A DNA stretch of 64,000 bases from Escherichia phage DCP80. The stretch lies in the sequence record PQ671644.1. The stretch is one strand, 5' to 3'. The notes under the pieces are model-generated. The model did no database searches and had not been told where the DNA came from. It saw only the letters and a list, made by a program, of their open reading frames with translations. Position 1 is the stretch's first letter; the number at the start of each line of letters is the position of its first letter. Shown here in pieces: positions 1 to 64,000 of this stretch. The translations under genes and the position numbers were made by a program.

Positions 1-1255
1 AGATGTTCATTGCCACTAACTTCTCTGCATAATCGCCATATATTTCACTCGCCTGGAGTTCCTCAATCAACTTCTTACGAGGTTTCCCCTGGATAACAAC
101 CTTACCGTCAATCACTTCTTTAATAAAGAAGACTTTTGCCCGGGCCAGTTTAAATGCTGCTTCAGTTTCTTTAATCTTACTGTCAATTCGCACTTGAACA
201 TAAGTCTTACGGACATCAACGAAATCGCGAATCAGGTCAAGCGTGTTGGTGTATTCAGCCAGCTTGCCTTTGTGATTAAGCACTGTTAAGTTTTGGGAGA
301 GCTTCTCAATCAGACCAAAGTCTTTCATGATTTTCTCATGATTTTCTTCTTCAGTACCATCCAGCTTGTATTCTTTGCGGAATTTAATCTTAAACCCAAA
401 ACCATGCTCGCCGCAGTTATCTTTCCAGGTGATAAAACCTTTCTCTTCCAGCGGGTCCAGGATTTTACTTGTATACTTTTCTAGGTTCCATTGGACCGGG
501 ATTTCAGTAATTTCCATTTGGGTCCTGGAAGTCATTTTGTACGTGCCATGAAGCTCATACTTACCAGGCTCTTCCAGCTCAACCACTTCACCACGGAATT
601 CTGGATATTTTACTTTCGGCGCAACCGGCTCACGACCTTCCACGATAGCTTTAACAGCTTCCTTGACGTCCTGGAACGAATGAGGAAGAATATCAGTAGC
701 GAAGCCAACAGCAATCCCAGAAGTGGCGTTAAGTAATACAGTAGGAATAACAGGAAGATAAAAAGCAGGAGGCTTATGTTCTTCATCAGGATGGACCGGA
801 GCATATTCTGTATCCTTAAACAAGTTATAAAAGTTCTTTGAAACCCGTGCGAATACATAACGAGCTGATGATGCTTCTGGCACCATTCTGGAACCAAAGT
901 TGCCTTGTCCATCAAACATGGGGTATTCATTTTTATATGTTGCGACCAGACCAGAAGTTGCTTCTTCCGCTGATGCTTCACCATGGTGATAACCATAATC
1001 AGCTACGCCGCCGGCGATGGATGCAACTTTATGGAATTTATTCTTATCACCGCGCGCCAGGTCTAATGCTCTCGCCATAACAAATCTGTGAACTGGTTTA
1101 AAACCATCAATCATGTTTGGGATTGCGCGACCTTCCACAGTGTAGATAGCATATGATAATGCTTCCACATCAATAATGTCTTTTAGACTGCGTGGGTTAA
1201 GGGTCCCCATTGAATCACTGAACTGTTTGGACATCATACTTAAAACGTCAGACAT
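1..1255 (-). CDS. 52: DNA topoisomerase II medium subunit gp52 (GyrA-like), C-terminal part lost at window edge
   Basis: Minus-strand frame from ATG at 1255-1253 to position 1 with no stop; absent from ORF track because no stop lies in the window. Translation MSDVLSMMSKQFSD...AIPNMIDGFKPVHRFV...IAGGVADYGYHHGE...YAPVHPDEEHKPPAFYLP matches T4 gp52 as recalled. Confidence 0.85.
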   Translation of the reverse strand, partial: MSDVLSMMSKQFSDSMGTLNPRSLKDIIDVEALSYAIYTVEGRAIPNMIDGFKPVHRFVMARALDLARGDKNKFHKVASIAGGVADYGYHHGEASAEEATSGLVATYKNEYPMFDGQGNFGSRMVPEASSARYVFARVSKNFYNLFKDTEYAPVHPDEEHKPPAFYLPVIPTVLLNATSGIAVGFATDILPHSFQDVKEAVKAIVEGREPVAPKVKYPEFRGEVVELEEPGKYELHGTYKMTSRTQMEITEIPVQWNLEKYTSKILDPLEEKGFITWKDNCGEHGFGFKIKFRKEYKLDGTEEENHEKIMKDFGLIEKLSQNLTVLNHKGKLAEYTNTLDLIRDFVDVRKTYVQVRIDSKIKETEAAFKLARAKVFFIKEVIDGKVVIQGKPRKKLIEELQASEIYGDYAEKLVAMNI

Positions 1256-1396
1256 ATATCACCTTACCAGATTAACGAATGTACTGCCATTATAGCATCA
1301 GAAATAAAAAGCACAACCTGCACTAATGCAAATACAACTCCATAATATAGCGCTACCAATAAGGCAGCAAGGGCTAACGAGTAGCCCAGGATTTTC

Positions 1397-1579
1397 TTAA
1401 TCATTTTTAATCATCTTAAGTAAACCGACAAAAGTAGAAAGAATCCAGCCAATAAACAGAAAACTTAAGAATAGCGGACCAGGGGTCCAGACTCCTAAAA
1501 AGAAGCAGACTGAACAAACCACGGCAATAATAAGTTCGATAAAAGCCAGAATAATCATATTTTCCTCAAGGGCGTCCAA
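1397..1579 (-). CDS. small hydrophobic membrane protein
   Basis: 60-aa ORF, strongly hydrophobic, in the position of the small membrane ORFs upstream of gene 52 in T4-like phages. Confidence 0.35.
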
Positions 1580-1647
1580 AGACGCCAGTTAATTTAAGAT
1601 TATGGCGATGCCATTGCATCACATGTTCATTATGGAAATTACTCATA

Positions 1648-2097
1648 TTAATAACTCTGCAGAATGAATTTAAAGTTATCAGCAAGCATGCGATTCATTT
1701 CTGAAAGGGTCTGGCAATCAGAACTATGTGAGCGAGTGAACGCCATCGCAATTTGACCTTTACCATAACCAGTTGTCAGGGGTTTCATTTTAGAAACTGG
1801 AACAAACAGGACTTCATAGATAACACCATTGTTCGCCATTGTGCGCGACAGTTGCGAACGCTGTTTGCGGATGTGACTTAATACAGTGTCAAACCCTTGT
1901 TGTGAACGTTGGTTACCAACGTAAAAACGTGCAGCAACAATACGTGATTCGCCTTCACCCTTAACTACAAAATAAAAACCTGGTTGAGTGATAGCTTCTT
2001 TAGTTGGACGCCCTGCAACATAATTACCATTATGGATATAAGCAACAGTGGTAGCGCCAGCATTCAGTACGTCACGACGGGTCATGTAAGTATTCAT
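1648..2097 (-). CDS. ndd: nucleoid disruption protein Ndd
   Basis: 149 aa; PGFYFVV...[14 protein letters not shown]...[11 protein letters not shown]...[20 protein letters not shown]...[12 protein letters not shown] closely matches recalled T4 Ndd; synteny between rIIB region and gene 52. Confidence 0.7.
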
Positions 2098-2140
2098 ATT
2101 AATTTCCTCAGTAAGTTAAAGTTTTGTGCTCCAGTGGGGT

Positions 2141-2170
2141 CATTATACTCTGACCCCAAGAGTATGTACA
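2141..2170 (-). promoter_or_regulatory. early-type promoter with stem-loop around the -10 box
   Basis: Minus-strand TGTACA, 17-nt spacer, TATAAT; GGGTCA/TGACCC inverted repeat flanks the -10 box; lies upstream of ndd. Confidence 0.4.
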
Positions 2171-2515
2171 CTATTTTTGAAGTTGTTCTAAAATAAATCC
2201 GCTGGTGTAAAGGCTTGCATTATACAGGCGGTCAAGAGACAACGAATCCAATCCATAAGCTTCGCGAATTGCATTGATAGCACTCTCATAACTTGTATAA
2301 TAAACATCGCGATAATCGCGGTCCATAGTCATGCGGAACTTAATAAATTTGTAGAAACCAGTTTCAGGGTCCTGATAGAATGCAAATTCTGCAGACATCA
2401 AATTTTTAAGGTTAACAGCTTTTGTACCACCTGAATAACTTAAATCAAATGCTTCTGATACGCTAATCTGTTTAAAGAACATAATGTTGCGATTACCAAA
2501 AAATACTTTAGACAT
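2171..2515 (-). CDS. hypothetical protein
   Basis: 114-aa ORF, same strand and tight spacing as neighbours. Confidence 0.5.
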   Translation of the reverse strand: MSKVFFGNRNIMFFKQISVSEAFDLSYSGGTKAVNLKNLMSAEFAFYQDPETGFYKFIKFRMTMDRDYRDVYYTSYESAINAIREAYGLDSLSLDRLYNASLYTSGFILEQLQK

Positions 2516-2530
2516 AATATTTTCCTCAGC

Positions 2531-2776
2531 TTATTCAGGGTCTACTGCGCCATCCCACAAGTCAACTTCTTCTGATGATTCCATCAGTTCATCAACTGTG
2601 AAGCACTCAGTATTATTTTCAATTGCAAAACGCTTCTGATAAAAAGGATAATCCAAACAGTTTTCAGTGCGCACTGGACGCTCGCTGTTATCCATTAAAG
2701 GCGAAATGCGAATCAGTTGTTGACCATTACCCAGGACAAATTTTTCACCAACTGCAACGTCTTTAAAAAGTTTCAT
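2531..2776 (-). CDS. hypothetical protein
   Basis: 81-aa ORF with ATGA stop/start overlap to upstream ORF. Confidence 0.45.
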   Translation of the reverse strand: MKLFKDVAVGEKFVLGNGQQLIRISPLMDNSERPVRTENCLDYPFYQKRFAIENNTECFTVDELMESSEEVDLWDGAVDPE

Positions 2777-2979
2777 TGCTTAGCTCCATTCCAAATTACA
2801 TCAACAACAGACTTCAAACCATTATCCTGGATTTGTGTGAATACTTCAGCAGCAATCCAGACCTGGAAACCAATCATTGCAATGGCACCAATGAAAATCA
2901 GGATAATCATTGCCACAATAAACTTGAACATAAAGTCAAAGCGACGATTGGATTTCTGAAAGTGTGAATTGTAATTCAT
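2773..2979 (-). CDS. small membrane protein
   Basis: Likely start MNYNSHF at 2979 preceded by GAGGA; hydrophobic core; homolog in second copy at 17644-17790. Confidence 0.45.
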   Translation of the reverse strand: MNYNSHFQKSNRRFDFMFKFIVAMIILIFIGAIAMIGFQVWIAAEVFTQIQDNGLKSVVDVIWNGAKQ

Positions 2980-3251
2980 AATATTATCCTCAAAAGAAAT
3001 AGTTAAAGTAAACACGTACATGGTCAATCATAAAAATAATTGGGAAAATGCTCAGGACAACAAACAATACAAACATGTTCCAAATGGCTTTAAGTAACTT
3101 TTTCATAATCATCTCCAGTAGTTGATAGGTTCATTATACTACAACCACCGGAGATGTACACTCTTTTATGCAAGTTTCATTAATAATAAACTAAAACAAA
3201 CGCAAATTACTGGAATACACAACATCCAGATAAGACACCAGGTTTTGCTGC

Positions 3252-3518
3252 TCAAAATATCACCTCTTTTATTTCAATCAGACCCCTGTGCAATGCGGTG
3301 CGAAGGTCATAAAGAATATCTATGCCATCAACATTATCCAGTTTTCCATCAATAAGCTTTTTTAAATCATGCTTTGATGCAACTAGCGGGCGAAGAAATT
3401 TACATTCAGAAAGAGACAATTCTGTAGTAATATCATCACCATCACCTGACGCATCATACATGGCAGCAACAACCATACCTGTAACTTTGTGCTTGGCGTA
3501 ATATAATTTAATATCCAT
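3252..3518 (-). CDS. hypothetical protein, YYxKHKVTG family
   Basis: 88 aa from MDIKLYYAKHKVTG with GGAAAACAGA RBS; track ORF extends upstream in frame; homolog in second copy at 16949-17215. Confidence 0.5.
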   Translation of the reverse strand: MDIKLYYAKHKVTGMVVAAMYDASGDGDDITTELSLSECKFLRPLVASKHDLKKLIDGKLDNVDGIDILYDLRTALHRGLIEIKEVIF

Positions 3519-3528
3519 TCTGTTTTCC

Positions 3529-3684
3529 TCACGCATAACGATTGTATGTATTTTTACGACAAGCGTAAAATTGACGCTCAGTAACTGCAAAACTTTTTCC
3601 GCGTTGTTGCATTAATTTAAAAAATTCAGTAATATCGCCATTAACTTCAAGGTATAAAGTCATTGCATATTGAGCAGGTTTCAT
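3529..3684 (-). CDS. small hypothetical protein (copy-1-specific)
   Basis: 51-aa ORF MKPAQYAMTLYLEVNGD... translated by eye; below track threshold; the second copy carries a different gene here. Confidence 0.3.
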   Translation of the reverse strand: MKPAQYAMTLYLEVNGDITEFFKLMQQRGKSFAVTERQFYACRKNTYNRYA

Positions 3685-3704
3685 TTTATTCTCCAGTCTG
3701 TTTG

Positions 3705-3760
3705 GTAACTCAGTATGGAATCATTATGCACTGACTCCATACTGATGTACACTACTTTTT
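3705..3760 (-). promoter_or_regulatory. early promoter / stem-loop cassette (PeSL-like)
   Basis: Minus strand aaaaGTAGTGTACA, 17 nt, CATAATG, with CAGTATGGA/TCCATACTG inverted repeat flanking the -10; repeated elsewhere in the window. Confidence 0.45.
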
Positions 3761-3762
3761 AA

Positions 3763-4038
3763 TTAATTGTGCATTTGTTCTTTAACTTCTTTATATGCGC
3801 CAACTGCATTCACGACCCCAGTAAAATCTGCAGTCCCACGATAGAGATAGAAAGCAATTTCAGTCAGGTGGTAGACTTCAAATTCTGAAAGATAAACGAT
3901 AACGTCATAATATGCAACTTGACCCTGGACTTCGTTGAATGCCACATCAAAAATTTCATGGGTTGGAAAATTGATGTTGTTGTTTTTGAGTGCTTGGATA
4001 AGAATTTGTTTGATGTTGTGAGTAGTAACGTGTTCCAT
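3763..4038 (-). CDS. hypothetical protein
   Basis: Probable start MEHVTTHN at 4038 with AAGGA RBS; track ORF 3763-4128 extends into upstream gene. Confidence 0.45.
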   Translation of the reverse strand: MEHVTTHNIKQILIQALKNNNINFPTHEIFDVAFNEVQGQVAYYDVIVYLSEFEVYHLTEIAFYLYRGTADFTGVVNAVGAYKEVKEQMHN

Positions 4039-4085
4039 GATAATGTCCTCATTTGTTGGTATGAGGACATTATTACACGGTTGGT

Positions 4086-4679
4086 TCAGCTTGTAAACCG
4101 GTGATAGGGAAATTTTTCTTCTGAACAAGAACGGAGGTACCAGCCATCCCCTTGTGACTTCTGCACAAGACCAGACTCAGGAACGAAAGCACCAGGCCCA
4201 GCAAGGAATTTTGGTTTAAATCTATAACCTTTGAGAGTCTCTTTTACATCGAGCATAATCATAAGGTCAGCAAGCTTGTGCTGCATAAAAGGACCAAGAT
4301 TAATCCCGTAACCATGCGGATAATCGCCCTGGTGGCCAGTGTGTACGGATATCCATTTGGAACCAGACTGGTGGGTCTTGACTTCGATTCTTACCCCTTC
4401 CTTCGAAACTACATCAAATGCAAAGGAATAAGGATTATCGTAATCTTCGTCGCCGCCACATAAAAAACCAGAAGTCCATTTAGCAATAGCTTGTTCAGCC
4501 ATTGTAGCAACCATGCATCTTTGCATGACTTGCTCACGGTCCTGACCTGGGTCTTTACGCAATGAATACCGGGTAGTGTCTACAATCTTCTGCAGGGATT
4601 CGGGGTTTAAGTCTTCCTTTGTATAAAGAAAGGAGGGCATCTTTTTCAGATGCTCCCAGGTTTTACTCTTCTGAATCAT
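4086..4679 (-). CDS. hypothetical protein (197 aa) in the denB/ndd-region position
   Basis: Long ORF, same-strand synteny; identity with a named T4 protein not established. Confidence 0.55.
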   Translation of the reverse strand: MIQKSKTWEHLKKMPSFLYTKEDLNPESLQKIVDTTRYSLRKDPGQDREQVMQRCMVATMAEQAIAKWTSGFLCGGDEDYDNPYSFAFDVVSKEGVRIEVKTHQSGSKWISVHTGHQGDYPHGYGINLGPFMQHKLADLMIMLDVKETLKGYRFKPKFLAGPGAFVPESGLVQKSQGDGWYLRSCSEEKFPYHRFTS

Positions 4680-4932
4680 TTACGACCTCATCGATACCGA
4701 CGATTCCACGGATGTGAAGCTCACCATAATACAAACGGTCATTAGCATCAAATGTATCAGAATCCGGGTCAGGGAATTCCCCAACAACTACTTCATCACA
4801 TTCCAACCAACCATAGTGAACATCACCTTCATGCTTGATGAGCTTACCGCAGTAAACTATTCCTGCATAATGATGACCCCGGAGATTTGAAACTTTGATG
4901 TCACGGTCTGACACATTGAAATGCTTAATCAT
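4663..4932 (-). CDS. hypothetical protein
   Basis: 89-aa ORF, overlapping stop/start with neighbours. Confidence 0.5.
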   Translation of the reverse strand: MIKHFNVSDRDIKVSNLRGHHYAGIVYCGKLIKHEGDVHYGWLECDEVVVGEFPDPDSDTFDANDRLYYGELHIRGIVGIDEVVNDSEE

Positions 4933-4935
4933 AAT

Positions 4936-5133
4936 TTATTCACCAAAATAAGAGATACGAGTTGCCAGTACATGAGCATAAGCGCCCATCGCGTCTAACT
5001 GTGCAATCAAAAGACCTTGTTGACGAGCATCGAGAGTTTCAAAAACACCGCCCTTAATAAATTCTTCAAGAGCATTGATTTTCAAAACCAGCTGGTCATG
5101 TTCTTCAACTACACGTGCTTGGAAACCTAACAT
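4936..5133 (-). CDS. hypothetical protein
   Basis: 65-aa ORF with GAGG RBS; homolog in second copy at 15231-15440. Confidence 0.5.
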   Translation of the reverse strand: MLGFQARVVEEHDQLVLKINALEEFIKGGVFETLDARQQGLLIAQLDAMGAYAHVLATRISYFGE

Positions 5134-5146
5134 AAAGCCTCATTAG

Positions 5147-5160
5147 GGGCCGAAGCCCCG
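5147..5160 (-). promoter_or_regulatory. C(UUCG)G tetraloop RNA hairpin downstream of rIIB
   Basis: GGGGC-TTCG-GCCCC on the coding strand; no U-run, so a structural or processing element rather than a clear terminator. Confidence 0.4.
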
Positions 5161-5166
5161 ATTAAT

Positions 5167-6141
5167 TTAGAATTGTTCAGTTACATCATCAAGGACCAGG
5201 TAACCACAGACCCTCATCTTACTATCACCATAATCCACCGGGATACTTACAACATCACGCGGGTGAACTTTACAGGATACGATGCGTCCATCACCATGAC
5301 CAAAACCACTTCCAATATAACCTTTAGAGCAAACATGCAACCCAGTTGAACAAGTTTGTTCGTCATTATCGTTCACACGAGAGCGCGGCATTTTAACATA
5401 TTGACCAGGGCTGTTGTCGAATGTATTTGAGTGACAATCTTTGTAAGTTGCACGAACCATTTTCCATGCGATGAAATGACCGTCTTCGGTGATTTCGATA
5501 TCGTTCGCAACCAGGAAGTCAAACAAACGCTGTACGGCTTTCTCACTCGGGTTCTCAAGGAGATTCTCAAGGAACGGCAGATAGAATTCAAAGTCTTCGC
5601 CATTTTGCATTGAATCAATGATACGAGTAACCAGGCCAGAGCGTAGTTCAATTCCCTGATAGAACAGACTACCACCTTCAATACGCACATCGCCTTTCAC
5701 ATATTTTTGTACTGCAGCTTTGATTGAGATAAACTCGATAGCATCATCAAAACGAGATTCAATCAATGCCTGAATAATATCATTAAAGTGTTTATGGTCT
5801 TTTGTGGCGTTCCAGACTGTGCGACCTTCAGTGATGGAAACGAATTTGCTTGATGCGTTCCATACGATTTCTGGGCGGCTACCGCCGATTGTATCTTCAA
5901 CGACCGGAACTTCAACCATTACTGTCACCGGAGCATTAATCGCCACACCAACAGCTGCTTTCAGTGATGCAGAAATGGTTTTAGATAATTTTGATTCTTT
6001 ATCATTTTTCAAAACACGGCGAATGGTGTCAACCGATACACCGAAATTATCTGCTAGTTCCTGTTGGGTATAATTACCAGTTTTATAAAGAGAAACTACC
6101 TGGTTTTGGTCAAATTTGGATAAAGCTTTAATATTAAACAT
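5167..6141 (-). CDS. rIIB: rIIB protein
   Basis: 324 aa; GNYTQQELA...VSVDTIRRVLKN...DVRIEGGSLFYQGIELRSGLV...FYLPFLENLLENPS...LFDFLVANDIEITEDG...QYVKMPRSRVNDNDEQTCSTGLHVCSKGYIGSGFGHGDGRIVSCKVHPRDVVSIPVDY matches recalled T4 rIIB; immediately downstream of rIIA. Confidence 0.85.
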   Translation of the reverse strand: MFNIKALSKFDQNQVVSLYKTGNYTQQELADNFGVSVDTIRRVLKNDKESKLSKTISASLKAAVGVAINAPVTVMVEVPVVEDTIGGSRPEIVWNASSKFVSITEGRTVWNATKDHKHFNDIIQALIESRFDDAIEFISIKAAVQKYVKGDVRIEGGSLFYQGIELRSGLVTRIIDSMQNGEDFEFYLPFLENLLENPSEKAVQRLFDFLVANDIEITEDGHFIAWKMVRATYKDCHSNTFDNSPGQYVKMPRSRVNDNDEQTCSTGLHVCSKGYIGSGFGHGDGRIVSCKVHPRDVVSIPVDYGDSKMRVCGYLVLDDVTEQF

Positions 6142-6142
6142 A

Positions 6143-8377
6143 TTATTCCTTATTGGCCGCTTCCACGGCCTTCATGATTTGAGCAACGTTCTGTACTTGT
6201 TCAGTTGACATAGCGTTACGGTTATATAAAAAGTGTGAAACAATCGGGTGATTCTTTTCAAATTCAAAAACCATTTTATCGCTTGTTACCGAAGCGTTTT
6301 TGGTCAGGTCGTCATAAATCTTATTACAAAGGACCAGCGTTTCCTGCATGGTCTTATCAACCGTTCCACTGTTATATGCGTTATAAGCAAAGAACTTATT
6401 GAACTGCATTAGTTCGGCATAGTCAGTATTCACATCTTTCTGAACATCTTTTGCATAAAAATACTTGAACATAAAATTCAGTTCTGCATATTCAGACAGG
6501 ATAGGAATATAATAACGCGAACGGCTTGAAGCGGCAATGTACTGGTCTGCATCAACCGCATCAATCAATTCCACATAACGATTGACTGCAGCTTCAATCA
6601 GACAATCGCACTGCGCCAGCTTGGTAACCTTTTTCTGAAGCTGTGGACGAATAACACAGAATTCATTGATTTCCAACAGATTCGCCAGTTTGCACAATGT
6701 CTGGGTCCCGAAGGTCGTGGTGCCATATTCTTGATTCAACGGGGAAATGCTACTGCGGTTAATGAATACAGCATAACCATCGATTTCCTCTGCATCAGCT
6801 GCACATGTAAATTCTTCAACAGACTGCCAGCGACCATTGGTTTTAGTCCAACGAATCAATGATGGAGTCTTTGACTTAATGCGCGCTTTCGGGTCAGCAA
6901 CCGGAATCCAGTCTTTTACAAGGGCAGTCAGTTCAGACGTACGATAGATATTAACCGTATCGCCTTCAAATCGTTCCTGGAGTTGAACCATCAACCGTGT
7001 CTGAATTTCGCTGGTCGGGTCAACAAACAGTAAACTACTACCCTGACGAGTCGGGACTTTACCAGATGCAATAAGCTTTTTAGCTTTTGCGCTGGTATCA
7101 TACAACATTGAACTGATACCACGAATCATCGCAATTCGCCCTTTAACATCGTCAATAACAATGTTCAAGGTATCATTCTGAATACCAAACATGCTCGTCA
7201 GACTTGCCGTGTTCGAGCTTGAGCTTGAGTTGCGCAGACGTTTCAGACGAGTGTCACGATAGATATCATAGACAACCCCGGCATTAATAAGGTCTTTGTC
7301 CAGCTCGAACATTTCGTACATCTGGTTAAAGGTCAATTGTGATTTCGTAAATTTCGTTTCAGCATTACGAGCTTTCAGAAAATTACGAGCTTCATAATTC
7401 AGATTCTGCAATTCGCGATATGTATGGCGAAGACATTCTGATTCCTGCCATTTCTTACAATCGTCTTCCATGACTTTCTTATCAAGGGCTTCAATACGTT
7501 CAACGATATTTGCGACCGTACGTTTGTCCAGTGATAACGCTTCGCGAGAAGGTGCAATATCCAACGAACCCATCGGGAACTTAATAAAGACAACATCATT
7601 TTTGGCAGTCATCCAGGTTTTCTTGGTGTAACCATCACCAATCGGATAAACAATTCCGCCATAAATTGCATAAAGTCCATAACGTTCTGGACTGCTATAA
7701 TTAATACGCGCTGGAGCATAGTAATCATCAAATTCCGGGAAGTATTCAATTTCGCCAGCGCCTTGCACTTCAGCCAGCCCAGCAAATGGACGCATGATAT
7801 ACGCAATCTCGTAGCGGAACTTACCAAAATCATTACTATCAACCGGGACAACAACTTCAATCCCTGTGCGGTCACCAGGTTTCATTGGTTCACTAAAGGT
7901 TGGCTTAATCTGTGGACCATCGCCGTCCATATAAGCGACATATCCATTAACTTGACCATCATGATATGAAATCAGGCTAAACGTCTCGGTATAACTGAAC
8001 GGAGATTTAGAACCCAGACCAAAGCCACCAATAAAATCGTTGGATTCGGCCTTGGATGATGCAAAGAAACTGTTATACAGACCTGGAGTATTTTCATCAC
8101 CACGAATCTGGAAATCACTCATACCCGGACCAAAGTCACGACATACAAAACGTGGGTCCAGTTCACCAGGAGCTTGCACAATGAATTTATCCTGACATCC
8201 ATTGAGCATATGAGCATCAATCATATTGGTAATCAGCTCACGAACAACCGCGCGCACCTTGTTTGTATAAAGGTCGCTGGTCAGAATCTTAAACACCTTT
8301 GGAGATGCCTGGATTGTGAATGCTGATGCCTTGGCACCATTACCAAGGATTGTTTCCTTTTCAGTTTCTAAAATCAT
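6143..8377 (-). CDS. rIIA: rIIA protein
   Basis: 744 aa; N-terminus ETEKETILGNG...SPKVFKILTSDLYTNKVRAVVRELITNMIDAH...DPRFVCRDFGPGMSDF...FIGGFGLGSKSPFSYT matches recalled T4 rIIA. Confidence 0.9.
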   Translation of the reverse strand: MILETEKETILGNGAKASAFTIQASPKVFKILTSDLYTNKVRAVVRELITNMIDAHMLNGCQDKFIVQAPGELDPRFVCRDFGPGMSDFQIRGDENTPGLYNSFFASSKAESNDFIGGFGLGSKSPFSYTETFSLISYHDGQVNGYVAYMDGDGPQIKPTFSEPMKPGDRTGIEVVVPVDSNDFGKFRYEIAYIMRPFAGLAEVQGAGEIEYFPEFDDYYAPARINYSSPERYGLYAIYGGIVYPIGDGYTKKTWMTAKNDVVFIKFPMGSLDIAPSREALSLDKRTVANIVERIEALDKKVMEDDCKKWQESECLRHTYRELQNLNYEARNFLKARNAETKFTKSQLTFNQMYEMFELDKDLINAGVVYDIYRDTRLKRLRNSSSSSNTASLTSMFGIQNDTLNIVIDDVKGRIAMIRGISSMLYDTSAKAKKLIASGKVPTRQGSSLLFVDPTSEIQTRLMVQLQERFEGDTVNIYRTSELTALVKDWIPVADPKARIKSKTPSLIRWTKTNGRWQSVEEFTCAADAEEIDGYAVFINRSSISPLNQEYGTTTFGTQTLCKLANLLEINEFCVIRPQLQKKVTKLAQCDCLIEAAVNRYVELIDAVDADQYIAASSRSRYYIPILSEYAELNFMFKYFYAKDVQKDVNTDYAELMQFNKFFAYNAYNSGTVDKTMQETLVLCNKIYDDLTKNASVTSDKMVFEFEKNHPIVSHFLYNRNAMSTEQVQNVAQIMKAVEAANKE

Positions 8378-8384
8378 GTTTTTC

Positions 8385-8594
8385 TCACTTTATGTTACGT
8401 TTGATTAATTCTGCAACTTCAAGAAGTTCATCCTTTGTTGCGGTGTCTGAAGCTATTTTAATACGGATTTCTTTGAAGCGTTCTTTAAACTCTTCAGCTT
8501 CTCTTATATCAAAAAAACGTTGGATAACACGGTATTCTTTATGGATAGCCTTATCAAACAGTTCCATATTAACTTTGAAGTTCGTCATTTCCAA
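8385..8594 (-). CDS. hypothetical protein
   Basis: 69-aa ORF between gene 39 region and rIIA; conserved in second copy. Confidence 0.5.
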   Translation of the reverse strand: MEMTNFKVNMELFDKAIHKEYRVIQRFFDIREAEEFKERFKEIRIKIASDTATKDELLEVAELIKRNIK

Positions 8595-8853
8595 TCTCCT
8601 GTAATATTTTTCTCATACTACGCATGGTAGCTTTATGTTCTTGGTCATGGTATATCAATGCAAGGAGTGCTTCAATTCGCTCCTCAGGGACCTTCTGGCC
8701 AGCCTTAATTCTCATGGCTGATGTTCTTACAGCTAACAAGTAACTTCGCTTCCTGTCGTTATCTGGGAGCCCCTGCACTTTCCTCAGACCTGCTTCCATA
8801 ATACACCGTGCGACATTTTGCAGATTAACTAAACTTCCGTCAGACATAATCAT
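8569..8853 (-). CDS. hypothetical protein
   Basis: 94-aa ORF; conserved in second copy at 11065-11349. Confidence 0.5.
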   Translation of the reverse strand: MIMSDGSLVNLQNVARCIMEAGLRKVQGLPDNDRKRSYLLAVRTSAMRIKAGQKVPEERIEALLALIYHDQEHKATMRSMRKILQEIGNDELQS

Positions 8854-8900
8854 ATTTTCACCTCAAAGACATCTTAACACACTTTTTGTGGCTTGTACAT

Positions 8901-8926
8901 AATAAAAAGGTCTCCCGAAGGAGACC
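8901..8926 (-). terminator. rho-independent terminator with UUCG tetraloop
   Basis: Minus strand GGTCTCC-TTCG-GGAGACC followed by TTTTTATT. Confidence 0.6.
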
Positions 8927-8936
8927 AAATTTTATT

Positions 8937-8993
8937 CTACTTTATAGACTTGACCATACGCCATGAAAGTTTCACCTTCCCAGGTTTCGCACG
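8937..8993 (-). CDS. 3' end of small ORF downstream of gene 39 (cut by gap)
   Basis: Encodes ...CETWEGETFMAYGQVYKVE, identical to the end of the ORF at 10842-10986. Confidence 0.4.
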   Translation of the reverse strand, partial: RAKPGKVKLSWRMVKSIK

Positions 8994-9040
8994 NNNNNNN
9001 NNNNNNNNNNNNNNNNNNNNNNNNNNNNNNNNNNNNNNNN
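8994..9040. other. assembly gap (N-run); junction between inverted homologous blocks
   Basis: 47 Ns; flanking sequence truncates gene 39 and its downstream ORF. Confidence 0.95.
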
Positions 9041-9044
9041 ATTC

Positions 9045-10793
9045 TTGTTTGGTGAATATAAGTCCGTAAGCTATGTTCCTGGTATTGTAAAACTGATTGA
9101 TGAAATTATCGATAACTCTGTTGATGAAGCAATTCGCACCAGTTTTAAATTCGCCAATAAAATTGATGTTCAAATTAAAGGCAATAAGGTTATCGTTGAA
9201 GATAACGGACGCGGTATTCCACAAGCAATGGTTGTCGACCAGACCGGTGAACAAATACCTGGCCCTGTCGCGGCATGGACTATTCCAAAGGCCGGTGGCA
9301 ACTTCGGTGATGATGCTGAGCGTAAAACTGGCGGGATGAATGGCGTTGGTAGTAGTTTAACCAACATCTTCTCTGTAACATTTGCGGGTGCAACTTGTGA
9401 TGGTGAGAATGAAATTGTCGTACGTTGTTCTAACGGAATGGAAAATAAGAGCTGGAATAAAGTTCCCGCTTCGAAGAAAGAACATGTGAAGGCTAAGACT
9501 GGTACGGTTGTTTCCTTTATTCCCGAATTCAGCCATTTTGAAACTAATGGACTCGACGAGACTTATGACGCCATCACATTGGACCGTCTACAGACTCTTG
9601 CGGTTGTTTATCCGGATATTCAGTTTACCTTTAATGGCAAAAAGGTTGATGGTAACTTCAAGAAGTTCGCCAAGCAATTTGGAACCGAAGTTGTTATCCA
9701 GGAAACTGATACGGTATCGATGGCCTTTACGACTAGCCCGGATGGTTTCCGTCAGTTGACTTATGTCAACAACATTCATACAAAGAATGGCGGACACCAC
9801 GTTGAATGTGTTATGGATGATATCTGTGAACATCTTCAACCAGCCATTAAACGCAAATATAAAGGCATCGAGGTGACCAAGGCACGAGTTAAAGAATGTC
9901 TCACCATGCTTATGTTCATCCGCGATATGAGCAACATGCGATTTGATTCCCAGACCAAAGAGCGATTGACTTCTCCGGCTGGTGAAATTCGAAATCACAT
10001 TAAGATTGATGCTAAGAAAATCGCGCAAGCTATTCTGAAAAATGAACCGCTGATTATGCCGATTGTTGAAGCTGCATTAGCCCGTAAATTGGCTGCAGAA
10101 AAAGCAGCAGAGACTAAAGCGAATAAGAAAGCTTCGAAGGCTAAGGTACAAAAGCATATCAAAGCCAACGAATGGGGTAACGACAAACTTGAAACGACTC
10201 TATTCCTGACCGAAGGGGATTCTGCAACGGGTCCATTTATCAAGGTTCGCGACCGTGAATTGCAAGGTGCTTATCCATTACGTGGTAAGTTTAAAAACAC
10301 ATGGGGTCTGAAAGCTGTTGACGTTATGAAGAACGCTGAAGCCTTTGATGTGTGTGCAATTACTGGGTTAACGATTGGACAACCGGCCAAGAATATGAAT
10401 TACCGAAACATTGCTATCATGACAGATGCGGATGTGGATGGTGTCGGTAGTATCTATCCATCGTTATTGGCGTTTTTCAGTAACTGGCCAGAGCTGTTCC
10501 ATGAAGGACGAATTCGCTTTGTGAAAACTCCTGTTATTATTGCGCAGCTCAAAGACAAACAAGAATGGTTCTATTCTCTTCCTGACTATGAAGAAGCTAA
10601 GGATAAACTTCCGAAGCACACCATCCGATATATCAAGGGGCTTGGTTCTCTGGAAGATTCCGAGTATAAACGCGTATTGCTCGAACCAGTATTCGAAGTT
10701 GTCCAATTGCCTGATAACTGGAAAGAACTGTTCGAAATGTTATTCGGTAAAGATTCACAACAGCGTAAAGATTGGATGAATGCGACGCTATAA
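9045..10793 (+). CDS. 39: DNA topoisomerase II large subunit gp39 (fused 39/60 form), N-terminus lost in gap
   Basis: 582 aa; VPGIVKLIDEIIDNSVDEAIRT...VEDNGRGIPQ...GPVAAWTIPKAGGNFGDD...GGMNGVGSSLTNIFS (GHKL ATPase) and AIMTDADVDGVGSI (Toprim) match recalled T4 gp39/gp60. Confidence 0.85.
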   Translation: MFGEYKSVSYVPGIVKLIDEIIDNSVDEAIRTSFKFANKIDVQIKGNKVIVEDNGRGIPQAMVVDQTGEQIPGPVAAWTIPKAGGNFGDDAERKTGGMNGVGSSLTNIFSVTFAGATCDGENEIVVRCSNGMENKSWNKVPASKKEHVKAKTGTVVSFIPEFSHFETNGLDETYDAITLDRLQTLAVVYPDIQFTFNGKKVDGNFKKFAKQFGTEVVIQETDTVSMAFTTSPDGFRQLTYVNNIHTKNGGHHVECVMDDICEHLQPAIKRKYKGIEVTKARVKECLTMLMFIRDMSNMRFDSQTKERLTSPAGEIRNHIKIDAKKIAQAILKNEPLIMPIVEAALARKLAAEKAAETKANKKASKAKVQKHIKANEWGNDKLETTLFLTEGDSATGPFIKVRDRELQGAYPLRGKFKNTWGLKAVDVMKNAEAFDVCAITGLTIGQPAKNMNYRNIAIMTDADVDGVGSIYPSLLAFFSNWPELFHEGRIRFVKTPVIIAQLKDKQEWFYSLPDYEEAKDKLPKHTIRYIKGLGSLEDSEYKRVLLEPVFEVVQLPDNWKELFEMLFGKDSQQRKDWMNATL

Positions 10794-10841
10794 ATAGATG
10801 TGGGAGAATATTCTCCCGCTACTAGGAGACAATATGACTAA

Positions 10842-10986
10842 ATACTGGATTACACTCGCTACCGGTGAATATGGTTTTCTCTGGGCAGAGAAAAAGCCTT
10901 TGTTTGCAGAATTTGTAACAATCACGTGCGAAACCTGGGAAGGTGAAACTTTCATGGCGTATGGTCAAGTCTATAAAGTAGAATAA
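10842..10986 (+). CDS. small hypothetical protein
   Basis: ATG at 10842 after AGGAGA RBS; preceded by 16-bp palindrome GGGAGAATATTCTCCC at 10802-10817. Confidence 0.4.
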
Positions 10987-10991
10987 AATTT

Positions 10992-11016
10992 GGTCTCCTT
11001 CGGGAGACCTTTTTAT
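10992..11016 (+). terminator. rho-independent terminator with UUCG tetraloop
   Basis: GGTCTCC-TTCG-GGAGACC followed by TTTTTATT. Confidence 0.6.
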
Positions 11017-11064
11017 TATGTACAAGCCACAAAAATTGTGTTAAGATGTCTTTGAGGTGAAAAT

Positions 11065-11349
11065 ATGATTATGTCTGACGGAAGTTTAGTTAATCTGCAG
11101 AATGTCGCACGGTGTATTATGGAAGCAGGCCTGAGGAAGGTACAGGAGCTCCCAGATAGCGACAGGAAGCGAAGTTACTTGTTAGCTGTAAGAACAGCAG
11201 CCATGAGCATTAAGGCTGGCCAGAAGGTCCCTGAGGAGCGAATTGAAGCACTTCTTGCATTGATATACCATGACCAAGAACATAAAGCTACCATGCGTAG
11301 TATGAGAAAAATATTACAGGAGATTGGAAATGACGAACTTCAAAGTTAA
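11065..11349 (+). CDS. hypothetical protein
   Basis: 94 aa, homolog of 8569-8853. Confidence 0.5.
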   Translation: MIMSDGSLVNLQNVARCIMEAGLRKVQELPDSDRKRSYLLAVRTAAMSIKAGQKVPEERIEALLALIYHDQEHKATMRSMRKILQEIGNDELQS

Positions 11350-11533
11350 TATGGAGCTGTTTGATAAAGCTGTTCATAAAGAATACCGCGTTATCCAACG
11401 ATTTTTTGATATAAGAGAAGCTGAAGAGTTTAAAGAACGCTTCAAAGAAATCCGTATTAAAATAGCTTCAGACACCGCAACAAAGGATGAACTTCTTGAA
11501 GTTGCAGAATTAATCAAACGTAACATAAAGTGA
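11324..11533 (+). CDS. hypothetical protein
   Basis: 69 aa, homolog of 8385-8594. Confidence 0.5.
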   Translation: MEMTNFKVNMELFDKAVHKEYRVIQRFFDIREAEEFKERFKEIRIKIASDTATKDELLEVAELIKRNIK

Positions 11534-11540
11534 GAAAAAC

Positions 11541-13775
11541 ATGATTTTAGAAACTGAAAAGGAAACAATCCTTGGTAATGGTGCCAAGGCATCAGCATTC
11601 ACAATCCAGGCATCTCCAAAGGTGTTTAAGATTCTGACCAGCGACCTTTATACAAACAAGGTGCGCGCGGTTGTTCGTGAGCTGATTACCAATATGATTG
11701 ATGCTCATATGCTCAATGGCTGTCAGGATAAATTCATTGTTCAAGCTCCTGGTGAACTGGACCCACGTTTTGTGTGTCGTGACTTTGGTCCAGGTATGAG
11801 TGATTTCCAGATTCGTGGTGATGAAAATACGCCAGGTCTGTATAACAGTTTCTTTGCATCATCCAAGGCTGAATCCAATGATTTTATTGGTGGCTTCGGC
11901 TTGGGTTCTAAATCTCCGTTTAGTTATACAGAGACGTTTAGCCTGATTTCATATCATGATGGACAAGTTAATGGTTATGTCGCTTATATGGACGGTGATG
12001 GTCCACAGATTAAGCCAACCTTTAGCGAACCAATGAAACCTGGTGACCGCACAGGGATTGAAGTTGTTGTCCCGGTTGATAGTAATGATTTCGGTAAGTT
12101 CCGTTATGAGATTGCATATATCATGCGTCCATTTGCTGGACTGGCTGAAGTGCAAGGCGTAGGCGAAATTAATTACTTCCCAGAATTTGATGATTATTAT
12201 GCTCCAGCGCGTATTAATTATAGCAGTCCAGAACGTTATGGACTTTATGCAATTTATGGTGGAATTGTTTATCCGATTGGTGATGGTTACACCAAGAAAA
12301 CCTGGATGACTGCCAAAAATGATGTTGTCTTTATTAAGTTCCCAATGGGTTCGCTGGATATTGCACCTTCTCGCGAAGCGTTATCACTGGACAAACGTAC
12401 GGTCGCAAATATCGTTGAACGTATTGAAGCCCTTGATAAGAAAGTCATGGAAGATGATTGTAAGAAATGGCAGGAATCAGAATGTCTCCGCCATACATAT
12501 CGCGAATTGCAGAATCTGAATTATGAAGCTCGTAATTTTCTGAAAGCTCGTAATGTTGAAACGAAATTTACGAAATCACAATTGACCTTTAACCAGATGT
12601 ACGAAATGTTCGAGCTGGACAAAGACCTTATTAATGCCGGGGTTGTCTATGATATCTATCGCGATACTCGTCTGAAACGTCTGCGTAACGCAAGCTCAAG
12701 CTCGAACACGGCAAGTCTGACGCGCATGTTTGGTATTCAGACTGATACCTTGAACATTGTTATTGATGATGCTAAAGGGCGAATTGCGATGATTCGTGGT
12801 ATCAGTTCAATGTTGTATGATACCAGCGCGAAAGCTAAAAAGCTTATTGCATCTGGTAAAGTCCCGACTCGTCAGGGTAGTAGTTTACTGTTTGTTGACC
12901 CAACCAGCGAAATTCAAACACGGTTGATGGTTCAACTCCAGGAACGATTTAAAGGCGATACGGTTAATATCTATCGTACGTCTGAACTGACTGCCCTTGT
13001 AAAAGACTGGATTCCGGTTGCTGACCCGAAAGCGCGCGTTAAGTCAAAGACTCCATCATTGATTCGTTGGACTAAAACTAATGGTCGCTGGCAGTCTGTT
13101 GAAGAATTTACATGTGCAGCTGATGCAGAGGAAATCGATGGTTATGCTGTATTCATTAACCGCAGTAGCATTTCCCCGTTGAATCAAGAATACGGCACCA
13201 CGACCTTCGGGACCCAGACATTGTGTAAACTGGCAAACCTGTTGGAAATCAATGAATTCTGTGTTATTCGTCCACAGCTTCAGAAAAAGGTTACCAAGCT
13301 GGCGCAGTGCGATTGTCTGATTGAAGCTGCAGTCAATCGTTATGTGGAATTGATTGATGCGGTTGATGCGGACCAGTACATTGCCGCTTCAAGCCGTTCG
13401 CGTTATTATATTCCTATCCTGTCTGAATATGCAGAACTGAATTTTATGTTCAAGTATTTTTATGCAAAAGATGTTCAGAAAGATGTGAATACTGACTATG
13501 CCGAACTAATGCAGTTCAATAAGTTCTTTGCTTATAACGCATATAACAGTGGAACAGTTGATAAGACCATGCAGGAAACATTGGTCCTTTGTAATAAGAT
13601 TTATGACGACCTGACCAAAAACGCTTCGGTAACAAGCGATAAAATGGTTTTTGAATTTGAAAAGAATCACCCGATTGTTTCACACTTTTTATATAACCGT
13701 AACGCTATGTCAACTGAACAAGTACAGAACGTTGCTCAAATCATGAAGGCCGTGGAAGCGGCCAATAAGGAATAA
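11541..13775 (+). CDS. rIIA: rIIA protein (second copy)
   Basis: 744 aa, near-identical to 6143-8377 with scattered substitutions. Confidence 0.9.
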   Translation: MILETEKETILGNGAKASAFTIQASPKVFKILTSDLYTNKVRAVVRELITNMIDAHMLNGCQDKFIVQAPGELDPRFVCRDFGPGMSDFQIRGDENTPGLYNSFFASSKAESNDFIGGFGLGSKSPFSYTETFSLISYHDGQVNGYVAYMDGDGPQIKPTFSEPMKPGDRTGIEVVVPVDSNDFGKFRYEIAYIMRPFAGLAEVQGVGEINYFPEFDDYYAPARINYSSPERYGLYAIYGGIVYPIGDGYTKKTWMTAKNDVVFIKFPMGSLDIAPSREALSLDKRTVANIVERIEALDKKVMEDDCKKWQESECLRHTYRELQNLNYEARNFLKARNVETKFTKSQLTFNQMYEMFELDKDLINAGVVYDIYRDTRLKRLRNASSSSNTASLTRMFGIQTDTLNIVIDDAKGRIAMIRGISSMLYDTSAKAKKLIASGKVPTRQGSSLLFVDPTSEIQTRLMVQLQERFKGDTVNIYRTSELTALVKDWIPVADPKARVKSKTPSLIRWTKTNGRWQSVEEFTCAADAEEIDGYAVFINRSSISPLNQEYGTTTFGTQTLCKLANLLEINEFCVIRPQLQKKVTKLAQCDCLIEAAVNRYVELIDAVDADQYIAASSRSRYYIPILSEYAELNFMFKYFYAKDVQKDVNTDYAELMQFNKFFAYNAYNSGTVDKTMQETLVLCNKIYDDLTKNASVTSDKMVFEFEKNHPIVSHFLYNRNAMSTEQVQNVAQIMKAVEAANKE

Positions 13776-13776
13776 T

Positions 13777-14754
13777 ATGTTTAATATCAAATGTATGTCT
13801 AAAGCCGAACAAGAACGAGTTGTCTCTCTTTATGAATCTGGTAACTATACGCAAGACGAACTTGCACTCGGTTTCGGCGTTTCGGTTGACACCATTCGTC
13901 GCGTTTTGAAAAATGACAAAGAATCAAAATTAGCTAAAACCATTTCTGCATCACTGAAAGCCGCTGTCGGGGTGGCGATTAATGCTCCAGTGACAGTAAC
14001 AGTTGAAGCCCCGGTTGAAGCCACAATCGGTGGAAGCCGCCCGGAAATCGTATGGAATGCATCAAGTAAATTCGTTTCCATTACTGAAGGTCGTACAGTC
14101 TGGAATGCAACAAAAGACCATAAACACTTTGATGATATTATTCAGGCACTCAAAGAATCTCGTTTTGATGATGCTATTGAGTATATCTCAATCAAAGCTG
14201 CAGTACAAAAATATGTGAAAGGCGATGTGCGTATTGAAGGTGGTAGTCTGTTCTATCAGGGAATTGAACTGCGCTCTGGCCTGGTTACTCGTATCATTGA
14301 TTCAATGCAAAATGGCGAAGACTTTGAATTCTATCTGCCATTCCTTGAGAATCTCCTTGAGAACCCGAGTGAGAAAGCCGTACAGCGTTTGTTTGACTTC
14401 CTGGTTGCGAACGATATCGAAATCACCGAAGACGGCCATTTCATCGCATGGAAAATGGTTCGTGCAACCTACAAAGATTGTCACTCAAACACATTCGACA
14501 ACAGCCCTGGCCAATATGTTAAAATGCCACGCTCTCGTGTGAATGACAATGACGAACAAACTTGTTCGACTGGTCTGCACGTTTGCTCTAAAGGCTATAT
14601 CGGAAGTGGTTTTGGTCATGGTGATGGACGCATCGTATCCTGTAAAGTTCACCCGCGTGATGTTGTAAGTATCCCGGTGGATTATTCCGATAGTAAGATG
14701 AGGGTTTGCGGTTACCTGGTTCTTGAAGATGTGACCGAACGTTTCAATGATTAA
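13777..14754 (+). CDS. rIIB: rIIB protein (second copy)
   Basis: 325 aa; conserved core as in 5167-6141, N-terminal third diverged. Confidence 0.85.
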   Translation: MFNIKCMSKAEQERVVSLYESGNYTQDELALGFGVSVDTIRRVLKNDKESKLAKTISASLKAAVGVAINAPVTVTVEAPVEATIGGSRPEIVWNASSKFVSITEGRTVWNATKDHKHFDDIIQALKESRFDDAIEYISIKAAVQKYVKGDVRIEGGSLFYQGIELRSGLVTRIIDSMQNGEDFEFYLPFLENLLENPSEKAVQRLFDFLVANDIEITEDGHFIAWKMVRATYKDCHSNTFDNSPGQYVKMPRSRVNDNDEQTCSTGLHVCSKGYIGSGFGHGDGRIVSCKVHPRDVVSIPVDYSDSKMRVCGYLVLEDVTERFND

Positions 14755-15238
14755 ACAAACAATTGCTAAAGATGGCTCGGCTCGTGGTATTGTCCACGGG
14801 CTAGGTCACACGCCTGAATACATTGTATGGATTGGCATGAAAGCTCGGTGTTGCAATCCAACACATATTAGTTATTCTCGATATGGCGGTCGGGGTATCA
14901 CTGTTTGCGATGAATGGCTGCATGATTTTGAAAGATTTTATACAGATATGGGGCCACGACCCACTGACAAACATCAACTTGACCGAACAGATAACGATAA
15001 AGGGTACTCTCCCGATAACTGCAGATGGGTTAGTCCAGGCGAGAATGCTTTAAATAAGCGCCCGTATAATAACAACAAGTCTGGATTTAAAGGAGTCTCG
15101 TTTGATAAACGAGCTTTGAATAAACCATGGCGAGCCACTATTATGCGAAATAAAAAACAAATTCAAGTCGGAGCTTTTGCAACTCCAGAAGAAGCAAATG
15201 AAGCTCGATTAAAATATATGGAAGAACACAATGTCTAA
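14747..15238 (+). mobile_element. free-standing HNH homing endonuclease with AP2-type DNA-binding domain
   Basis: 163 aa; HNH-like DRTDNDKGYSPDNCRWVSPGEN followed by AP2-like SGFKGVSFDKRALNKPWRATIMRNKKQIQVGAFATPEEANEARLKYMEEH; start overlaps rIIB stop (ATGATTAA); absent from the other copy. Confidence 0.7.
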
Positions 15239-15440
15239 AGAAATGTTAGGTTTCCAAGCACGTGTAGTTGAAGAACATGACCAGCTGGTTTTGAAAATTA
15301 ATGCTCTTGAAGAATTTATTAAGGGCGGAGTTTTTGAAACTCTCGATGCTCGTCAACAAGGTCTTTTGATTGCCCAGTTAGATGCAATGGGTGCATATGC
15401 TCATATACTGGCAACTCGTATCTCTTATTTTGGTGAATAA
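15231..15440 (+). CDS. hypothetical protein
   Basis: 69 aa, homolog of 4936-5133; start overlaps HNH stop. Confidence 0.5.
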   Translation: MSKEMLGFQARVVEEHDQLVLKINALEEFIKGGVFETLDARQQGLLIAQLDAMGAYAHILATRISYFGE

Positions 15441-15443
15441 ATT

Positions 15444-15713
15444 ATGATTAAGCATTTCAATGTGTCAGACCGTGACATCAAAGTTTCAAATCTCCGGGGT
15501 CATCATTATGCGGGAATAGTTTACTGCGGTAAGCTCATCAAGCATGAAGGTGATGTTCACTATGGTTGGTTGGAATGTGATGAAGTAGTTGTTGGGGAAT
15601 TCCCTGACCCGAATTCTGATACATTTGATGCTAATGACCGTTTGTATTATGGCGAGCTTCACATCCGTGGAATCGTCGGTATCGATGAGGTCGTAAATGA
15701 TTCAGAAGAGTAA
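15444..15713 (+). CDS. hypothetical protein
   Basis: 89 aa, homolog of 4663-4932. Confidence 0.5.
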   Translation: MIKHFNVSDRDIKVSNLRGHHYAGIVYCGKLIKHEGDVHYGWLECDEVVVGEFPDPNSDTFDANDRLYYGELHIRGIVGIDEVVNDSEE

Positions 15714-16290
15714 AACCTGGGAGCATTTGAAAAAGATGCCCTCCTTTCTTTATACGAAGGAAGACTTAACCCCCGAATCCCTACAAAAGATTGTAGACAC
15801 TGCCAGATATTCATTGCGTAAAGACCCAGGTCAGGACCGTGAGCAAGTCATGCAAAGATGTATGGTGGCCACAATGGCTGAACAAGCTATTGCTAAATGG
15901 ACCTCCGGTTTTTTATGTGGCGGTGATGAAGATTACGATAATCCTTATTCCTTTGCATTTGATGTAGTTTCGAAGGAAGGGGTGAGAATCGAAGTCAAGA
16001 CCCACCAGTCTGGGTCCAAATGGATATCCGTGCATACTGGCCACCAGGGCGATTATCCACATGGTTACGGGATTAATCTTGGTCCTTTTATGCAACACAA
16101 GCTTGCTGACCTTATGATTATGCTCGATGTAAAAGAGACTCTCAAAGGTTATAGATTTAAACCAAAATTCCTTGCTGGACCCGGTGCTTTCGTTCCTGAG
16201 TCTGGTCTTGTGCAGAAGTCACAAGGGGATGGCTGGTACCTCCGTTCTTGTTCAGAAGAAAAATTTCCCTATCACCGGTTTACAAGCTGA
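15697..16290 (+). CDS. hypothetical protein (197 aa)
   Basis: Homolog of 4086-4679. Confidence 0.55.
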   Translation: MIQKSKTWEHLKKMPSFLYTKEDLTPESLQKIVDTARYSLRKDPGQDREQVMQRCMVATMAEQAIAKWTSGFLCGGDEDYDNPYSFAFDVVSKEGVRIEVKTHQSGSKWISVHTGHQGDYPHGYGINLGPFMQHKLADLMIMLDVKETLKGYRFKPKFLAGPGAFVPESGLVQKSQGDGWYLRSCSEEKFPYHRFTS

Positions 16291-16337
16291 ACCAACTGTG
16301 TAATAATGTCCTCATACCAACAAATAAGGACATTATC

Positions 16338-16613
16338 ATGGAACACGTTACTACTCACAACATCAAACAAATTCTTATCCAAGCACTCAAAAACAACAAC
16401 ATCAATTTTCCAACCCATGAAATTTTTGATGTGGTATTCAACGAAGTCCAGGGTCAAGTTGCATATTATGACGTTATCGTTTATCTTTCAGAATTTGAAG
16501 TCTACCATCTGACTGAAATTGCTTTCTATCTCTATCGTGGGACTGCAGATTTTACTGGGGTCGTGAATGCAGTTGGCGCATATAAAGAAGTTAAAGAGCA
16601 AATGCACAATTAA
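16338..16613 (+). CDS. hypothetical protein
   Basis: Probable start MEHVTTHN after AAGGA RBS; homolog of 3763-4038. Confidence 0.45.
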   Translation: MEHVTTHNIKQILIQALKNNNINFPTHEIFDVVFNEVQGQVAYYDVIVYLSEFEVYHLTEIAFYLYRGTADFTGVVNAVGAYKEVKEQMHN

Positions 16614-16672
16614 TTAAAAAGTAGTGTACATCAGTATGGAGTCAGTGCATAATGATTCCATACTGAGTTACC
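16612..16672 (+). promoter_or_regulatory. early promoter / stem-loop cassette (PeSL-like)
   Basis: TGTACA 16625-16630, 17-nt spacer, CATAAT 16648-16653; CAGTATGGA 16632-16640 pairs with TCCATACTG 16657-16665. Confidence 0.45.
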
Positions 16673-16688
16673 AACCTGGAGAAACAAA

Positions 16689-16952
16689 ATGAAATTTAAA
16701 TTTTATTATATTAAGCATAAAGTTACTGGGGAGTTTATTGCATTTACAACTTCATCCAATAATCAAGGTGATACTTTTACTTCATTGTTCTTATCTAGAT
16801 GGGATTCAGACCAGCCTTATTTGTCCACAAAAGAGCATCTTCAACGTATGGCGAAGGGCGAGCTAAACGATTCTTGGGATAATATTGTGAATAATTGTAT
16901 CAAGAAAGCTATCCAAGAAAATCAACTTGAAATCATTGAGGTGGAATTGTGA
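16689..16952 (+). CDS. hypothetical protein, YYxKHKVTG family paralog (copy-2-specific)
   Basis: 87 aa MKFKFYYIKHKVTG...; tandem paralog of the next gene; not present at the equivalent site in copy 1. Confidence 0.5.
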   Translation: MKFKFYYIKHKVTGEFIAFTTSSNNQGDTFTSLFLSRWDSDQPYLSTKEHLQRMAKGELNDSWDNIVNNCIKKAIQENQLEIIEVEL

Positions 16953-17215
16953 ATATTAAATTATATTACGCCAAGCACAAAGTTACAGGTATGGTTGTTG
17001 CTGCTATGTATGACGCGTCAGGCGATGGTGATGATGTTATTACAGAGTTATCTCTTTCTGATTGTAAATTTCTTCGCCCGTTGGTTGCATCAAAGCGTGA
17101 TTTAAAAAAGCTTATTGATGGTAAGCTGGACAATATTGATGGTATAGATATTTTTTATGACCTCCGCGTCGCATTGTCTGATGGATTGATTGAAATCAAA
17201 GAGGTGATATTTTGA
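16949..17215 (+). CDS. hypothetical protein, YYxKHKVTG family
   Basis: 88 aa, homolog of 3252-3518. Confidence 0.5.
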   Translation: MNIKLYYAKHKVTGMVVAAMYDASGDGDDVITELSLSDCKFLRPLVASKRDLKKLIDGKLDNIDGIDIFYDLRVALSDGLIEIKEVIF

Positions 17216-17304
17216 GCAGCAAAACCTGGTGTCTTATCTGGATGTTGTGTATCCCAGTAATTTGCGTTTGTTTTAGTTTATTATTAATGAAACTTGCATA
17301 AAGA

Positions 17305-17332
17305 GTGTACATCTCCGGTGGTTGTAGTATAA
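17305..17332 (+). promoter_or_regulatory. early-type promoter
   Basis: GTGTACAT, 17-nt spacer, TATAAT; mirror of the copy-1 element near 3130-3160. Confidence 0.4.
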
Positions 17333-17486
17333 TGAACCTATCAACTACTGGAGATGATTATGAAAAAGTTACTTAAAGCCATTTGGAACATGTTTATACT
17401 GTTTGTTGTCCTGAGCATTTTCCCAATTGTTTTTATGATTGACCATGTACGTGTTTACTTTAACTATTTCTTTTGAGGATAATACT

Positions 17487-17633
17487 ATGATAGTTATGAA
17501 AAAGTTTAAAGAATATCATTGCTATGAATGTGGCAAAAAGATTGATTCTATTCATTCATTAAACGTCTTTTCTTTTGATAATTTAAACTATGCACACATT
17601 TGGTGCCTTCGTGGAATGACTAAATTTAACTGA
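17487..17633 (+). CDS. small zinc-ribbon-like protein (copy-2-specific cassette)
   Basis: 48 aa MIVMKKFKEYHCYECGKK...HIWC (CxxC...HxxC spacing); flanked by duplicated GAGGATAATA(C/T)TATG junction. Confidence 0.4.
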   Translation: MIVMKKFKEYHCYECGKKIDSIHSLNVFSFDNLNYAHIWCLRGMTKFN

Positions 17634-17643
17634 GGATAATATT

Positions 17644-17790
17644 ATGAATTACAATTCACACTTTCAGAAATCCAATCGCCGCTTTGACTTTATGTTCAAG
17701 TTTATTGTGGCAATGATTATCCTGATTTTCATTGGTGCCATTGCAATGATTGGTTTCCAGGTCTGGATTGCTGCTGAAGTATTCACACAA
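17644..17790 (+). CDS. small membrane protein, 3' end lost in gap
   Basis: MNYNSHFQKSNRRFDFMFKF..., homolog of 2773-2979. Confidence 0.45.
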
Positions 17791-17800
17791 NNNNNNNNNN
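17791..17800. other. assembly gap (N-run)
   Basis: 10 Ns; gene content changes abruptly across it. Confidence 0.95.
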
Positions 17801-17831
17801 TTTACAATTGAGTTAACTCCCAAGGATTAAT

Positions 17832-18143
17832 ATGCAAGCTCCAGATATTTCTCAACTGACCGATAAGCAGATTGAAGAAGCACAGGAACGTCTCGAAGAA
17901 GCGAACGCACTTGAAGCACGCAGTCAAGCAGCGAAGATTCTGAAAAAGAATGCTCGTGAAATTGCACGACTGAATAAGCATGCTCAAGGGGCAGTGCTGG
18001 AAAACAATTTTGAAGCATACAAATATGCTTTAGTTAAACTGCGTGGAATTTACCGCCAACCAGTTACGGAAGACCTGATTAAGTTGATGTGGGAAACTAC
18101 TCGCAAACAAATTTGGGAAATCGTAAATGGCATTAGTAAATAA
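17832..18143 (+). CDS. hypothetical protein
   Basis: 103-aa ORF upstream of gene 47. Confidence 0.45.
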   Translation: MQAPDISQLTDKQIEEAQERLEEANALEARSQAAKILKKNAREIARLNKHAQGAVLENNFEAYKYALVKLRGIYRQPVTEDLIKLMWETTRKQIWEIVNGISK

Positions 18144-18333
18144 ACCGTTTAAGCGGCTTCGTGTAGGGGCCGCTTTCAGATTTCGCTCATATGGTGATAT
18201 CTGTATCAAGCAGACCGAAACCGAATGTAAGCTCCTTGGCCCTTATGGTGTTCCAAAAGGTATTGTTAAAATTGAGCCGACATCCAAAGTTTGGGTGGAT
18301 TCACACCAACTTAAGAAATGGTGGCAACGATGA
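18127..18333 (+). CDS. hypothetical protein
   Basis: 68-aa ORF, basic. Confidence 0.4.
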   Translation: MALVNKPFKRLRVGAAFRFRSYGDICIKQTETECKLLGPYGVPKGIVKIEPTSKVWVDSHQLKKWWQR

Positions 18334-18390
18334 TAACATGGACAGCAGGCTAATGAAAGACGAATACGAAAAAGTTTAAGAGGTTGTATG

Positions 18391-18564
18391 AATGACGAAT
18401 TCGATGGATTTTGATAAGATTAAATCTGACAAAAATGAGATGTTGCTTAAATTTGAAGCCGCTCGTATTAAAGCAGAAAATGAAGGTACTATTACCTATA
18501 AGCCTATCAAGTTCAGGTCTTCTCATGAACCTCTGTATGGTGTATTAATTGGAAAGGAAGCCTA
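18391..18564 (+). CDS. small hypothetical protein
   Basis: 57-aa ORF translated by eye, ends inside terminator loop. Confidence 0.3.
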
Positions 18565-18578
18565 GTGCTTCCTTTTTT
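18556..18578 (+). terminator. rho-independent terminator
   Basis: GGAAGC-CTAGT-GCTTCC followed by TTTTTT. Confidence 0.55.
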
Positions 18579-18762
18579 GCTTTATATTCGGGATGATAAA
18601 ATGAACCAACTGAGGAGAACATATGGAATTATTTTTAGGATATGTCGTGCTATTCATGGCATTCTATACATTCACACGAGCTTGTTGGATAGGATTCTTT
18701 TCCACTCCTGACGGGTTCATTTCAATAATTTTATTTTGCATTGCGATAACGGTGCTTGGCTT

Positions 18763-19782
18763 ATGAAAATTTTAAATTTAGGTGATTGGCACTTGGGTGT
18801 CAAAGCTGACGACCCATGGGCTCAAAACATTCAACGCGATGGTATTTTACAGGCGATTGCGTATTCCAAAGCGAATGGGATTAAAGTCTGGATTCAATAT
18901 GGCGATATTTTTGACGTCCGTAAGGCCGTAACGCATAAGACGATGGAATTCAGCCGTGAGATTATGGAACTCCTTCGTGAAGCAGGAATTACTATGCACA
19001 CGATAGTCGGGAACCATGACATGAATCTGAAGAATAAGATTCATCCTAATGCTATCACTGAACTCCTGAATAAGTATGACCATGTTAAAATCTACGACAA
19101 GCCAACGACTGTTGATTTTGACGGTTGTCAGATTGATATGATTCCATGGATGTGTGACGAGAACGCAACTGACATTCACCAACATATCAAAACTTCTGGT
19201 GCTGAATATTGCATCGGTCACTGGGAATTAACCGGGTTTTATTTCTATAAAGGATTGAAATCCCACGGACTTGAGCCTGATTTCCTTAAGAAGTACAAGC
19301 AAGTTTGGTCTGGTCACTTCCACACAATTTCAGAAGCTGCGAACGTTAAGTACATAGGAACACCATGGACATTAACAGCAGGTGATGAGAACGACCCACG
19401 CGGGTTCTGGGAATTTGATACCGAAACCGAAGAGATGAAATTTATTCCGAATGAAACCACCTGGCATCGGAAGATTTTTTATCCAAACGAAACTATTAAC
19501 TACGACGACTTCAAAGACTTATCAGTCCGTGTTATTGTAGAAAAAGTCGATAAAGACCTGACCAAGTTCGAATCCGAATTAGAAAAGCGTGTGCATGAAT
19601 TGCGTGTTGTCAATAAGGTTGATAACAGTGTTGATACGACTGACTCCGAAGAAGAGTTAGACATAAAACGCTTAACTGATATGATGGCAGAATATATTGA
19701 TGCATTACCTGACACCAATGAGAAAGAATCAAAAGCTCTTAAAGCATTGGCCAACAAATTATATCTTGAGGTGCAACCGTGA
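18763..19782 (+). CDS. 47: recombination endonuclease subunit gp47 (Mre11-like)
   Basis: MKILNLGDWHLGVKADD...IQYGDIFDVRKA...HTIVGNHD...GHWELTGFYFYKGLKSHGLEPDFLKKYKQVWSGHFHTISEAANVKYIGTPWTLTAGDENDPRGFW matches recalled T4 gp47; track ORF starts at upstream TTG. Confidence 0.85.
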   Translation: MKILNLGDWHLGVKADDPWAQNIQRDGILQAIAYSKANGIKVWIQYGDIFDVRKAVTHKTMEFSREIMELLREAGITMHTIVGNHDMNLKNKIHPNAITELLNKYDHVKIYDKPTTVDFDGCQIDMIPWMCDENATDIHQHIKTSGAEYCIGHWELTGFYFYKGLKSHGLEPDFLKKYKQVWSGHFHTISEAANVKYIGTPWTLTAGDENDPRGFWEFDTETEEMKFIPNETTWHRKIFYPNETINYDDFKDLSVRVIVEKVDKDLTKFESELEKRVHELRVVNKVDNSVDTTDSEEELDIKRLTDMMAEYIDALPDTNEKESKALKALANKLYLEVQP

Positions 19783-20042
19783 AACTTTATGATTTTAATG
19801 AAGCGGGGCTTGAACATATCCGCGAATGTGATGTGGTTGACGACGATAATCAACCGAATACTATTAAGTATTGGTTTGAAGCTATCACTGACCGGGAAAC
19901 CGGTCAACTTATCAAAGTCTATGTAGTCACCGATTGGGCCGTAGAATTTAGTTTTAATGTAATGGAAGATGATACTCCAGAAACATTAATTCATATGGCT
20001 GAATCATGCATCAAGGATGCTTATAATGATGAAAATGTATAA
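19779..20042 (+). CDS. hypothetical protein
   Basis: 87-aa ORF between 47 and 46, overlapping stop/start. Confidence 0.45.
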   Translation: MKLYDFNEAGLEHIRECDVVDDDNQPNTIKYWFEAITDRETGQLIKVYVVTDWAVEFSFNVMEDDTPETLIHMAESCIKDAYNDENV

Positions 20043-20237
20043 ACATGATTTTCATATTGGCGATGGCTGGTTCGGTAATGTAGAATGGGACGTGGATGGT
20101 TCTTGGTATACCGGAACTATGTATGTCACTTCTGAATATTCTGAAGGTGTTTCATGGGCCATGGAACTTGACGACGTGTTTGCTTCTTCCGAAGAAATGC
20201 TAGAATATGCTGAACAAACAATTCGTGAGAACAATAC

Positions 20238-21920
20238 ATGAAAACGTTTAAGCTAAAGAAAGTAACGTATAAAAATATTATGTCTGTAGGCCAGCAGCCT
20301 ATTACAATCCAACTTGATAAGGTCCAAAAGACCTTAGTCACTGGTAAAAATGGCGCTGGTAAATCGACATTCCTTGAAGCTGTTACTTTTGCTTTATTTG
20401 GTAAGCCTTTTCGTGATGTTAAGAAAGGGCAATTAATTAACTCAAGTAACAAGAAAGACCTTTTGGTCGAACTGTGGATGGAATATGATGGAAAAGAATA
20501 CTATATCAAGCGCGGGCAAAAACCCAACGTTTTTGAAATCTCTTGTGGCGGTGAACGTCTTGATGAATCTGCCAGCAGTAAAGACTTCCAAGCGGAATTT
20601 GAACAGCTCATCGGAATGTCCTATGCGAGCTTCAAACAGATTGTCGTACTCGGCACAGCTGGATATACCCCTTTTATGGGCCTATCCACTCCTGCAAGAA
20701 GAAAACTTGTCGAAGACCTTTTAGAGGTTTCTGTACTGGCCGATATGGATAAGCTGAACAAATCTCTTATCCGTGAAGTCAATAGTCAAATCCAGGTGAT
20801 GGATGTGCAGCATGACGGGATTGTTCAACAGATTAAAATCTATCAGGACAACGAAGACCGTCAAAGAAAATTATCAGGCGATAATCTGTTGCGACTGCAA
20901 ACGATGTATGATGAACTTGCCACAGAAGCACGTGGAATCAAGGCAACTATCGAAGAAGCAACGACAAGACTGACCGAGATAATCTTGGGAGAAGACCCTG
21001 AGCACGAACTCACAAAGTTAAAGCAGGAATCATTCCTGATTAAATCGAAGATTGACGATTATCGAAAGGTTGTTGGTCTGTACGAGAAAGGTGGTTGTTG
21101 TCAGACCTGTGCTAGTCAGTTGCATCCAGGAGACCCTATTGTCGCCAGGATTGAGTCAAAGATTGAAGAATGTAATGCATCGGCTGATAAGCATAAAGCT
21201 CGCCAGAATGCTGTTCAGGAGCAATTTGATGCGTATACCAAGGCAAGACAAAACCAGCGTACAATAGCTCAAGACATTCAAACCAAGAAACAAACCTTAG
21301 TCCAGACTGTCGAAAAAGCTAAAAAGGTTAAAGCATTAATCGAGCAAGCCAAGTCAGAATTCATCGACCATGCAGCAGACATTAAAATGCTTCAAGACCA
21401 GCTTGATAAAATAGTCAAACAGAAATCTGACCTTGTGATGGAAAAATATCAACGTGGCATCCTAACGGATATGTTGAAAGATTCCGGTATCAAAGGTGCG
21501 ATTATTAAGAAATATATTCCTATCTTTAATAAGCAGATAAACGCTTACCTTAAAGTTATGGAAGCTGATTATAGTTTTACGTTAGATGAAGAGTTCAACG
21601 AAACGATTAAATCTCGTGGACGTGAAGACTTCAGCTATGCATCATTTAGCCAGGGTGAAAAAGCTCGTATCGATATTGCATTGCTGTTTACATGGCGTGA
21701 TATTGCTGCGAAAGTATCTGGTGTTAATATTAACACCTTGATTCTGGATGAAGTTTTTGACTCGGCCACCGATGTAGAGGGTGTTAAAGCAATTGCTACC
21801 ATCCTGAACAAATTGGAAGACACCAACATCTTTATTATCAGTCACCGAGACCATGACCCGGAAGCATACGGGCAACATCTCCAGATGAAAAAAGTTGGTC
21901 GATTCACTGTTATGGAATAA
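20238..21920 (+). CDS. 46: recombination endonuclease subunit gp46 (Rad50/SbcC-like ATPase)
   Basis: 560 aa; Walker A GKNGAGKST, ...GKPFRDVKKGQLINSSNKK..., C-terminal FSQGEKARIDIALLFTWRDIA...LILDEVFD match recalled T4 gp46. Confidence 0.9.
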   Translation: MKTFKLKKVTYKNIMSVGQQPITIQLDKVQKTLVTGKNGAGKSTFLEAVTFALFGKPFRDVKKGQLINSSNKKDLLVELWMEYDGKEYYIKRGQKPNVFEISCGGERLDESASSKDFQAEFEQLIGMSYASFKQIVVLGTAGYTPFMGLSTPARRKLVEDLLEVSVLADMDKLNKSLIREVNSQIQVMDVQHDGIVQQIKIYQDNEDRQRKLSGDNLLRLQTMYDELATEARGIKATIEEATTRLTEIILGEDPEHELTKLKQESFLIKSKIDDYRKVVGLYEKGGCCQTCASQLHPGDPIVARIESKIEECNASADKHKARQNAVQEQFDAYTKARQNQRTIAQDIQTKKQTLVQTVEKAKKVKALIEQAKSEFIDHAADIKMLQDQLDKIVKQKSDLVMEKYQRGILTDMLKDSGIKGAIIKKYIPIFNKQINAYLKVMEADYSFTLDEEFNETIKSRGREDFSYASFSQGEKARIDIALLFTWRDIAAKVSGVNINTLILDEVFDSATDVEGVKAIATILNKLEDTNIFIISHRDHDPEAYGQHLQMKKVGRFTVME

Positions 21921-22146
21921 TGCTTTAAACAAGGATGTTATAATAGAGGCTATTATGGCTGACTTCTTAACCGGGCAGCATTTACTGGCTGTCCCTGAAA
22001 TTAAACGGTATGTGTTAGTTAATACCTTTTCGAAAGATGAACACCTTGTTACTGAACGTGACTTACAAAACGCTTTCGGTGAAGAATATGTTAAAATAAT
22101 CGCGAACAGACACAATGCCTGGTTCGCATATGAATACTTTGATTAA
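21895..22146 (+). CDS. hypothetical protein
   Basis: 83-aa ORF between 46 and 45. Confidence 0.4.
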   Translation: MVDSLLWNNALNKDVIIEAIMADFLTGQHLLAVPEIKRYVLVNTFSKDEHLVTERDLQNAFGEEYVKIIANRHNAWFAYEYFD

Positions 22147-22578
22147 TTGATAATGAATAGAGAGAATATTATGAACAACGTAACTGCTAAAGATATCCAA
22201 GTTAAAACCATCCGCACCGACGCTAACCCACATAACCAAAACCGCATCCGCAAATCCTGGGTCCTGGCGTGTGATGAAGTATCTGCCACCCGTCTGCAGT
22301 CTCTGCCGCAAGAAGTTAAATTCATGTTGTATGGTGTTATCGATACTGATGTATCTGATAAGTGGATTGAACTGATGCAACGTCATTACAACGATTCACT
22401 GGCTGCTGGTGCTAAACTGGTTATCGACCGTGACGGTTCCGAACGTCTTGAAGATGATTACTGTGTTAACTCTGACGACCATCTGGTGCAAGCTGGTTCT
22501 ATTATTGCTGCGCAACTTCCAGAGTATATTGAATCTCTTCCGGAAGCTATCCACAAACAAATGGCAGTTGTTGCTTAA
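22147..22578 (+). CDS. hypothetical protein, RpbA-like by position only
   Basis: 143-aa ORF in the position T4 rpbA occupies upstream of gene 45; sequence identity not verified. Confidence 0.4.
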   Translation: MIMNRENIMNNVTAKDIQVKTIRTDANPHNQNRIRKSWVLACDEVSATRLQSLPQEVKFMLYGVIDTDVSDKWIELMQRHYNDSLAAGAKLVIDRDGSERLEDDYCVNSDDHLVQAGSIIAAQLPEYIESLPEAIHKQMAVVA

Positions 22579-22608
22579 TTAATTTTGATTTGAATAAAAG
22601 GTAATTAA

Positions 22609-23304
22609 ATGAAATTCTCTAAAGACACTATCGCAGTTTTGAAAAACTTCACCTCCATCTACTCTGGCATTATGCTTAAACCAGGCAATACCATCCTGAC
22701 TCGTTCTGTAACTGGAGCGTCATATGGCGAATCCGAAATCAATGATACAATTGACTTTGAAGCTGCGATTTATGACCTGAACGGCTTCTTAAGTATCCTG
22801 GGCCTGGTAACTGACCAAGCTGAAGTATCTCTGGCTGAAGACGCATCAAATATCATTATCAAAGACCAACGTTCAACGATTCACTGGCCTGCGGCTGACC
22901 CGAGCACTATCGTGTTCCCTGCTAAGAAGATTCCTTTCCCGGTAGCTAAGGTTATCTTCGACCTGAAAGGCAGTGACCTGCAGCAGCTTCTGCGTGTGGC
23001 TGGTGGTTTGTCTCTGGACACTTTTGCAATCACCAACAAAGACGGTAAGATTGTTATCCATGGTTATAACCAGCTCGAAGATAAAGAATTAGCGCGTCCA
23101 TTGTATTCCCTGGTGTGTGGTGATTACGAAGGCGATGCAGCGTTTAAATTTATCATTAACAAACTGAACATGAAAATGATTCCGGCTGATTACCGTGTTA
23201 TGCTTTGGGCAAAAGATGATAAATTTGCTACGAAGTTTGAAGGCACACAAGCAAGCTATGTGATTGCAATGGAACAAGGCTCTAGCCACGAATTCCAAGA
23301 TTAA
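22609..23304 (+). CDS. 45: sliding clamp gp45
   Basis: 231 aa; LKNFTSIYSGIMLK...IDFEAAIYDLNGFL...IHWPAADPSTIVFP...KIPFPVA...DLQQLLRV...WAKDDKFATKFEG matches recalled T4 gp45. Confidence 0.9.
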   Translation: MKFSKDTIAVLKNFTSIYSGIMLKPGNTILTRSVTGASYGESEINDTIDFEAAIYDLNGFLSILGLVTDQAEVSLAEDASNIIIKDQRSTIHWPAADPSTIVFPAKKIPFPVAKVIFDLKGSDLQQLLRVAGGLSLDTFAITNKDGKIVIHGYNQLEDKELARPLYSLVCGDYEGDAAFKFIINKLNMKMIPADYRVMLWAKDDKFATKFEGTQASYVIAMEQGSSHEFQD

Positions 23305-23307
23305 TAA

Positions 23308-23325
23308 ATGGGGCTTCGGCCCCAT
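23308..23325 (+). promoter_or_regulatory. C(UUCG)G tetraloop RNA hairpin between genes 45 and 44
   Basis: ATGGGGC-TTCG-GCCCCAT, no U-run. Confidence 0.45.
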
Positions 23326-23360
23326 GGAGTACAAAGTAGAAACTAATATGAGGAAAATAT

Positions 23361-24320
23361 ATGTTAACGGTTAATGACAAAGAATTCATGTGGGAACAAA
23401 AATACCGCCCAGGTACATTATCAGAGTGTATTCTCCCGGCTCATGATAAAGAAACATTAGAGGCGATTGTTAAAAAAGGTTTGATTCCTAACTTGATTCT
23501 GGTCAGTAGTTCCCCTGGTACTGGTAAGACAACAGTTGCAAAAGCTATGTGCGCAGATACGAATTCTGATATGCTGTTTGTTAACGGCTCCGATTGCCGA
23601 ATTGACTTTGTGCGTAATGAATTGACTCGCTTTGCATCATCCAAATCAATCGAAGGTCGCCGTAAGGTAATTGTTATCGATGAGTTCGACCGTGCAGGTC
23701 TGGCAGAATCACAACGGCATCTTCGTAGCTTTATGGAAGCTTATTCAAGCAACTGTTCAATCATTATGACCGCGAACAATATTGATGGCATCATCACTCC
23801 GTTGCAGTCTCGTTGTCGCGTCATTAAGTTTGGTGAAGCAACTCCGGCTGACCAGACTACCATGATGAAAGAGATGATTCATCGTGCAGTCGCGATATGT
23901 AAAAACGAAGGCGTTGAAATCGAAGACCTGAAAGTTGTTGCTGCTTTGGTTAAGCATAACTTCCCGGACCTGCGTAAGACAATTAATGAGCTTGACCGTT
24001 ACTCTGCAAAGGGTGTTATCGATTCCGGTATTCTAAGCATCGTGACAAACAATCGCACGCCAATTGATGATGTGATTGATGCCCTTAAGGACCGTAACTT
24101 TAAAGTTCTCCGTGGTCTGGCTCCTAAGCATGCAAATGATTATTCAAGCTTCATTGCAAAGCTGGCTGATGAAATGTATGGCAAACTGACTGGTGCAAGT
24201 ATTATCCGCATGTATGAGATTGTAGGTGAGAATAATCAGTATCATGGCATTGCAGCCAATACCGAAGTTCACTTGACTTATCTGTTTGCTCAACTGGCTG
24301 GGGAAATGAAATGGCTGTAA
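23361..24320 (+). CDS. 44: clamp loader large subunit gp44 (AAA+)
   Basis: 319 aa; WEQKYRP, Walker A SPGTGKTT, Walker B VIVIDEFDR, sensor SRC; synteny 45-44-62. Confidence 0.9.
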   Translation: MLTVNDKEFMWEQKYRPGTLSECILPAHDKETLEAIVKKGLIPNLILVSSSPGTGKTTVAKAMCADTNSDMLFVNGSDCRIDFVRNELTRFASSKSIEGRRKVIVIDEFDRAGLAESQRHLRSFMEAYSSNCSIIMTANNIDGIITPLQSRCRVIKFGEATPADQTTMMKEMIHRAVAICKNEGVEIEDLKVVAALVKHNFPDLRKTINELDRYSAKGVIDSGILSIVTNNRTPIDDVIDALKDRNFKVLRGLAPKHANDYSSFIAKLADEMYGKLTGASIIRMYEIVGENNQYHGIAANTEVHLTYLFAQLAGEMKWL

Positions 24321-24742
24321 GTCTCTTTGATGATGACGTTCAATTAAACGAACATGAGGTTGCGTGGAAATCACGCGACTTTAACAAAATTCAGGAATTG
24401 TCCGATTCATACAAAGAGAAAGCAGAAAATGAATTGTTCGCGATTCTTAACGACATAACCGTTAGCAAAAAACCACGGAACCTGATTCAATCGGAAAACT
24501 ACAATAAATTCTGGCTGGACAATGCCTTGAGTCAACATGTCGATTGCATCATGCAGGTGAACGTGATGAACTTAATCGGTTCTGGATTAACAGACCAACA
24601 GCATTATAATTATTTGCTGCATGCGGTTCCACAAGGCAAGCGTTATGGCAAATGGGCGAAGGCTGAACCGGATGTAGTCAGCGTCCAGCTTGTGTTAAAG
24701 CTTTTGATGAAATATTATACAATTAATGCAGATGATGCTTTG
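24311..24742 (+). CDS. 62: clamp loader small subunit gp62, 3' end lost in gap
   Basis: MAVSLFDDDVQLNEHEVAW...KEKAENE...MNLIGSGL...NYLLHAVPQGKRYGKWAK matches recalled T4 gp62; ATG overlaps gp44 stop. Confidence 0.8.
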
Positions 24743-24760
24743 NNNNNNNNNNNNNNNNNN
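24743..24760. other. assembly gap (N-run)
   Basis: 18 Ns; strand and gene content switch across it. Confidence 0.95.
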
Positions 24761-24910
24761 ACGAATCTGACGTTTAGTCGGTCGCGCAACGTAAGCTTGT
24801 GTAGTTACTCGTCCAAAAACACCATACTTAGGCGAAGGAGTATCAATAAAGACTTCCCACTGGCAAGAGTAGCTATATATTGCTTTAGAGAATTGGGTCA
24901 AAACAAACAT
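24761..24910 (-). CDS. hypothetical protein, 3' end lost in gap
   Basis: MFVLTQFSKAIYSYS...; ATG embedded in TTAATATG junction with upstream gene. Confidence 0.4.
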
Positions 24911-24911
24911 A

Positions 24912-25271
24912 TTAACCTCGCTTCATGAAGGCATTAAAAATCTGGTCATCAATATCAGTAGGCGGTTCTTGAGCTTTGACCCAAGCCCCTTCCAGAATGT
25001 CATTCGCTTCAGTAGATAACATGACCCCAATTTCGGGGTTTCCCGTTATCCAGGCGGCGCAATCACGTACATTCTTTTTATCAAATGGATAGCCACGAGT
25101 ATCTTCATAAGGTCCATTCATTACCAGGAATGAGCGAGCCTTTATGATAATATCATCTTTAACGATAATATAACCAATCGCTTGATTAAACTGAGGGTCG
25201 CGGAATTCATAATGAGCATTACCATCATTATTGCTCGCCAGTTCAAAATTCAGAAAATTGTAATCATTCAT
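24912..25271 (-). CDS. hypothetical protein with shared C-terminal module DDQIFNAFMKR
   Basis: 119-aa ORF; last 13 codons plus stop/start junction are nucleotide-identical to the end of the upstream gene. Confidence 0.5.
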   Translation of the reverse strand: MNDYNFLNFELASNNDGNAHYEFRDPQFNQAIGYIIVKDDIIIKARSFLVMNGPYEDTRGYPFDKKNVRDCAAWITGNPEIGVMLSTEANDILEGAWVKAQEPPTDIDDQIFNAFMKRG

Positions 25272-25272
25272 A

Positions 25273-25707
25273 TTAATCTCGCTTCATGAAGGCATTAAAA
25301 ATCTGGTCGTCAACTGAATATACAGGGGTTTCCAGAAGTTTCAAAAGACTGTTTTTGATGTACTTACCCGGGATACCCTTAACAATACTGTCATTCAACT
25401 CATTATCAGGGTTGATGTCTTTAAATTCAAACCCGTCAAACTCAACCTTGTCAGGAATACCGTCAGCGAAAAAATAAACCAATTGGTGCATTGTATTGCG
25501 CGAAAATAATTTAGACTTGACCGCAATAAGTTCTTGCCAATGGTTTAATTCTTTGTTAAGAAGTTTATGAGCAAACGTAATTCTATTATCACTATCAACA
25601 AGAAAATAACCCAGGTATTGAATCTCGTCGCTCCAAAACACCCTGTATGCCTGCGCATTTGGATTTTTACAACGAAGTTTTTTGATAACCAAATTTCTGT
25701 TAATCAT
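25273..25707 (-). CDS. hypothetical protein with shared C-terminal module DDQIFNAFMKR
   Basis: Probable start MINRNLVIKK at 25707, 1 nt after sp stop, GGTGA RBS; track ORF extends into sp. Confidence 0.5.
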   Translation of the reverse strand: MINRNLVIKKLRCKNPNAQAYRVFWSDEIQYLGYFLVDSDNRITFAHKLLNKELNHWQELIAVKSKLFSRNTMHQLVYFFADGIPDKVEFDGFEFKDINPDNELNDSIVKGIPGKYIKNSLLKLLETPVYSVDDQIFNAFMKRD

Positions 25708-25708
25708 T

Positions 25709-26002
25709 TTATTCACCTGTAACCCATTGAACAATTTTGCTATTGTCAAATGAAGCATCGCAATACAGAATATAGTTATACTGCATAACGTCACCAGAAG
25801 ACAATTGGTCAGATACTTCTTTAACCATATCAGGGCGGTCACGTTTGGTTATGTTCATGATATCAGCACGAATCTGGGTTTCAACTTCAGATTGCTCTGC
25901 TGTCATAGACCATTCACAAAGGTTTTTATCAAGCCCAGCAGTAACTGGAGCTGTACCACATGATGCTACGGTAAGAATTGCTGCAATAATTAACTTTTTC
26001 AT
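25709..26002 (-). CDS. sp: Spackle-like periplasmic protein (lysozyme inhibitor / superinfection exclusion)
   Basis: 97 aa; signal peptide MKKLIIAAILTVASC, then ...DKNLCEWSMTAEQSEVETQIRADIMNI...GDVMQYNYILYCD resembles recalled T4 Sp; lies between 41 and 61. Confidence 0.6.
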   Translation of the reverse strand: MKKLIIAAILTVASCGTAPVTAGLDKNLCEWSMTAEQSEVETQIRADIMNITKRDRPDMVKEVSDQLSSGDVMQYNYILYCDASFDNSKIVQWVTGE

Positions 26003-26062
26003 AATGTTCTCCTCAGTAGTTGATATGGATAATATACTGCATTATCCCTTTGATGTAAACTG

Positions 26063-26266
26063 TTATTTTTCGTTAGAACGATAATCACATTCAAAAACTT
26101 TATTGCCATTAACAAAGGCTTTAACCAGCGCATTATTCACTTCTGCATACTGCACTGTAACCCATTCAATCATATTTTTGTCACTGACATCCAGGGCGGT
26201 TTCTTTGGTAAACATATTACCATTTTCAAACCAACCAATAAACACTACGTTCTCTAATTTATACAT
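26063..26266 (-). CDS. dmd: Dmd-like antitoxin (discriminator of mRNA degradation)
   Basis: 67 aa; VVFIGWFENGNMFTKE...QYAEVNNALVKAFV resembles recalled T4 Dmd; synteny near sp. Confidence 0.5.
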   Translation of the reverse strand: MYKLENVVFIGWFENGNMFTKETALDVSDKNMIEWVTVQYAEVNNALVKAFVNGNKVFECDYRSNEK

Positions 26267-26584
26267 TTAGATTTCCTCACAAAACGCCCAAGCGGCGTGA
26301 TAAACTGTTGCGCCTTTAGTATCATTTAAACAAACCACGTCAACAGGTGCAATCACACGATAAAGACGGGGTTCTCCTCCATATGAGCGAGCTGCTCTTC
26401 CTGCATAGATACGCGCCAAACCAATATCTTCAGTAAAAAACACACGCCCTAAATTTTTCTTACGTCCAACTTCTGACAGAACACCAGTTGCATCAGGAGG
26501 ACAAAGCATATTTTGGATTCCAGCATTAGAGCTTGACCCATGATAATAAACTTTGTATTCTGCCTTGCAATCAATGGTTTTCAT
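26267..26584 (-). CDS. small protein with PARP-like NAD-binding motifs (candidate minimal ADP-ribosyltransferase-fold protein)
   Basis: 105 aa; YYHGSSSNAGI (H-G-S), GRVFFTEDIGLARIYAG (aromatic-rich strand), GGEPRLYRV (candidate catalytic E); motif-level only. Confidence 0.35.
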   Translation of the reverse strand: MKTIDCKAEYKVYYHGSSSNAGIQNMLCPPDATGVLSEVGRKKNLGRVFFTEDIGLARIYAGRAARSYGGEPRLYRVIAPVDVVCLNDTKGATVYHAAWAFCEEI

Positions 26585-26620
26585 TTTATTCTCCAGTAGT
26601 TGATAGAGTCATTATAACAT

Positions 26621-26644
26621 AAGAAAAAGGGGCTGTAAGCCCCT
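26621..26644 (-). terminator. rho-independent terminator
   Basis: Minus strand AGGGGC-TTACA-GCCCCT followed by TTTTTCTT. Confidence 0.5.
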
Positions 26645-26652
26645 TTGTTCAC

Positions 26653-26955
26653 TTACGCCAACTCATAGTTGTGCATAGTCAGACAACGAATTTTCCCAGT
26701 AGTTGGGTGCATAACAGTCACACTAATTGTGTAATCATCACACACGTTAACAAAAGGTTCAGCGATAACATATACTGCCCCACCCGCCAACAGGTATTCA
26801 CGAAGAGAGCTGCGAACAGATGAAGGTTGAACATCGCTTTTGAGCTTTATTAATTTACCAGTTTGAATGCCTGATGCGATAAGAGCAGCACAGTTTTCAT
26901 CACGGCGAGCGAATTGTCCAAAATAGTAACGATTCATGTCGGTTTGATTAAACAT
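26653..26955 (-). CDS. hypothetical protein
   Basis: 100-aa ORF. Confidence 0.45.
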   Translation of the reverse strand: MFNQTDMNRYYFGQFARRDENCAALIASGIQTGKLIKLKSDVQPSSVRSSLREYLLAGGAVYVIAEPFVNVCDDYTISVTVMHPTTGKIRCLTMHNYELA

Positions 26956-27033
26956 ATGGTTTTCCTTTTAACAGTTGGTTTATTGTGTAACTCAGTATGA
27001 AATCATTATGTCCTAAGACAAGGGGCTTGTACA

Positions 27034-27282
27034 CTATTTTAATTCATTAATTAAATGAAAATCTTGTGCATTGAAAGTAATGAAAAAATAATCATTCCCT
27101 TCAACTGAAGCATGACAGGCAACACTACACCAGCGCCTTGCTCTGTTCAAGGAGCAATCCAAAATTTTAAAAGGCTTCAGACCAACAATGGCAGCTGTTC
27201 TTTTATTATGCTCACAAATATCAGCATACTTTTGGAGAGCTTCTTCAGATTTGAACTGGTAATGCACATTAACTAATAACAT
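27034..27282 (-). CDS. hypothetical protein
   Basis: 82-aa ORF, Cys-rich. Confidence 0.45.
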   Translation of the reverse strand: MLLVNVHYQFKSEEALQKYADICEHNKRTAAIVGLKPFKILDCSLNRARRWCSVACHASVEGNDYFFITFNAQDFHLINELK

Positions 27283-27347
27283 TTTATTATCCTCATCAGT
27301 AGTTGATGGGATAATAGTACACCCTTTTTATGGTGATGTAAACCTCT

Positions 27348-27376
27348 AAAATGAAAAAGACCCGAAGGGTCTTTAG
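27348..27376 (-). terminator. rho-independent terminator with UUCG tetraloop after gene 41
   Basis: Minus strand AAAGACCC-TTCG-GGTCTTT then TTCATTT; overlaps gp41 stop. Confidence 0.5.
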
Positions 27377-28812
27377 AATTTCATTTGAGCAGCAAGGTCG
27401 TCCAGGTCGCTCCTGTTGACCCTGGTTTGTCTATTCATTTCAGCCTGGCGATTCATCTCACCGGTGGCTTCTTTAACCGTAGGGCCTTGTTTAGGAGCTG
27501 AATCATCATCAACCTCGTACCAGCGCTGATTACCTTTCTTAACACCCATCTTGAATTTATTATAGTAGTTCTTATCGCCATAACGAGACTTAAGCTGTTT
27601 GATTAACTGCAGACCCATTTGAGCGAATTCTTCAGTCTCAACAACACCCAACATAAAGTCGGCCGTGTGAGCAATACCAAAGGATTCTGCGATGTCAGCC
27701 ATATCAATCTCAGCTGCAACGTTCGCGCCCCTGGTTGTCTGTGCTGCAGTCCACAGGACCACATTTTTCTCAACAGCCAGACCACGAAGTTCTTCTGCAA
27801 CCATCTTAATCAGGCCGTAACTGTTTTCGGTAAACGTTTTCAGTCTTGAGCTTGCACAGATTGCCAGGTAGTCAACAATAATCACATCCGGCACAAACCC
27901 TTGCTTCAGTTTGTATTCATTCAATAATGCACGGAAGGTATCTGCATGAGCACCGCCAGTTGGATATTGTTTTATCTTCAGAGTCCCAAGAGTCCCTGAT
28001 GCCCGCCATTTTTCCATCTTAGCTTTGTATTCTGCCCATGATATATGACCTTCATCAATATCATCCAGAGACACATCCAGCAAGTTGGCATCAATACGTT
28101 TGGCACATACTTCTTCAGCCATTTCCATGCTTATATAAAGCACGTTATGACCAGTCTGAAGATAGTCGGCCGCTAACGAACAAAGTCCCAGAGATTTCCC
28201 GACGTTTGTCCCGGCCAGTAAAACGTTCTCTGTGCCGTACTCAACTCCACCCTTCGTAATTTTATTCAGGATGTTAATACGGAACGGAACCTTCTTCGAT
28301 TTGTTCAGATAAGTCTGGAATCGAGCTTCGTAATCGTTTAACCAGTCATGGCCCAGTGCAGAGTCAAAACAGATAGACAATGCATCGCGCATGATATCAG
28401 GGATAGCACCAATATCTGGGATTCGTTTATCACGTTTATCTTTCGGAAGTTCGGCATTACTCTGGATTTCGATAATCCTGGATGTGGCATTGAACATCGC
28501 AGACTTCTGTACATACTTCTCGGTTTCTCTAACCAACCATTCCTGGTCTTCTGGAGTATCAGCCAGAACTCCTAAGAGTTTCTTTGTGCCTTCATATTCG
28601 ACTTCAGAAAGGTCAGAACTGTCAAGCGCAATATCAAGTGCAGTCTTAGTTGGTACCGCTTGATATTCTTTTACGTGTTCGTTAATCGTATTAAAAAGGG
28701 TCTTTGCAGGACCCTTTTCAAAATATGTGTTATTCAGATATGGCCAGACTTTAACAAAATATTCCTTGTTAAAGAGTAGCTGGGATAAAATAGTTTCTAC
28801 CACTTCCACCAC
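27373..28812 (-). CDS. 41: replicative DNA helicase gp41 (DnaB-like)
   Basis: 479 aa; Walker A GTNVGKS, Walker B IIVDYL, ...LGTLKIKQYPTGGA..., RecA-like C-terminal domain; matches recalled T4 gp41. Confidence 0.9.
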   Translation of the reverse strand: MVEVVETILSQLLFNKEYFVKVWPYLNNTYFEKGPAKTLFNTINEHVKEYQAVPTKTALDIALDSSDLSEVEYEGTKKLLGVLADTPEDQEWLVRETEKYVQKSAMFNATSRIIEIQSNAELPKDKRDKRIPDIGAIPDIMRDALSICFDSALGHDWLNDYEARFQTYLNKSKKVPFRINILNKITKGGVEYGTENVLLAGTNVGKSLGLCSLAADYLQTGHNVLYISMEMAEEVCAKRIDANLLDVSLDDIDEGHISWAEYKAKMEKWRASGTLGTLKIKQYPTGGAHADTFRALLNEYKLKQGFVPDVIIVDYLAICASSRLKTFTENSYGLIKMVAEELRGLAVEKNVVLWTAAQTTRGANVAAEIDMADIAESFGIAHTADFMLGVVETEEFAQMGLQLIKQLKSRYGDKNYYNKFKMGVKKGNQRWYEVDDDSAPKQGPTVKEATGEMNRQAEMNRQTRVNRSDLDDLAAQMKF

Positions 28813-29141
28813 CTCTTTTTCATTTTAATTTTATCAATTTCATCTTGTATTTGCATTGTAACACACTTTTCTACATGCACTGCAAGCTCCGCTTTGCGGT
28901 CTTCAGAAGGGGTGCCGAAATCAACTGAAACTTTTCCAGATGGTTCAATTTTAATTCCGGTTACGTACACAATGTGACTGGACCCATCAGGGAGTGATAA
29001 CAGAATTTCCTGCCGTACAGTTCCCATGGATTGCCGGATAATCTCCAAACTTTTTTCGTAGTAAGGTACAGAAGGAGCCTTAGCTCCCTCCGCATCTTTC
29101 TCGAAATTATCTAAATCAGATAAATCGATATCATTCATCAA
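28797..29141 (-). CDS. 40: gp40-like protein
   Basis: 114-aa ORF between uvsX and 41 with overlapping junctions; synteny-based. Confidence 0.55.
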   Translation of the reverse strand: MMNDIDLSDLDNFEKDAEGAKAPSVPYYEKSLEIIRQSMGTVRQEILLSLPDGSSHIVYVTGIKIEPSGKVSVDFGTPSEDRKAELAVHVEKCVTMQIQDEIDKIKMKKRWWKW

Positions 29142-30309
29142 GGTCTTCCATCATATCTAAATCGTTTTCGATATCTGCCGCAGACGGTTTTGTCTTACCT
29201 TCAGGAGCAGTGTATTTTTCAACCTTGGAGGCAATAAGCGCATCAACTTCGGCATCAACAACAGCATTGCTATCGATTGCACCCAGTTGGTAATGGCGTT
29301 TGATTGCATCACGGAAAGGTTCGTGCTTGAACAGCGGGCCCCAGAATTCGGTGCAGTTAGTATCTTTTGCGCGCCATGATTTTTCTTCGCGGACCATTTC
29401 ACCGGTCTCAACATCAAGATATTCACGGTTATACCAACCAACTTTTGGTTTCACCACAAATCCGATTTCCATTGCCATATCAAGCAGGCCAGAATACGGG
29501 TCAATCCCACCATCGAATTTTACATCAATGAAGAATTTACTTTTCTCTTTGACCATACGAGATTTTTCGGCGTTCAGAACAAATTGGAAGCCTTCAAGTT
29601 CTTTACCAGTTTCTTTAATCTGGCGTTTGCCGATAATGAATACGGTGTCCGCAGAATACATAACACCTGTACCGCCGGTCATAACGGTTTTACTGTACAT
29701 CTCAATCGTCTCGATTGTATGGTTAACCGCGACACAAGGAATATCCTTGATGCTAAAATACGGGGTAACAATACGGAACAGAGATTTCAGGGATTTGGCA
29801 CGAGTCATATCACCAACGACTTTTTCGTTCATCGCATCTTCTGTTTCTTTTTTCGACGCCATGTTACCGATTGAGTCAATAAAAATAATGACTTTTTCAC
29901 CACGCTCAATTGCTTCAAGCTGGTTAACCATATCAACTTTCAATTGTTCAACCGACTGGATTGGTGTATGGATAACACGTTCCGGGTCAACTTTCATTGC
30001 ACGAAGATATGCTTCTGTGATACCAAATTCTGAATCATAGAACAAACAGATTGCATCGGGGTATTTGTTCATATATGCAGAGACCATCGTTAAACCCATA
30101 TTGGATTTAAAGTGTTTTGACGGACCAGCAAAAATAGTCAAACCTGACTGCATACCACCATCTAGTGCACCGCTGATTGCAATGTTCAGCATCGGGATTT
30201 TTGTACGAACTACATCTTTACCATTAAAGAACTTGGACTTGGTAAGAGTCGCGGTCATTTTGGATGTAGAAGCTTTAATCAAACGGGATTTCAAATCTGC
30301 AATAGACAT
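29131..30309 (-). CDS. uvsX: recombinase UvsX (RecA-like)
   Basis: 392 aa; LKSRLIKASTSK...KIPMLNIAISGALDGGMQSGLTIFAGPSKHFKSN...LFYDSEFGIT...MVREEKSWRAKDTNCTEFWGPLFKHEPFRDAIKRHYQLG matches recalled T4 UvsX. Confidence 0.9.
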   Translation of the reverse strand: MSIADLKSRLIKASTSKMTATLTKSKFFNGKDVVRTKIPMLNIAISGALDGGMQSGLTIFAGPSKHFKSNMGLTMVSAYMNKYPDAICLFYDSEFGITEAYLRAMKVDPERVIHTPIQSVEQLKVDMVNQLEAIERGEKVIIFIDSIGNMASKKETEDAMNEKVVGDMTRAKSLKSLFRIVTPYFSIKDIPCVAVNHTIETIEMYSKTVMTGGTGVMYSADTVFIIGKRQIKETGKELEGFQFVLNAEKSRMVKEKSKFFIDVKFDGGIDPYSGLLDMAMEIGFVVKPKVGWYNREYLDVETGEMVREEKSWRAKDTNCTEFWGPLFKHEPFRDAIKRHYQLGAIDSNAVVDAEVDALIASKVEKYTAPEGKTKPSAADIENDLDMMEDLDE

Positions 30310-30362
30310 TCATTTTTTCCATAGGCACCATCATATTTTTCTCACAGGTTTAAGATAGGATA

Positions 30363-30389
30363 ATTATATCACTGTATTTTTAGAGCAAT
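30363..30389 (-). promoter_or_regulatory. possible middle promoter (MotA-box-like plus -10) upstream of uvsX
   Basis: Minus strand TTGCTCTA, 12 nt, TATAAT; one mismatch to the recalled MotA box consensus. Confidence 0.3.
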
Positions 30390-30651
30390 TAACGATTGAA
30401 TCCACGATTAATTGCACGTTCAACAATCTTCCGGGTCTGACGTTTGTCCCACCAGTACATAAACCCAATACCAAATGCAGACAACAGCCATAAGCTAATC
30501 AATAACATACCAATCATAATATTCTTCTCACAGTTCAGGGAAATTTAGTAAACGTTACCACGTTTCCAGTTTTCTTCAGCCAAATGCTTATTACGCTTTT
30601 CTAATAGCAACAAACCAATTACTGTTACAACAATCAGAAGTAATAATAACA

Positions 30652-30886
30652 TCAGTTAATACCTTGGCGTGCTTTCTCTTTAGCTACACATTTATTAATA
30701 TAGCTCAGACGGTTTTGAGCAGAACGCTGATACATATCACGATACTCATTAGCTTTTGGAGAACCCGTCTCCGCTGCCTGATAAGCTTCCGCGCGCATGA
30801 TGTTTATCTGCATATTGATGTATGACATGCAGACCTGCGAAATCTGGTTAACAGTATCCAGGTCATTTTGTCGCTTGGTTTCTGCT
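30652..30886 (-). CDS. 3' end of unidentified gene, 5' part lost in gap
   Basis: Open frame ending at stop 30652, running into N-run. Confidence 0.35.
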
Positions 30887-30940
30887 NNNNNNNNNNNNNN
30901 NNNNNNNNNNNNNNNNNNNNNNNNNNNNNNNNNNNNNNNN
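30887..30940. other. assembly gap (N-run)
   Basis: 54 Ns. Confidence 0.95.
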
Positions 30941-31093
30941 AGATTGGTTGCAAGACTGTGCTCACCAACAAGCCATAATGAGTATGTTTGAACATCCAGA
31001 CCATAATTTCTGTCTTTATGAACTCGTACACCCATTACTTCAAATTGTTCACTCGCCTTTTCTACTGCATCCAGGAAATCATCTTTAGTCATG

Positions 31094-31531
31094 TTAGACC
31101 CCAAAAGTTGCTTTAATCAGTGCAATGACTTCTGCTGCATTTTTGTGATTGACTTGCACATGAATGGTTTGAGTATCAACATCAGGAGCATCACCATCAA
31201 CTTCCAGGAAGTGACAGAATTCCCATTCAGCGAGTTCAAAGTACTCATCAACATCACCCATACTATTCAGGATGGTGCCATCTTTCATTTCAACTTTTTC
31301 AACAAAATAATCACCTTCAATATAACACATATCCAGGACTTTGAAGGAATTGCCATGTTGTTCCATCAACTTGACCATGCACGAATTATCATCAGGACTA
31401 CCAGCGATGAATTGTTTTTTAGCAGCAGGGTCTAATACGTAAAATTTACCAGTTTCCATCATTTTAATTTCCTCATTTTTGTTGAGGGAACATATTATCA
31501 TGTTCCCGTTGGTTTGTATATTAAGCTTCAA
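31094..31531 (-). CDS. hypothetical protein, paralog family with 31811-32173
   Basis: 145 aa; shares [11 protein letters not shown] and C-terminal (V/I)IxLIKA motifs with the 120-aa ORF. Confidence 0.5.
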
Positions 31532-31748
31532 TCAAATTCATATAAAATTTAGCGTCTTCCGGGTGCATCCCTTCGCAATATTCATTTTGCATAAAGCGGG
31601 TAAGGTCTTCAAGAGGACCTTGAACTTCAATTTGAATACTAAAGAATTGGGTATCTTTAATGTAAGTCATACACAAAGAAGGATACCGATTACGAATAAC
31701 TTCGTAAGTGTATTCAAAATCAACGATATCAATATTAACCTTAGCCAT
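31521..31748 (-). CDS. hypothetical protein
   Basis: 75-aa ORF. Confidence 0.4.
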
Positions 31749-31810
31749 TTTATTTTCCTCATGTAGTTGATAGGTCTATAATAACATAATCATAGACCCG
31801 TTGTAAACTG

Positions 31811-32173
31811 CTATTTGAAAGCTTTTTGCAGAAGTTCAATGATTTGGTCGACGTTATTAGCATCTACAACACAATTAATAGAAACCGCCCCCGAAGGTGT
31901 TTTTGTATAATTGGAGTATTCACGGAAGCAATAAAACTCTTCTTCACTAAGTTCAAAATAATCATCACCCATACCATCATCATTATAGATTGCACCATTA
32001 GCACAAATGATTTCGGTTACATAATCATAGCCGTCTGCACTTGATATTGATTTAACTTCAAACCAACCGCCATTTTCTTGGATGATGTCGACCATACTAG
32101 CATTCGATGAACTAATATCAATGAAAGATTTAATACGATGTGGATTGAACTCATATTTTTTGCCGATTTCCAT
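31811..32173 (-). CDS. hypothetical protein, paralog family with 31094-31531
   Basis: 120 aa; DDYFELSEEEF and C-terminal IIELLQKAF. Confidence 0.5.
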   Translation of the reverse strand: MEIGKKYEFNPHRIKSFIDISSSNASMVDIIQENGGWFEVKSISSADGYDYVTEIICANGAIYNDDGMGDDYFELSEEEFYCFREYSNYTKTPSGAVSINCVVDANNVDQIIELLQKAFK

Positions 32174-32250
32174 TTTTATTTCCTCAGTTGTTATCAGTAG
32201 TTGATGGAACCATTATGCCTTAGCTCAAGGGACTTGTACACTACTTTTTG

Positions 32251-32278
32251 AAAATAAAAAAGGGACCCGAAGGTCCCC
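32251..32278 (-). terminator. rho-independent terminator with UUCG tetraloop after gene 32
   Basis: Minus strand GGGACC-TTCG-GGTCCC followed by TTTTTTATTTT. Confidence 0.6.
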
Positions 32279-32283
32279 TTATA

Positions 32284-33195
32284 TTAAAGGCCAGCCAGAA
32301 GGTCGTCAAGACCATCATCAGAAGGCTCTGGAGTGCTTGGAGCAGTCGCAGTGCGTTCAGACTTAGCAGGTTTGCTGGAAGTGAAGTCTTCCATATCTTT
32401 ATCAAAATCGTCCAGGTCAGCACCCAGTTTATCGGCTTGCGCAGCAGCTTTAGAAGCAGCACCACCGAGAGCAGCTGTACCCATTACTTTAGAGAATTTC
32501 TTCTGATTCTCTTCAAGAGATTTAAATACCAGCAATTCATTCAGGTCAGACATTTCGTCCCAAAGTTTTTTCTGGAATGCTTCATCATTGATGCCAGCGA
32601 TTTCAGACTGGTTCATGAATTTGGAATCATCGTAGTTTTTATAACCGGAAACCATTTTAGATTTCAGTACGAAGTTCGCACCTTCAAAAGGACAGGTTAC
32701 ATCAATAGCTGTTTCGCCCATGTCAACATCGACTTCAACCATCTGGTTGATTTTGTCCATGATTTTCTTACCAAAGCGATATTTGAATACTTGGCCTTCG
32801 TTAGACGGAACAGCAGGGTCTTTAATGACCAGGATGTTAGCCCAGTAAGAAGTATTACGCTTCAGTTTACGATATTCGGATTCGTTTGTGTTGTACAGGT
32901 CATTCTTGTTCATGTACGCACACACAGGGCAGTTTTCATAATCGCCGTGGGTAGAAGTACAGTTTTCAATATACCATTGACCGCCATTTTTAAAGCCGTG
33001 GTTAACGAGCTTGATGAACGGAGATGGATTTTCTTCATTCTTAGAAGGTAGGAAACGAATAACCGCAGAGCCGACGCCATCAGTATCTTTCAGTTTCCAT
33101 TCTTTTTTATCGTCAGAAGAGAAACCAGCACCACCTTTAAGAGCGTTAAGGGAAGCGGCGAGGTCAGCTGGGTTTTTACGTTTAAACATAGACAT
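32284..33195 (-). CDS. 32: single-stranded DNA-binding protein gp32
   Basis: 303 aa; WKLK...AVIRFLPSK...[21 protein letters not shown] (zinc site)...TSYWANILV...FKYRFGKKI...[11 protein letters not shown]; acidic C-terminus; matches recalled T4 gp32. Confidence 0.9.
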
Positions 33196-33255
33196 ATGAT
33201 TTTCCTTAGATTATTTGATTTTTAGCAGTTGTTTTGATTACGTATTAATTATACT

Positions 33256-33924
33256 TCAAAGTGTTTGAAGCGTTATTTGACAGTTTTTAACGGTCTCGAT
33301 GAACAATTTACGAGCTTCAAGAGAATCTATATTTAAGATTTTCTTATAGGCATTTAGTTTGGTTGAATACTTTTCCCAAACCAAGTCGTTAGTCTGTTCA
33401 TCATGTTTATTTATAATACCTAAAAATGAATCAAGCAAACAAAACGTTTCAAATGAGATAACATTCGATTGGAGAAGTTTGAAAATATAACTTGTATTCA
33501 CTTTAGTATTATATTCGAAAATCTCTTGGAGCGATTTGACTTCGACTTTCTTACTGAAGTAATAGATGTTCTTTATATCATCTTCGTATACTTGTCTAAT
33601 TCTTTTAAGTCTGCCAATGTATTCTCTATAAAATATCAGAGCATCAGCATCACTTATATCGCCTATCCATGCATCCTGGTTTGCGACCAGGTTTGACATG
33701 AATATTAACGTTAATTCTTTAAGAGTGTACTTATCGCTAAGCTTTTCGAAAAAATACTTATCGCGACGTTTTTGATAAGCACTATCGGAGATTCGCATGG
33801 TCCAGTTATATTTGATAATATCATAACGACCCGAAAAATGCTGTTTGATGGATAAGTACAGTTGGTATACTGATTTACCATTTATATATCGGTTGTTATT
33901 TGGAGGCATGCGAATCGTAATCAT
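33256..33924 (-). CDS. 59: helicase loader gp59
   Basis: 222 aa; YINGKSVYQLYLSIKQH..YDIIKYNW.MR.SD.AYQKRRDKYFFEKLSDKY.LKEL.LIF.SNLVANQDAWIGDISDADAL.FYREYIGRLK matches recalled T4 gp59. Confidence 0.85.
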   Translation of the reverse strand: MITIRMPPNNNRYINGKSVYQLYLSIKQHFSGRYDIIKYNWTMRISDSAYQKRRDKYFFEKLSDKYTLKELTLIFMSNLVANQDAWIGDISDADALIFYREYIGRLKRIRQVYEDDIKNIYYFSKKVEVKSLQEIFEYNTKVNTSYIFKLLQSNVISFETFCLLDSFLGIINKHDEQTNDLVWEKYSTKLNAYKKILNIDSLEARKLFIETVKNCQITLQTL

Positions 33925-34214
33925 AACAAAAAGTCCAGCGTATTAGTTTTCTGTGTACGAGACATACTCGGACGAAGCAGGTTATCATCATATGCTTCAT
34001 TCATAATCTTATCGACGATTCCCGCAGGGATATATCGCGCAAAATTGCCCTCAGGAATTCCACGTTCTTCCAACCAGGCAGTTGTAGCTTCCAGATAAGA
34101 CATTTCAGTTGACTCAACCATGGCTTCAATATCAAGCCCGTTTTGCTGCTTACTAATCGCCCCGGAAGGCGATTCAGTTTTCTGTGTATCAAAATTAACT
34201 AAAGAGGACATCAT
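33921..34214 (-). CDS. 33: late transcription co-activator gp33 (start uncertain)
   Basis: C-terminal ...MSYLEATTAWLEERGIPEGNFARYIPAGIVDKI...NLLRPS....KTNTLDFLL matches recalled T4 gp33; track ORF extends upstream into dsbA. Confidence 0.6.
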   Translation of the reverse strand: MMSSLVNFDTQKTESPSGAISKQQNGLDIEAMVESTEMSYLEATTAWLEERGIPEGNFARYIPAGIVDKIMNEAYDDNLLRPSMSRTQKTNTLDFLL

Positions 34215-34464
34215 AGAGCTCCACAGCTTCGGTTTTTTCATCTTCAAAACGCTCACGGGTGCCTTTATGATACAGGCCGAGCTGTGTATTGAACATCTTA
34301 CCGTCAACGCCTAATTCGGTTTTTGCCTTGTCTTTAAGGTCTTTAATTTCGTCTGCATATGCTTCCATTTTTAATTTGGTATCGGAAGCAGCTTTAATCA
34401 GCTTGGCTAGTTCAGCGCCATGAGTATCAGGACAAAATTCAACTTTCACTTTTTTCTCTTTCAT
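34195..34464 (-). CDS. dsbA: dsDNA-binding protein DsbA
   Basis: 89 aa; ...ELGVDGKMFN..L.LYHK......E.E..E.VELYD..FS matches recalled T4 DsbA; synteny rnh-dsbA-33-59-32. Confidence 0.65.
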   Translation of the reverse strand: MKEKKVKVEFCPDTHGAELAKLIKAASDTKLKMEAYADEIKDLKDKAKTELGVDGKMFNTQLGLYHKGTRERFEDEKTEAVELYDVLFS

Positions 34465-34472
34465 AATATACC

Positions 34473-35417
34473 TTAATAAAATTCAGCAATGTTTGCAGTT
34501 AGTTTAGACAGACCAGACTTAACAAAGTAAGGATAAACTTTACTTTTGGCTGGGATAACGTAGTTATTATATCGTTCTAAGATTGAAGCAGATATTTCCG
34601 TTGGGATAAAGTCCATATCAATCAACAATTGGTTTTCACAGAATCTATTATATTGCTCTTCTGTTAAAAGCGTTTTCAGCACGTCATGGTCGTAATAGTT
34701 GAGCGCAATTTGTTCAAGCTCGGCGGCACGTGTCGGTGGAGTACGTTCACCTTCTTCGTGAGTGTAATAAAAATCACCACGAACCTTGATGCTCGACACG
34801 TTATCTTTTTTGTCACCTTTAACAACCTTTGTCACGCAATCCATAAGGGCATCGCCTGATTTGGTTTTGACATATTTTTTCTGCATCGGGGACCATTGTT
34901 TCACCCCAGGGAATTTATGTAACTGGGTAAAGTCACCATCTGAAGAAACAACCATAACCGGATGGCCGAGACCAGTGAGCAATTTTGTTAATACCGCAAT
35001 ATGGTCATCAGCCTCGACTTTATCTATATTCATCACGATGTAAGGCATATGTTTTTCCATTTCATCGATGATGATGTGCATGGCAGCATGTAGACCTTCC
35101 CAATCGAATTGAGACTCTTCACGAGCTTTCGCACGGTTTTTCTTATAATAATAAGATTTAGTCCGCCGCCAATAGCCATTCTTCGAGTTATCAACACAAA
35201 TAATTGGAATCGTATAACCGAGCTTCTTGAACTGCACAATATTTTTTCTGATGGAGTTCAGAACCAGGTGTCTGGTCATTGCAGTTGTTACCTTCGGAAA
35301 GCCTGCGTCTTTGCCGAATTCCTGGAAGGCTGCAGCCATGATGAGCTGACTAAAATCGAGTAACTGAAAACCATCTTTTTGACGGTCTTCTTCAGGGAGT
35401 AAAAAATCTAAATTCAT
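34473..35417 (-). CDS. rnh: RNase H (5'-3' exonuclease, FEN-1 family)
   Basis: 314 aa; ...GYWRR..YYYKKNR.KAREES.WDWEG...MPYIVM.IDK.EADDHIAVL.......SSDGDFTQLHK.P.VKQWSPM.KK.VK...GDKKDNV.S.KVR.DF...EGERTP...VKSGLSKLT matches recalled T4 RNase H. Confidence 0.85.
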   Translation of the reverse strand: MNLDFLLPEEDRQKDGFQLLDFSQLIMAAAFQEFGKDAGFPKVTTAMTRHLVLNSIRKNIVQFKKLGYTIPIICVDNSKNGYWRRTKSYYYKKNRAKAREESQFDWEGLHAAMHIIIDEMEKHMPYIVMNIDKVEADDHIAVLTKLLTGLGHPVMVVSSDGDFTQLHKFPGVKQWSPMQKKYVKTKSGDALMDCVTKVVKGDKKDNVSSIKVRGDFYYTHEEGERTPPTRAAELEQIALNYYDHDVLKTLLTEEQYNRFCENQLLIDMDFIPTEISASILERYNNYVIPAKSKVYPYFVKSGLSKLTANIAEFY

Positions 35418-35474
35418 ATGAACCTCTGTTCAATTAGTTGACTCGATTATATTAGCATAAAATTTTTAAAGCAA

Positions 35475-35482
35475 TATAAATA
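35475..35482 (+). promoter_or_regulatory. late promoter TATAAATA upstream of gene 34
   Basis: Exact TATAAATA about 30 nt upstream of the gene 34 ATG. Confidence 0.55.
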
Positions 35483-35512
35483 CACGTATACCAATCAATA
35501 AGGATAAAGCAC

Positions 35513-36510
35513 ATGGCCGATATTTTAAAACCAGCATTCAGAGCAACATCCGGTCTCGATGCTGCTGGTGAGAAAGTCATTAATGTCGCGAAAGCTGATT
35601 ACTCAGTTTTATCAGACGGCGTTAACGTAGATTTCTTTATAGAAGAAAACACAGTTCAACAATATGATGCGACACGAGGATACAAAAAGAACTTTGCAGT
35701 TATTAACGATAACCGTATTTGGGTTGCTCAACGTGATATCGCGGCTCCGGCAGGAGCATTTACCCCTCAGTATTGGTTAGCAACCCGTACTGACCCGAAA
35801 TGGGAAACTGTTGCATCTCCAACTCGTCAGCTTAGCTCGGGTGAATTTATCGCGGTCGACTCAGCTGCAAGCTTTACCACATTTACATTGCCTCCGAACC
35901 CGACTGATGGTGATACCATCGTTATTAAAGATATCGGTGGCAATACCGGTTATAATGAAATCAAAGTTCAATCGAGCAATGTACCTGGTCAAGGTAACCA
36001 AAAGATTGTTCGTTTCGGTAACCAATTTACTGAAATATTAATCAGTAAGCCGTTCTCTTATAATATGCTTATTTTCTCTAACCGCTTATGGCAGTTCTGG
36101 GAAGCAGGTAACGAAGAACGCGGAATAAGAATTGAACCAAGCTCTGGCAAATATCGTGCACAGGCAGCAGACTTTATTATGCGCCATTACACGACCGCAG
36201 AGAAGATTACATTTGTTCTTCCTAAGTATGCTAACCAAGGCGATATTGTCAAATCAGTAGATATAGATGGATTAGGGCCATTATACCACCTGGATGTTGA
36301 AACGTTTGACGAGTCAAGTTCTCTGGGTAAACAAGGCCAACACAGTATGGAATTCCGTACTACTGGTGATGGTTTCTTCGTTTATAATGCCACCGAAAAA
36401 TTGTGGGTGACCTGGGACGGTGATAATAAAACTCGTTTGCGTGTAATTCGTGACAATGTAAAATTGTTACCAAACGAAAGTATCATCGTGTTCGGTAATG
36501 ATAACAACAC
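35513..36510 (+). CDS. 34: long tail fiber proximal subunit gp34, N-terminal ~332 aa only (cut by gap)
   Basis: ...GLDAAGEKVINVA...DGVNVDFFIEENTVQQYDATRGY...PAGAF...IVIKDIGG...LIFSNRLWQ...LWVTWDGDNKTRLRVI matches recalled T4 gp34 N-terminus; divergent from rnh as in T4. Confidence 0.8.
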
Positions 36511-36520
36511 NNNNNNNNNN
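36511..36520. other. assembly gap (N-run)
   Basis: 10 Ns; cuts gene 34. Confidence 0.95.
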
Positions 36521-36600
36521 TTAGAAACACGTACAATATCACCAGCTTCAACTTTCATAATTTTCTCTCTTGGTTAATAAGTTTATTCTCCAGCAGGGTC

Positions 36601-36629
36601 ATTATACTCTGACCCCAAGAGTTTGTACA
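36601..36629 (-). promoter_or_regulatory. early-type promoter with stem-loop
   Basis: Minus strand TGTACA, 17 nt, TATAAT with GGGGTCAGAG/GACCC partial inverted repeat. Confidence 0.4.
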
Positions 36630-36632
36630 CAC

Positions 36633-37388
36633 TTAATTAAAAATTTCAACAACCATGGAACGTGGGACGACAGTAAATTCACCAGCATGGACAACGTTCA
36701 GGAGTTCAACACCATCTTCAATCCACTGATCTGTTACCCAACCACAAATGGAACTGTTAAATGGGCGTTTGATTTGAACTGGTTTACATAGCAAGTCAAT
36801 AGGGTCACCCAGTTCGCTAACTTCTTTCAGCAGTACAGATTCACGCGGATAAAGGATAGCTTCAAGATTGTCACCTGATTCATTAACCGCAGTAAATTCA
36901 AAGATGCTTTGGTGATTGTGGTACTTAACTGTTTTAACGGTAAATGGAGCAAATCCAAAAATACCTTTTAGTACACGCCAACCAGCATGCATTGCAACGG
37001 TCTTTCCAAACTGACTGGCATCTTCAATAAGCTGATAGGTTTTACCAACTTTGATAGGAGTTTCTTCAACTTCTTTGAAGAGTTCAATCTCAGCTTCATA
37101 AACCATAATTTTTTCTACTTCATTTGTATCAAGGCGACGTGCATGTAGAATATATGCTTTATCAAACCAGTTACTTTTTACAAAAGTTTCAACAATAAAT
37201 TCACCTTCGCCTAAAGCATCAGTCAGAGTATTATACCCAGAAACCATAGCTGCGTTTTGAATAATAGGTTCAATCAGTTGATAAGTTTTGTTAATTTCAA
37301 TAGTCATATTTTGTTTCTCAAGTTTTAATGGTTTAATTGGACGAACATACATACTTACAATATCAAAGTCAATAAATTCTGGTTTCAT
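36633..37388 (-). CDS. hypothetical protein with internal tandem repeat
   Basis: 251 aa; two KTYQLIE-containing modules (INKTYQLIEPIIQNA... and VGKTYQLIEDASQFG...). Confidence 0.55.
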   Translation of the reverse strand: MKPEFIDFDIVSMYVRPIKPLKLEKQNMTIEINKTYQLIEPIIQNAAMVSGYNTLTDALGEGEFIVETFVKSNWFDKAYILHARRLDTNEVEKIMVYEAEIELFKEVEETPIKVGKTYQLIEDASQFGKTVAMHAGWRVLKGIFGFAPFTVKTVKYHNHQSIFEFTAVNESGDNLEAILYPRESVLLKEVSELGDPIDLLCKPVQIKRPFNSSICGWVTDQWIEDGVELLNVVHAGEFTVVPRSMVVEIFN

Positions 37389-37693
37389 TATGCAACCTTA
37401 TTGAACATCGCCAGTTGATTAGGTTGTACAACCATAATTTCACGACGACCTTTTGCGTTTGACACGTTTAGGTAGATGCCTTTGTTCATGTCTGTTTCTT
37501 TATCATATACCGCAATTTTATTGACAGTAAAGATTTTACCACGAATATTTGCAAATGCACATTCAAACGCTTTAGTCAGACCTGCTTCAGCAGCTTGAAG
37601 AGCAGACATTTCATATTGTTGGCCAATTTCAAAAGAAGTAATCATTTTGTTGTCCTCATCAGTAGTTGATGAGATGATTATGTCTCTTTCCAT
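37388..37693 (-). CDS. hypothetical protein
   Basis: 101-aa ORF downstream of dexA. Confidence 0.45.
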   Translation of the reverse strand: MERDIIISSTTDEDNKMITSFEIGQQYEMSALQAAEAGLTKAFECAFANIRGKIFTVNKIAVYDKETDMNKGIYLNVSNAKGRREIMVVQPNQLAMFNKVA

Positions 37694-37712
37694 TGACCTT
37701 GTACACTACTTT

Positions 37713-38396
37713 TTATCGTTTTTTCGGTAAAGATAACGGGTCTGCATCTTCTTCGGAAGGAACTTCATCCAAACCAAGGGCATAGCGCTGGGCATACTTC
37801 AACATCAAAATATCTTTCGCGCAGTCATGTACCGAATCGTGCGCCACGAATCCATCTAAAGCCCCTTTCGGTAATGGGGTTTCACACATCTTACGGACGA
37901 GTGACAAGGCTTCGATTGCCGTCCTGATATCACGCTGGTTCCAGAATACAACCGGCTCCAGGCCATAAGTGTTCAATTCACGCTCAGGAATCCCCTCATT
38001 GCGCTGTAGGTCGCGGATAAGGTCGACAAACAACGGGAAGTCAAAAGACATTCCACGGCACCACATAAGGCTTTCGTATTTGTTAATTCCATTACCGTTC
38101 AGATAGTCAATCGCCTGTTGGATACCGGTCAGAGTATCAACATCATGTGCAGAAGGAGCCAGGTTAACACGAGCTTCTGCTGATTGCTTTTTCCACCAAC
38201 CCATGGTTGTTGTGTCGAACAGACGCTTACCTTTTTGATATTCGAGACTGAACTTAATACGTTTGCCGCGATTAACCAGGGTTTCGAATGATTCCACAAT
38301 AGCAGGGTCAGATTCGAATGTAATCAGAGCCAGGTCAATAACGGCTCCCTTCGAGCCGTTTCCCAGAGTTTCAAAGTCAATAATAGCATCAATCAT
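37713..38396 (-). CDS. dexA: exonuclease A DexA (DnaQ-like 3'-5' exonuclease)
   Basis: 227 aa; IIDFETLG...AVIDLA, WCRGMSFDFP.LVDLIRD, FWNQRDIRT.IEAL.LVR, LDGFVAHDS.HDCAKDI.MLKYA.RYA.GL...PSEE..DPLSLP match recalled T4 DexA. Confidence 0.85.
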   Translation of the reverse strand: MIDAIIDFETLGNGSKGAVIDLALITFESDPAIVESFETLVNRGKRIKFSLEYQKGKRLFDTTTMGWWKKQSAEARVNLAPSAHDVDTLTGIQQAIDYLNGNGINKYESLMWCRGMSFDFPLFVDLIRDLQRNEGIPERELNTYGLEPVVFWNQRDIRTAIEALSLVRKMCETPLPKGALDGFVAHDSVHDCAKDILMLKYAQRYALGLDEVPSEEDADPLSLPKKR

Positions 38397-38664
38397 CGCA
38401 CATCTCTTTTAATTTCTGAATTTCGCCAGCAACATAGTCGGAGATAAAAATCCCTGGCTCTTCATTGTTAAAATATTCAATCGCGGCCATACGTTTCCGA
38501 ATAAGGTCCAGTTCCAGTAAAACGTAATTGCCCTGTTGGACGATAGTCGGATTATCTTCGAAAAATTCAACGGCATCTTTAATACCGTAGATGAGATTAT
38601 CTAAATCTTCTTTATGTACCTTATACATAATATGCGTCGTACCTCGCTCGTGTGATTCCAACAT
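38389..38664 (-). CDS. hypothetical protein
   Basis: 91-aa ORF between dda and dexA. Confidence 0.45.
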   Translation of the reverse strand: MLESHERGTTHIMYKVHKEDLDNLIYGIKDAVEFFEDNPTIVQQGNYVLLELDLIRKRMAAIEYFNNEEPGIFISDYVAGEIQKLKEMCDD

Positions 38665-39949
38665 AAGCCAACTGGCTCGCTAATGAAGCTTCGGCCATAT
38701 GGATGCATGGAGTATAGATGAATGCTTTGTCCACTGAAACGCCCTGGGCCTTGTGGATTGTACTAACCGGAAGAGCACGAACTTTCAAGAAGGTCCGGCG
38801 AGCTTTCCAGAAGTCTTTCCACTCTGGACGTTTACCAGCGGCTTTCATCTGTTTGTATGTGTCAGCAACTTTAGCCAGATATGCCTGGAATTTCGGTTGC
38901 TGGTCTTCTGGTAAAACTTTGATGCGGTCAACCTGATATTCTTCATCTTCATCAATTGACTCAACTTCCAGGTCCCAGTAATTAATCACTAACTGGTGCG
39001 ATTCACCTTTACAACGGAGAATTGTGGAAGTGTATTTGCAATCCTTGATGCGAACCAACTGACCATTATTAAAAATGGTTTCGCTGAATTTCTTGCCTTC
39101 AAATTCCAGCTCTTTCATGTGTGGCTCTTGCATAACCAGGACTTCATACGGTAAAAATGCTTTATCCGTTTCATAGAGCTTGCGACGAATAATATTGTTC
39201 AGTTTTTCAACTGATTTATTCGTGTACGCATACATCCTGTTTTCCATCAACATATCAGCATCTTTTACAATACCGAAATAGTTTACCATGAAATCCTTTA
39301 AAGCGGTTTGTGAGGTAAAACCCTGCACACCATGACCATCATACATACAGTCGCGGAACCAACCACCATTGCGAATTTCTGTCGCCACTTCAATGATAGG
39401 AGCATTGCTTCGCATGACTTCAGTCAGATGAATCTGTTTGAACTTAGGATGCGTAAAGAATGGGCTTATCTTTTGTTGTGTGCTTCCTGGGTCAACTGGC
39501 TGCAGCTGGTGCATATCACCAATCCCAAGAATAGTACACCATTCAGGAACAGAGTTAAGAATAATCTTAAACAGAGCCCCGTCATACATACTTGCTTCAT
39601 CACAAACCAGAACATTGCATTTTGACATGTCAGGCATTTCGCGCTGTTCAAAAACGTTTTGGTCTTCATATGTGGTCGGGTTAATCTTCAGAATACTATG
39701 GATTGTATTCGCCGTTTGACCAGACAATTTAGATAAAACTTTTTTCGCCTGGTGAGTTGGTGCAGCAAGTACAATTCCCATAACTCCATTACGCACTAAA
39801 TGGTCAATGACAAATTTTGTCAGAGTAGTTTTACCTGTACCAGCTGGACCATTCAGAGTGATACATTCCCCTGAACGTCGCTGAATAGCTTCAGTGATAT
39901 AATCAAAAGCTTCTTTTTGTCCTGTGTTCAAGTCTTCAAATTTAATCAT
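38621..39949 (-). CDS. dda: Dda DNA helicase (SF1B)
   Basis: 442 aa; Walker A GPAGTGKTTL, ...ILAAPTH.AKK.LSKLSG..A.TIHSILKINP.TYE...FEQ.E.PD...C.VL.CDE.SMYD..LFKI.L...P.WCTI.GIGD..Q..PVDPG, C-terminal ...KAQG.SVD.AFIYTPCIH.......QL.YVG.TR.RYD..YV match recalled T4 Dda. Confidence 0.9.
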   Translation of the reverse strand: MIKFEDLNTGQKEAFDYITEAIQRRSGECITLNGPAGTGKTTLTKFVIDHLVRNGVMGIVLAAPTHQAKKVLSKLSGQTANTIHSILKINPTTYEDQNVFEQREMPDMSKCNVLVCDEASMYDGALFKIILNSVPEWCTILGIGDMHQLQPVDPGSTQQKISPFFTHPKFKQIHLTEVMRSNAPIIEVATEIRNGGWFRDCMYDGHGVQGFTSQTALKDFMVNYFGIVKDADMLMENRMYAYTNKSVEKLNNIIRRKLYETDKAFLPYEVLVMQEPHMKELEFEGKKFSETIFNNGQLVRIKDCKYTSTILRCKGESHQLVINYWDLEVESIDEDEEYQVDRIKVLPEDQQPKFQAYLAKVADTYKQMKAAGKRPEWKDFWKARRTFLKVRALPVSTIHKAQGVSVDKAFIYTPCIHMAEASLASQLAYVGITRARYDAYYV

Positions 39950-40245
39950 GCCAATTTTACTCGCTTAACATATAAAGTATCTAAAACTAATTTCAATTCT
40001 CGTGCGTGTTCTTCAGTAGGAAAAACAGTTTTTGTTTCCCGCTTATCAAACCACCATTTTCTGGGAATATACCGTGTTTCAATACGTCCCATGCGTAAAT
40101 AGCGGTTTGTAGTATATGAATAGTTGGCAAGTTCATACTCTGCGCCCGGTTTTGTGGTGTATAAGGTAACCTTTCCATCATACTCCAATGGGCGTTCAAA
40201 ACCATCTTTATCTTTGTGGACCAGCACATATGCGTAGTACATCAC
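39946..40245 (-). CDS. hypothetical protein
   Basis: 99-aa ORF, ATGA overlap with dda. Confidence 0.45.
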   Translation of the reverse strand: MMYYAYVLVHKDKDGFERPLEYDGKVTLYTTKPGAEYELANYSYTTNRYLRMGRIETRYIPRKWWFDKRETKTVFPTEEHARELKLVLDTLYVKRVKLA

Positions 40246-40246
40246 A

Positions 40247-40990
40247 TTAACCTCTAATCAGTTTAAAAATTGACGCGTTCAAAGGTAGACCTTTTTTCAG
40301 TTTAAGGCGGTCAATGAATGACAACTTATCTAAACGCTCCAGACCTTGAATAATTTTATCATACATATCGTAACGCGTTTCAGCGTCAGATGATTTCATT
40401 TTCAGACGCCAGTCAGGACCACCCATAACCATTTTCAGCCCGCGTTGACTAGTTCCGATGGAAGCCATTTGTCCATGGATACGAGCCTTGACTGCAATCA
40501 CAGAAGGGGTGGTATCTTTAGCGCCACTTTTATAAAGCTCTTTTAAATGTTTTTGACGCTTCTTGATTCCACGTTCGGTATCTTTAATATTTTTAACAAT
40601 TTTGCGAATTTTATAATAGTCAGCAGGAGTTACTTTAAAACTATTGGGCATCTTAGAACCGCCATTAATACGCACCGCCAAACGAGTCTGCGCACGTTTA
40701 AGTTCATCAAGAGATAAATCAGCACGTAAACCGTTGTACTTAGTTTTGACAGGGATAACATTGCCTTCAATATAACCTATATCATTGTTAAAGCGTTCAA
40801 AGGAAACTTTATCTTGAGTTGAATTTTCATCAAAACGTTCACCAGAATACGCACAGAATTCTTGTTTCAAAAGATTGGCGATATACTTACTAGACAGATT
40901 GAAATCCTTGTTACGACGTTTTGCAGACGTTTTGGTATGCTCGCGACGTTTGTAAACTTTCAATTCAAACTCTTCTTTTGACATATTCAT
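40247..40990 (-). CDS. Srd-like protein (position-based)
   Basis: 247-aa ORF between modA-like gene and dda, where T4 srd sits; some resemblance to recalled Srd (SAKRRNKDFNLSSKYIANLL...CAYSG..FD.....DK.SFER.NND.GY..GNVIPVK..YN) and C-terminal LKLKKGLPL. Confidence 0.45.
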   Translation of the reverse strand: MNMSKEEFELKVYKRREHTKTSAKRRNKDFNLSSKYIANLLKQEFCAYSGERFDENSTQDKVSFERFNNDIGYIEGNVIPVKTKYNGLRADLSLDELKRAQTRLAVRINGGSKMPNSFKVTPADYYKIRKIVKNIKDTERGIKKRQKHLKELYKSGAKDTTPSVIAVKARIHGQMASIGTSQRGLKMVMGGPDWRLKMKSSDAETRYDMYDKIIQGLERLDKLSFIDRLKLKKGLPLNASIFKLIRG

Positions 40991-41146
40991 GATATTTTTC
41001 TCATCTTACGGACGATTGAAAACTCAGTATGGATTCATTATACACTATACATCTTTTATGTACACTACTTTTTAGCCTTTAACGCTTTTATTTTTACTGT
41101 GTATAATGGTTCTAAGGTCTTTGGCCTTTTGTTAACCCAGAATACT

Positions 41147-41659
41147 TCAGTAAGAAAGAACGGAAAGATTCCATAATTTATAGTCTTCCCATCTATAAAT
41201 GCTCTCAATAGAGTCCACGCGTAGCGTAGTTCCCGCAGGGAACATCATCTCATCTTCATCATTTACTAATTGTAAGTTTGAAGAACGAGTTATTTCAGGA
41301 TATAGTCCGTTGAACTCTTCAGGAGGTGCCGCACAAATCATTTTAAAAATCGCTTCCTGATAATCAAATGCGAATGGTGCATCATTAATACAGAAAATAT
41401 TTTTGGTTCCATAGAAGCTAAAGGAAGCAAAGTTACGCGCAACACTGAAATCTTTGGAGAAACTCATTACACGGTCAAACTCAATCGTAGCACCAACACA
41501 TCCTACGGTTTCAAGATATGCCAAAGTTTTCTTAGAAATCCCGCGATATAACTTACCAGGCACAGCAGAAGTCAAATTCTTACGAATAATTTTGTTCAAA
41601 GTTTCCTGGATAGTGTCTGGCTTATTTTCCATGCACTGCCAGAGTGTACTCTGTTCCAA
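41147..41659 (-). CDS. ADP-ribosyltransferase, ModA/ModB-like (R-S-E class)
   Basis: 170 aa; KLYRGIS (Arg), SFS/FSFYGTK (S-x-S), NDEDEMMFPAG (E-x-E-like); position upstream of srd-like gene as in T4 modA. Confidence 0.5.
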   Translation of the reverse strand: MEQSTLWQCMENKPDTIQETLNKIIRKNLTSAVPGKLYRGISKKTLAYLETVGCVGATIEFDRVMSFSKDFSVARNFASFSFYGTKNIFCINDAPFAFDYQEAIFKMICAAPPEEFNGLYPEITRSSNLQLVNDEDEMMFPAGTTLRVDSIESIYRWEDYKLWNLSVLSY

Positions 41660-41759
41660 CTCAGAGTAAATTTCATCAATTTCAATCTGGGTATTTTCGC
41701 GAAAATATTCACATTTAACTGCATTGATGTACTCTGCTAATTGGTGACTTGCGTACAGC

Positions 41760-41800
41760 NNNNNNNNNNNNNNNNNNNNNNNNNNNNNNNNNNNNNNNNN
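41760..41800. other. assembly gap (N-run)
   Basis: 41 Ns. Confidence 0.95.
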
Positions 41801-41818
41801 TGGGTCAAAACAAACATA

Positions 41819-42178
41819 TTAACCTCGCTTCATGAAGGCATTAAAAATCTGGTCATCAATATCAGTAGGCGGTTCTTGAGCTTTGACCCAAGCCCCTTCC
41901 AGAATGTCATTTGCTTCAGTAGATATCATGACCCCAATTTCAGGGTTTCCGGTTATCCATACTGCACAATCGCGGACATTCTTTTTATCAAATGGATAAC
42001 CACGATTATCTTCACAAGGCCCATTCATTGTCATAAATGAACGAGCCTTTATGATAACATCATCTTTAACGATAATATAACCAATCGCCTGATTATAACG
42101 AGGCTCACGAAATTCATAGTGAGCATTACCATTATTATTGCTCACCAGTTCAAAATTCAGAAAATTATAATAACTCAT
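41819..42178 (-). CDS. hypothetical protein with shared C-terminal module (copy 2)
   Basis: 119 aa, homolog of 24912-25271. Confidence 0.5.
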   Translation of the reverse strand: MSYYNFLNFELVSNNNGNAHYEFREPRYNQAIGYIIVKDDVIIKARSFMTMNGPCEDNRGYPFDKKNVRDCAVWITGNPEIGVMISTEANDILEGAWVKAQEPPTDIDDQIFNAFMKRG

Positions 42179-42179
42179 A

Positions 42180-42620
42180 TTAATCTCGCTTCATGAAGGC
42201 ATTAAAAATTTGGTCGTCAACTGAATATACAGGGGTTTCCAGAAGTTTCAAAAGACTGTTTTTAATGTACTTACCCGGGATACCCATATTAACAATACTG
42301 TCATTCAATTCATTATCAGGGTTGATGTCTTTAAATTCAAACCCATCAAATTCAACCTTGTCAGGAATACCATCAGCGAAAAAATAAACCAATTGGTGCA
42401 TTGTATTGCGCGAAAATAATTTAGACTTGACCGCAATAAGTTCTTGCCAATGGTTTAATTCTTTGTTAAGAAGTTTATGAGCAAACGTAATTCTATTATC
42501 ACTATCAACAAGAAAATAACCCAGGTATTGAATGGGTTCGTCGCTCCAAAACATCCTGTATGCTTGTGCATTTTGATTTTTACAACGAAGTTTTTTGATA
42601 ACTAGAGTTCTGTTAATCAT
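42180..42620 (-). CDS. hypothetical protein with shared C-terminal module (copy 2)
   Basis: Homolog of 25273-25707 with two in-frame indels (DEPIQY vs DEIQY; VNMGIPG vs VKGIPG). Confidence 0.5.
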   Translation of the reverse strand: MINRTLVIKKLRCKNQNAQAYRMFWSDEPIQYLGYFLVDSDNRITFAHKLLNKELNHWQELIAVKSKLFSRNTMHQLVYFFADGIPDKVEFDGFEFKDINPDNELNDSIVNMGIPGKYIKNSLLKLLETPVYSVDDQIFNAFMKRD

Positions 42621-42621
42621 T

Positions 42622-42915
42622 TTATTCACCTGTAACCCATTGAACAATCTTGCTGTTGTCAAATGAAGCATCGCAATACAGAACATAGTTATACTGCATA
42701 ACATCACCAGAAGTCAATTGGTCAGATACTTCTTTAACCATATCAGGACGGTCACGTTTAGTAATATTCATGATGTCAGCATAAATCTGATGTTCAACAT
42801 CAGCCTGGTCAGCAGTCATGGACCACTCGCAAAGGTCTTTATCAAGTCCAGCAGTAACTGGAGCTGTGCCACATGATGCTACGGTAAGAATTGCTGCGAT
42901 TAATAACTTTTTCAT
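42622..42915 (-). CDS. sp: Spackle-like periplasmic protein (copy 2)
   Basis: 97 aa, homolog of 25709-26002. Confidence 0.6.
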   Translation of the reverse strand: MKKLLIAAILTVASCGTAPVTAGLDKDLCEWSMTADQADVEHQIYADIMNITKRDRPDMVKEVSDQLTSGDVMQYNYVLYCDASFDNSKIVQWVTGE

Positions 42916-42973
42916 TTCAATCTCCTCAGTAGTTGATAGGGATAATATACTGCATTATCCCTATGTTGTACAC

Positions 42974-43177
42974 TTATTTTTCGTTAGAACGATAATCATA
43001 TTCAAAAACTTTATTGTCATTAACAAAGGCTTTAACCAGTGCATTATTCACTTCTGCATACTGCACTGTAATCCATTCAATCATATTTTTGTCACTGACA
43101 TCTAGCGCGGTTTCTTTGGTAAACATATTACCATTTTCAAACCAACCAATAAACACTACGTTCTCTAATTTATACAT
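42974..43177 (-). CDS. dmd: Dmd-like antitoxin (copy 2)
   Basis: 67 aa, homolog of 26063-26266. Confidence 0.5.
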   Translation of the reverse strand: MYKLENVVFIGWFENGNMFTKETALDVSDKNMIEWITVQYAEVNNALVKAFVNDNKVFEYDYRSNEK

Positions 43178-43495
43178 TTAGATTTCCTCACAAAACGCCC
43201 AGGCGGCGTGATAAACTGTTGCACCTTTAGTGTCATTTAAACAAACCACGTCAACAGGTGCAATCACACGATAAAGACGGGGTTCTCCTCCATATGAGCG
43301 AGCTGCTCTTCCTGCATAGATACGCGCCAAACCAATATCTTCAGTAAAAAACACACGCCCTAAATTTTTCTTACGCCCAACTTCTGACAGAACACCAGTT
43401 GCATCAGGAGGACAAAGCATATTTTGGATTCCAGCATTAGAGCTTGAGCCATGATAATAAACTTTGTATTCTGCCTTGCAATCAATGGTTTTCAT
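43178..43495 (-). CDS. PARP-like-motif small protein (copy 2)
   Basis: 105 aa, identical in translation to 26267-26584. Confidence 0.35.
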   Translation of the reverse strand: MKTIDCKAEYKVYYHGSSSNAGIQNMLCPPDATGVLSEVGRKKNLGRVFFTEDIGLARIYAGRAARSYGGEPRLYRVIAPVDVVCLNDTKGATVYHAAWAFCEEI

Positions 43496-43563
43496 TTTAT
43501 TCTCCAGTAGTTGATAGGGTCATTATAACATAAGAAAAAGGGGCTTACAGCCCCTTTGTTCAC

Positions 43564-43866
43564 TTACGCCAACTCATAGTTGTGCATAGTCAGACAACGA
43601 ATTTTCCCAGTAGTTGGGTGCATAACAGTCACACTAATTGTGTAATCATCACACACGTTAACAAAAGGTTCGGCGATAACATATACTGCCCCACCTGCCA
43701 ACAGGTACTCACGAAGAGAGCTGCGAACAGATGAAGGTTGAACATCGCTTTTGAGCTTTATTAATTTACCAGTTTGAATGCCTGATGCGATAAGAGCAGC
43801 ACAGTTTTCATCACGGCGAGCGAACTGACCAAAATAGTAACGGTTCATATCGGTTTGATTAAACAT
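43564..43866 (-). CDS. hypothetical protein (copy 2)
   Basis: 100 aa, homolog of 26653-26955. Confidence 0.45.
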   Translation of the reverse strand: MFNQTDMNRYYFGQFARRDENCAALIASGIQTGKLIKLKSDVQPSSVRSSLREYLLAGGAVYVIAEPFVNVCDDYTISVTVMHPTTGKIRCLTMHNYELA

Positions 43867-43944
43867 ATGGTTTTCCTTTTAACAGTTGGTTTATTGTGTA
43901 ACTCAGTATGGAATCATTATGTCCTAAGACAAGGGGCTTGTACA

Positions 43945-44193
43945 CTATTTTAATTCATTAATTAAATGAAAATCTTGTGCATTGAAAGTAATGAAAAAAT
44001 AATCATTCCCTTCAACTGAAGCATGACAGGCAACACTACACCAGCGCCTTGCTCTGTTCAAGGAGCAATCCAAAATTTTAAAAGGCTTCAGACCAACAAT
44101 GGCAGCTGTTCTTTTATTATGCTCACAAATATCAGCATACTTTTGGAGAGCTTCTTCAGATTTGAACTGGTAATGCACATTAACTAATAACAT
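43945..44193 (-). CDS. hypothetical protein (copy 2)
   Basis: 82 aa, homolog of 27034-27282. Confidence 0.45.
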   Translation of the reverse strand: MLLVNVHYQFKSEEALQKYADICEHNKRTAAIVGLKPFKILDCSLNRARRWCSVACHASVEGNDYFFITFNAQDFHLINELK

Positions 44194-44281
44194 TTTATTA
44201 TCCTCATCAGTAGTTGATGGGATAATAGTACACCCTTTTTATGGTGATGTAAACCTCTAAATGAAAAAGACCCGAAGGTCT

Positions 44282-45721
44282 TTAGAATTTCATTTGAGCA
44301 GCAAGGTCGTCCAGGTCGCTCCTGTTGACCCTGGTTTGTCTATTCATTTCAGCCTGACGATTCATCTCACCGGTGGCTTCTTTAACCGTAGGGCCTTGTT
44401 TAGGAGCTGAATCATCATCAACCTCGTACCAGCGCTGATTACCTTTCTTAACACCCATCTTGAATTTATTATAGTAGTTCTTATCGCCATAACGAGACTT
44501 AAGCTGTTTGATTAACTGTAGTCCCATTTGAGCGAATTCTTCGGTCTCAACAACACCCAACATAAAGTCGGCCGTGTGAGCAATACCAAAGGATTCTGCG
44601 ATGTCAGCCATATCAATCTCAGCTGCAACGTTCGCACCCCTGGTTGTCTGCGCTGCAGTCCACAGGACTACATTTTTCTCAACAGCCAGACCACGAAGTT
44701 CTTCTGCAACCATCTTAATCAGGCCGTAACTGTTTTCGGTAAACGTTTTCAGTCTTGAGCTTGCACAGATTGCCAGGTAGTCAACAATAATCACATCCGG
44801 CACAAACCCTTGCTTCAGTTTGTATTCATTCAATAATGCACGGAAGGTATCTGCATGAGCGCCGCCAGTTGGATATTGTTTTATCTTCAGAGTCCCAAGA
44901 GTCCCGGAAGCACGCCACTTTTCCATCTTAGCTTTATATTCCGCCCATGATATATGACCTTCATCAATATCATCCAGAGATACATCCAGCAAGTTGGCAT
45001 CAATACGTTTGGCACATACTTCTTCAGCCATTTCCATGCTTATATAAAGAACATTATGACCAGTCTGAAGATAGTCAGCAGCTAACGAACAAAGTCCAAG
45101 AGATTTACCGACGTTTGTCCCGGCCAGTAAAACGTTCTCTGTACCGTACTCAACCCCACCCTTTGTGATTTTATTCAGGATGTTAATACGGAACGGAACC
45201 TTCTTCGATTTGTTCAGATAAGTCTGGAATCGAGCTTCGTAATCGTTTAACCAGTCATGGCCCAGAGCAGAGTCAAAACAGATAGACAATGCATCGCGCA
45301 TGATGTCGGGGATAGCACCAATATCCGGGATTCGTTTATCACGTTTATCTTTCGGAAGTTCGGCATTACTCTGGATTTCGATAATCCTGGATGTGGCATT
45401 GAACATCGCAGACTTCTGCACATACTTCTCGGTTTCTTTAACCAACCATTCCTGGTCTTCTGGAGTATCGGCCAGGACTCCTAAGAGTTTCTTTGTGCCT
45501 TCATATTCGACTTCAGAAAGGTCAGAACTGTCGAGCGCGATATCAAGTGCAGTCTTAGTTGGTACCGCTTGATATTCTTTTACGTGTTCGTTAATCGTAT
45601 TAAAAAGAGTCTTCGCGGGACCCTTTTCAAAATATGTGTTATTCAGATACGGCCAGACTTTAACAAAATATTCCTTGTTAAAGAGTAGCTGGGATAAAAT
45701 AGTTTCTACCACTTCCACCAC
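44282..45721 (-). CDS. 41: replicative DNA helicase gp41 (copy 2)
   Basis: 479 aa, near-identical to 27373-28812. Confidence 0.9.
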   Translation of the reverse strand: MVEVVETILSQLLFNKEYFVKVWPYLNNTYFEKGPAKTLFNTINEHVKEYQAVPTKTALDIALDSSDLSEVEYEGTKKLLGVLADTPEDQEWLVKETEKYVQKSAMFNATSRIIEIQSNAELPKDKRDKRIPDIGAIPDIMRDALSICFDSALGHDWLNDYEARFQTYLNKSKKVPFRINILNKITKGGVEYGTENVLLAGTNVGKSLGLCSLAADYLQTGHNVLYISMEMAEEVCAKRIDANLLDVSLDDIDEGHISWAEYKAKMEKWRASGTLGTLKIKQYPTGGAHADTFRALLNEYKLKQGFVPDVIIVDYLAICASSRLKTFTENSYGLIKMVAEELRGLAVEKNVVLWTAAQTTRGANVAAEIDMADIAESFGIAHTADFMLGVVETEEFAQMGLQLIKQLKSRYGDKNYYNKFKMGVKKGNQRWYEVDDDSAPKQGPTVKEATGEMNRQAEMNRQTRVNRSDLDDLAAQMKF

Positions 45722-46050
45722 CTCTTTTTCATTTTAATTTTATCAATTTCATCTTGTATTTGCATTGTAACACACTTTTCTACATGCACAGCAAGCTCCG
45801 CTTTGCGGTCTTCAGAAGGGGTGCCGAAATCAACTGAAACTTTTCCAGATGGTTCAATTTTAATTCCGGTTACGTACACAATGTGACTGGACCCATCAGG
45901 GAGTGATAACAGAATTTCCTGTCGTACGGTTCCCATGGATTGCCGGATAATCTCCAAACTTTTTTCGTAGTAAGGTACAGAAGGAGCCTTAGCTCCCTCC
46001 GCATCTTTCTCGAAATTATCTAAATCAGATAAATCGATATCATTCATCAA
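45706..46050 (-). CDS. 40: gp40-like protein (copy 2)
   Basis: 114 aa, identical in translation to 28797-29141. Confidence 0.55.
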   Translation of the reverse strand: MMNDIDLSDLDNFEKDAEGAKAPSVPYYEKSLEIIRQSMGTVRQEILLSLPDGSSHIVYVTGIKIEPSGKVSVDFGTPSEDRKAELAVHVEKCVTMQIQDEIDKIKMKKRWWKW

Positions 46051-47030
46051 GGTCTTCCATCATATCTAAATCGTTTTCGATATCTGCCGCAGACGGTTTT
46101 GTCTTACCTTCAGGAGCAGTGTATTTTTCAACCTTGGAGGCAATAAGCGCATCAACTTCGGCATCAACAACAGCATTGCTATCGATTGCACCCAGCTGGT
46201 AATGGCGTTTGATTGCGTCACGGAAAGGTTCGTGCTTGAACAACGGGCCCCAGAATTCGGTGCAGTTAGTATCTTTTGCGCGCCATGATTTTTCTTCGCG
46301 GACCATTTCACCGGTCTCAACATCAAGATATTCACGGTTATACCAACCAACTTTCGGTTTCACCACAAATCCGATTTCCATTGCCATATCAAGCAGGCCA
46401 GAATACGGGTCAATACCGCCATCGAATTTTACATCAATGAAGAATTTACTTTTCTCTTTGACCATACGAGATTTTTCGGCGTTCAGAACAAATTGGAAAC
46501 CTTCAAGTTCTTTACCAGTTTCTTTAATCTGGCGTTTGCCGATAATGAATACGGTGTCTGCGGAATACATAACACCTGTACCACCGGTCATAACGGTTTT
46601 GCTATACATCTCAATCGTCTCGATTGTATGGTTAACCGCGACACAAGGAATATCCTTGATGCTAAAATATGGAGTAACAATACGGAACAGAGATTTCAGG
46701 GATTTGGCACGAGTCATATCGCCAACAACTTTTTCGTTCATCGCATCTTCTGTTTCTTTTTTCGACGCCATGTTACCGATTGAGTCAATAAAGATAATGA
46801 CTTTTTCACCACGCTCAATTGCTTCAAGCTGGTTAACCATATCAACTTTCAATTGTTCAACCGACTGGATTGGTGTGTGGATAACACGTTCCGGGTCAAC
46901 TTTCATTGCACGAAGATAGGCTTCTGTGATACCAAATTCTGAATCATAGAACAAACAGATTGCATCGGGGTATTTGTTCATATATGCAGAGACCATCGTT
47001 AAACCCATATTGGATTTAAAGTGTTTTGAC
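46040..47030 (-). CDS. uvsX: recombinase UvsX (copy 2), 5' end lost in gap
   Basis: C-terminal ~330 aa, near-identical to the 29131-30309 copy. Confidence 0.85.
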
Positions 47031-47080
47031 NNNNNNNNNNNNNNNNNNNNNNNNNNNNNNNNNNNNNNNNNNNNNNNNNN
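47031..47080. other. assembly gap (N-run)
   Basis: 50 Ns. Confidence 0.95.
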
Positions 47081-47136
47081 ACGCAACCTCATGTTCGTTT
47101 AATTGAACGTCATCATCAAAGAGACTTACAGCCATT
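47081..47136 (-). CDS. 62: gp62 clamp loader small subunit, first 18 codons only
   Basis: Minus strand MAVSLFDDDVQLNEHEVA, ATG overlapping gp44 stop. Confidence 0.5.
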
Positions 47137-48085
47137 TCATTTCCCCAGCCAGTTGAGCAAACAGATAAGTCAAGTGAACTTCGGTATTGGCCGCAATGCC
47201 ATGATACTGATTGTTCTCACCTACAATCTCATACATGCGGATGATACTTGCACCAGTCAGTTTGCCATACATTTCATCAGCCAGCTTTGCAATGAAGCTT
47301 GAATAATCATTTGCATGTTTAGGAGCCAGACCACGAAGAACTTTAAAGTTACGGTCTTTAAGGGCATCAATCACATCATCAATTGGCGTGCGATTGTTTG
47401 TCACGATACTCAGAATACCAGAATCGATAACACCCTTTGCAGAGTAACGGTCAAGCTCGTTAATTGTCTTACGCAGGTCCGGGAAGTTATGCTTAACCAG
47501 AGCAGCAACAACTTTCAGGTCTTCGATTTCAACGCCTTCGTTTTTACATACCGCAACTGCACGATGAATCATCTCTTTCATCATGGTAGTCTGGTCAGCC
47601 GGAGTTGCTTCACCGAACTTAATGACGCGACAACGAGACTGCAACGGAGTGATAATGCCATCGATATTGTTCGCGGTCATAATGATTGAACAGTTGCTCG
47701 AATAAGCTTCCATAAAGCTACGAAGATGCCGTTGTGATTCGGCCAGACCTGCACGGTCAAACTCATCGATAACGATTACCTTACGGCGACCTTCGATTGA
47801 TTTGGATGATGCAAAGCGAGTCAATTCATTACGCACAAAGTCAATTCGACAATCGGAGCCGTTAACAAACAGCATATCAGAATTCGTATCTGCGCACATA
47901 GCTTTTGCAACTGTTGTCTTACCAGTACCAGGGGAACTACTGACCAGAATCAAGTTAGGAATCAAACCTTTTTTAACAATCGCCTCTAATGTTTCTTTAT
48001 CATGAGCCGGGAGAATACACTCTGATAATGTACCTGGGCGGTATTTTTGTTCCCACATGAATTCTTTGTCATTAACCGTTAACAT
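47126..48085 (-). CDS. 44: clamp loader large subunit gp44 (copy 2)
   Basis: 319 aa, one substitution relative to 23361-24320. Confidence 0.9.
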   Translation of the reverse strand: MLTVNDKEFMWEQKYRPGTLSECILPAHDKETLEAIVKKGLIPNLILVSSSPGTGKTTVAKAMCADTNSDMLFVNGSDCRIDFVRNELTRFASSKSIEGRRKVIVIDEFDRAGLAESQRHLRSFMEAYSSNCSIIMTANNIDGIITPLQSRCRVIKFGEATPADQTTMMKEMIHRAVAVCKNEGVEIEDLKVVAALVKHNFPDLRKTINELDRYSAKGVIDSGILSIVTNNRTPIDDVIDALKDRNFKVLRGLAPKHANDYSSFIAKLADEMYGKLTGASIIRMYEIVGENNQYHGIAANTEVHLTYLFAQLAGEMKWL

Positions 48086-48141
48086 ATATTTTCCTCATAT
48101 TAGTTTCTACTTTGTACTCCATGGGGCCGAAGCCCCATTTA

Positions 48142-48837
48142 TTAATCTTGGAATTCGTGGCTAGAGCCTTGTTCCATTGCAATCACATAGCTTGCTTGTG
48201 TGCCTTCAAACTTCGTAGCAAATTTATCATCTTTCGCCCAAAGCATAACACGGTAATCAGCCGGAATCATTTTCATGTTCAGTTTGTTAATGATAAATTT
48301 AAACGCTGCATCACCTTCGTAATCGCCACACACCAGGGAATACAATGGACGCGCCAATTCTTTATCTTCGAGCTGGTTATAACCATGGATAACAATCTTA
48401 CCGTCTTTGTTGGTGATTGCAAAAGTATCCAGAGACAAACCACCAGCCACACGCAGAAGCTGCTGCAGGTCACTGCCTTTCAGGTCGAAGATAACCTTAG
48501 CTACCGGGAAAGGAATCTTCTTAGCAGGGAACACGATAGTGCTCGGGTCAGCCGCAGGCCAGTGAATCGTTGAACGTTGGTCTTTGATAATGATATTTGA
48601 TGCGTCTTCAGCCAGAGATACTTCAGCTTGGTCAGTTACCAGGCCCAGGATACTTAAGAAGCCGTTCAGGTCATAAATCGCAGCTTCAAAGTCAATTGTA
48701 TCATTGATTTCGGATTCGCCATATGACGCTCCAGTTACAGAACGAGTCAGGATGGTATTACCCGGCTTAAGCATAATGCCAGAGTAAATGGAGGTGAAAT
48801 TTTTCAATACCGCGATTGTGTCCTTTGAGAATTTCAT
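48142..48837 (-). CDS. 45: sliding clamp gp45 (copy 2)
   Basis: 231 aa, same translation as 22609-23304. Confidence 0.9.
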   Translation of the reverse strand: MKFSKDTIAVLKNFTSIYSGIMLKPGNTILTRSVTGASYGESEINDTIDFEAAIYDLNGFLSILGLVTDQAEVSLAEDASNIIIKDQRSTIHWPAADPSTIVFPAKKIPFPVAKVIFDLKGSDLQQLLRVAGGLSLDTFAITNKDGKIVIHGYNQLEDKELARPLYSLVCGDYEGDAAFKFIINKLNMKMIPADYRVMLWAKDDKFATKFEGTQASYVIAMEQGSSHEFQD

Positions 48838-48902
48838 GTAATTACCTTTTATTCAATATTCAGTTAATGAGAATTAATTATACAACGTTTGTTAACAAGC
48901 AG

Positions 48903-49334
48903 TTAAGCAACAACTACCATTTGTTTGCGGATAGCTTCCGGAAGAGATTCAATATACTCTGGAAGTTGCGCAGCAATAATAGAACCAGCTTGCACCAGAT
49001 GGTCGTCCGAGTTAACACAATAATCATCTTCAAGACGTTCGGAACCATCACGGTCGATAACCAGTTTAGCACCAGCGGCCAGTGAATCATTGTAGTGATT
49101 ACGCATCAGTTCAATCCACTTATCAGATACATCAGTATCAATCACACCGTACAGCATGAATTTAATTTCTTGTGGCAGAGACTGCAGACGGGTAGCAGAT
49201 GCTTCATCACATGCCAGGACCCAGGATTTGCGAACACGGTTTTGGTTATGTGGGTTAGCGTCGGTGCGGATGGTTTTAACTTGGATATCTTTAGCAGTTA
49301 CGTTGTTCATAATATTCTCTCTATTCATTATCAA
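48903..49334 (-). CDS. hypothetical protein, RpbA-like by position (copy 2)
   Basis: 143 aa, homolog of 22147-22578. Confidence 0.4.
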   Translation of the reverse strand: MIMNRENIMNNVTAKDIQVKTIRTDANPHNQNRVRKSWVLACDEASATRLQSLPQEIKFMLYGVIDTDVSDKWIELMRNHYNDSLAAGAKLVIDRDGSERLEDDYCVNSDDHLVQAGSIIAAQLPEYIESLPEAIRKQMVVVA

Positions 49335-49586
49335 TTAATCAAAGTATTCATATGCGAACCAGGCATTGTGTCTGTTCGCGATTATTTTAACATATTCTTC
49401 GCCGAAAGCGTTTTGTAAGTCACGTTCAGTAACAAGGTGTTCATCTTTCGAAAAGGTATTAACTAACACATACCGTTTAATTTCAGGGACAGCCAGTAAA
49501 TGCTGCCCGGTTAAGAAGTCAGCCATAATAGCCTCTATTATAACATCCTTGTTTAAAGCATTATTCCATAACAGTGAATCGACCAA
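49335..49586 (-). CDS. hypothetical protein (copy 2)
   Basis: 83 aa, homolog of 21895-22146. Confidence 0.4.
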   Translation of the reverse strand: MVDSLLWNNALNKDVIIEAIMADFLTGQHLLAVPEIKRYVLVNTFSKDEHLVTERDLQNAFGEEYVKIIANRHNAWFAYEYFD

Positions 49587-51243
49587 CTTTTTTCATCTGG
49601 AGATGTTGCCCGTATGCTTCCGGGTCATGGTCTCGGTGACTGATAATAAAGATGTTGGTGTCTTCCAATTTGTTCAGGATGGTAGCAATTGCTTTAACAC
49701 CCTCTACATCCGTAGCCGAGTCAAAAACTTCGTCCAGAATCAAGGTGTTAATATTAACACCAGATACTTTCGCAGCAATATCACGCCATGTAAACAGCAA
49801 TGCAATATCGATACGAGCTTTTTCACCCTGGCTAAATGATGCATAGCTGAAGTCTTCACGTCCACGAGATTTAATCGTTTCGTTGAACTCTTCATCTAAC
49901 GTAAAACTATAATCAGCTTCCATAACTTTAAGATAAGCGTTTATCTGCTTATTAAAGATAGGAATATATTTCTTAATAATCGCACCCTTGATACCAGAAT
50001 CTTTCAACATATCCGTTAGGATACCACGTTGATATTTTTCCATCACAAGGTCAGATTTCTGTTTGACTATTTTATCAAGCTGGTCTTGAAGCATTTTAAT
50101 GTCTGCAGCATGGTCAATGAATTCTGACTTGGCTTGCTCGATTAATGCTTTAACCTTTTTAGCTTTTTCGACAGTCTGGACTAAGGTTTGTTTCTTGGTT
50201 TGAATGTCTTGAGCTATTGTACGCTGGTTTTGTCTTGCCTTGGTATACGCATCAAATTGCTCCTGAACAGCGTTCTGGCGAGCTTTATGGTTATCAGCTG
50301 ATACATTACATTCTTCAATCTTTGACTCAATCCTGGCGACAATAGGGTCTCCTGGATGCAACTGACTGGCACAAGTCTGACAGCAACCACCTTTCTCGTA
50401 CAGACCAACAACCTTTCGGTAATCGTCTATCTTCGATTTAATCAGGAATGATTCCTGCTTTAACTTCGTGAGTTCATGCTCAGGGTCTTCTCCCAAGATT
50501 ATCTCGGTCAGTCTTGTCGTTGCTTCTTCGATAGTCGTCTTGATTCCACGTGCTTCTGTGGCAAGTTCATCATACATCGTTTGCAGCCGCAACAGATTAT
50601 CACCTGATAATTTTCTTTGGCGGTCTTCGTTGTCCTGATAGATTTTAATCTGTTGAACAATACCATCATGCTGCACATCCATCACCTGGATTTGACTATT
50701 GACTTCGCGGATAAGAGATTTGTTCAGCTTATCCATATCGGCCAGTACAGAAACCTCTAAAAGGTCTTCGACAAGTTTTCTTCTTGCAGGAGTGGATAGG
50801 CCCATAAAAGGGGTATATCCAGCTGTGCCGAGTACGACAATCTGTTTGAAGCTTGCATAGGACATTCCGATAAGCTGTTCAAATTCCGCTTGGAAGTCTT
50901 TACTGCTGGCAGATTCATCAAGACGTTTACCGCCACAAGAGATTTCAAAAACATTGGGTTTTTGCCCGCGTTTGATATAGTATTCTTTTCCATCATATTC
51001 CATCCACAATTCAACGAGCATATCTTTTTTATTGCTCGAGTTAATCAGCTGGCCTTTCTTTACATCACGGAAAGGCTTACCGAACATAGCAAAGGTAACC
51101 GCTTCAAGGAACGTAGATTTCCCCGCGCCGTTCTTACCGGTGACCAGAGTTTTCTGGACTTTATCCAGTTCAACAGTAATCGGTTTGGCGCCAACCGACA
51201 TAATATTTTTATAGATAACTTTCTTAAGCTTAAAAGTCTTCAT
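49561..51243 (-). CDS. 46: recombination endonuclease subunit gp46 (copy 2)
   Basis: Start MKTFKLKK at 51243; near-identical to 20238-21920. Confidence 0.9.
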   Translation of the reverse strand: MKTFKLKKVIYKNIMSVGAKPITVELDKVQKTLVTGKNGAGKSTFLEAVTFAMFGKPFRDVKKGQLINSSNKKDMLVELWMEYDGKEYYIKRGQKPNVFEISCGGKRLDESASSKDFQAEFEQLIGMSYASFKQIVVLGTAGYTPFMGLSTPARRKLVEDLLEVSVLADMDKLNKSLIREVNSQIQVMDVQHDGIVQQIKIYQDNEDRQRKLSGDNLLRLQTMYDELATEARGIKTTIEEATTRLTEIILGEDPEHELTKLKQESFLIKSKIDDYRKVVGLYEKGGCCQTCASQLHPGDPIVARIESKIEECNVSADNHKARQNAVQEQFDAYTKARQNQRTIAQDIQTKKQTLVQTVEKAKKVKALIEQAKSEFIDHAADIKMLQDQLDKIVKQKSDLVMEKYQRGILTDMLKDSGIKGAIIKKYIPIFNKQINAYLKVMEADYSFTLDEEFNETIKSRGREDFSYASFSQGEKARIDIALLFTWRDIAAKVSGVNINTLILDEVFDSATDVEGVKAIATILNKLEDTNIFIISHRDHDPEAYGQHLQMKKVGRFTVME

Positions 51244-51493
51244 CGTAATAAGCATCCTTGATACATGATTCAGCCATATGGATTAATGCCTCTGGGGTAT
51301 CATCTTCCATTACATTAAAGCTAAATTCTACGGCCCAATCGGTGACTACATAGACTTTGATAAGTTGACCAGTTTCCCGGTCAGTGATAGCTTCAAACCA
51401 ATACTTAATAGTATTCGGTTGATTATCGTCGTCAACCACATCACATTCGCGGATATGCTCAAGCCCCGCTTCATTAAAATCATAAAGTCTCAT
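51230..51493 (-). CDS. hypothetical protein (copy 2)
   Basis: 87 aa, homolog of 19779-20042. Confidence 0.45.
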   Translation of the reverse strand: MRLYDFNEAGLEHIRECDVVDDDNQPNTIKYWFEAITDRETGQLIKVYVVTDWAVEFSFNVMEDDTPEALIHMAESCIKDAYYDEDF

Positions 51494-52285
51494 GGTTGCA
51501 CCTCAAGATATAATTTGTTGGCCAATGCTTTGAGAGCTTTTGATTCTTTCTCATTGGCGTCAGGTAATGCATCGATATATTCTGCCATCATATCTGTTAA
51601 GCGTTTTATGTCTAACTCTTCATCAGAGTCTGACGTATCAACACTGTTATCAACCTTATTGACAACACGCAATTCGTGCACACGCTTTTCTAATTCAGAT
51701 TCGAACTTGGTCAGGTCTTTATCGACTTTTTCTACAATAACACGGACTGATAAGTCTTTGAAGTCGTCGTAGTTAATAGTTTCGTTTGGATAAAAAATCT
51801 TCCGATGCCAGGTGGTTTCATTCGGAATAAATTTCATCTCTTCGGTTTCTGTATCAAATTCCCAGAATCCGCGCGGGTCATTCTCATCACCTGCTGTTAA
51901 TGTCCATGGCGTTCCTATGTACTTAACGTTCGCAGCTTCTGAAATGGTATGGAAGTGCCCAGACCAAACTTGCTTGTACTTCTTAAGGAAATCAGGCTCA
52001 AGTCCGTGGGATTTCAATCCTTTATAGAAATAAAACCCGGTTAATTCCCAGTGACCGATGCAATATTCGGCACCAGAAGTTTTGATGTGTTGATGAATGT
52101 CAGTCGCGTTCTCGTCACACATCCATGGAATCATATCAATCTGACAACCGTCAAAATCAACAGTCGTTGGCTTATCGTAGATTTTAACATGGTCATACTT
52201 ATTCAGGAGTTCAGTGATAGCATTAGGATGAATCTTATTCTTCAGATTCATGTCATGGTTCCCGACTATCGTGTGCATAGTAATT
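51490..52285 (-). CDS. 47: recombination endonuclease subunit gp47 (copy 2), 5' end lost in gap
   Basis: From ...ITMHTIVGNHDMNL to stop, near-identical to 18763-19782. Confidence 0.85.
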
Positions 52286-52300
52286 NNNNNNNNNNNNNNN
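52286..52300. other. assembly gap (N-run)
   Basis: 15 Ns; joins gene 47 to an unrelated late-gene block. Confidence 0.95.
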
Positions 52301-52383
52301 TTCCCGGTCGCATTATCTTTAAAAATTCTATCAAGAAGTCCAAAAAGTAGGTCTGATAATGAAAATCCTACTTTTGGTTCCAT
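52301..52383 (-). CDS. t: holin t, first 27 codons only
   Basis: MEPKVGFSLSDLLFGLLDRIFKDNATG matches N-terminus of recalled T4 holin T; follows gene 38 as in T4. Confidence 0.7.
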
Positions 52384-52401
52384 ACTTTTCTCCTTTAAAG
52401 A

Positions 52402-52409
52402 TATTTATA
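52402..52409 (-). promoter_or_regulatory. late promoter TATAAATA upstream of holin t
   Basis: Minus strand TATAAATA about 20 nt upstream of the t ATG. Confidence 0.5.
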
Positions 52410-52419
52410 ATATGGGGTA

Positions 52420-53220
52420 TTATACTCTGCTTCCGTATATCGTACCAACGTTTTGCCAGTTAGGAGCATTACCGGCGACTGCTGCCCCAGCATTACCACC
52501 AGCACCAACTTTAAGCACTTTACCTCCATCATTCCAAGCGTTTTGGCCTTTAGCACCGACATTCCCACCAGCACCTGAATGCGCGTTACCATAATTATAA
52601 CCACCACCTGCTCCGGTAAGAGATGCCGCCCCACCGGAGTATCCTCCGCCACCAGCTGCACCAAATGGTCTACCGCCGCCAGCGCCTATATCTTGCCAGT
52701 TAGCACCTGAATGGGGTCTATACGCGATGCCACCACCACCGCCACCACCACCGGCTATAGCGCCATTATTACGGATACGAAGTTTAGTTCCGGCATTGTT
52801 TTGTATGGCTATTCCGCCGGCCTCACCATTACCATTGCCGTCGCTATGGGTCCAGCCTCCTCGGCCTCCTCGACCATAAACGGTAACACCGCTATTAATA
52901 TTAAGTTGTATATAAGCATTAGGTAAGTTGCTAGGGAATTCCAGACATGGGTTTCCGCGGTTGTTAGATACCAAGTCACCAGTAATTGTAATAACAACAG
53001 GCGCACTGCCTTGTGCTCTCATCCAGTTTATAAGGGTGTTTTTATCATAGTTATGATTAGCCCCTATAGATAAGTAAATTTCTTTTGATTGGTTAGCCAT
53101 CGAACCCATCCAACCCGGGACAGCTACACGAACATCTCGCATTGCTGCATCCATCCAACGTTGGCCAGTTTCGTCAACTGCAGATTGTCCGACCCAACCA
53201 GGTAATCCTACAATTGCCAT
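52420..53220 (-). CDS. 38: tail fiber adhesin gp38 (T2-type, glycine-rich motifs)
   Basis: 266 aa; conserved N-terminus ...GQRWMDAAM...INWMRAQGSAPVVITITGDLVS...NAYIQLNI..GVTVYGRGG then poly-Gly motifs (AGGGGGGGG, GAGGGRPFGAAGGGG) and C-terminal TIYGSRV, as in recalled T2-family gp38. Confidence 0.8.
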   Translation of the reverse strand: MAIVGLPGWVGQSAVDETGQRWMDAAMRDVRVAVPGWMGSMANQSKEIYLSIGANHNYDKNTLINWMRAQGSAPVVITITGDLVSNNRGNPCLEFPSNLPNAYIQLNINSGVTVYGRGGRGGWTHSDGNGNGEAGGIAIQNNAGTKLRIRNNGAIAGGGGGGGGIAYRPHSGANWQDIGAGGGRPFGAAGGGGYSGGAASLTGAGGGYNYGNAHSGAGGNVGAKGQNAWNDGGKVLKVGAGGNAGAAVAGNAPNWQNVGTIYGSRV

Positions 53221-53228
53221 AATAAATC

Positions 53229-53246
53229 CTTAGGGCCCGAAGGCCC
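53229..53246 (-). promoter_or_regulatory. C(UUCG)G tetraloop hairpin between genes 37 and 38
   Basis: Minus strand AGGGCC-TTCG-GGCCCT. Confidence 0.4.
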
Positions 53247-53251
53247 TTTTC

Positions 53252-56200
53252 TTAATTTAATTTAGCTTCAAGTTCTCTAACTTTAGCCGACAGGGTTTTA
53301 ACTGCTTCAATTAACAGAGCAACTTGTGCCTGAGTCGAAACTGTCAGAACCATATTTTCCTGCGAATCTAAAGACTCATGCACCGCTTCAGGTAATACTT
53401 CTTTAAGATTCTGAGCAATAACACCTGCTTCAGTTTGAACCGCTTCACCACCGATATATTCAGCTTTATCATAGATTAAACCGTCGAGCTGTTCAACCTT
53501 TTCAAGAGCATTTTCAATAGGCCTGAAGTTTGATTTCAAACGAATGTCAGAACGAATATAAACGTTTGGAGCATTTATATTTTTATATGAGTACAAATCA
53601 CCGTTTTGGAAACGGAAAGTCTGTACGCCATTCGCATATATGTCTAATAATCCATCGCCATTTTGCTTAATACCGGTATCACTATCGCCAATTGTTATAC
53701 TACTTCCACCGAGTGAGTTAGTTGTATTAACACCAAAGGCACTTGTTTGTGGCATCTGTACTTTACCCGGGCAATCTAAAATGCCATCCATTGTAAATCG
53801 CCATCTTGCTTGTTGGCCGTTAGCGTTATCTCCGCGAATACGAATAATACCTTCTCGCCAACCAGCTGTGGTACCAGAGCCGACCCATCCAAATTCAAAG
53901 GTTTGACGATATCCAGAGGAACCATAGTTGCTGTATGCACCTACAATAGGATAATAACTACCTGAATTAGATAAATCACCATGGTCTGCCATAAAGGTGA
54001 TTTTAGATTTCATTGTATCTGAGGTATCTCCCCAACCAGAGGCACCGCGCCAACCTGCAACCACACGAGACGAGATATTGCCTAAACTAGTATTACCACT
54101 GGTGACATTAAGGCCGCCCGCCACGTTCAGACCACCACCAGTAATATTCAGACCACTGCCCATGCCTACACGACCATCAGCCATGTTGATAGAGAAAGGT
54201 CTTAAGCCATTCCACAACCCGTCAGTTGCATTCGGGTTTTCTTCCGTGTTTTTATCCGTAACTAAAATATGAAAATTTTCACCGTCGTTTCTAATCAAAG
54301 CGGCATTAGAACCTATATCATTACCGCTGGATTTGATACGCATACCTTTTTGGTTATTGGTAACGTATTCACCACGTGTAACAATATCCGATTCGCCGGC
54401 AGCAAACATTCCGTCAATGTTGTTCAGCATTCTTACAGATTTACCTACAACATGACCTTCAGGTAATGTTTCTACCAAAGGCTGGACACCGCTATTAATA
54501 CCCACTACGGTTACTTTACTATTGCTACTGCATGTATATTCTACCGCCAAAGAATTAGAATACCCACCTAAGTAAACGTAAATATCATAGGTATCTTCGC
54601 TTGTATTAACAGAAGCAATCTGAGAAATAGCTTCAGAAGTTCTATTCCACAGCGTAGCATTAAGGCCTTTAGGGTTATTATTGCCGGTTCTAAGGACTAT
54701 TTCGGCTATTGAAGCCTGACCATAACTTTTAAAATTAAATCCAGAACCACCTGATATTTTAAAGGATGCTGTACCCGTCGCTTGTGGAATTTCTACAGTA
54801 GCAAATTTATACCAACCTGTAGTAGCGCCGCCAGCCCAACCGCCTGTGTTAACTTTACGGTCTAACGTTGTGTTCAGGTTTTTAAAGTTATCTAATGCAG
54901 TGCTGCCTGTAATATTACCGTCAGGACCAATACGAACATCGGAACCAATTTTAAGTGCCTTGGTTATATCAACAGTATCAGAGTTTAATGCAATACCATG
55001 GGAGTATGTATAGTTATGTAAACGAACAACGTTGCCGCCGTCGCCAATACCGAGATACCATTTTGTAACATCTGCTTTACGTCCTTGGATAAAGTTGGAT
55101 GATGCCTGGGATGAAGCATTTACCACAATGGCATCAGAATCCATATTAACACGCAGTCTACAGTCGGTCTGGACAAATTTACTTACGTTGTCTACTGTAA
55201 AAAGTGGACCATACCCGGCACTTTTATTCCCCATTATAACCGTGCCGGTGGCTAAATTGATAGATAGCGGACGAAGGTCACTTATTCCACCATTTTCTCC
55301 AGCGTTCTGAAGAGTAGGAATAAGATGGAATGAAGCAGAAGAACCTGTTTCTGAACGACGGAAAATCATACCATATTCGGCATTCCAAATTCTTAATGCA
55401 TCAGCGGTACCGCCTATTTTAACTTGACCGTTAAAAGTGGCGCCACCATTTATATTCAATCCGTTTGCTGAAGTGATACTACCTTCCGATGAAATACTAC
55501 CAGCAGTAGTCAATCCACCATTTACACGGAATTGAATAGAACCTACGGTTTGGGAACTTGTGGGAGCAACGCGTTGTGAATAAAAATGCCAACCCTGTCC
55601 ATCGCCTAATTCAAATACAGTTTCTCTGCTTTTATTAGTGTCATCCTCAAATGCGTTACCCCATACTTTCATGGTCACATAGCTTTTGTTCTGACCCGGG
55701 CGGGTGCCTGCGTTCCAAACAATCGTTTTTGTGCCATTGATAGTGGAAGAAGCGCCGAACTTTATACCTTTATTGTTGTTGTTAGTATTAAAAAATAATT
55801 CGTTATCTAATTTAACTGGTTGGGTCGAGGAAACTGTGCCATCGGCTCTAAGATTCAGTTCATTAACCCCGGTTTTAATATTCAAAATACCTGGTTCAAT
55901 AATCATGCCTTCTGCCATAGAAATGGCTACACGACCTGTACCACGGAAATAATGATAAAGTTTACCATTAGAATTATAACCTAAATGGGTTTGGCCATCC
56001 CCAGAGTTATTACCGTCTATTTCGGTTCTAATAGAAACCATAGAAGAGTTCTGGCCAGGCAGAAGCCAAGTAAGACCTTGGTCATTACTACGGCCAAATA
56101 TGGTTTTACTAGTCCCACGGAAGCCGTCGGAAGTAATAGATGCAACGGAATAACCTCCACCAACTAAATCATAAACACCTTGCTTAATATATTTCAGACC

Positions 56201-57004
56201 GGTTACAGTGTCACCGAGAACAAGATACTTATCGCCCATTACACCGACGTTACCATAATCACTAGACGGGAAACCCGTAGTGAATGTACCTAATGCAAGG
56301 CTATTACGGCCTGCCATTCGTCCGTCATTACGAATGCCATATTGTTTAGATGATGGAGTATTACCTGTCCACCATGACATTTCATCAGCTTGACCTGTCT
56401 GGGCGGTGCAAAGCTCATGCCACATAGTGCCACCAGACTTGGCGCGAACTTTACGAAGATAGTTTACACCATTCGTTTCGCCTGTGCCTGGGTATACATA
56501 ATTAACTAATGAATCTGTATCATATACACCAAAGGCTTTGCCACCGTGGATAACTGTATCGACTGCAATGCGTTTAGTTACTAATGAATCTGATGCTAAA
56601 ATACGGTTGGCCTGAAATTCACCACCATTTATAGAACGGAAATAGAATTCACTATTAGCAGTACCTTCTGTCCCCTGTTTAATCCTAATGCGTAATTCAC
56701 CAGCATTTGTAGTTTGAGGACGTGCATATATAACACCGCGTTCACTGCCATCAGCATTTTCAAACCATAAATGGGCATTTGATGTTGTATCGTTTGAAGC
56801 TCTTGAATAAAACGAGCCTTGCAACGCTCTAAAAGTTTGAGCCGAAATACTAGTGCCTGCTGTAATCGACCCGCTTGTAGAAAAGTTTCCAAAATTGTTT
56901 AATGGGCCGTTAATGCGTAAAGTTCCATTAATAGTTACATCCCCGTCAACCTGCCCACCTTTAGCAAAGCCCAAATCAATAATCTGTCCCTGGTCTGACT
57001 TAGT
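53252..57004 (-). CDS. 37: long tail fiber distal subunit gp37, N-terminus lost in gap, with C-terminal intramolecular-chaperone-like domain
   Basis: About 1250 aa of continuous frame; long beta-rich fiber repeats; C-terminus [17 protein letters not shown]...[11 protein letters not shown]...[19 protein letters not shown] resembles self-cleaving peptidase S74 chaperone modules; synteny 37-38-t. Confidence 0.8.
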
Positions 57005-57040
57005 NNNNNNNNNNNNNNNNNNNNNNNNNNNNNNNNNNNN
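57005..57040. other. assembly gap (N-run)
   Basis: 36 Ns. Confidence 0.95.
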
Positions 57041-57056
57041 GCGGAAAGGGGGTGTT

Positions 57057-57224
57057 ATGAAAACATTCAAAGATTTTATCAACGAAGATATGGTTGCAGG
57101 TGATGCAGGTGGAAACCCAACTAATATCACAACAGGTACCACTTCCGGGGCAGTTGTCAATAAAGGCCCTGAACAAATCCCATCAAAAAAGCGTAAGAAC
57201 AAAGACGATAAACCTACAGTATAA
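57057..57224 (+). CDS. small basic protein with N-terminal capsid-targeting-like sequence (candidate internal protein)
   Basis: 55 aa; AAGGGGG RBS; MKTFKDFINE resembles the T4 internal-protein CTS MKTYQEFIAE with an I-x-E cleavage motif; C-terminus KKRKNKDDKPTV. Confidence 0.45.
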   Translation: MKTFKDFINEDMVAGDAGGNPTNITTGTTSGAVVNKGPEQIPSKKRKNKDDKPTV

Positions 57225-57226
57225 TG

Positions 57227-57243
57227 GTCCTTCGGGGCCATTG
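57227..57243 (+). promoter_or_regulatory. UUCG tetraloop hairpin upstream of gene 61
   Basis: TGGTCC-TTCG-GGGCCA (one G-U pair), no U-run, 12 nt before the gene 61 RBS. Confidence 0.35.
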
Positions 57244-57256
57244 AAATGAGGAAACT

Positions 57257-58285
57257 ATGTCATATATTGATAAAGAATTTGCAGTCAGAGCTTTATCGTA
57301 TCAACCACGTTATAGAGAAGTCACCGGGAGCACATTTAAAGCAAACTGCAGATGTAAAGTTTGTGGCGACTCCCAGAAAGATTCACATAAAGCCAGATTC
57401 TGGGCGTATACTAATCCGGCTGATGGCGCGGTTTACGTGAAATGTTTTAACTGTGACTACTCCACGCATATAAGCAAATACATAAAAGAGTTTGAGCCGG
57501 ATTTGCACCGGGAATATATGGTTGAGAAGTACAAGGAGAACGCCTTCGGGCGACAACGCACTGAAGTTGTCGAAACTCCGAAAGAACCAGAAAAAACTCC
57601 GGTTATCGAACAGCTTGCTTTTTGTGAAAGACTCGATACTTTACCAGAAGCACATCCGATAGTTAAGTATGTAAAAAGTCGATGTATTCCAAGCAATGTT
57701 TGGAACCGGTTATGGTTTACAAACCAATGGCCCGCATTAGTTAACTCCGTCAATCCTGGGACGTATAAGAATGAAACGAATGAACCACGCTTGGTTATTC
57801 CTATCTTCAACGGCAAAAAAGAAATCGAATCTTTCCAAGGACGAGCTCTTCGCAAAGATGCACCACAAAAATATATCACAATCAAAGCTCACCCAGAAGC
57901 TTCCAAAGTCTATGGCGTAGACAAGATTGATGAGCGTAAACGCGTATGGGTAATGGAAGGTCCAATTGATAGTTTGTTTATCCCTAACAGCATTGCGATA
58001 ACTGGTGGCACATTGTCATTGGAAGCAGTTCCTTATGCTGAAACCAGAGTATGGGTAATGGACAACGAGCCAAGACATCCGGATACGATTAAACGTATGA
58101 AGAAGCTCGTTGAAGCTGGCGAAGCTGTTATGTTCTGGGACAATGCACCATGGCATACGAAAGACATAAATGAGATGGTTAAATCAGAAGGGGCAACCCC
58201 TGAACAAATCGAATCATATATGGCCGATAACGTTGCTCAAGGATTGATGGCGAGAATGCGACTTTCGAAGTACGCAAAAGTTTAG
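57257..58285 (+). CDS. 61: DNA primase gp61
   Basis: 342 aa; zinc ribbon C..C...C..C, ...IKEFEPDL.REY..., ...EPRLVIPI.N......SFQGRAL.KDAPQKYITI.A.PEA.K.YGV......V.V.EGPIDSLFI.N.IAITGG.L.LE.VP......VWV.DNEPRHPDTIKRM.KLV.AGE.VMFWD..PW..KD.N.M...EGATPEQI..YM..N.AQGLMA.MRLSKYAK match recalled T4 gp61. Confidence 0.9.
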   Translation: MSYIDKEFAVRALSYQPRYREVTGSTFKANCRCKVCGDSQKDSHKARFWAYTNPADGAVYVKCFNCDYSTHISKYIKEFEPDLHREYMVEKYKENAFGRQRTEVVETPKEPEKTPVIEQLAFCERLDTLPEAHPIVKYVKSRCIPSNVWNRLWFTNQWPALVNSVNPGTYKNETNEPRLVIPIFNGKKEIESFQGRALRKDAPQKYITIKAHPEASKVYGVDKIDERKRVWVMEGPIDSLFIPNSIAITGGTLSLEAVPYAETRVWVMDNEPRHPDTIKRMKKLVEAGEAVMFWDNAPWHTKDINEMVKSEGATPEQIESYMADNVAQGLMARMRLSKYAKV

Positions 58286-58393
58286 GAAGGGATTCCGGTA
58301 AAGTAACCGATGATGGAATGAATATGTTCTATTGTGACCTGGGGTAAGTGCACCCCTTGTGTTGCAGCGATAGGCACAACCAGTAAGTTCCAC

Positions 58394-58591
58394 CTATATA
58401 AGGCCGATTAATGCTAGTGAAACATCTACAACTGATTCGAGCGCGACGACTGGCAATATAACACCATGTGCCAATGCAATAGGGGCAACAATGAAATTCC
58501 AGAGTAGAACAAAACAGAGTATCGAAAGGACCAGAATCGTTCGCTTACGACTGCCTTTGATGGCTTGAATTAGACTAGATAGTTTGAGCAT
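58394..58591 (-). CDS. antisense small hydrophobic protein
   Basis: 65-aa ORF on the opposite strand to all neighbours, strong AGGAGG RBS 7 nt upstream, two predicted hydrophobic segments. Confidence 0.35.
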   Translation of the reverse strand: MLKLSSLIQAIKGSRKRTILVLSILCFVLLWNFIVAPIALAHGVILPVVALESVVDVSLALIGLI

Positions 58592-58675
58592 ACATCCTCC
58601 TTTCTTGTATTTATGCTTTAAACCAATATGATATAATTAACATACAAACAATATGAATTGATAAGGAAAAATATA

Positions 58676-59194
58676 ATGGCTCATTTTAACGAGTGTTCTC
58701 AACTGATTGCTGGTGTTGATAAAGCGCAAGATGCGTATAATGATGTCCTAAAAGGCAATGATGACCCTCTGCAGATTATGCTTGATATGCAGAAATCTTT
58801 GCAGGTTCGTCTGGCTACAGAAAAACCAGAATATAACGCACATCCAGATGAATTGGCAACCGCAGGCGATGTTGTTGCATGGCTTCGTAACCAGAAAGAT
58901 TATGTCGACGACGAATTCCGTGAACTTCTGACTTCGCTCGGTGGCATGTCTAATGGTGAGAAAGCCGCATCCAGTTGCTGGAAGCCGTGGAAAGCGCAAC
59001 ATGCTGAATATCGTAATCGTCGTATTGATGAACTGTCTCCTGAAGACCAGCTCGAAATTAAATTCGAAATGATTGATATTCTGCACTTCGTTCTGAATAT
59101 GTTTCAAGGTCTGGGTCTTTCTGCTGAAGAAATCTTTAAACTGTATTACTTGAAAAATGCCGAGAACTTTGCTCGCCAAGACCGAGGTTATTAA
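58676..59194 (+). CDS. 56: dCTP pyrophosphatase gp56
   Basis: MAHFNEC..LI.GVDKAQ..Y.D.L......DPLQ.MLDMQ..LQ.RLA......HPD.L.TAGDVV.W.R.QKD..DDEFRELLTSLG.MS.GEK.AS..WK.WKA........RIDE.SPEDQLEIKFE..DI.HFVLNMF.GLG..AEEIFKLYYLKN.ENFARQDRGY matches recalled T4 gp56; track ORF starts at upstream TTG. Confidence 0.85.
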   Translation: MAHFNECSQLIAGVDKAQDAYNDVLKGNDDPLQIMLDMQKSLQVRLATEKPEYNAHPDELATAGDVVAWLRNQKDYVDDEFRELLTSLGGMSNGEKAASSCWKPWKAQHAEYRNRRIDELSPEDQLEIKFEMIDILHFVLNMFQGLGLSAEEIFKLYYLKNAENFARQDRGY

Positions 59195-59475
59195 TGGCTC
59201 GTTTAAATAAACGTCAACTTAAGAAAGCTCGTAAGAAGCATATTAATGCTATAATTGAAAACGCTAATGTTGAAATCTTTGTAGAACTCTTAGCCAATCA
59301 ACTAAAAAATTTATCTAAACAAGAAATTGATATGAATACTGAAAATGCTAAAAATGTAATCGAAACTCATAATGTTTTTGCTCAAGCTACAGCCGAATAC
59401 ATTGCCAATCCTACTGCTGAAAATCTAGCTAAAATGACTGAAGCCAATAAAGCAGTCCAAGCCGCCAAATTGTAA
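59194..59475 (+). CDS. hypothetical protein
   Basis: 93-aa ORF, ATGA overlap with gene 56 stop. Confidence 0.45.
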   Translation: MARLNKRQLKKARKKHINAIIENANVEIFVELLANQLKNLSKQEIDMNTENAKNVIETHNVFAQATAEYIANPTAENLAKMTEANKAVQAAKL

Positions 59476-59476
59476 G

Positions 59477-59484
59477 TTATAAAT
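59477..59484 (+). promoter_or_regulatory. late promoter TATAAATA upstream of soc
   Basis: Exact TATAAATA about 33 nt upstream of the soc ATG. Confidence 0.55.
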
Positions 59485-59516
59485 ACACCTGTAATTAAAC
59501 AACAAAGGAGTTTATT

Positions 59517-59750
59517 ATGGGTGGTTTCGTTAATATCAAAACCTTCACGCATCCAGCTGGTGAAGGTAAAGAAGTTAAAGGCGTTGAAGTATCAGTTCCG
59601 TTTGAAATCTATTCGAACGAGCACCGTATTGCTGATGCGCACTATCAGACTTTCCCTTCGGCCGTTGCAGCATATACTACTGTAGTGACTGATGCAGCCG
59701 ATTGGCGAACTAAGAACGCGGCAATGTTTACGCCTACCCCAGTAGTTTAA
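59517..59750 (+). CDS. soc: small outer capsid protein Soc
   Basis: 77 aa; GFVNIKTF......GKE..VPFE.YSNEHRIADAHYQTFPS..AAY.TV matches recalled T4 Soc. Confidence 0.75.
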   Translation: MGGFVNIKTFTHPAGEGKEVKGVEVSVPFEIYSNEHRIADAHYQTFPSAVAAYTTVVTDAADWRTKNAAMFTPTPVV

Positions 59751-59755
59751 TTATA

Positions 59756-59780
59756 GGGAACCTTCGGGTTCCCTTTTTTG
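59756..59780 (+). terminator. rho-independent terminator with UUCG tetraloop after soc
   Basis: GGGAACC-TTCG-GGTTCCC followed by TTTTTTGCTTTT. Confidence 0.65.
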
Positions 59781-59827
59781 CTTTTAATAGAGATGGTATA
59801 ATTATTTCAACTACAGAGGAGAATACT

Positions 59828-60025
59828 ATGTTAAACCGTTGGATTAAACCAAATAAAACTTTAGATGAAGTTATTGCCCATGATGTGCATTTTAAGTATG
59901 GTCTGGGTGTGTTTGACGAGGTTGTCGTGCACTCGTTCATGATGCACGATGATGATTCTTTAGAATTCAATATTGAAATCCGTTATGATGATGGTCAAGT
60001 TGAATTTAAACGAGGTTTCCTATGA
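59828..60025 (+). CDS. hypothetical protein
   Basis: 65-aa ORF with GAGGAG RBS. Confidence 0.45.
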   Translation: MLNRWIKPNKTLDEVIAHDVHFKYGLGVFDEVVVHSFMMHDDDSLEFNIEIRYDDGQVEFKRGFL

Positions 60026-60381
60026 TTAGTTGGCTCAAGAATTTATTCAAGACTAAACCTGGTGAAGGGGTGGTTCCTGTTAGCCTGCCAGATGTTAAAC
60101 TAAGAGAATATGTTTACATGGGCGATGGTATGATGGAAGAAGTTCGTCGCCGCCCAGAAAAAGCCGGTAATGTCGGACCAGGCGCATTGCCATTGAATTC
60201 GAAAAAGTTAAAAGAGCATCTGGATTCAAGACGTTCTACAAGCCATGTCGATACTACACCGCATATTGATATGACTCCGATTGTGGTTACTGCGGCCGCT
60301 GTCAGTTCGTGGACTGGTGATTCGTCTTATTCCTCCTATGATTCAGGAAGCTGCGATTCATCTTCCAGCTCGTGTGATTAA
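60022..60381 (+). CDS. hypothetical protein with Ser/Cys-rich C-terminal tail
   Basis: 119-aa ORF; tail DSSYSSYDSGSCDSSSSSCD. Confidence 0.45.
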   Translation: MISWLKNLFKTKPGEGVVPVSLPDVKLREYVYMGDGMMEEVRRRPEKAGNVGPGALPLNSKKLKEHLDSRRSTSHVDTTPHIDMTPIVVTAAAVSSWTGDSSYSSYDSGSCDSSSSSCD

Positions 60382-60576
60382 ATGAGAATTACAAGTTGGC
60401 TTAAAGATTGGTTGGTTACCCCGGGGATTGATGATTCCTGGGTGGCCAGAGCCGAGGAAGAAATGCAGCGCGAAGCTGAAGAATGGGCCGCCGCAAGCGT
60501 CAAAGATATGCAGGAAAAGAAGACCGAACGAGCTGTGCTTAAACTGATGCGTGATATCTACGGAGATAAATCATGA
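60382..60576 (+). CDS. hypothetical protein
   Basis: 64-aa ORF. Confidence 0.4.
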
Positions 60577-60722
60577 CACAAGAAGAAGCTGAACGTCAGG
60601 CAAAAGAAGCACTGGATTTGCTTTTGAAAATTGGCAGTAAAATGATGGAAGAAAATGAAAAGTACATCAAGGAAAATAAAGTTCCTGATGGTCCATTAGT
60701 TGGTAAGAGGAAAACATTATGA
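60573..60722 (+). CDS. small hypothetical protein
   Basis: 49-aa ORF translated by eye, ATGA overlaps on both sides. Confidence 0.3.
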
Positions 60723-61207
60723 AAGTATATGAATTAGAATTCTATGTCCGTGATTCTGCTGGGCAAACACGACCTTACGATGCAACAGCCTGTCTTATCT
60801 TTGCATATAATGGCATGGATTCGGTTACTGAGTTGGAAACAAAATTAATGAACCTGACGATGCCAGAAAATGTCATGATGAAGGTATTTCATAACAAAAA
60901 CGTTAATGTGGCTGAAGGGTGTCCGTTTACTGTTTCCGAAGCTCTACACATTAAAGGCTATCGTCACCCGGACCCTTATGCAGAAGGTACTGCGGATATC
61001 TTCTATAAAGATACCGATAGAATTTCAGAAGAACGCCTTAAAGGTCGCACATATCTGATTTCCACTACCGACGACCTTGCTGAAGTTGAACGTCAGATTT
61101 GGAAGCACTTTGATATCGGTCTGCGCTTTACTTTAACAGAAGAAGCTATTCAAGATACTAAAATGCGTGCTCGTATGTATGGTTACGGTCCGATTGGTGG
61201 TTACTAA
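60719..61207 (+). CDS. hypothetical protein
   Basis: 162-aa ORF. Confidence 0.5.
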
Positions 61208-61383
61208 TGGATTTATTTGAACTTTTTGAAGAGCCTAAAGCTCCCACAGAAGCCCGTGTGGACCTAGTTGACGAACTTGATGCGATTATACAGAAGCACG
61301 GTTTTAGTCTCCCATTGGAAGTTCTGCGCGACCTGGCCTCATATTACGACGACCCACCTCCATGGGCACCATGGAAACAGTAG
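61207..61383 (+). CDS. small hypothetical protein
   Basis: 58-aa [16 protein letters not shown]..., overlaps previous stop. Confidence 0.35.
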   Translation: MDLFELFEEPKAPTEARVDLVDELDAIIQKHGFSLPLEVLRDLASYYDDPPPWAPWKQ

Positions 61384-61504
61384 TTTACTTACTCCCCTCC
61401 TAATGACATAATGACCTTTCTTACAACAGAGAGGTCATTATGAACATCATCAAATCTGATACCGAACCCAACCAGTTAAAATTTAGTGAAATGGAGATAG
61501 CTTC

Positions 61505-61540
61505 ANNNNNNNNNNNNNNNNNNNNNNNNNNNNNNNNNNN
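61505..61540. other. assembly gap (N-run)
   Basis: 36 Ns. Confidence 0.95.
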
Positions 61541-61756
61541 ACTGAAGGCACAAGCCCCGGTGGCCAAGGTTCAAGTCAATCAGCAGGCCCTTCTAATGGT
61601 TCTGCACATGCATCACATTCTCAAGGTATAGAGAATATTAAATCCAGCTATGTAAATACCACTCACGGTAAAGCACAGGAAGCATGGGCGAAAGGTAGAG
61701 TAGTTACTGATTCTGTTTTCTGTCATATGCCAAAATATGTTGGTTGTAAGAAATAA
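61541..61756 (+). CDS. 3' end of unidentified gene (Gly/Ser-rich segment), 5' part lost in gap
   Basis: Open frame from gap to TAA at 61754-61756, followed by a terminator. Confidence 0.35.
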   Translation, partial: TEGTSPGGQGSSQSAGPSNGSAHASHSQGIENIKSSYVNTTHGKAQEAWAKGRVVTDSVFCHMPKYVGCKK

Positions 61757-61760
61757 TCTA

Positions 61761-61786
61761 AGGACCCTTCGGGGTCCTTTTTTATT
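61761..61786 (+). terminator. rho-independent terminator with UUCG tetraloop
   Basis: GGACCC-TTCG-GGGTCC followed by TTTTTTATTTT. Confidence 0.65.
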
Positions 61787-61797
61787 TTAAAAAGTAG

Positions 61798-61850
61798 TGT
61801 ACAACCAGATGGTCATAAGACATAATGATTCCATACTGAGTTACCAAATA
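61798..61850 (+). promoter_or_regulatory. early promoter / stem-loop cassette (PeSL-like)
   Basis: TGTACA 61798-61803, 17-nt spacer, CATAAT 61821-61826, then conserved GATTCCATACTGAGTTACCAA leader. Confidence 0.45.
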
Positions 61851-61867
61851 AACAAACGGAGAATAAA

Positions 61868-62074
61868 ATGTTAGAATTAATCAAAGCTGCTGGTGAAAAA
61901 GGTCTGATGGTTAACACTCGTGACCCTGAGCAACGTCAAGCATTTGGTGAGTTAAAAGCCAAAGGTCTGGTTAAAGCATCCCTTGGTATTGGTAATGCTT
62001 TGCGTGTGACTTTGACCCCTGCAGGTAAAGCAATGTTCTTCCCTAAACCATTACCAAAACGTCGTCGCAAGTGA
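61868..62074 (+). CDS. hypothetical small basic protein
   Basis: 68-aa ORF, basic C-terminus KRRRK, GGAGAATAAAATG RBS context. Confidence 0.45.
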   Translation: MLELIKAAGEKGLMVNTRDPEQRQAFGELKAKGLVKASLGIGNALRVTLTPAGKAMFFPKPLPKRRRK

Positions 62075-62080
62075 GGAATT

Positions 62081-62383
62081 ATGAAGAAGTATGAACTTGA
62101 CATGATTGAGGCATGTCTGAAATCTGCTGACCATTTTAAGTTGAAAATGCACAAGTTAAGAGGAATGGTCAAAACTCCAGAAGAGAAGAAGCGATATGCT
62201 CTTAAGGAGAAATGTAAAGCTCTTATCATGATGGATAAGCTGCAAATGGTCGCCGCAGAAGCTCACAGGACACGTAAAGCCGAGGCCCTTGGTGTTTATA
62301 TGGCAGAGCAGCTTCATCGTGCACAGCAAGCCGTTAAGAGCGTCTGGTTCAGCGGTGAAAATACTGAAAGAACTTTTAATTAA
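62081..62383 (+). CDS. hypothetical protein
   Basis: 100-aa ORF. Confidence 0.45.
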   Translation: MKKYELDMIEACLKSADHFKLKMHKLRGMVKTPEEKKRYALKEKCKALIMMDKLQMVAAEAHRTRKAEALGVYMAEQLHRAQQAVKSVWFSGENTERTFN

Positions 62384-62386
62384 ATG

Positions 62387-62440
62387 TGTACATAGTATGG
62401 GGATAGACGTATAATGTTCCCATACTGAGTTACCAAATAC
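62387..62440 (+). promoter_or_regulatory. early promoter / stem-loop cassette (PeSL-like)
   Basis: TGTACA 62387-62392, 17-nt spacer, TATAAT 62410-62415; CATAGTATGGGGA pairs with TTCCCATACTGAG. Confidence 0.45.
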
Positions 62441-62451
62441 TGGAGAATAAA

Positions 62452-62976
62452 ATGGACGCAAAATCAATCTTTAATCTGATTAATTACAATAATGGTAATT
62501 TTAAATCAGAAGCGCAAAGCAAGTTCTTTAATGATGTTGCTTGTGCAGGTGAGATTACAGTATCAGGTGGTCAGACTTATAAAAACGCCTGGAACTGGAT
62601 TGTGACTGTTGATTCAGTTGGTATTGTTGATGTGTATAAAAACACCAACAAAAACCGCTCTTTGTTCTGGTCAAGAGAGACTAATGCAGAATATCAAGCG
62701 ACAAGAGCGAAGAAAAATATGCCTACTGAATCTGATGTACAAAACATCAAATCAGATATCCAATATTATGATGGTCTGATTGCTGAACAACAAGCGGTGC
62801 TTGATAAGTTCAATGAAATCAAGGCGTGTAAAGAGATTCCTGAATTCATGAGGGAATCAGTTAATGAACAATACAATCTCACTTCAGAGCGTATTGAAAC
62901 CTATACCAAACAAAGAGCAGAGCGCCAGGTACTCCTTCAGAAGTTTGAAGAGCGTTTAAAGACGGTTCTCGCATAA
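62452..62976 (+). CDS. hypothetical protein
   Basis: 174-aa ORF. Confidence 0.5.
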   Translation: MDAKSIFNLINYNNGNFKSEAQSKFFNDVACAGEITVSGGQTYKNAWNWIVTVDSVGIVDVYKNTNKNRSLFWSRETNAEYQATRAKKNMPTESDVQNIKSDIQYYDGLIAEQQAVLDKFNEIKACKEIPEFMRESVNEQYNLTSERIETYTKQRAERQVLLQKFEERLKTVLA

Positions 62977-63039
62977 ACGCTTTATACCAAGGATGGTATA
63001 ATGGTTCTGACCTTTGATTAATCTATTGAGGAAATTATT

Positions 63040-63882
63040 ATGTCACAAGCAATTAATGAAATTCGTTCTGAAGTTAAAAAAGTTATTAAATTTGGTCGTA
63101 TTCCAAGCACTAAAGATGTGGTTGAAAAGGTTCTATATATGATGTGGGACAAGTTCAATGTTTGTACTGTTAAAAATGACTTCACTAAAATCTTTGACAA
63201 GACTAAAGGTTCGTTTACATTAGAAGACCGAGTCATGAAAACTCTTCGTAAAACAGGTATGTTGTCTCGTGCTAATGCCAAAATTATTCTTAAAAAATAT
63301 AACAAAGGCTACGACCTTTATGGTCGTGCGATTAACACCATGACGTTTGATGAAGTGGTTAAAGACCTTCATGCCAACCAACGACGTTTACTAGCACTAG
63401 GTGCTCGCCTTGCAAAAGGTCAAGATAAACAAATGACCTTTAAAACCAATAATTCTTTAGATTATAAAGTATTCAATGTTATTAAAGGTCAAAATGAAGG
63501 CGAATACAGTATTTCTTCTTTTAGTGGTTGTCAATATGACAACTGGAAGTTCCATCTCCGATTGGCCTTGTCTGAATTAGAACAGCACGGTGTTCTTAGT
63601 TTTGGTGATGCCGAAACTGGAGCAGGTCAGCGTATTAAACTTTATAAAATTAAAGACCTGGCTGAAGACTCTTCAGAACAAGCTCCTAAAATGGAACCTG
63701 TTCCAGTGCGAAGCAATGAAAAATATTCAGAGCAAATTGAGCTTTTCACTAAACAGATTGAAGAGCTTAACATCACCATCCAGCAGCAAGATGATGAAAT
63801 TTTCCGCCTGTCAGGACTGAACGGCGCGGCAAAAGCTGAACGTCAGAAACTGATGGACGTTATTAAATTGCTTAAGGCTTAA
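63040..63882 (+). CDS. hypothetical protein (280 aa)
   Basis: Long ORF, predicted coiled-coil C-terminus. Confidence 0.5.
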   Translation: MSQAINEIRSEVKKVIKFGRIPSTKDVVEKVLYMMWDKFNVCTVKNDFTKIFDKTKGSFTLEDRVMKTLRKTGMLSRANAKIILKKYNKGYDLYGRAINTMTFDEVVKDLHANQRRLLALGARLAKGQDKQMTFKTNNSLDYKVFNVIKGQNEGEYSISSFSGCQYDNWKFHLRLALSELEQHGVLSFGDAETGAGQRIKLYKIKDLAEDSSEQAPKMEPVPVRSNEKYSEQIELFTKQIEELNITIQQQDDEIFRLSGLNGAAKAERQKLMDVIKLLKA

Positions 63883-63883
63883 T

Positions 63884-64000
63884 ATGACCATTTTGATTAT
63901 CAGTATTATTTTTGGTTATCTTGTGACGGGTTTTATTACTACCCTGTTGCTTCACAAGTTTGATAGTCCCTACGAAAGTGGGGACGAGTATGATGCGGTG
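63884..64000 (+). CDS. hydrophobic protein, 3' end beyond window
   Basis: MTILIISIIFGYLVTGFITTLLL...; ATG overlaps previous stop (TAATATG). Confidence 0.35.
   Translation, partial: MTILIISIIFGYLVTGFITTLLLHKFDSPYESGDEYDAV

Follow-up and report, generated by a model that had tools for sequence, protein, structure and literature searches.

Which genes lie behind one shared promoter in two closely related phage genomes, and how did the contents of that position come to differ? This question was raised by a 64-kb window, the whole stretch of DNA that was analysed, in which the first-pass annotation had described a cassette swap between two haplotypes. One copy of the region was said to encode two adjacent paralogs with a YYxKHKVTG motif, and the other only the second of them, with an unrelated 51-aa ORF at the equivalent site. 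The genes are as described: copy 2 has the two adjacent homologs, A and B, copy 1 has B and the 51-aa ORF, and no BLASTP alignment was obtained between A and the 51-aa protein at E<=100 (Table 1). We classified the slot by the ORFs located between the leader and the next promoter. The locus was compared in detail in the two copies of the window and in 13 isolate genomes, and in one metagenome contig in addition.

Table 1. Coordinates of the slot, its flanks and other features of the window.
Feature	Position	Strand	Remarks
91-aa gene, copy 2, left flank	16338..16613	+	conserved; like VR7 gp288; phrog_17571
91-aa gene, copy 1, left flank	3763..4038	-	conserved
Promoter P1, leader and SD, copy 2	16612..16688	+	early sigma70-type, predicted
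P1, hairpin, leader and SD, copy 1	3685..3762	-	same as copy 2 up to ...GAGTTACCAA
Slot gene A, copy 2, 87 aa	16689..16952	+	MKFKFYYIKHKVTG...; homolog of PST ORF268 and RB69 ORF270c
Slot gene, copy 1, 51 aa	3529..3684	-	MKPAQYAMTLYLEVNGD...YNRYA; small rare family; followed by B
Gene B, copy 2, 88 aa	16949..17215	+	MNIKLYYAKHKVTG...; like VR7 gp287 and JS98 gp262
Gene B, copy 1, 88 aa	3252..3518	-	MDIKLYYAKHKVTG...; ATG start at 3518; own SD (TGAGGAAAACAGAATG)
29-aa hydrophobic ORF, copy 2	17212..17301	+	like ndd.6 and JS98 orf261
Promoter P2, right end of slot operon	17306..17356	+	predicted; copy at 3160 (-)
Promoter family, examples	61798, 62387, 17306	+	
Promoter family, examples	43944, 41064, 37705, 36629, 32240, 27033, 2170	-	
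HNH-AP2 homing-endonuclease ORF, 163 aa	14747-15238	+	phrog_374, E=8e-59; copy 2 only
Locus of the 140-bp indel	17474-17647	+	140-bp segment (17491-17630) with a 45-aa Cys-rich ORF, phrog_25572; copy 2 only
N runs (start)	8994, 17791, 24743, 30887, 36511, 41760, 47031, 52286, 57005, 61506		

The window consists of 11 contigs with N runs between them and is not one molecule. An all-against-all blastn search within the window resulted in three contig pairs (1/2, 3/8, and 4/7) with 95-97% identity, which indicates that the assembly mixes two closely related phage genomes. Contig 1 (1-8993), read on its minus strand, aligns collinearly with contig 2 (9041-17790), read on its plus strand, at ~96-97% identity. 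In a megablast search against phage genomes, both copies had 93-98% identity to Gaprivervirus, the VR7/SP18 group of T4-like coliphages, and the region order in both is rIIA-rIIB-denB-...-ndd. The presence of two related copies was confirmed; however, judged from these alignments, the 'haplotypes' are two co-assembled Gaprivervirus strains on separate contigs, ~96% identical to each other.

The blastn comparison of copy 1 with copy 2 revealed three indels: the HNH-AP2 ORF, for which copy 1 has 41 bp only at the equivalent site (5134-5174), the slot, and a 140-bp segment, whose locus (17474-17647) corresponds to 2976-2992 (-) in copy 1. The 45-aa ORF in the latter segment has a zinc-ribbon-like CxxC...HxxC motif. 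Two 17-nt direct repeats, TGAGGATAATACTATGA and TGAGGATAATATTATGA (TGAGGATAATAyTATGA), border this indel, and each of them forms a stop-SD-start block; by its sequence this is a clean signature of short-homology insertion or deletion. At the slot, homology breaks at 16695-16949 of copy 2 versus 3518-3678 of copy 1, exactly at gene boundaries. The contrast is deterministic, read directly from the two sequences, and chance does not come into question.

The left flank containing the 91-aa gene is ~97% identical between the copies, and the alignment through the end of this gene, the promoter, and the leader contained one mismatch. Both arrangements were expected directly behind the same promoter/stem-loop cassette, and this was observed: promoter, hairpin, and leader are identical up to ...CTGAGTTACCAA, and homology resumes at the second codon of B. 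The promoter scan predicted for P1 a -35 box TGTACA at 16625-16630, a 17-nt spacer, and a -10 box CATAAT at 16648-16653; the 91-aa gene stops ~12 nt ahead of the -35. An AT-rich block, TTAATTAAAAAGTA, precedes P1, and the leader, CCATACTGAGTTACCAA, harbors an SD (GGAG) at ~16678-16681. At its 3' side, the element ends in copy 2 with the SD-start sequence CTGGAGAAACAAAATG and in copy 1 with CTGGAGAATAAAATG. The -10 of P1 is straddled by a 14-bp inverted repeat (16631-16644 / 16653-16666), the only strong hairpin of the element, with the 5' arm in the promoter spacer, most of the -10 in the loop, and the 3' arm behind the -10; as RNA the hairpin was estimated at -24.3 kcal/mol (z=-4.7). The hairpin could form only in read-through transcripts from upstream. 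No T-run follows it, and no terminator-like site was found at P1. The P1 element was conserved in all related phages whose leader was compared.

The early-promoter pattern had 19 matches in the window. At least ten early promoters share AAAAAGTAGTGTACA...ATAATGATTCCATACTGAGTTAC, and the extended consensus, including ~20 nt of leader, is AAAAAGTAGTGTACA-N17-(c/t)ATAATGAttCCATACTGAGTTAC, accompanied by similar SD-ATG blocks. In several members of this family, the -10 sits in the loop of an inverted repeat. Two promoters of the window, at 61798 and at 32240 (-), harbor a T-run directly upstream, unlike P1. In the hairpin of P2 (-25.8 kcal/mol, z=-6.2), the loop contains the -10 and the 3' arm the SD. 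With the SD in this arm, read-through could mask the ribosome-binding site, whereas transcripts starting at P2 itself would not.

The homology of A and B was assessed at the protein and DNA levels. BLASTP aligned the two proteins at 34% identity (E=9e-14), and the profile search of the YYxKHKVTG family assigned both, over the full length, to phrog_2390, with E=1.4e-37 for A (residues 1-87/87) and E=5.9e-35 for B. In contrast, blastn provided no alignment between the two genes, and the repeat search detected DNA likeness only at the ends, with 73% over the first ~52 nt and 81% over the last 26 nt. Beyond the three phages sharing A, the nearest relatives of A are Tequatrovirus-type proteins (56-67% identity); in T6, FriedrichMiescher, and PST, the A-type gene is the single copy of the family and is located after denB. 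B grouped with the single-copy gene of JS98 (Dhakavirus), and the neighbour-joining tree of the family separated an A/Tequatrovirus clade from a B/JS98 clade. According to this tree, A is the Tequatrovirus-type lineage and B the Dhakavirus/Gaprivervirus-type lineage of one family. Since A and B fall into separate old clades, the A+B tandem joins two old lineages, and a recent tandem duplication was ruled out by the phylogeny together with the absence of a blastn alignment. The earlier term tandem paralog is correct for the homology, but not for a local duplication. Most simply, the tandem would have arisen by recombination between phages of different genera.

In copy 2, the GTG start of B overlaps the stop of A as GTGA, which suggests translational coupling. 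By tblastn, neither A nor the 51-aa gene had a second copy in the window. AlphaFold2 predicted a beta3-alpha-beta-alpha-beta fold for A, with a pLDDT of 92.5. The GIY-YIG nuclease fold was considered for A and B due to the YY...G hairpin motif and the beta-beta-beta-alpha order; it was rejected, as there was no significant sequence or structural match with conserved catalytic residues. The B allele of VR7 (1590-1856 of the VR7 locus) has KHKVQVWVIAAMY where every other allele has KHKVTGMVVAAMY, a deviation that points to sequencing errors in the VR7 record or to a short, compensated frameshift.

The 51-aa ORF had been proposed to be a different gene and not a degraded remnant of the paralog. 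The profile-profile comparison by hhalign between the 51-aa family and the A/B family resulted in a probability of 0.4%, and AlphaFold2 predicted a three-helix bundle (pLDDT 88.5), which differs from the fold predicted for A. These results, in combination with BLASTP, ruled out an origin as a degraded A. The MAFFT alignment of the DNA showed a weak in-frame resemblance near the 5' ends of A and the 51-aa ORF. The four alleles compared (copy 1, UPEC01, MN01, and RZ) differ pairwise at 2-6 of 156 nt without any amino-acid change; all of the ~7 variable sites are synonymous, whereas the surrounding DNA differs by ~4%.

Homologs of the 51-aa protein were then listed. By tblastn, an identical or 98%-identical protein was encoded in 15 Gaprivervirus records. 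Across unrelated phages the homologs are 53-55% identical over the full length, and those at 53% come from ~47-kb phages (Deseoctovirus C1 ORF69, S192, and EcoIv28_Lewi). The 51-aa ORF matched no PHROG. An exhaustive HMMER search against 1.84 billion representative proteins resulted in four true clusters of the family, with 51-53 aa and conserved MKP..YA and YNRYA ends, and two spurious repeat proteins; no member of the A/B family was among the matches. A 52-aa homolog (55% identity) was located at 4001-4159 of the T4-like contig L026, between imm and spackle, with its own predicted early promoter of the T4 type (GTTTACA-N17-TACTAT) and a ATCAACTAATGGAGAACAAAAATG leader. This location indicates that one small gene occupies different hyperplastic loci in different T4-like phages. 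Taken together, the comparisons show the 51-aa ORF to be a real independent gene, unrelated to A and B and, as judged from its allelic differences, under purifying selection.

Among the 13 isolates and the two copies, the slot has at least five states. B alone was found in VR7, VR20, and DK-13; 51+B in copy 1, UPEC01, MN01, and RZ; 68+B in VR26 and P896; and A+B in copy 2, CJ20, 212, and fDHCT2. In SP18 and P479, an A-type gene, designated A', stands alone, with the 29-aa ORF directly after it and B absent. Therefore, both arrangements of the proposed two-state swap are real and intact in complete isolates, and the presence of alternative unrelated ORFs at the same promoter-proximal position in two related genomes was supported, but the number of states exceeds two. 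At the same locus in other genera, T6 and FriedrichMiescher have only A, JS98 has only B, and PST has a 68+A arrangement (ORF269+ORF268). The 68-aa cassette is 94% identical to PST ORF269 in protein and ~85% in DNA, and ~116 other records contain a gene 90-95% identical to the 68-aa protein; the matches listed include T2, RB3, and similar Tequatrovirus-type phages. The 29-aa ORF, whose start overlaps the stop of B, was present in the related phages examined, and an equivalent CDS is annotated in UPEC01 and JS98. It is predicted to belong to the early operon of the slot.

Neighbour-joining trees were built for the left flank (denB and the 91-aa gene) and for B, and on both the slot states were scattered and not clustered. 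CJ20 (A+B), for instance, pairs with copy 1 (51+B) on the left-flank tree. The 51-aa gene and A are each linked to both Gaprivervirus-type and JS98-type alleles of B, and in the metagenome contig L024 the 51-aa gene adjoins the same B allele that stands beside A in copy 2. The slot content thus varies independently of both flanks, as is characteristic of repeated recombination. The pattern scan of IMG/VR detected two contigs, the scan of a single metagenome detected one (L024), and the protein-cluster homolog searches for the slot families resulted in only 2 and 8 clusters.

The junctions were compared among the states. On the left, all states have the promoter, the leader, and the SD-start block CTGGAGAA(A/T)(A/C)AAAATG, in a shorter form (CTGGAGAAAAAATG) in VR7 and VR20, and divergence starts at or just past the ATG. 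On the right, the junction depends on the type of cassette. For both the 51- and the 68-aa cassette, the terminal sequence is ...TGAGGAAAA(C/T)A(A/G)AATGGATAT, which matches the native B leader in JS98 (...CATGAGAGGAAAACAAAATGGATATC). In the A+B join, the ...GAATTGTGA of A is fused to the ATATTAAA of B, with ATGGAT (Met-Asp) changed to GTGAAT (Met-Asn), and the same stop/start overlap of A also links A' to the 29-aa ORF in SP18. In the B-only phages, a P1-type SD is fused directly to the ATG of B, as expected for the product of a deletion between two SD-start blocks. Between denB and ndd.6, T4 (NC_000866) retains an 8-codon in-frame remnant of A (MKIAEIEL, then a stop). The endpoints of this deletion coincide with an 8-nt repeat, AAATGAAA, present in T6, and the remnant is explicable as a deletion between the two repeats.

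We propose, with a probability of roughly 0.75, that the slot varies by presence/absence and replacement of genes at a promoter-proximal position in the hyperplastic rIIB-denB-ndd region of Gaprivervirus, with arrangements created by joins and then spread by homologous recombination. The conserved early sigma70-type promoter P1, with its leader and SD, would drive a short operon with a variable first cistron (nothing, the 51-aa gene, the 68-aa gene, or the 87-aa A), followed by B and the 29-aa hydrophobic peptide. As inferred from the sequence, the host RNA polymerase would transcribe these genes from P1 just after infection, and translation of B would start at its own SD where the 51-aa gene precedes it and would be coupled, through the GTGA overlap, to that of A in the A+B state. 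The process may have two layers. In the first, rare short-homology or illegitimate joins at translation-initiation regions would have made each arrangement; the left join site would be the shared ...CTGGAGAAnnAAAATG, and the right one the native SD of B, TGAGGAAAACAnAATG, for the 51- and 68-aa cassettes and the GTGA stop/start overlap for A. In the second, general homologous recombination of the T4 type would have spread the arrangements among co-infecting phages, across genera, through the flanks, namely the 91-aa gene and promoter on the left and B on the right. The crossover points are deduced from extant sequences, and the right-junction microhomologies, of 2-15 nt, could be coincidence filtered by selection. 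The slot alternatives are compatible with either insertion or deletion as the direction of events.

Other origins were weighed against this two-layer explanation. A chimeric join made during assembly or scaffolding comes to mind because N runs join the contigs of the window, which stem from at least two strains. However, A+B (CJ20, 212, and fDHCT2) and 51+B (UPEC01, MN01, RZ, and others) occur base for base in complete independent isolate genomes with all ORFs intact, so the chance of an artefact is negligible. It is also highly implausible that a local tandem duplication of B gave rise to A, leaving the 51-aa ORF as the remainder of a decayed copy. The two genes are indeed adjacent homologs of equal length with similar 5' and 3' ends, but A is much closer to the Tequatrovirus-type proteins than to B, and blastn did not align the pair. 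Moreover, the 51-aa family has conserved homologs of its own in siphophage-sized genomes and at another T4-like locus, and the synonymous-only allele differences, the hhalign result, and the different predicted fold all contradict decay. A further candidate is the HNH-AP2 gene of copy 2, ~1.4 kb upstream, a clear indel between the copies, which might cleave genomes lacking it and co-convert the slot. Free-standing endonucleases of T4 (SegF and SegG) are known to co-convert flanking markers. Such co-conversion is also mentioned, in general terms, in an account of T4-type phages (PMC4122927). Nevertheless, contig L024 has the HNH gene with 51+B, CJ20 has A+B with no HNH ORF in the annotated interval, and UPEC01 and copy 1 have neither HNH nor A. 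In addition, the DNA between the HNH gene and the slot retains ~97% homology, with no tract boundary visible at the slot. As the presence of HNH is uncorrelated with the slot state, we consider conversion by this gene very unlikely as the main cause.

Two further explanations give the promoter element itself an active role. In T4-type phages, modular shuffling in hyperplastic regions has been associated with promoter-early stem-loop (PeSL) elements (Arbiol et al. 2010, PMC2839356; Comeau et al. 2014, PMC4122927), and in the strict form of that model a cassette is excised and integrated as a small circle via two flanking PeSLs. This very locus illustrates PeSL-mediated exchange in Fig. 6A of PMC4122927, and experiments with RB49 yielded crossovers located between the -10 and the ATG (PMC2839356). 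Here, the promoter/leader is likewise a repeated element, with at least ten similar ones in the window, and P1 (16625) and P2 (17306) bracket the operon. However, no promoter or PeSL lies between the slot ORF and B; a P1xP2 circle would thus carry the slot ORF, B, and the 29-aa ORF together, whereas the copies differ in this operon in the slot ORF only. The canonical terminator hairpin upstream of the -35 is also absent, the inverted repeat straddles the -10 instead, and the right-hand junctions are unlike between cassette types. The mini-circle fits less well than joins followed by flank recombination, and we regard it as unlikely. More speculatively, the position behind P1 may be a dedicated 'expression slot' for promoterless ORFs that would hop, integron-like but without an integrase, between loci and T-even genera. 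The promoter hairpin and the linkers GGAGAAnAAAATG, TGAGGAAAACAnAATG, and TGAGGATAATAyTATGA would then be preferred recombination substrates, and the hairpin could be the target of a structure-specific phage nuclease, e.g. endonuclease VII. General recombination followed by selection for intact gene boundaries explains the same observations equally well, and a dedicated slot seems to us a doubtful, rather improbable addition.

For the function of these genes, Pfam, NCBIfam, and PHROGs provided no assignment for A, B, the 51-aa ORF, or the 91-aa gene. The GenBank record of EAWsc9 labels the 91-aa gene as 'MafI family immunity protein' and B as 'COesterase domain-containing protein'; neither label was reproduced by Pfam/NCBIfam. 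A literature search for names of the A/B family returned nothing relevant. The slot proteins are predicted to be early-expressed accessory factors, and a role in host takeover or counter-defence would be a guess from position and timing only. Early accessory genes are often suspected of host-range tuning or counter-defence, which makes the slot a convenient natural panel for small orphan proteins, comprising the 87/88-aa alpha/beta family, the 51-aa three-helix protein, and the 68-aa protein. It is a well-resolved example of early accessory-gene variation in T4-like phages, with at least five fillings, exchange between genera, and junctions at translation-initiation sites.

Known systems resemble the slot to different degrees. 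Integron cassettes are likewise promoterless ORFs in series behind a resident promoter, with contents that vary among close relatives. Nevertheless, the likeness is an analogy only, because the slot has no integrase, attI, or attC, and its junctions are SD/start microhomologies. The polymorphism of the internal-protein locus, in the non-essential early regions of T-even phages (Repoila et al. 1994, as cited in PMC4122927), also presents alternative small genes at one locus in close relatives, although that locus is a different one. The short-homology deletions of T4 (Mosig; Singer et al. 1982, as cited in PMC2839356) are similar in that recombination needs only short patches of homology, and they concern other loci.

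The closest counterpart is PeSL shuffling. The exchange drawn for this locus in PMC4122927 is between T4 ndd.4/.5 and PST ORF268/269; of the two PST genes, ORF268 is a member of the A family and ORF269 the 68-aa cassette. In both systems, small ORFs without annotated function are inserted, deleted, or replaced beside a conserved early promoter-leader-SD unit in the rIIB-denB-ndd region, with crossovers near the SD/ATG (PMC2839356). Four PeSL characters were found at the slot, namely the promoter with an AT-rich block, the SD with ATG, the repetition, and the hyperplastic location, whereas two others, the hairpin position and the flanking elements on both sides, were not. What is exchanged here is one promoterless ORF, whose right boundary is the start region of the following gene instead of a second PeSL, and the stem-loop straddles the -10, while that of a PeSL is a terminator upstream of the -35. 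The genus Gaprivervirus and the 51-aa cassette were not included in the PeSL studies. The slot swap leaves the current understanding unchanged: the phenomenon and the hot spot were both known before, the slot adds one more instance, and GenBank already contains isolates with either arrangement.

Follow-up and report, generated by a model that had tools for sequence, protein, structure and literature searches.

The question raised by this locus is how a single small gene comes to stand between two neighbors in one version of a phage region and to be missing from the other, with the same stop codon, SD and start codon at both of its ends. The two versions were found in a window of 64,000 nucleotides (the whole stretch of DNA that was analyzed) from sequence record PQ671644.1 of Escherichia phage DCP80, and the sequence-only reading had taken them for a copy 1 and a copy 2 of the same region, of which only the second had received an insert.

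Make-up of the window and the ndd.4–ndd.3 locus

The window contains ten runs of N (8994-9040, 17791-17800, 24743-24760, 30887-30940, 36511-36520, 41760-41800, 47031-47080, 52286-52300, 57005-57040, and 61506-61540). Given that every run ends at a multiple of 20 (i.e., 9040, 17800, 24760, and so on), the window consists of eleven short contigs that were N-padded and concatenated. When the window was compared with itself, whole contigs paired at 95-98% identity, many of them in opposite orientation. The complete genome of Escherichia phage MN01 (Gaprivervirus, Tevenvirinae) served as the reference for contig mapping. Contig 1-8993 was mapped to MN01 123625-133265 on the minus strand and contig 9041-17790 to MN01 121759-130389 on the plus strand, while contigs 17801-24742 and 47081-52285 were both mapped to ~91-98 kb and contigs 24761-30886 and 41801-47030 both to ~103-108.8 kb of MN01. 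These three contig pairs overlap in MN01 coordinates, and their identity to MN01 is 93-96%. Because the rIIB-denB-ndd region is single-copy in related phage genomes and the contig pairs overlap on MN01, the supposed duplicates are one locus in two strains. The window is made of contigs of two co-assembled Gaprivervirus (T4-like) strains that are ~96% identical, and the difference at the locus is thus a presence/absence polymorphism between co-assembled strains. It should be noted that the same caution applies to the other paired, near-identical regions of the window, in which differences between "copies" are strain polymorphisms. Contig 52301-57004, with one tail-fiber-like ORF (1329 aa) and one Gly-rich adhesin-like ORF (266 aa), matches MN01 over only 109 bp at the nucleotide level, which fits a host-range module swap.

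From annotated relatives, the site can be placed at the ndd.4|ndd.3 junction, within the variable region rIIB-denB-ndd(-gp52). The small membrane ORF and the MNYNSHF gene between which the insert had been placed are indeed its neighbors, and they can now be named. The former is ndd.4 (17354-17476, plus strand; phrog_3098; PF26889, Phage_T4_Y16N), which encodes a small hydrophobic (membrane) protein of 38-40 aa in annotated relatives, and the latter is ndd.3 (PF23906, DUF7248), whose product is annotated as "periplasmic protein." Only the 5' part of ndd.3 (17644-17790, plus strand) is found in the carrier strain, as 17790 is the contig end, 150 bp from the insert. Full-length ndd.3 of 68 aa is found in the other strain (2773-2979, minus strand; DUF7248, E 3e-25).

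A PeSL-like early promoter with its stem-loop precedes ndd.4 (17306-17356, plus strand). The promoter TGTACA-16 nt-TATAAT at 17306-17333 matches at 10 of 12 positions, and the hairpin at 17310-17356 (dG -25.8 kcal/mol, z -5.55) carries the -10 box in its loop. This is the only promoter candidate for the unit of ndd.4, the small ORF and ndd.3. The cassette is without a promoter or hairpin of its own, no terminator-like site was found in 16600-17790, and an Rfam scan of 16000-18300 returned sub-threshold chance matches only. The cassette would share a transcript with its two neighbors ndd.4 and ndd.3, and its translation would rely on an SD copy of its own (GAGGA, 17476-17480, 6-nt spacer).

Beyond this locus, the two strains differ at several other places. 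In one strain, rIIB and denB.1 are separated by a 163-aa HNH-AP2 homing-endonuclease-like ORF (14747-15238; phrog_374, E 8e-59), at whose position a terminator hairpin rich in GC (GGGGCTTCGGCCCC) is found in the other (14741-15242, plus strand, vs. 5134-5174, minus strand); the ORF is found in MN01 and absent from VR26. Directly after a conserved PeSL-like promoter and hairpin (16625-16690), one ORF is replaced by another (16695-16949, plus strand, vs. 3518-3678, minus strand): in one strain an ORF of 87 aa that is paralogous to the gene after it (both phrog_2390), and in the other an unrelated ORF of ~51 aa. At 20034-20234 (plus strand, vs. ~51239-51247, minus strand), one strain has a small ORF (MYKHDFHIGDGW..., ~65-74 aa) that the other lacks; it is flanked by the gene 47-side ORF and by gene 46 and has end repeats of only ~6 nt. 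In addition, intergenic repeats of 55-85 nt with 79-87% identity are dispersed over the window (3682-3766, 16610-16691, 26974-27040, 32234-32286, 41021-41074, 43885-43951, 61787-61870, and 62376-62454). These include the promoter/hairpin element before the phrog_2390 genes, gave many short matches across the MN01 genome and probably constitute the PeSL family of this phage. Both strains also have 45-nt direct repeats that are 93-96% identical and 361 bp apart in minus-strand genes (24908-24952 and 25269-25313; 41815-41859 and 42176-42220). Each repeat comprises a gene's final ~11 codons (...DQIFNAFMKRG), the stop codon, the SD and the next start codon; the pair is a longer gene-end-plus-junction repeat around a gene-sized unit.

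The 157-bp unit and the zinc-finger protein that it encodes

The strain-specific unit, which consists of the cassette body and one repeat copy, is located at 17491-17647 on the plus strand and is absent from the other strain. The insert is discrete as first described, but its length is 157 bp rather than the ~160 bp estimated earlier. Motif TGAGGATAATAYTATGA is found on both sides of the unit. The left junction repeat at 17474-17490 (TGAGGATAATAcTATGA / TGAGGATAATACTATGA; plus strand) comprises the ndd.4 stop codon TGA, the SD GAGGA, a 6-nt spacer and the start of the small ORF, while the right one at 17631-17647 (TGAGGATAATAtTATGA / TGAGGATAATATTATGA; plus strand) comprises the stop codon of the small ORF, the SD and the ndd.3 start. 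The two copies are identical at 16 of 17 positions and 157 bp apart from start to start. At both junctions the stop codon overlaps the next SD, and ndd.3 and the small ORF have the same translation initiation region. The earlier observations that one sequence occurs at both insert ends and that the RBS and start codon of the insert duplicate those of the downstream gene are thus borne out, with a repeat that is slightly longer (17 nt) than had been stated and that gives the insert its own copy of the stop/SD/start junction.

The other strain likewise lacks the insert as described: it has a single copy of the junction (2976-2992, minus strand), at which ndd.4 is followed directly by ndd.3. In the self-BLAST, 2833-2992 corresponds to 17790-17631 and 2976-3517 to 17490-16950, and the overlap of the two pieces is the 17-nt repeat. 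An alignment of six sequences showed a discrete, clean indel, with no remnant of a decayed ORF in the empty allele; it gave no sign of a continuous region in which the ORF is merely disrupted in the empty strain. No terminal inverted repeats of the unit were found, no inverted repeat or stem-loop was found at 17474-17490 or 17631-17647, and promoter-like matches at both junctions reached at most 9 of 12 positions, no better than those in shuffled sequences. The GC content of the cassette (0.279) is at the 1.4th percentile of the 140-nt windows in the contig; ndd.4 has a similar GC content (0.293), and the low value is therefore not diagnostic.

In both strands of the 64 kb, the motif is matched without mismatch three times, each time at the ndd.4/ndd.3 locus. 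With up to 3 mismatches allowed, 16 matches are found in the window against 0.4 expected, all of which share the form of a stop codon overlapping the SD, an AT-rich spacer and ATG. The junction is not private to the insert but a recurrent type in the genome and the common boundary of every cassette at this site. The remaining instances in the window deviate at ≥2 positions and the pair of the cassette at one. By these counts, the junction type is common in the genome, yet the two copies at the cassette are far closer to each other than to other instances.

Two further resemblances in the vicinity were noticed. The 5' end of ndd.4 at 17353-17370 (GATGATTATGAAAAAGTT, then ACTTAAAG) resembles 17489-17506 around the second ATG of the small ORF (GATAGTTATGAAAAAGTT, then TAAAG) at 16 of 18 nt, or at 18 of 21 with one 3-nt gap (p ~0.001 vs. 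shuffles), which could be an older recombination trace at gene starts or a common preference for an MKK start. An origin of the 3' tail of the small ORF from the 3' end of ndd.4, suggested by a common TTTAACT, did not reach significance (p 0.22).

The 48-aa CxxC...HxxC ORF reported for one version only is read directly from the sequence at 17487-17633 (MIVMKKFKEYHCYECGKKIDSIHSLNVFSFDNLNYAHIWCLRGMTKFN; plus strand; ATG at 17487, TGA at 17631-17633), with CYEC and HIWC as its two Cys/His pairs. It matches the profile of phrog_25572 (E 3.4e-31, 107.7 bits), with residues 4-48 aligned to profile positions 1-45 of 45. A second in-frame ATG at 17496 corresponds to the start of the PHROG profile (M4) and of the Kanagawavirus homologues, but it lies 15 nt from the SD, and the first ATG at 17487 is thus the likelier start here. 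In alignments across three phage families, C12, Y13, C15, G16, I19, D31, L33, N34, Y35, H37 and C40 are invariant, and the putative metal ligands C12, C15, H37 and C40 are invariant in the 8 and in the 7 sequences aligned (Straboviridae, Schitoviridae, Alcyoneusvirus). Profile match and conservation mark the ORF as a genuine gene and a member of PHROG 25572, and we conclude from sequence and model that its product is a predicted single-site Cys2-His-Cys zinc finger, a kind that usually mediates macromolecular contacts.

An AlphaFold2 model from a 7-sequence alignment (pLDDT 70) has a CxxC knuckle hairpin, two more strands and a C-terminal helix that begins at H37. The predicted fold is a treble clef, with the N-terminal knuckle in a beta-hairpin and the last two ligands at the helix start. 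In this model of limited quality (pLDDT 70), H37 and C40 are at the strand-helix transition and no second knuckle is seen, and the Pfam zinc-ribbon models stayed below threshold. Thus, of the earlier label "zinc-ribbon-like," the Cys2-His-Cys site holds, whereas the model, as far as its quality allows, points to a treble clef instead of a ribbon. The structural neighbors of the model are the ClpX zinc-binding domain, PHD-like, RING and LIM domains and CsfB. The predicted arrangement, a CxxC knuckle in a beta-hairpin and HxxC at a helix start within ~40 residues, is like that of treble-clef fingers such as the N-terminal zinc-binding domain of ClpX (2ds5), PHD-like/RING halves and CsfB/Gin (5n7y). 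Treble-clef zinc-finger domains of the ClpX, PHD-like, RING and CsfB type mediate protein-protein contacts.

In searches of BFVD, the confident matches were family members only, followed by weak RING/PHD-like ones. Pfam and NCBIfam searches gave nothing above threshold: NinD, Zn_ribbon_DnaG, UPF0167 and DUF2175 of Pfam scored 13-15.3 bits against gathering cut-offs of 24.9-35. Lambda NinD (PF17466) and the CHC2 zinc ribbon of DnaG (PF01807) are also small phage/primase zinc modules with a CxxC...(H/C)xxC spacing, but this likeness is weak, as the HMM scores of 14-15 bits are far under the gathering thresholds of 25-35 bits. A C2H2 zinc finger was rejected, since the PDB sequence matches cover just the YxCxECGK knuckle and not the second ligand pair; the HxxC pair follows 18-21 residues downstream, whereas a C2H2 finger would need Hx3-5H after ~12.

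With the 48-aa sequence alone as query, a word-indexed protein search gave just one relative, and an exhaustive HMMER search added only PEi20, besides repetitive eukaryote-like zinc-finger noise. A profile search led to 6 relatives and an IMG/VR scan to 8 loci, mostly in genomes already known. By these searches the family is a small one. VR26 gp154 and MN01_00222 are the same protein as that of the window (98% aa identity), and together with RaK2 gp343 and PEi20 ORF-294 (45-59%) they form one family (BFVD A0A0A7HH61) with an invariant CYECG...D[DN]LNY[AF]HxxC core, found at the same locus in Tevenvirinae. Its members are annotated merely as hypothetical proteins, and the proteins of RaK2 and the N4-like Gamaleyaviruses have it as one module of a longer chain. 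In the literature on VR26/VR20/VR7, Gaprivervirus and ndd.3/ndd.4, nothing was found about the zinc-finger ORF. The protein would most likely be an early-acting, zinc-stabilized module that binds a host or phage macromolecule, and its gene is dispensable and strain-variable.

Alleles at the site and the direction of change

The cassette is also present in related phages, namely MN01 and VR26, which are the only 2 carriers among ~31 distinct related phages in the GenBank phage collection. In VR26, gp154 is annotated as "similar to RaK2 gp343." In the same collection, the site is empty in ~17 distinct phages (including SP18, VR7 and VR25), while about ten related phages diverge downstream of ndd.4. 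Two ENA metagenome contigs also have the order ndd.4|zinc-finger ORF|ndd.3, and MN01, VR26 and these two contigs share the arrangement at 98-99% nucleotide identity. Both ENA contigs (L012, 935-1072; L013, 1431-1568) have a 1-nt insertion near the 3' end of the cassette, by which the tail after HxxCL reads KWND instead of RGMTKFN, and an extra C in the left junction spacer, with the zinc-finger core intact. The frame-shifted tail (...CLKWND) indicates that the C-terminal tail is not constrained. The arrangement thus appears already in public phage genomes, as unannotated hypothetical genes.

In VR20, 212 and RZ, an unrelated 48-aa ORF (MGNRIYK...) is found at exactly the same site, beginning from the same ATG and ending in ACTGAGGAAAATATTATG. 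The junctions flanking it in phage 212 match at 26 of 28 nt and reach into coding sequence. With an unrelated ORF in this position in other phages, the site behaves as a cassette slot. Other arrangements include ndd.4|ndd.1 in VR5, ndd.4|41-aa TM ORF|zinc-finger ORF|ndd.3|ndd in the Kanagawaviruses PEi20 and KLB31, and ndd.4|39-aa ORF|zinc-finger ORF|ndd in the Kanagawaviruses IME523 and CIP9. The Kanagawavirus zinc-finger gene has different, overlapping junctions without repeats. In N4-like Gamaleyaviruses and the jumbo phage RaK2, a protein of 75-104 aa carries the zinc module as its C-terminal part. In the Gamaleyaviruses (L008, 1363-1590; L009, 1303-1617) it is fused to the early-region protein gp2.2, whose N-terminal part belongs to phrog_7840, and in RaK2 (L007, 1902-2132) it follows a 40-aa N-terminal extension; the homologues of RaK2 and St11Ph5 match phrog_25572, too. 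Judging from these fusions, the zinc module behaves both as a portable domain and as a gene in its own right.

The word "inserted" in the sequence-only reading implied a direction that the data do not fix. The syntenic homologues of the Kanagawaviruses diverge in step with their flanks: the amino acid identity between the window and PEi20 is 68% for ndd.4, 51% for the zinc-finger ORF and 42% for ndd.3. Such co-diverging homologues in another genus make ancestral presence followed by repeat-mediated deletion equally possible.

The flanks of the cassette give some indication of where an exchange may have taken place. Taken as a whole, the carrier contig resembles phage 212 most (96%, as a single piece that extends to 17465), and phage 212 holds the other cassette. 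The cassette itself differs from those of MN01 and VR26 at 1 of 140 nt. The 143 nt to the right of the cassette are identical to those of SP18, whose site is empty, and 1 nt off those of the empty strain in the window; they differ from all other carriers at 5-7 sites, the first at 17661. The contrast between 1/140 in the cassette and 5-7/143 in the right flank, which is weak at roughly p 0.06-0.1, would put a crossover somewhere from 17611 to 17660, and the right repeat falls within this interval. As ndd.4 is near-invariant in all phages, the left side gives no breakpoint resolution. A strong reading of recent transfer from the difference between 99% identity in the cassette and 88-92% in the left flank was downgraded, since the left divergence is all upstream of 17323. 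On the sequences compared, we treat the presence/absence as a reversible exchange at the junction.

Exchange at the junction, its rivals and known systems

We consider it reasonably probable that the unit is a promoter-less cassette in an early operon, which is exchanged by short-homology recombination at the 17-nt junction copies. In this operon, the PeSL promoter at 17306-17333 would drive ndd.4, ndd.3 and ndd.1, with an extra gene between ndd.4 and ndd.3 in one strain. The cassette for the 45-48-aa finger would be of a "plug-and-play" kind: its left end is the resident ndd.4 TGA-GAGGA-6 nt-ATG, and its right end supplies the junction for ndd.3. Loss would proceed by recombination between the 17-nt junctions, with excision of a small circle or deletion, and gain by integration or patch transfer from a co-infecting carrier via the phage's own homologous-recombination and replication machinery. 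The logic would be that of PeSL-flanked ORFans, with the SD/start part of the element only. These steps are deduced from end-point sequences. Seventeen nucleotides are short for homologous recombination, and an identical scar would result from replication slippage or from other illegitimate events at microhomology. The repeat-free junctions of the Kanagawavirus gene also speak against this route. None of the other gene-sized strain indels that were compared is bounded by a stop/SD/start junction repeat, and the junction route is therefore not general but one of several.

The zinc-finger gene may instead be an ancestral resident that predates the split between Gaprivervirus and Kanagawavirus and that most Gapriverviruses, including the strain of contig 1-8993, lost by deletion between the repeats; the extra junction copy would then be the substrate for loss rather than an insertion scar. 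We hold this to be possible, although on balance unlikely. Homologues are syntenic in all the Kanagawavirus genomes examined (PEi20, KLB31, IME523, CIP9), the identity of the zinc-finger ORF to PEi20 falls between those of ndd.4 and ndd.3, as co-divergence predicts, and a precise deletion between 17-nt direct repeats would give exactly the observed empty site. Deletions in rII of T4 end in short direct repeats. However, the cassette is found in just 2 of the ~31 related phages, its carriers have different backbones and almost identical cassettes, and the unrelated ORF in the same slot and with the same junction in other phages demands gain events, too. As the Kanagawavirus junctions are not repeats, the repeat must also have arisen later if the gene was ancestral, which counts against this explanation.

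It is very improbable that selection toward one optimal stop/SD/spacer/ATG made the two junctions alike and that the indel arose from an unrelated event. The over-representation of the motif class at gene boundaries (16 vs. 0.4 expected) is what such convergence would produce, but the other instances are off by ≥2 positions and these two by one, the end-points of the indel coincide with the repeat to the base, and the repeat around the other cassette in phage 212 extends over 26/28 nt into coding sequence. Still less credible is an autonomous mobile element, in which a transposase would have produced the repeat as a target-site duplication, or insertion driven by a homing endonuclease would have done so. 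Direct repeats do surround a discrete insert, and the strain-specific HNH-AP2 endonuclease gene, also found in MN01, lies 2.2 kb upstream on the same contig; against this, the 157-bp unit encodes the 48-aa finger alone and has no detectable terminal inverted repeats, what looks "duplicated" is a functional stop/SD/start, found genome-wide and also at the borders of an unrelated cassette, and VR26 has the cassette without the HNH gene. Mis-assembly at the repeated junction or contig joining, for which the concatenation of the window from short mixed-sample contigs and the position of the insert near a contig end might speak, is effectively refuted by an intact, conserved ORF and by the same ndd.4|zinc-finger ORF|ndd.3 order (98-99% nt) in a pair of finished phage genomes as well as in two metagenome contigs of independent origin.

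An extension of junction exchange, which we regard as doubtful, is that the site after ndd.4 is a dedicated, integrase-free capture site for circulating circles or patches of ~150 bp with promoter-less ORFs (the zinc finger, the MGNRIYK ORF and possibly ndd.3), captured at the 17-28-nt junction, with the finger as a host-specific counter-defense or takeover factor that is patchy by host-strain selection. The cassette is an ordinary example of the gain and loss of tiny accessory genes and fits the known modular shuffling in the hyperplastic regions of T4-like phages. The locus is a clean case of accessory-gene turnover resolved to the base and leaves current understanding unchanged. As the zinc-finger family is found in three unrelated phage groups that infect Enterobacterales and has no function assigned, it is a reasonable small candidate for host-interaction screens.

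Two known systems are close enough for comparison. Similar to integron gene cassettes, the units at this site are promoter-less single ORFs at a fixed position behind a resident promoter, are bounded by a short recombination sequence and may be exchanged as circles. Unlike integrons, there is no integrase and no attC-like folded site, and recombination would rest on homology and the general machinery of the phage. The other system is that of the PeSL-flanked ORFans, whose flanking copies recombine to release the ORFan as a mini-circle, the crossovers mapping to the stretch from the SD/ATG to the -10 box; the reverse reaction was proposed as their route of insertion (Arbiol et al., 2010, PMC2839356), and this work was later extended (Comeau et al., 2014, PMC4122927). 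Like the PeSL and ORFan cassettes of T4-type phages, the zinc-finger cassette is a small ORFan in a hyperplastic region that is present in some and absent from other close relatives, its repeat ends in an SD and a start codon, and one copy of the repeat remains at the empty site. A true PeSL is located 130 bp upstream of the cassette, before ndd.4. In contrast to a PeSL, the repeat of the cassette is the 17-nt stop/SD/start only and is without -35/-10 boxes or a stem-loop, two of the features that define the element; moreover, its left copy is at the 3' end of a coding gene, and the promoter-less cassette rides an existing operon. This suggests that a crossover may need no more than a bare stop/SD/start junction, and the PeSL model would be extended accordingly. 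Taken together, we read the cassette as resembling PeSL-mediated shuffling minus the promoter and the stem-loop.

Follow-up and report, generated by a model that had tools for sequence, protein, structure and literature searches.

Positions 23,308 to 23,325 of the DNA analysed here, a stretch of 64,000 nucleotides from Escherichia phage DCP80 (PQ671644.1) that is referred to as the window, hold a short hairpin with a UUCG loop closed by a C-G pair, located between genes 45 and 44. The locus raises the question of what such a hairpin does at this junction, and whether it belongs, as a first-pass annotation of the window had proposed, to a family of functional RNA elements at gene boundaries.

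Composition of the window

BLAST searches against a phage collection and the complete SP18 genome revealed that the window consists of about 11 contig-like pieces of a T4-type phage similar to Shigella phage SP18 (Gaprivervirus, Straboviridae), from which the gene map used here was transferred. The pieces are 95-99% identical to SP18 and are ordered from longest to shortest without regard to orientation, with runs of 10-50 N between them (8994-9040, 17791-17800, 24743-24760, 30887-30940, 36511-36520, 41760-41800, 47031-47080, 52286-52300, 57005-57040, and 61506-61540). Genes are truncated at the contig junctions, and open reading frames spanning the N-gaps are artefactual, for example a “gene 37” of 1329 amino acids, whose start at 57241 is an artefact since the reading frame runs across the N-gap at about 57005-57040.

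Three regions of the window are doubled, with about 96% identity between the copies: 2833-8993 and 10925-17790 (inverted), 18987-24365 and 47081-52285 (inverted), and 24894-30121 and 41801-47030 (direct). The record is therefore composed of contigs of two closely related SP18-like strains, and thus the hairpin pairs 8909/10992, 23308/48121, and 27356/44266 each represent one locus present twice.

Inventory of C(UUCG)G hairpins

Stems were extended around every CTTCGG, and a hairpin was counted when its stem reached 5 bp or more. Twelve C(UUCG)G-type hairpins were found in the window, 11 of them intergenic and sense to both flanking genes; the only one in coding DNA (37747-37760) is antisense in dexA. 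The intergenic hairpins have perfect stems of 5-9 bp, a C-G closing pair and a UUCG loop, and nearest-neighbour predictions of their stability gave -11 to -17 kcal/mol. All sites named in the first-pass annotation were recovered to within a few bases. The size that it gave to the family was inflated by the duplicated contigs: the 11 intergenic sites exist, and they reduce to nine independent loci, all sense, once the duplicates are removed. No Rfam family was detected, either in the whole window at gathering thresholds or in the interval 23200-23450 at E ≤ 10.

The hairpins were separated into two classes. Those followed by a U-run (class T) lie after g004, a small ORF downstream of gene 39, and after gene 41, gene 32, soc, and an ORF of phrog_2243. 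At the g004/g003 junction, the terminator-like GGUCUCC(UUCG)GGAGACC occupies 8909-8926 on the minus strand (to 8904 with UUUUU; -15.6 kcal/mol, z -3.7), and its second-strain copy at 10992-11009 on the plus strand (to 11014 with the U-run) precedes a promoter-like TGTACA-17-TAAGAT. After gene 41 (41/g041), AAAGACC(UUCG)GGUCUUU was found at 44266-44283 on the minus strand (to 44259 with UUCAUUU), followed by the early-promoter-like TTTACA-17-TACTAT. The first-pass annotation had counted both post-41 copies, and only this one is a strict tetraloop; the minus-strand copy of the other strain (27356-27374, entry 27348..27374; AAAGACCCUUCGGGUCUUU) is a 1-nt insertion variant that folds with a triloop and fails the strict C(UUCG)G definition. 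The extra C, by which C(UUCG)G becomes a triloop or pentaloop variant, reflects natural variation or else an error in homopolymer sequencing.

The terminator-like hairpin after gene 32 (32/frd.2a), AAGGGGACC(UUCG)GGUCCCUUU, lies at 32259-32280 on the minus strand (to 32249 with the U-run) and is followed by TGTACA-17-CATAAT. The one after soc (soc/mrh.2), AGGGAACC(UUCG)GGUUCCCU, lies at 59755-59774 on the plus strand (to 59779 with UUUUU), has an orthologue in T4 at 15303-15324, and is followed by the MotA-box-like TGCTTTTA and TATAAT. After the phrog_2243 ORF, AAGGACCC(UUCG)GGGUCCUU with the tail UUUUAUUUU occupies 61760-61779 on the plus strand (to 61788; -17.3 kcal/mol, z -3.7), with TGTACA-17-CATAAT at 61798-61826.

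These sites (8909/10992, 44266, the variant 27356, 32259, 59755, and 61760) gave the best sense-strand hits of the terminator scan, in agreement with the earlier claim that the members with a U-run are terminators, and promoter-like sequences of early or middle type were found 15-25 nt downstream (hexamers at 32240-32212, 27342-27314, 44253-44225, and 61798-61826). It is thus plausible that class T hairpins are intrinsic terminators closing transcription units, and together with the downstream promoter-like sequence each would form a terminator-promoter cassette. Composite terminator/promoter PeSL cassettes occur in T4-like phages (Comeau 2014, PMC4122927; also Arbiol 2010), and class T resembles them and intrinsic terminators in its GC-rich stem, its U-run, and the promoter-like -35/-10 or MotA box 15-25 nt downstream, although the published stem-loop consensus of PeSL varies from one pair of phages to another and makes no mention of UUCG. 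Five of six T4-like genomes share a terminator downstream of gene 32, and conserved terminators in such genomes also lie downstream of gene 23, between genes 35 and 36, and upstream of alt (PMC1524935).

Strong terminator-like hairpins without UUCG were observed as well, namely AAAGGGGC-UUA/UGUAA-GCCCCUUU between g040 and g039 (26626-26646 and 43537-43557, both minus strand) and GGAAAGGAAGC-CUAGU-GCUUCCUUUUU after a-gt.2 (18551-18577, plus strand), and thus the tetraloop is not part of every terminator of this phage. A second recurrent family of intergenic hairpins encloses a -10-like TATAAT or CATAAT in the loop, e.g., TGGGGTCAGAGTATAATGACCCCA; it occurs in the SP18 gaps motB/motB.1, ndd/g277, 55.2/55.3, denV/e, g277/ndd.1, and frd.1/g251, and in the window at about 2098-2173 on the minus strand, as inverted repeats flanking predicted early-promoter -10 elements.

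Hairpins without a U-run (class I) are located within operons, between a stop codon and the next ribosome-binding site, and lack the U-run and promoter that characterize the PeSL cassettes. The class contains the gp45/gp44 hairpin AUGGGGC(UUCG)GCCCCAU (23308..23325, plus strand; -13.4 kcal/mol, z -2.5), with an identical second-strain copy at 48121..48138 on the minus strand; the rIIB/denB.1 hairpin GGGGC(UUCG)GCCCC (5146..5159, minus strand), with the denB.1 Shine-Dalgarno (SD) sequence GAGG 4 nt downstream; and the gp37/gp38 hairpin AGGGCC(UUCG)GGCCCU (53232..53247, minus strand), directly followed by the gp38 SD AAGGA and by a gp38 that is a T2-type adhesin (phrog_2056). The latter hairpin has orthologues at 159625-159644 in T4 and 160196-160217 in SP18. 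The fourth member, UAAUGGUCC(UUCG)GGGCCAUUG (57222..57243, plus strand; -16.8 kcal/mol, z -3.0), had been placed before gene 61; it exists, and lies more precisely between 61.1 and 61, where it contains the 61.1 stop codon and has the gene 61 SD GAGGAAA 4 nt downstream. A TATAAT upstream of it, at about 57220, was considered as a promoter; transcripts from it would begin inside the loop, so that the hairpin would not form a 5' cap.

Three of the four class I hairpins end 1-4 nt ahead of the next SD. Their tails (GGAGUACAAAG, UAAUGAGG, AAGGAUUU, and AAAUGAGG for 23308, 5146, 53232, and 57222, respectively) have no U-tract, and all four failed the terminator scan on the sense strand; no terminator-promoter cassette was present at 23308-23325. 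Class I hairpins probably act as a block to 3' exonucleases or as an aid to translation. The stability or processing role that the first-pass annotation favoured for them is among several uses known for such hairpins. At the rIIB/denB.1 locus the two strains differ: in one of them the spacer is occupied by a 163-aa HNH homing-endonuclease ORF (phrog_374, E 8e-59) at 14747-15238 on the plus strand, and the other strain has at the same place (5134-5174) a 41-nt spacer with the C(UUCG)G hairpin.

Excess, location, and orientation of the hairpins

The window contains 40 CTTCGG motifs against 17.5 ± 4 expected, and its 12 hairpins with stems of at least 5 bp compare with 0.37 on average, and never more than 3, in 100 first-order Markov simulations. 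At the same stem length, the complete genomes of SP18 and T4 contain 26 and 21 C(UUCG)G hairpins, against 1.15 and 0.88 expected, respectively. Among hairpins with stems of at least 6 bp, CTTCGG was the commonest hexamer of closing pair plus tetraloop in the window, in SP18, and in T4.

The hairpins are concentrated in intergenic DNA. Although the non-coding share of SP18 is 5.7%, 22-23 of its 26 hairpins lie within or border it. Twenty-one of the 26 are sense and intergenic or at the edge of a CDS, three are in coding DNA, one is between the convergent genes 24 and rnlB, and one is intergenic and antisense downstream of hoc. UUCG was the top tetraloop among the SP18 sense-strand intergenic hairpins (15 of 83, the runners-up having 4). 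When stems of at least 4 bp were accepted in T4, 23 hairpins were obtained, of which 16 are intergenic, four coding-sense, and two coding-antisense, and one (2834-2857) overlaps the annotated gene 60 bypass region.

The claim that the hairpins always lie on the coding strand held for intergenic sites in the window (nine of nine loci, in plus and minus gene blocks), in T4 (17 of 17, the gene 60 bypass hairpin included), and in SP18 with one exception (22 of 23). In SP18, TTCG is found on the plus strand in the plus late-gene blocks and on the minus strand in the early-gene blocks. Loop orientation thus tracks transcription in the blocks of both strands, which argues for a function at the level of RNA rather than DNA, and the proposal that the C(UUCG)G hairpins act as RNA-level elements is well supported. 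The sole exception concerns an identical 22-mer, AAAGGGACCTTCGGGTCCCTTT, that occurs twice on the SP18 plus strand (107367-107388 and 109086-109107) and flanks the minus-strand rnlB-g193 block; the second copy presents CGAA on the hoc sense strand, and the T4 hoc site has sense UUCG.

The comparison of SP18 with T4 showed nine junctions at which both genomes carry a hairpin: upstream of 39, after soc, upstream of 43, 45/44, rI.-1/mobD.5, after hoc, upstream of alt, 30.9/30.8, and 37/38. Orthologous hairpin sites in T4 include 31899-31914, 159625-159644, and 15303-15324.

Position and conservation of the 45/44 hairpin

Gene 45 closes with the tandem stops UAAUAA, 4 nt ahead of the hairpin at 23308-23325, and the AUG of gene 44 follows 35 nt beyond the end of the hairpin. 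The hairpin folds independently, 24 nt upstream of the gene 44 SD (GAGGAAAA, at about 23350). To follow it through the family, 45/44 spacers were gathered from 15 IMG/VR loci, T4, and 12 further genera (Kanagawavirus, Dhakavirus, Winklervirus, Jiaodavirus, Gelderlandvirus, Roskildevirus, Krischvirus, Pseudotevenvirus, and Tulanevirus, plus Acinetobacter, Serratia, and Shewanella phages); these 12, T4, and the window formed a set of 14 lineages.

A GC-rich hairpin was present at the junction in all 14 Straboviridae lineages sampled, in spacers of 46-74 nt, and its loop was C(UUCG)G in eight of them. In the alignment, which adds three IMG/VR loci, UUCG was the loop of 10 of the 13 aligned tetraloop hairpins; the remaining 45/44 loops were UACG, GAAA, UAAA, triloops, and larger loops. 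The stems have diverged widely (the T4 hairpin is AGAGGGC(UUCG)GCCUUU), with double, compensatory changes at all seven pairs and 93% of cells paired, a figure that is inflated because the alignment was anchored on the predicted hairpin of each spacer. Shuffled or slid controls of the alignment scored far lower. Together with the orientation, this covariation with retained structure bears out the view of a functional RNA. The presence of a hairpin at any one junction is not rare in itself, since about half of the same-strand SP18 gaps of 30-120 nt bear a GC-rich one (41 of 81, 16 of which are CTTCGG).

A U-rich stretch follows the 45/44 hairpin in T4, Winklervirus, Roskildevirus, Krischvirus, Pseudotevenvirus, and Tulanevirus, and its occurrence in so many genera suggests that the ancestral role may be partial termination, not stabilisation. 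Two further candidates at this site were rejected. The complement of the hairpin passes a weak T-tail criterion as an antisense terminator, yet this T-tail is the complement of the UAAUAA stops, and the loop is consistently sense genome-wide. A small ORF from the ATG at 23323 is not conserved, reading M-E-Y-stop in relatives. In one IMG/VR relative with an identical gp45 (L006; UViG_2706795408, 2228-2806), an extra ORF of 192 amino acids lies straight after the 45/44 hairpin, with the GGAG after the hairpin (GGAGAAUAAAAUG) as its SD; this ORF may encode a free-standing Seg-like endonuclease.

A GGAGUA motif downstream of the 45/44 hairpin

Directly 3' of the hairpin, at 23326..23336 on the plus strand, lies GGAGUACAAAG, which is distinct from the gene 44 SD and unpaired in the MFE fold. 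Its (U)GGAGUA is shared by Gaprivervirus, Dhakavirus, Kanagawavirus, and two IMG/VR lineages. Compared with the RegB/S1 consensus GGAGRAYARAA (PMC1702504), which calls for a single-stranded GGAG with an A-rich 7-mer behind it, GGAGUACAAAG matches at 9 of 11 positions, the deviations being U at the fifth and G at the eleventh. SP18 encodes regB and contains 11 perfect GGAGAAUAAAA-type SD sites.

If the RegB endoribonuclease and ribosomal protein S1 cut at the GGAG, the gene 45 mRNA would be left with a C(UUCG)G hairpin as an exonuclease-proof 3' end, and what becomes of the 44-62 message would be uncoupled from it. It is unlikely that the hairpin and the GGAGUA(Y)(W)AAG that stands in place of the U-rich tail in Gaprivervirus, Dhakavirus, and Kanagawavirus constitute a dedicated RegB processing module; the conserved GGAGUA just 3' of the hairpin, resembling a RegB site, is possibly the one new detail. 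Upstream of gene 43, a C(UUCG)G hairpin has the tail AUUUGGAGUAUA in T4 (29952-29969) and UGUAGUAUAA in SP18 (26873-26892), and these tails resemble the GGAGUA of the SP18-type 45/44 hairpin.

Discussion

The hairpins of the window represent an already known phenomenon and match the T4 family of Tuerk et al. (1988), a link that is absent from the first-pass annotation, whose interpretation as a whole is partly supported. As relayed in PMC8948821 and PMC2811024, CUUCGG hairpins were first described in T4 by Tuerk et al. (1988, PNAS 85:1364). In PMC8948821, (X)2-8CUUCGG(Y)2-8 is described as frequent between phage genes, above all in T4 (citing Tuerk 1988), the hairpins as exceptionally heat-stable and able to block reverse transcriptase, and the one in the gene 32 leader as stabilising the gene 32 mRNA (summarising Tuerk 1988 and Gorski 1985). 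UUCG is also often present in T4 intergenic stem-loops and terminators (PMC1702504). The window hairpins share with the T4 hairpins of Tuerk 1988 a Watson-Crick stem of 2-9 bp, the C-G closing pair, the UUCG loop, and the intercistronic sense placement, in the same phage family. The stem sequences differ, however, T4 lacks the 61.1/61 and rIIB/denB.1 hairpins, and SP18 has no counterpart of the T4 hairpins in gene 60 and after gene 23. Very probably, therefore, the window holds classic T4-type CUUCGG hairpins, a general strong RNA hairpin of an AT-rich genome that is put to at least two uses. Since several roles are documented, the “family” is one structural device serving several purposes.

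At the 45/44 junction, there is no U-tract, and the spacer supplies no promoter for the essential downstream genes, so that RNA polymerase most likely reads through. It would pass the hairpin, which would then work post-transcriptionally. The polycistronic 45-44-62 RNA may be cut in the AU-rich spacer, or transcription may occasionally terminate there; 3'-to-5' exonucleases would halt at the hairpin, leaving a stable gene 45 message, and this would yield more sliding clamp than clamp loader. By analogy with intercistronic stabilisers, 23308-23325 is most likely a barrier to 3'-to-5' exonucleases. Selective RNA processing and stabilisation, as with the E. coli REP elements and the cip-cel operon (PMC4423207), offers the comparison, having a stable stem-loop without U-tract after the cistron of the more abundant subunit, a likeness that is functional only. 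A search of the accessible literature for T4 Term-seq or 3'-end mapping gave no usable result, nor did one for transcript mapping at 45-44; Hsu and Karam (1990) is cited in PMC2988021.

A different reading, possible but doubtful, is that class I hairpins act chiefly in translation of the gene that follows, by keeping its ribosome-binding site unpaired, by offering a standby platform, or by bringing a distant SD near the AUG. The proximity of three of the four class I hairpins to the next SD fits this reading, which also has a documented precedent: in T4 genes 38 and 25, a hairpin bridges a split SD and AUG, shortening the spacing in gene 38 from 22 nt to 5 nt (PMC3014915). By position, the T4 hairpin at 159625-159644 is this gene 38 enhancer, and the T4 and SP18 37/38 C(UUCG)G hairpins are the same element; SP18 retains this arrangement: a distance of 23 nt lies between GGAG and AUG, the hairpin stands within it, and no SD separates hairpin and AUG. 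The window hairpin at this junction (53232-53247), however, is followed by the ordinary SD AAGGA, so that bridging is unneeded. The 45/44 hairpin is an independent fold 24 nt away from the gene 44 SD, and the prevalence of UUCG in the loop would be left unexplained.

It is also rather unlikely that all members, the 45/44 hairpin included, are terminators or attenuators, those without a U-run being weak, factor-assisted versions that lower transcription of the downstream gene. Such attenuation would likewise account for an excess of gp45 over gp44/62, and the U-rich tract after the 45/44 hairpin in T4 and five other genera speaks in its favour. At other such junctions, too, the upstream gene is needed in more copies, as with SP18 gp19 (tail tube) before gp20 (portal). 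The class I tails nevertheless lack a U-tract and the hairpins were negative in the sense-strand terminator scan, and no promoter-like sequence was found between hairpin and start codon of genes 44, 61, and 38, so that efficient termination would silence essential genes.

That the elements are DNA palindromes, acting as hot-spots of recombination or insertion where genes are shuffled and homing-endonuclease genes enter, or as protein-binding sites, and not as RNA, is quite improbable. An HNH endonuclease ORF does replace the rIIB/denB.1 hairpin in one strain, the 192-aa ORF is inserted straight after the 45/44 hairpin and its GGAG, identical 14-22-mers occur at several loci, and PeSL terminator/promoter motifs have been proposed as mediators of modular shuffling (PMC4122927). 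A duplex palindrome is indifferent to TTCG versus CGAA, yet orientation tracks transcription both ways, and the stems diverge freely with pairing kept; any part in recombination more likely follows secondarily from the sharing of short regulatory sequences. Chance, a by-product of base composition, or an assembly artefact with contig ends at palindromes, as might be suspected of a patchwork of N-joined contigs in which two hairpins lie about 100-200 nt from a junction, has practically no probability and is refuted by the simulations (0.37 expected, 12 observed) and by the same hairpins in the complete SP18 and T4 genomes, and eight of the 10 contig junctions have no hairpin nearby.

The abundance, intercistronic placement, and stability of CUUCGG in T4 have been textbook knowledge since 1988, and the terminator, gene 60 bypass, and gene 38 initiation-enhancer roles are already documented. 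The present analysis sets the terminator-promoter class apart from the intra-operon class, and shows that, in T4-like contigs and even in fragmentary metagenomic ones, the motif can be relied on to indicate transcript strand and the boundaries of operons. It also documents the retention of the 45/44 hairpin across distant Straboviridae genera, whereby the hypothesis that this element bears on the stoichiometry of clamp and clamp loader becomes testable.

Follow-up and report, generated by a model that had tools for sequence, protein, structure and literature searches.

The region described here lies within a window of 64,000 nucleotides, the whole stretch of DNA that was analysed, from the record of Escherichia phage DCP80 (PQ671644.1), and its nearest genomes are those of the Gapriverviruses, SP18-like phages of the T4 type (P896, 97.7% identical, and SP18, 93.7% identical). 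The genes of the locus follow one another in the order dmd, sp (spackle), C, B, a DUF7279 gene, gp033, 61.1 and the primase gene gp61, where C and B encode the proteins of 144 and 119 amino acids with which this work is concerned (Table 1). The place after sp is taken in T4 by gene 61.2, with 61.1 immediately behind it, and T4 61.2 matches the Pfam family AdfA (PF23813, anti-DarT factor A) with an E-value of 1e-135. Genes B and C have the position of AdfA, downstream of spackle and upstream of 61.1 and the primase, and sp is the conserved left-hand neighbour of genes bearing the C-terminal tail described below in all of the genomes examined.

AdfA, anti-DarT factor A, is T4 gp61.2 (LeRoux et al. 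2022). It is known to inhibit the toxin DarT1 (Johannesman et al. 2025, PMC11825919) and has been described as lacking homology to known families; DarT1-neutralising activity is known only for AdfA proper, and an adfA homologue was reported missing from T2 and encoded by only 13 of the 17 Tevenvirinae tested (PMC11825919). The region, with dmd and tifA, has been proposed to form an anti-toxin (anti-TA) island (PMC11825919, PMC9391042). In a search of the literature we found no mention of a conserved tail or of shorter paralogues.

Table 1. Features of the locus in the window, on the first contig and on the second.
Feature	Position	Strand	Description
Spackle (sp) gene	25709..26002	-	PF25676, E 1.7e-42
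Family C gene, 144 aa, phrog_8539	25273..25707	-	follows spackle directly; same slot as T4 61.2/adfA
Module copy 1	25272..25313	-	0 mismatches to the pattern; 13 final codons of the 144-aa gene (VDDQIFNAFMKRD), TAA, then the T that precedes the 119-aa gene's ATG
Family B gene, 119 aa, phrog_4122	24912..25271	-	orthologue of the 118-aa gene of T2, slur04 and RB32
Mosaic patch in gene B	25005..25267	-	from comparison with phage P896; upstream edge in or next to module 1
Module copy 2	24911..24952	-	0 mismatches to the pattern; 13 final codons of the 119-aa gene (IDDQIFNAFMKRG), TAA, T before the DUF7279 ATG
DUF7279 gene, 5' part, SP18 gp034 homologue	24761..24910	-	right-hand neighbour, truncated by N-run 24743-24760
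Family C gene, 146 aa, second contig (SP18-like strain)	42180..42620	-	ends in module 42179-42220 (1 mismatch)
Family B gene, 119 aa, MSYYNF allele, second contig	41819..42178	-	ends in module 41818-41859 (0 mismatches)

A preliminary description of this DNA, made from the sequence alone, had reported that a module of approximately 42 nucleotides is shared by the ends of two consecutive genes, and this observation holds: a pattern search of the window returned 4 matches where 0 were expected, and 100 dinucleotide-preserving shuffles gave none. In minus-strand orientation the module comprises the last 13 codons of the upstream gene, encoding (V/I)DDQIFNAFMKR(D/G), then TAA and the junction to the next ATG, so that 39 of its 42 nucleotides are sense codons, followed by the stop codon, and the TAATATG after each tail includes the start codon of the following gene. 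The final codons CGA GAT of copy 1 form a weak Shine-Dalgarno sequence, GAG, for the gene that follows, and CGA GGT in copy 2 gives a GAGG Shine-Dalgarno for the DUF7279 gene. Alignment of the 144-aa with the 119-aa protein by BLASTP is limited to the last 27 residues. A promoter-like site was seen at module 1 only, ending 4 nt upstream of it.

The window is a scaffold of contigs joined by Ns, with 10 N-runs, in which 24761-30886 and 41801-47030 are versions of one locus that come from two related phages and share 89-98% identity. The second pair of modules sits on a separate contig, beginning at 41801, of a second, SP18-like phage. What the preliminary description took for a second copy some 16.9 kb away is present, but it is the orthologous locus on another contig and not a duplication within one genome; since the window joins contigs of two related phages, the second pair repeats the observation as an orthologue and is not independent evidence.

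Genes that carry the tail

Among approximately 700 Tevenvirinae records, three families of proteins end in DDQIFNAFM(K/N)R(G/D): AdfA itself (208-216 aa, phrog_3781), family B (118-125 aa, phrog_4122) and family C (143-148 aa, phrog_8539), and both of the proteins in the window carry this AdfA-type C-terminus. With blastn the module was located in 556 phage records, among them that of T4, where it lies at the 61.2/61.1 junction, and with tblastn the peptide was located in 707, nearly all labelled as enterobacterial phages, with a few bearing Pseudomonas or Serratia labels; on fetched loci the genera were confirmed as Tequatro-, Mosig-, Dhaka- and Gaprivervirus. A back-translated DDQIFNAFM pattern gave 12 metagenome loci, every one of them encoding the same three families directly after sp, and 0 matches in 185,579 bacterial and archaeal genomes, one per species. 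An internal MDQIFNAFM in L021, an unrelated phage of high GC content, was regarded as a chance match. As far as found, the tail is confined to three families at one locus.

All combinations of the three families were seen except AdfA together with C. T4 has AdfA alone; AdfA and B occur together in slur04, L015, L029, L030 and L037; T2 and L011 have B alone; JS98 and other Dhakaviruses have C alone; and C and B stand together in SP18, P896, VR20, VR25 and the window. Phage phiD1, with four tails, was set aside on account of ambiguous bases in its extra unit.

Similarity outside the tail

The preliminary description considered the two genes to be otherwise unrelated, which is true of them as a pair and does not extend to their families. 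Compared pairwise with their tails removed, B and C align no better than shuffles in a Smith-Waterman shuffle test (p=0.30), in keeping with the BLASTP result above. A family-B HMM built without the tail, on the other hand, places 22 of 22 AdfA sequences before any of the 415 decoy ORFs (best E 1.4e-5), with two matches in every AdfA, one at residues 39-74 and one at 113-176; because both halves of AdfA are matched in this way, the comparison suggests that AdfA may be a tandem duplication of a B-like domain. With a tail-less AdfA HMM, 14 members of B and C lie above the best decoy, while a tail-less C HMM gives an E-value of 0.08 and only one family member above the best decoy. In the same shuffle tests B of the T4 type (Tequatrovirus) aligns with AdfA at p=0.0015 and C with AdfA at p=0.0185.

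Alignment of tail-less profiles with hhalign brings out a common hairpin, GY(I/F)(I/L)V-x-(D/N)(D/N)-x-I (in its general form hydrophobic-G-(Y/F)-h-h-V-x-(D/N)-(D/N)-x-I), with P from 0.0008 to 0.0024. This hairpin is aligned in B with C, in B with AdfA-N and with AdfA-C, and in AdfA-N with AdfA-C. For the 144-aa family outside the tail the hhalign probabilities are at most 24%, and C against AdfA gives P of 0.017-0.05. As measured by these profile comparisons, family B is a relative of AdfA beyond the tail; family C is probably a relative also, its homology outside the tail being weak, and the 144-aa protein of the window would probably be a single-domain and very diverged one. The view which the preliminary description had set against its own, that of diverged paralogues whose C-terminus is the best conserved part, is largely borne out, clearly for B and AdfA and with a weaker link for the 144-aa family.

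The Pfam AdfA model has 0 matches among the tail-less sequences, and the two proteins of the window do not reach the PF23813 gathering cut-off of 27 bits, their matches lying in the tail only (18.1 bits at residues 106-119 of the 119-aa protein, 13.1 bits at residues 131-143 of the 144-aa protein). The 118-aa B orthologues of Tequatroviruses do pass, with 34 bits at HMM positions 113-211. Word-based searches for homologues returned close relatives only, and phmmer with the 119-aa protein against 1.84 billion representatives returned relatives within family B only; the long repeat proteins P0064 and P0066, which appeared in the phmmer results, draw their score from many weak stretches and were discarded as spurious.

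AlphaFold2 models of B and C have low to moderate pLDDT (54 and 70, respectively, and 35-54 in the tail itself), and both are predicted to have the order of elements E-E-E-E-E-H, then a low-confidence linker and a short terminal helix formed from the tail. Searched against BFVD with Foldseek, the best match of C outside its own family is a member of B, and a member of C ranks second or third for B, each with a full-length alignment; these scores include the identical tail and so are not independent of it. A search of PDB sequences with AdfA gave no matches.

Conservation of the tail and recombination around it

The core DDQIFNAFM is invariant in all copies, over three families and four genera, and the residues after it vary only as K/N, R/K and G/D. 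The synonymous sites of the tail do vary (GAT/GAC, CAA/CAG, ATT/ATA, GCC/GCT/GCA, TTT/TTC, CGA/AGA), as does the stop codon that follows it (TAA/TGA). Between tails of the Tequatrovirus type and those of the Gaprivervirus type 4-8 of 33 nucleotides differ, with a mean of 6.1 and almost all synonymously, which is about what independent choice of codons would predict (5.3 of 11 codons). Because the amino acids are fixed while the synonymous sites change between genera, the comparison supports purifying selection on the tail peptide at the level of the protein, and the same pattern of variation argues against an RNA or DNA element spanning the entire module. Of the two readings offered in the preliminary description, that of a conserved C-terminal tag is favoured by this evidence, which is evolutionary in kind.

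Tails of the same genome are far more alike than tails of different lineages. Where a genome has two tails (n=14), these differ on average at 2.0 of their 33 nucleotides, a difference which equals the polymorphism within a lineage and falls far under the distance between lineages. The tails of the first contig differ in 1 codon, where phage codon usage for DDQIFNAFMKR leads one to expect 5.3 of 11 (P(<=1)=0.005), and those of slur04 in 0 codons (P(0)=0.0004); the identity of the two tails goes beyond what the common peptide accounts for. The lineage-specific states that both tails of a genome have in common include a non-synonymous one, K (AAG) in the Gapriverviruses as against N (AAT) in the Tequatroviruses. 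Judged by their nucleotides, the tails group by phage lineage rather than by gene family and, as the bodies of the genes are too diverged for a recent duplication of whole genes, the tails must by this reasoning exchange sequence, whether through gene conversion or through recombination in the tail during gain of the cassette. As in the concerted evolution of tandem paralogues, the segments group by lineage while the bodies have diverged beyond recognition; what differs from the usual case is that the homogenised tract is very short and coincides with the selected peptide, so that conversion and selection are not fully separable here.

The tails are also places at which genes are lost and replaced. 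Gene B is present in some members and absent from others, both in the Tequatroviruses and in the Dhaka/Gaprivervirus group, and always has a tail on each side. VR26 has a single tail, which is identical to the upstream tail of VR25 over 48 of 48 nucleotides and differs at 6 from the downstream one; it abuts the DUF7279 gene, and the 900 nt which follow are 98.3% identical to VR25. Other deletions also start at the TAA(T/A)ATG junction, with the loss of the DUF7279 gene in ECML-359 and L033 and of a gp033-like gene in L028, and in ECML-359 the microhomology used at the tail junction is AATATG. Recent transfer of B between genera is not supported, since the B bodies are 43% identical and their neighbours 55-72%.

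Between the first contig and P896 there are 31 differences in 24761-26105, of which 28 fall within the body of gene B in the patch given in Table 1, with near-identical flanks to either side. The 27 codons changed in the patch comprise 17 synonymous and 10 non-synonymous changes, and this proportion indicates an imported allele and not local hypermutation. In a three-way comparison P896 agrees with the first contig at 17 of 17 informative upstream positions, as far as 25303 inside module 1, and departs from it from 25267 onward, where it mostly sides with SP18. A rule by which A after GAG (final D) would precede gene B and G (final G) would precede other genes, as a mark of the cassette boundary, was dropped; it fits the Gapriverviruses and fails in VR26, which has A before DUF7279, and in L015, L029, L030 and L037, which have G before B.

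We consider it likely that the two genes are tandem, diverged paralogues of the AdfA family which have a tail peptide under selection, tails that evolve in concert and a turnover of gene B mediated by those tails. Several of the same observations would be expected of a pure scar, in which the genes are unrelated, the 42 nucleotides were left or carried by the insertion of a foreign cassette B through short homology and the peptide is without function: the presence or absence of B in two genera, always bracketed by the module, the allele-replacement patch that begins in module 1, the resemblance of VR26 to VR25 minus B, removed exactly at the junction, and the lack of pairwise similarity between B and C outside the tail. 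T4-type phages, moreover, recombine efficiently at less than 50 bp of homology, and even at 6-10 bp (PMC2839356, PMC9391042). We nonetheless think such a scar unlikely. A scar without function is expected to decay, whereas the peptide is invariant over four genera as synonymous sites change; the tail is found on three families at one locus only and nowhere in the bacterial and archaeal genomes scanned; homology between B and AdfA extends well past the tail; and phages with a single tail (T4, JS98, RB69-like) keep it, so that no insertion event is needed. The recombination scar of the preliminary description therefore survives in so far as the tails recombine, as seen in their concerted evolution, in the gain and loss of B between them and in the allele swap from module 1, but not as a scar on unrelated genes.

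A further alternative is that the module is kept as RNA or DNA, as a signal for translational coupling or re-initiation, as a promoter-terminator cassette of the PeSL type or as a binding site for a protein, with the peptide as a by-product. GAG(G/A)TTAATATG does provide a Shine-Dalgarno sequence and start junction for any downstream gene, four different downstream genes abut the module, the nucleotide identity within a genome is higher than the peptide demands, and the segment is less structured than its shuffles, as expected of a translation-initiation region. The ribosome-binding site, however, explains only the last 8-12 nt, the 4-8 of 33 nucleotides that differ between genera leave the amino acids unchanged, folding of the module RNA gave no stable structure or foldable inverted repeat (z +0.76, +0.70 and -0.53), and no promoter-like or terminator-like site lies within either module; we regard this alternative as very improbable. 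The chance that the repeat is an artefact of assembly, produced by mis-joined contigs in an N-padded scaffold, is practically nil. The contigs do come from at least two strains, and N-runs are close by, at a distance of 150 nt from module 2 and of 18 nt from the copy at 41818, but the artefact is refuted by the many complete genomes with the same two-tail arrangement (P896, SP18, VR20, VR25 and slur04 among them), in which the spacing of the tails is an identical 361 nt.

Proposed role and relation to known systems

On the paralogue reading, the two genes would be members of the AdfA superfamily, very diverged and in tandem, in the dmd-tifA-sp-adfA island of a Gaprivervirus, each encoding a body predicted to be fast-evolving, beta-rich and probably target-recognising, joined to its tail by a predicted flexible linker. 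Such an architecture is typical of a variable recognition domain that is linked to a constant docking peptide. The tail carries hydrophobic residues at i, i+1, i+4 and i+5, is acidic at its N-cap and basic at its end, and is probably a docking helix; we infer that this amphipathic C-terminal helix, 13 residues long and invariant, most likely has a docking partner that is the same for every member of the family. Its last two codons and the stop double as the ribosome-binding site and start junction of the following gene. In the DNA, approximately 42-47 nt stand as a direct repeat on either side of B; on this reading the recombination-proficient phage keeps the copies alike and recombines at them when B is lost, gained or replaced by another allele.

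Repeats with comparable effects are known from T4-type phages as PeSLs, intergenic cassettes of a promoter and a stem-loop which take part in modular shuffling (Arbiol et al. 2010, PMC2839356; Comeau et al. 2014, PMC4122927). The module resembles these in that direct repeats, short and conserved, stand on either side of non-essential genes in a hyperplastic region, in that the repeats bracket variable ORFs and coincide with the breakpoints of insertions, deletions and replacements, and in that the phage's own homologous recombination suffices. It differs in consisting of coding sequence and a ribosome-binding site, in one gene family and at one locus, and we rejected its classification as a PeSL cassette because three of the four defining features (intergenic location, a strong sigma-70-like early promoter and a stable stem-loop terminator) are absent. 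Nor does it belong with the attC-like systems of integrons, as the module has no foldable inverted repeat and there is no recombinase among the neighbours dmd, sp, DUF7279, 61.1 and primase.

A bolder extension, which we hold to be unlikely, is that the tail is a portable docking peptide that would tether interchangeable inhibitor domains (AdfA, B and C) to one partner and act at the level of the DNA as a swap linker. The candidate partner would be a replisome or ssDNA-associated protein, where DarT-type toxins act, and the fixed homology would let phages swap, stack and drop inhibitor bodies without a recombinase. If this were true, the locus would be a coding-sequence analogue of an integron or PeSL array for counter-defence genes, and phages reported to 'lack adfA' (T2, the Dhakaviruses and the Gapriverviruses) would carry unrecognised single-domain inhibitors of AdfA type with other toxin specificities.

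The characterised protein to which B and C come closest is AdfA, one of the few characterised phage inhibitors of DarTG toxin-antitoxin defence. The proteins of the window share with it the slot directly after sp, an identical C-terminal peptide and the same beta-hairpin motif, and tail-less family B matches both of its halves. They differ from it in being single-domain proteins of 119 and 144 aa as opposed to 208-216 aa, in falling below the Pfam threshold with a match in the tail only and, in the case of the 144-aa family, in a homology that is only suggestive. We infer an anti-toxin role for B and C. The analysis suggests that the adfA slot of phages reported to be without adfA holds shorter, diverged relatives having AdfA's exact C-terminal peptide. 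As new and previously unrecognised members of the AdfA family, B and C are of moderate interest for the field of phage counter-defence: they are candidates for additional anti-toxin factors, and the 13-residue tail is a motif that can be mutated in order to learn how the family works. The result refines an active topic and does not overturn current views.

In the dmd-tifA island of T4, anti-TA genes are amplified and deleted through microhomology (Srikant et al. 2022, PMC9391042). The present case shares with this the island itself and the kind of event, in which short repeats recombine and anti-defence genes are gained or lost; it is set apart by the repeat, which is not a fortuitous one of 6-10 bp but a maintained, functional coding segment of 42-47 nt, such that a stretch of coding sequence under selection would double as the homology for reshuffling counter-defence genes.

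Composition of the scaffold

The window consists of contigs linked through runs of N into one scaffold, in which one locus is present twice, derived from two related Gapriverviruses: positions 24761-30886 are P896-like and positions 41801-47030 are SP18-like. The repeats spaced by about 16.9 kb are therefore strain duplicates and do not represent genomic duplications. The 205-aa ORF, in which a gp62-like clamp-loader reading frame is joined to antisense sequence of the DUF7279 region, is a scaffolding artefact.

Features of the window and of the compared loci
Feature	Location	Strand	Remarks
N-runs	window 8994-9040, 17791-17800, 24743-24760, 30887-30940, 36511-36520, 41760-41800, 47031-47080, 52286-52300, 57005-57040, 61506-61540		
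205-aa ORF	window 24311-24928	+	spans N-run 24743-24760
Sigma-70-like site TTGAAA-16-TATATT	window 25344-25317	-	10/12 matches
105-aa ORF	window 26267-26584	-	adjoins dmd
DUF7279 gene absent	L018 (ECML-359) 2510-2560		AATATG microhomology with gp033 start
DUF7279 gene absent	L033 1511-1560		AATATG microhomology with gp033 start
gp033-like gene absent	L028 1757-1850		RB69-like contig
118-aa family-B paralogue	L026 (phage T2, AP018813.1) 1189-1545		full tail; directly 3' of sp
Gene B, frameshifted	L017 (TH44, MT446415.1) 2175-2545		46-aa and 71-aa ORFs
Four tails; two B copies separated by a 33-aa fragment of B	L004 (phiD1, HE956711.1) 2098-3043		

The tail junction and family B in other phages

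The TAA(T/A)ATG junction of the C-terminal tail DDQIFNAFM(K/N)R(G/D) is the exact start of further indels in phage ECML-359 and in the loci L033 and L028. Phage T2, which carries a family-B paralogue, has been described as being without an adfA homologue (PMC11825919). As the TH44 record is labelled UNVERIFIED, its split gene B represents a pseudogene or else an error in sequencing. The extra unit of phiD1 has ambiguous bases inside and so may reflect either a tandem duplication that is not resolved or faulty assembly.

A hidden Markov model (HMM) of family B without the tail matches each anti-DarT factor A (AdfA; T4 gp61.2 and its relatives, P0054 among them) twice, at residues 39-74 and 113-176, and the two halves of AdfA give a weak alignment with each other (hhalign P 0.0023). 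Taken together, these comparisons of sequence suggest that AdfA consists of one domain, about 100 amino acids long, that has been duplicated internally.

A promoter-like site and an ORF beside dmd

The sigma-70-like site ends 4 nt upstream of module 1, the tail-coding 3' end of the family C gene, and lies within the block coding for SLLKLLETPVYS, which is unchanged across family C, including a member with only 37% overall identity. This site could serve gene B as an internal promoter, or it could reflect chance: a promoter scan of the region gave 13 sites against 5.9 +/- 2.6 expected.

The 105-aa ORF is kept in JS98, SP18 and P896 and has no match in Pfam. The motifs that it contains, Y-H-G... 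and later ones, look like those of a small Arr-type ADP-ribosyltransferase; if it were such an enzyme, the ORF would be notable, since the island in which it lies counters an ADP-ribosylating toxin.
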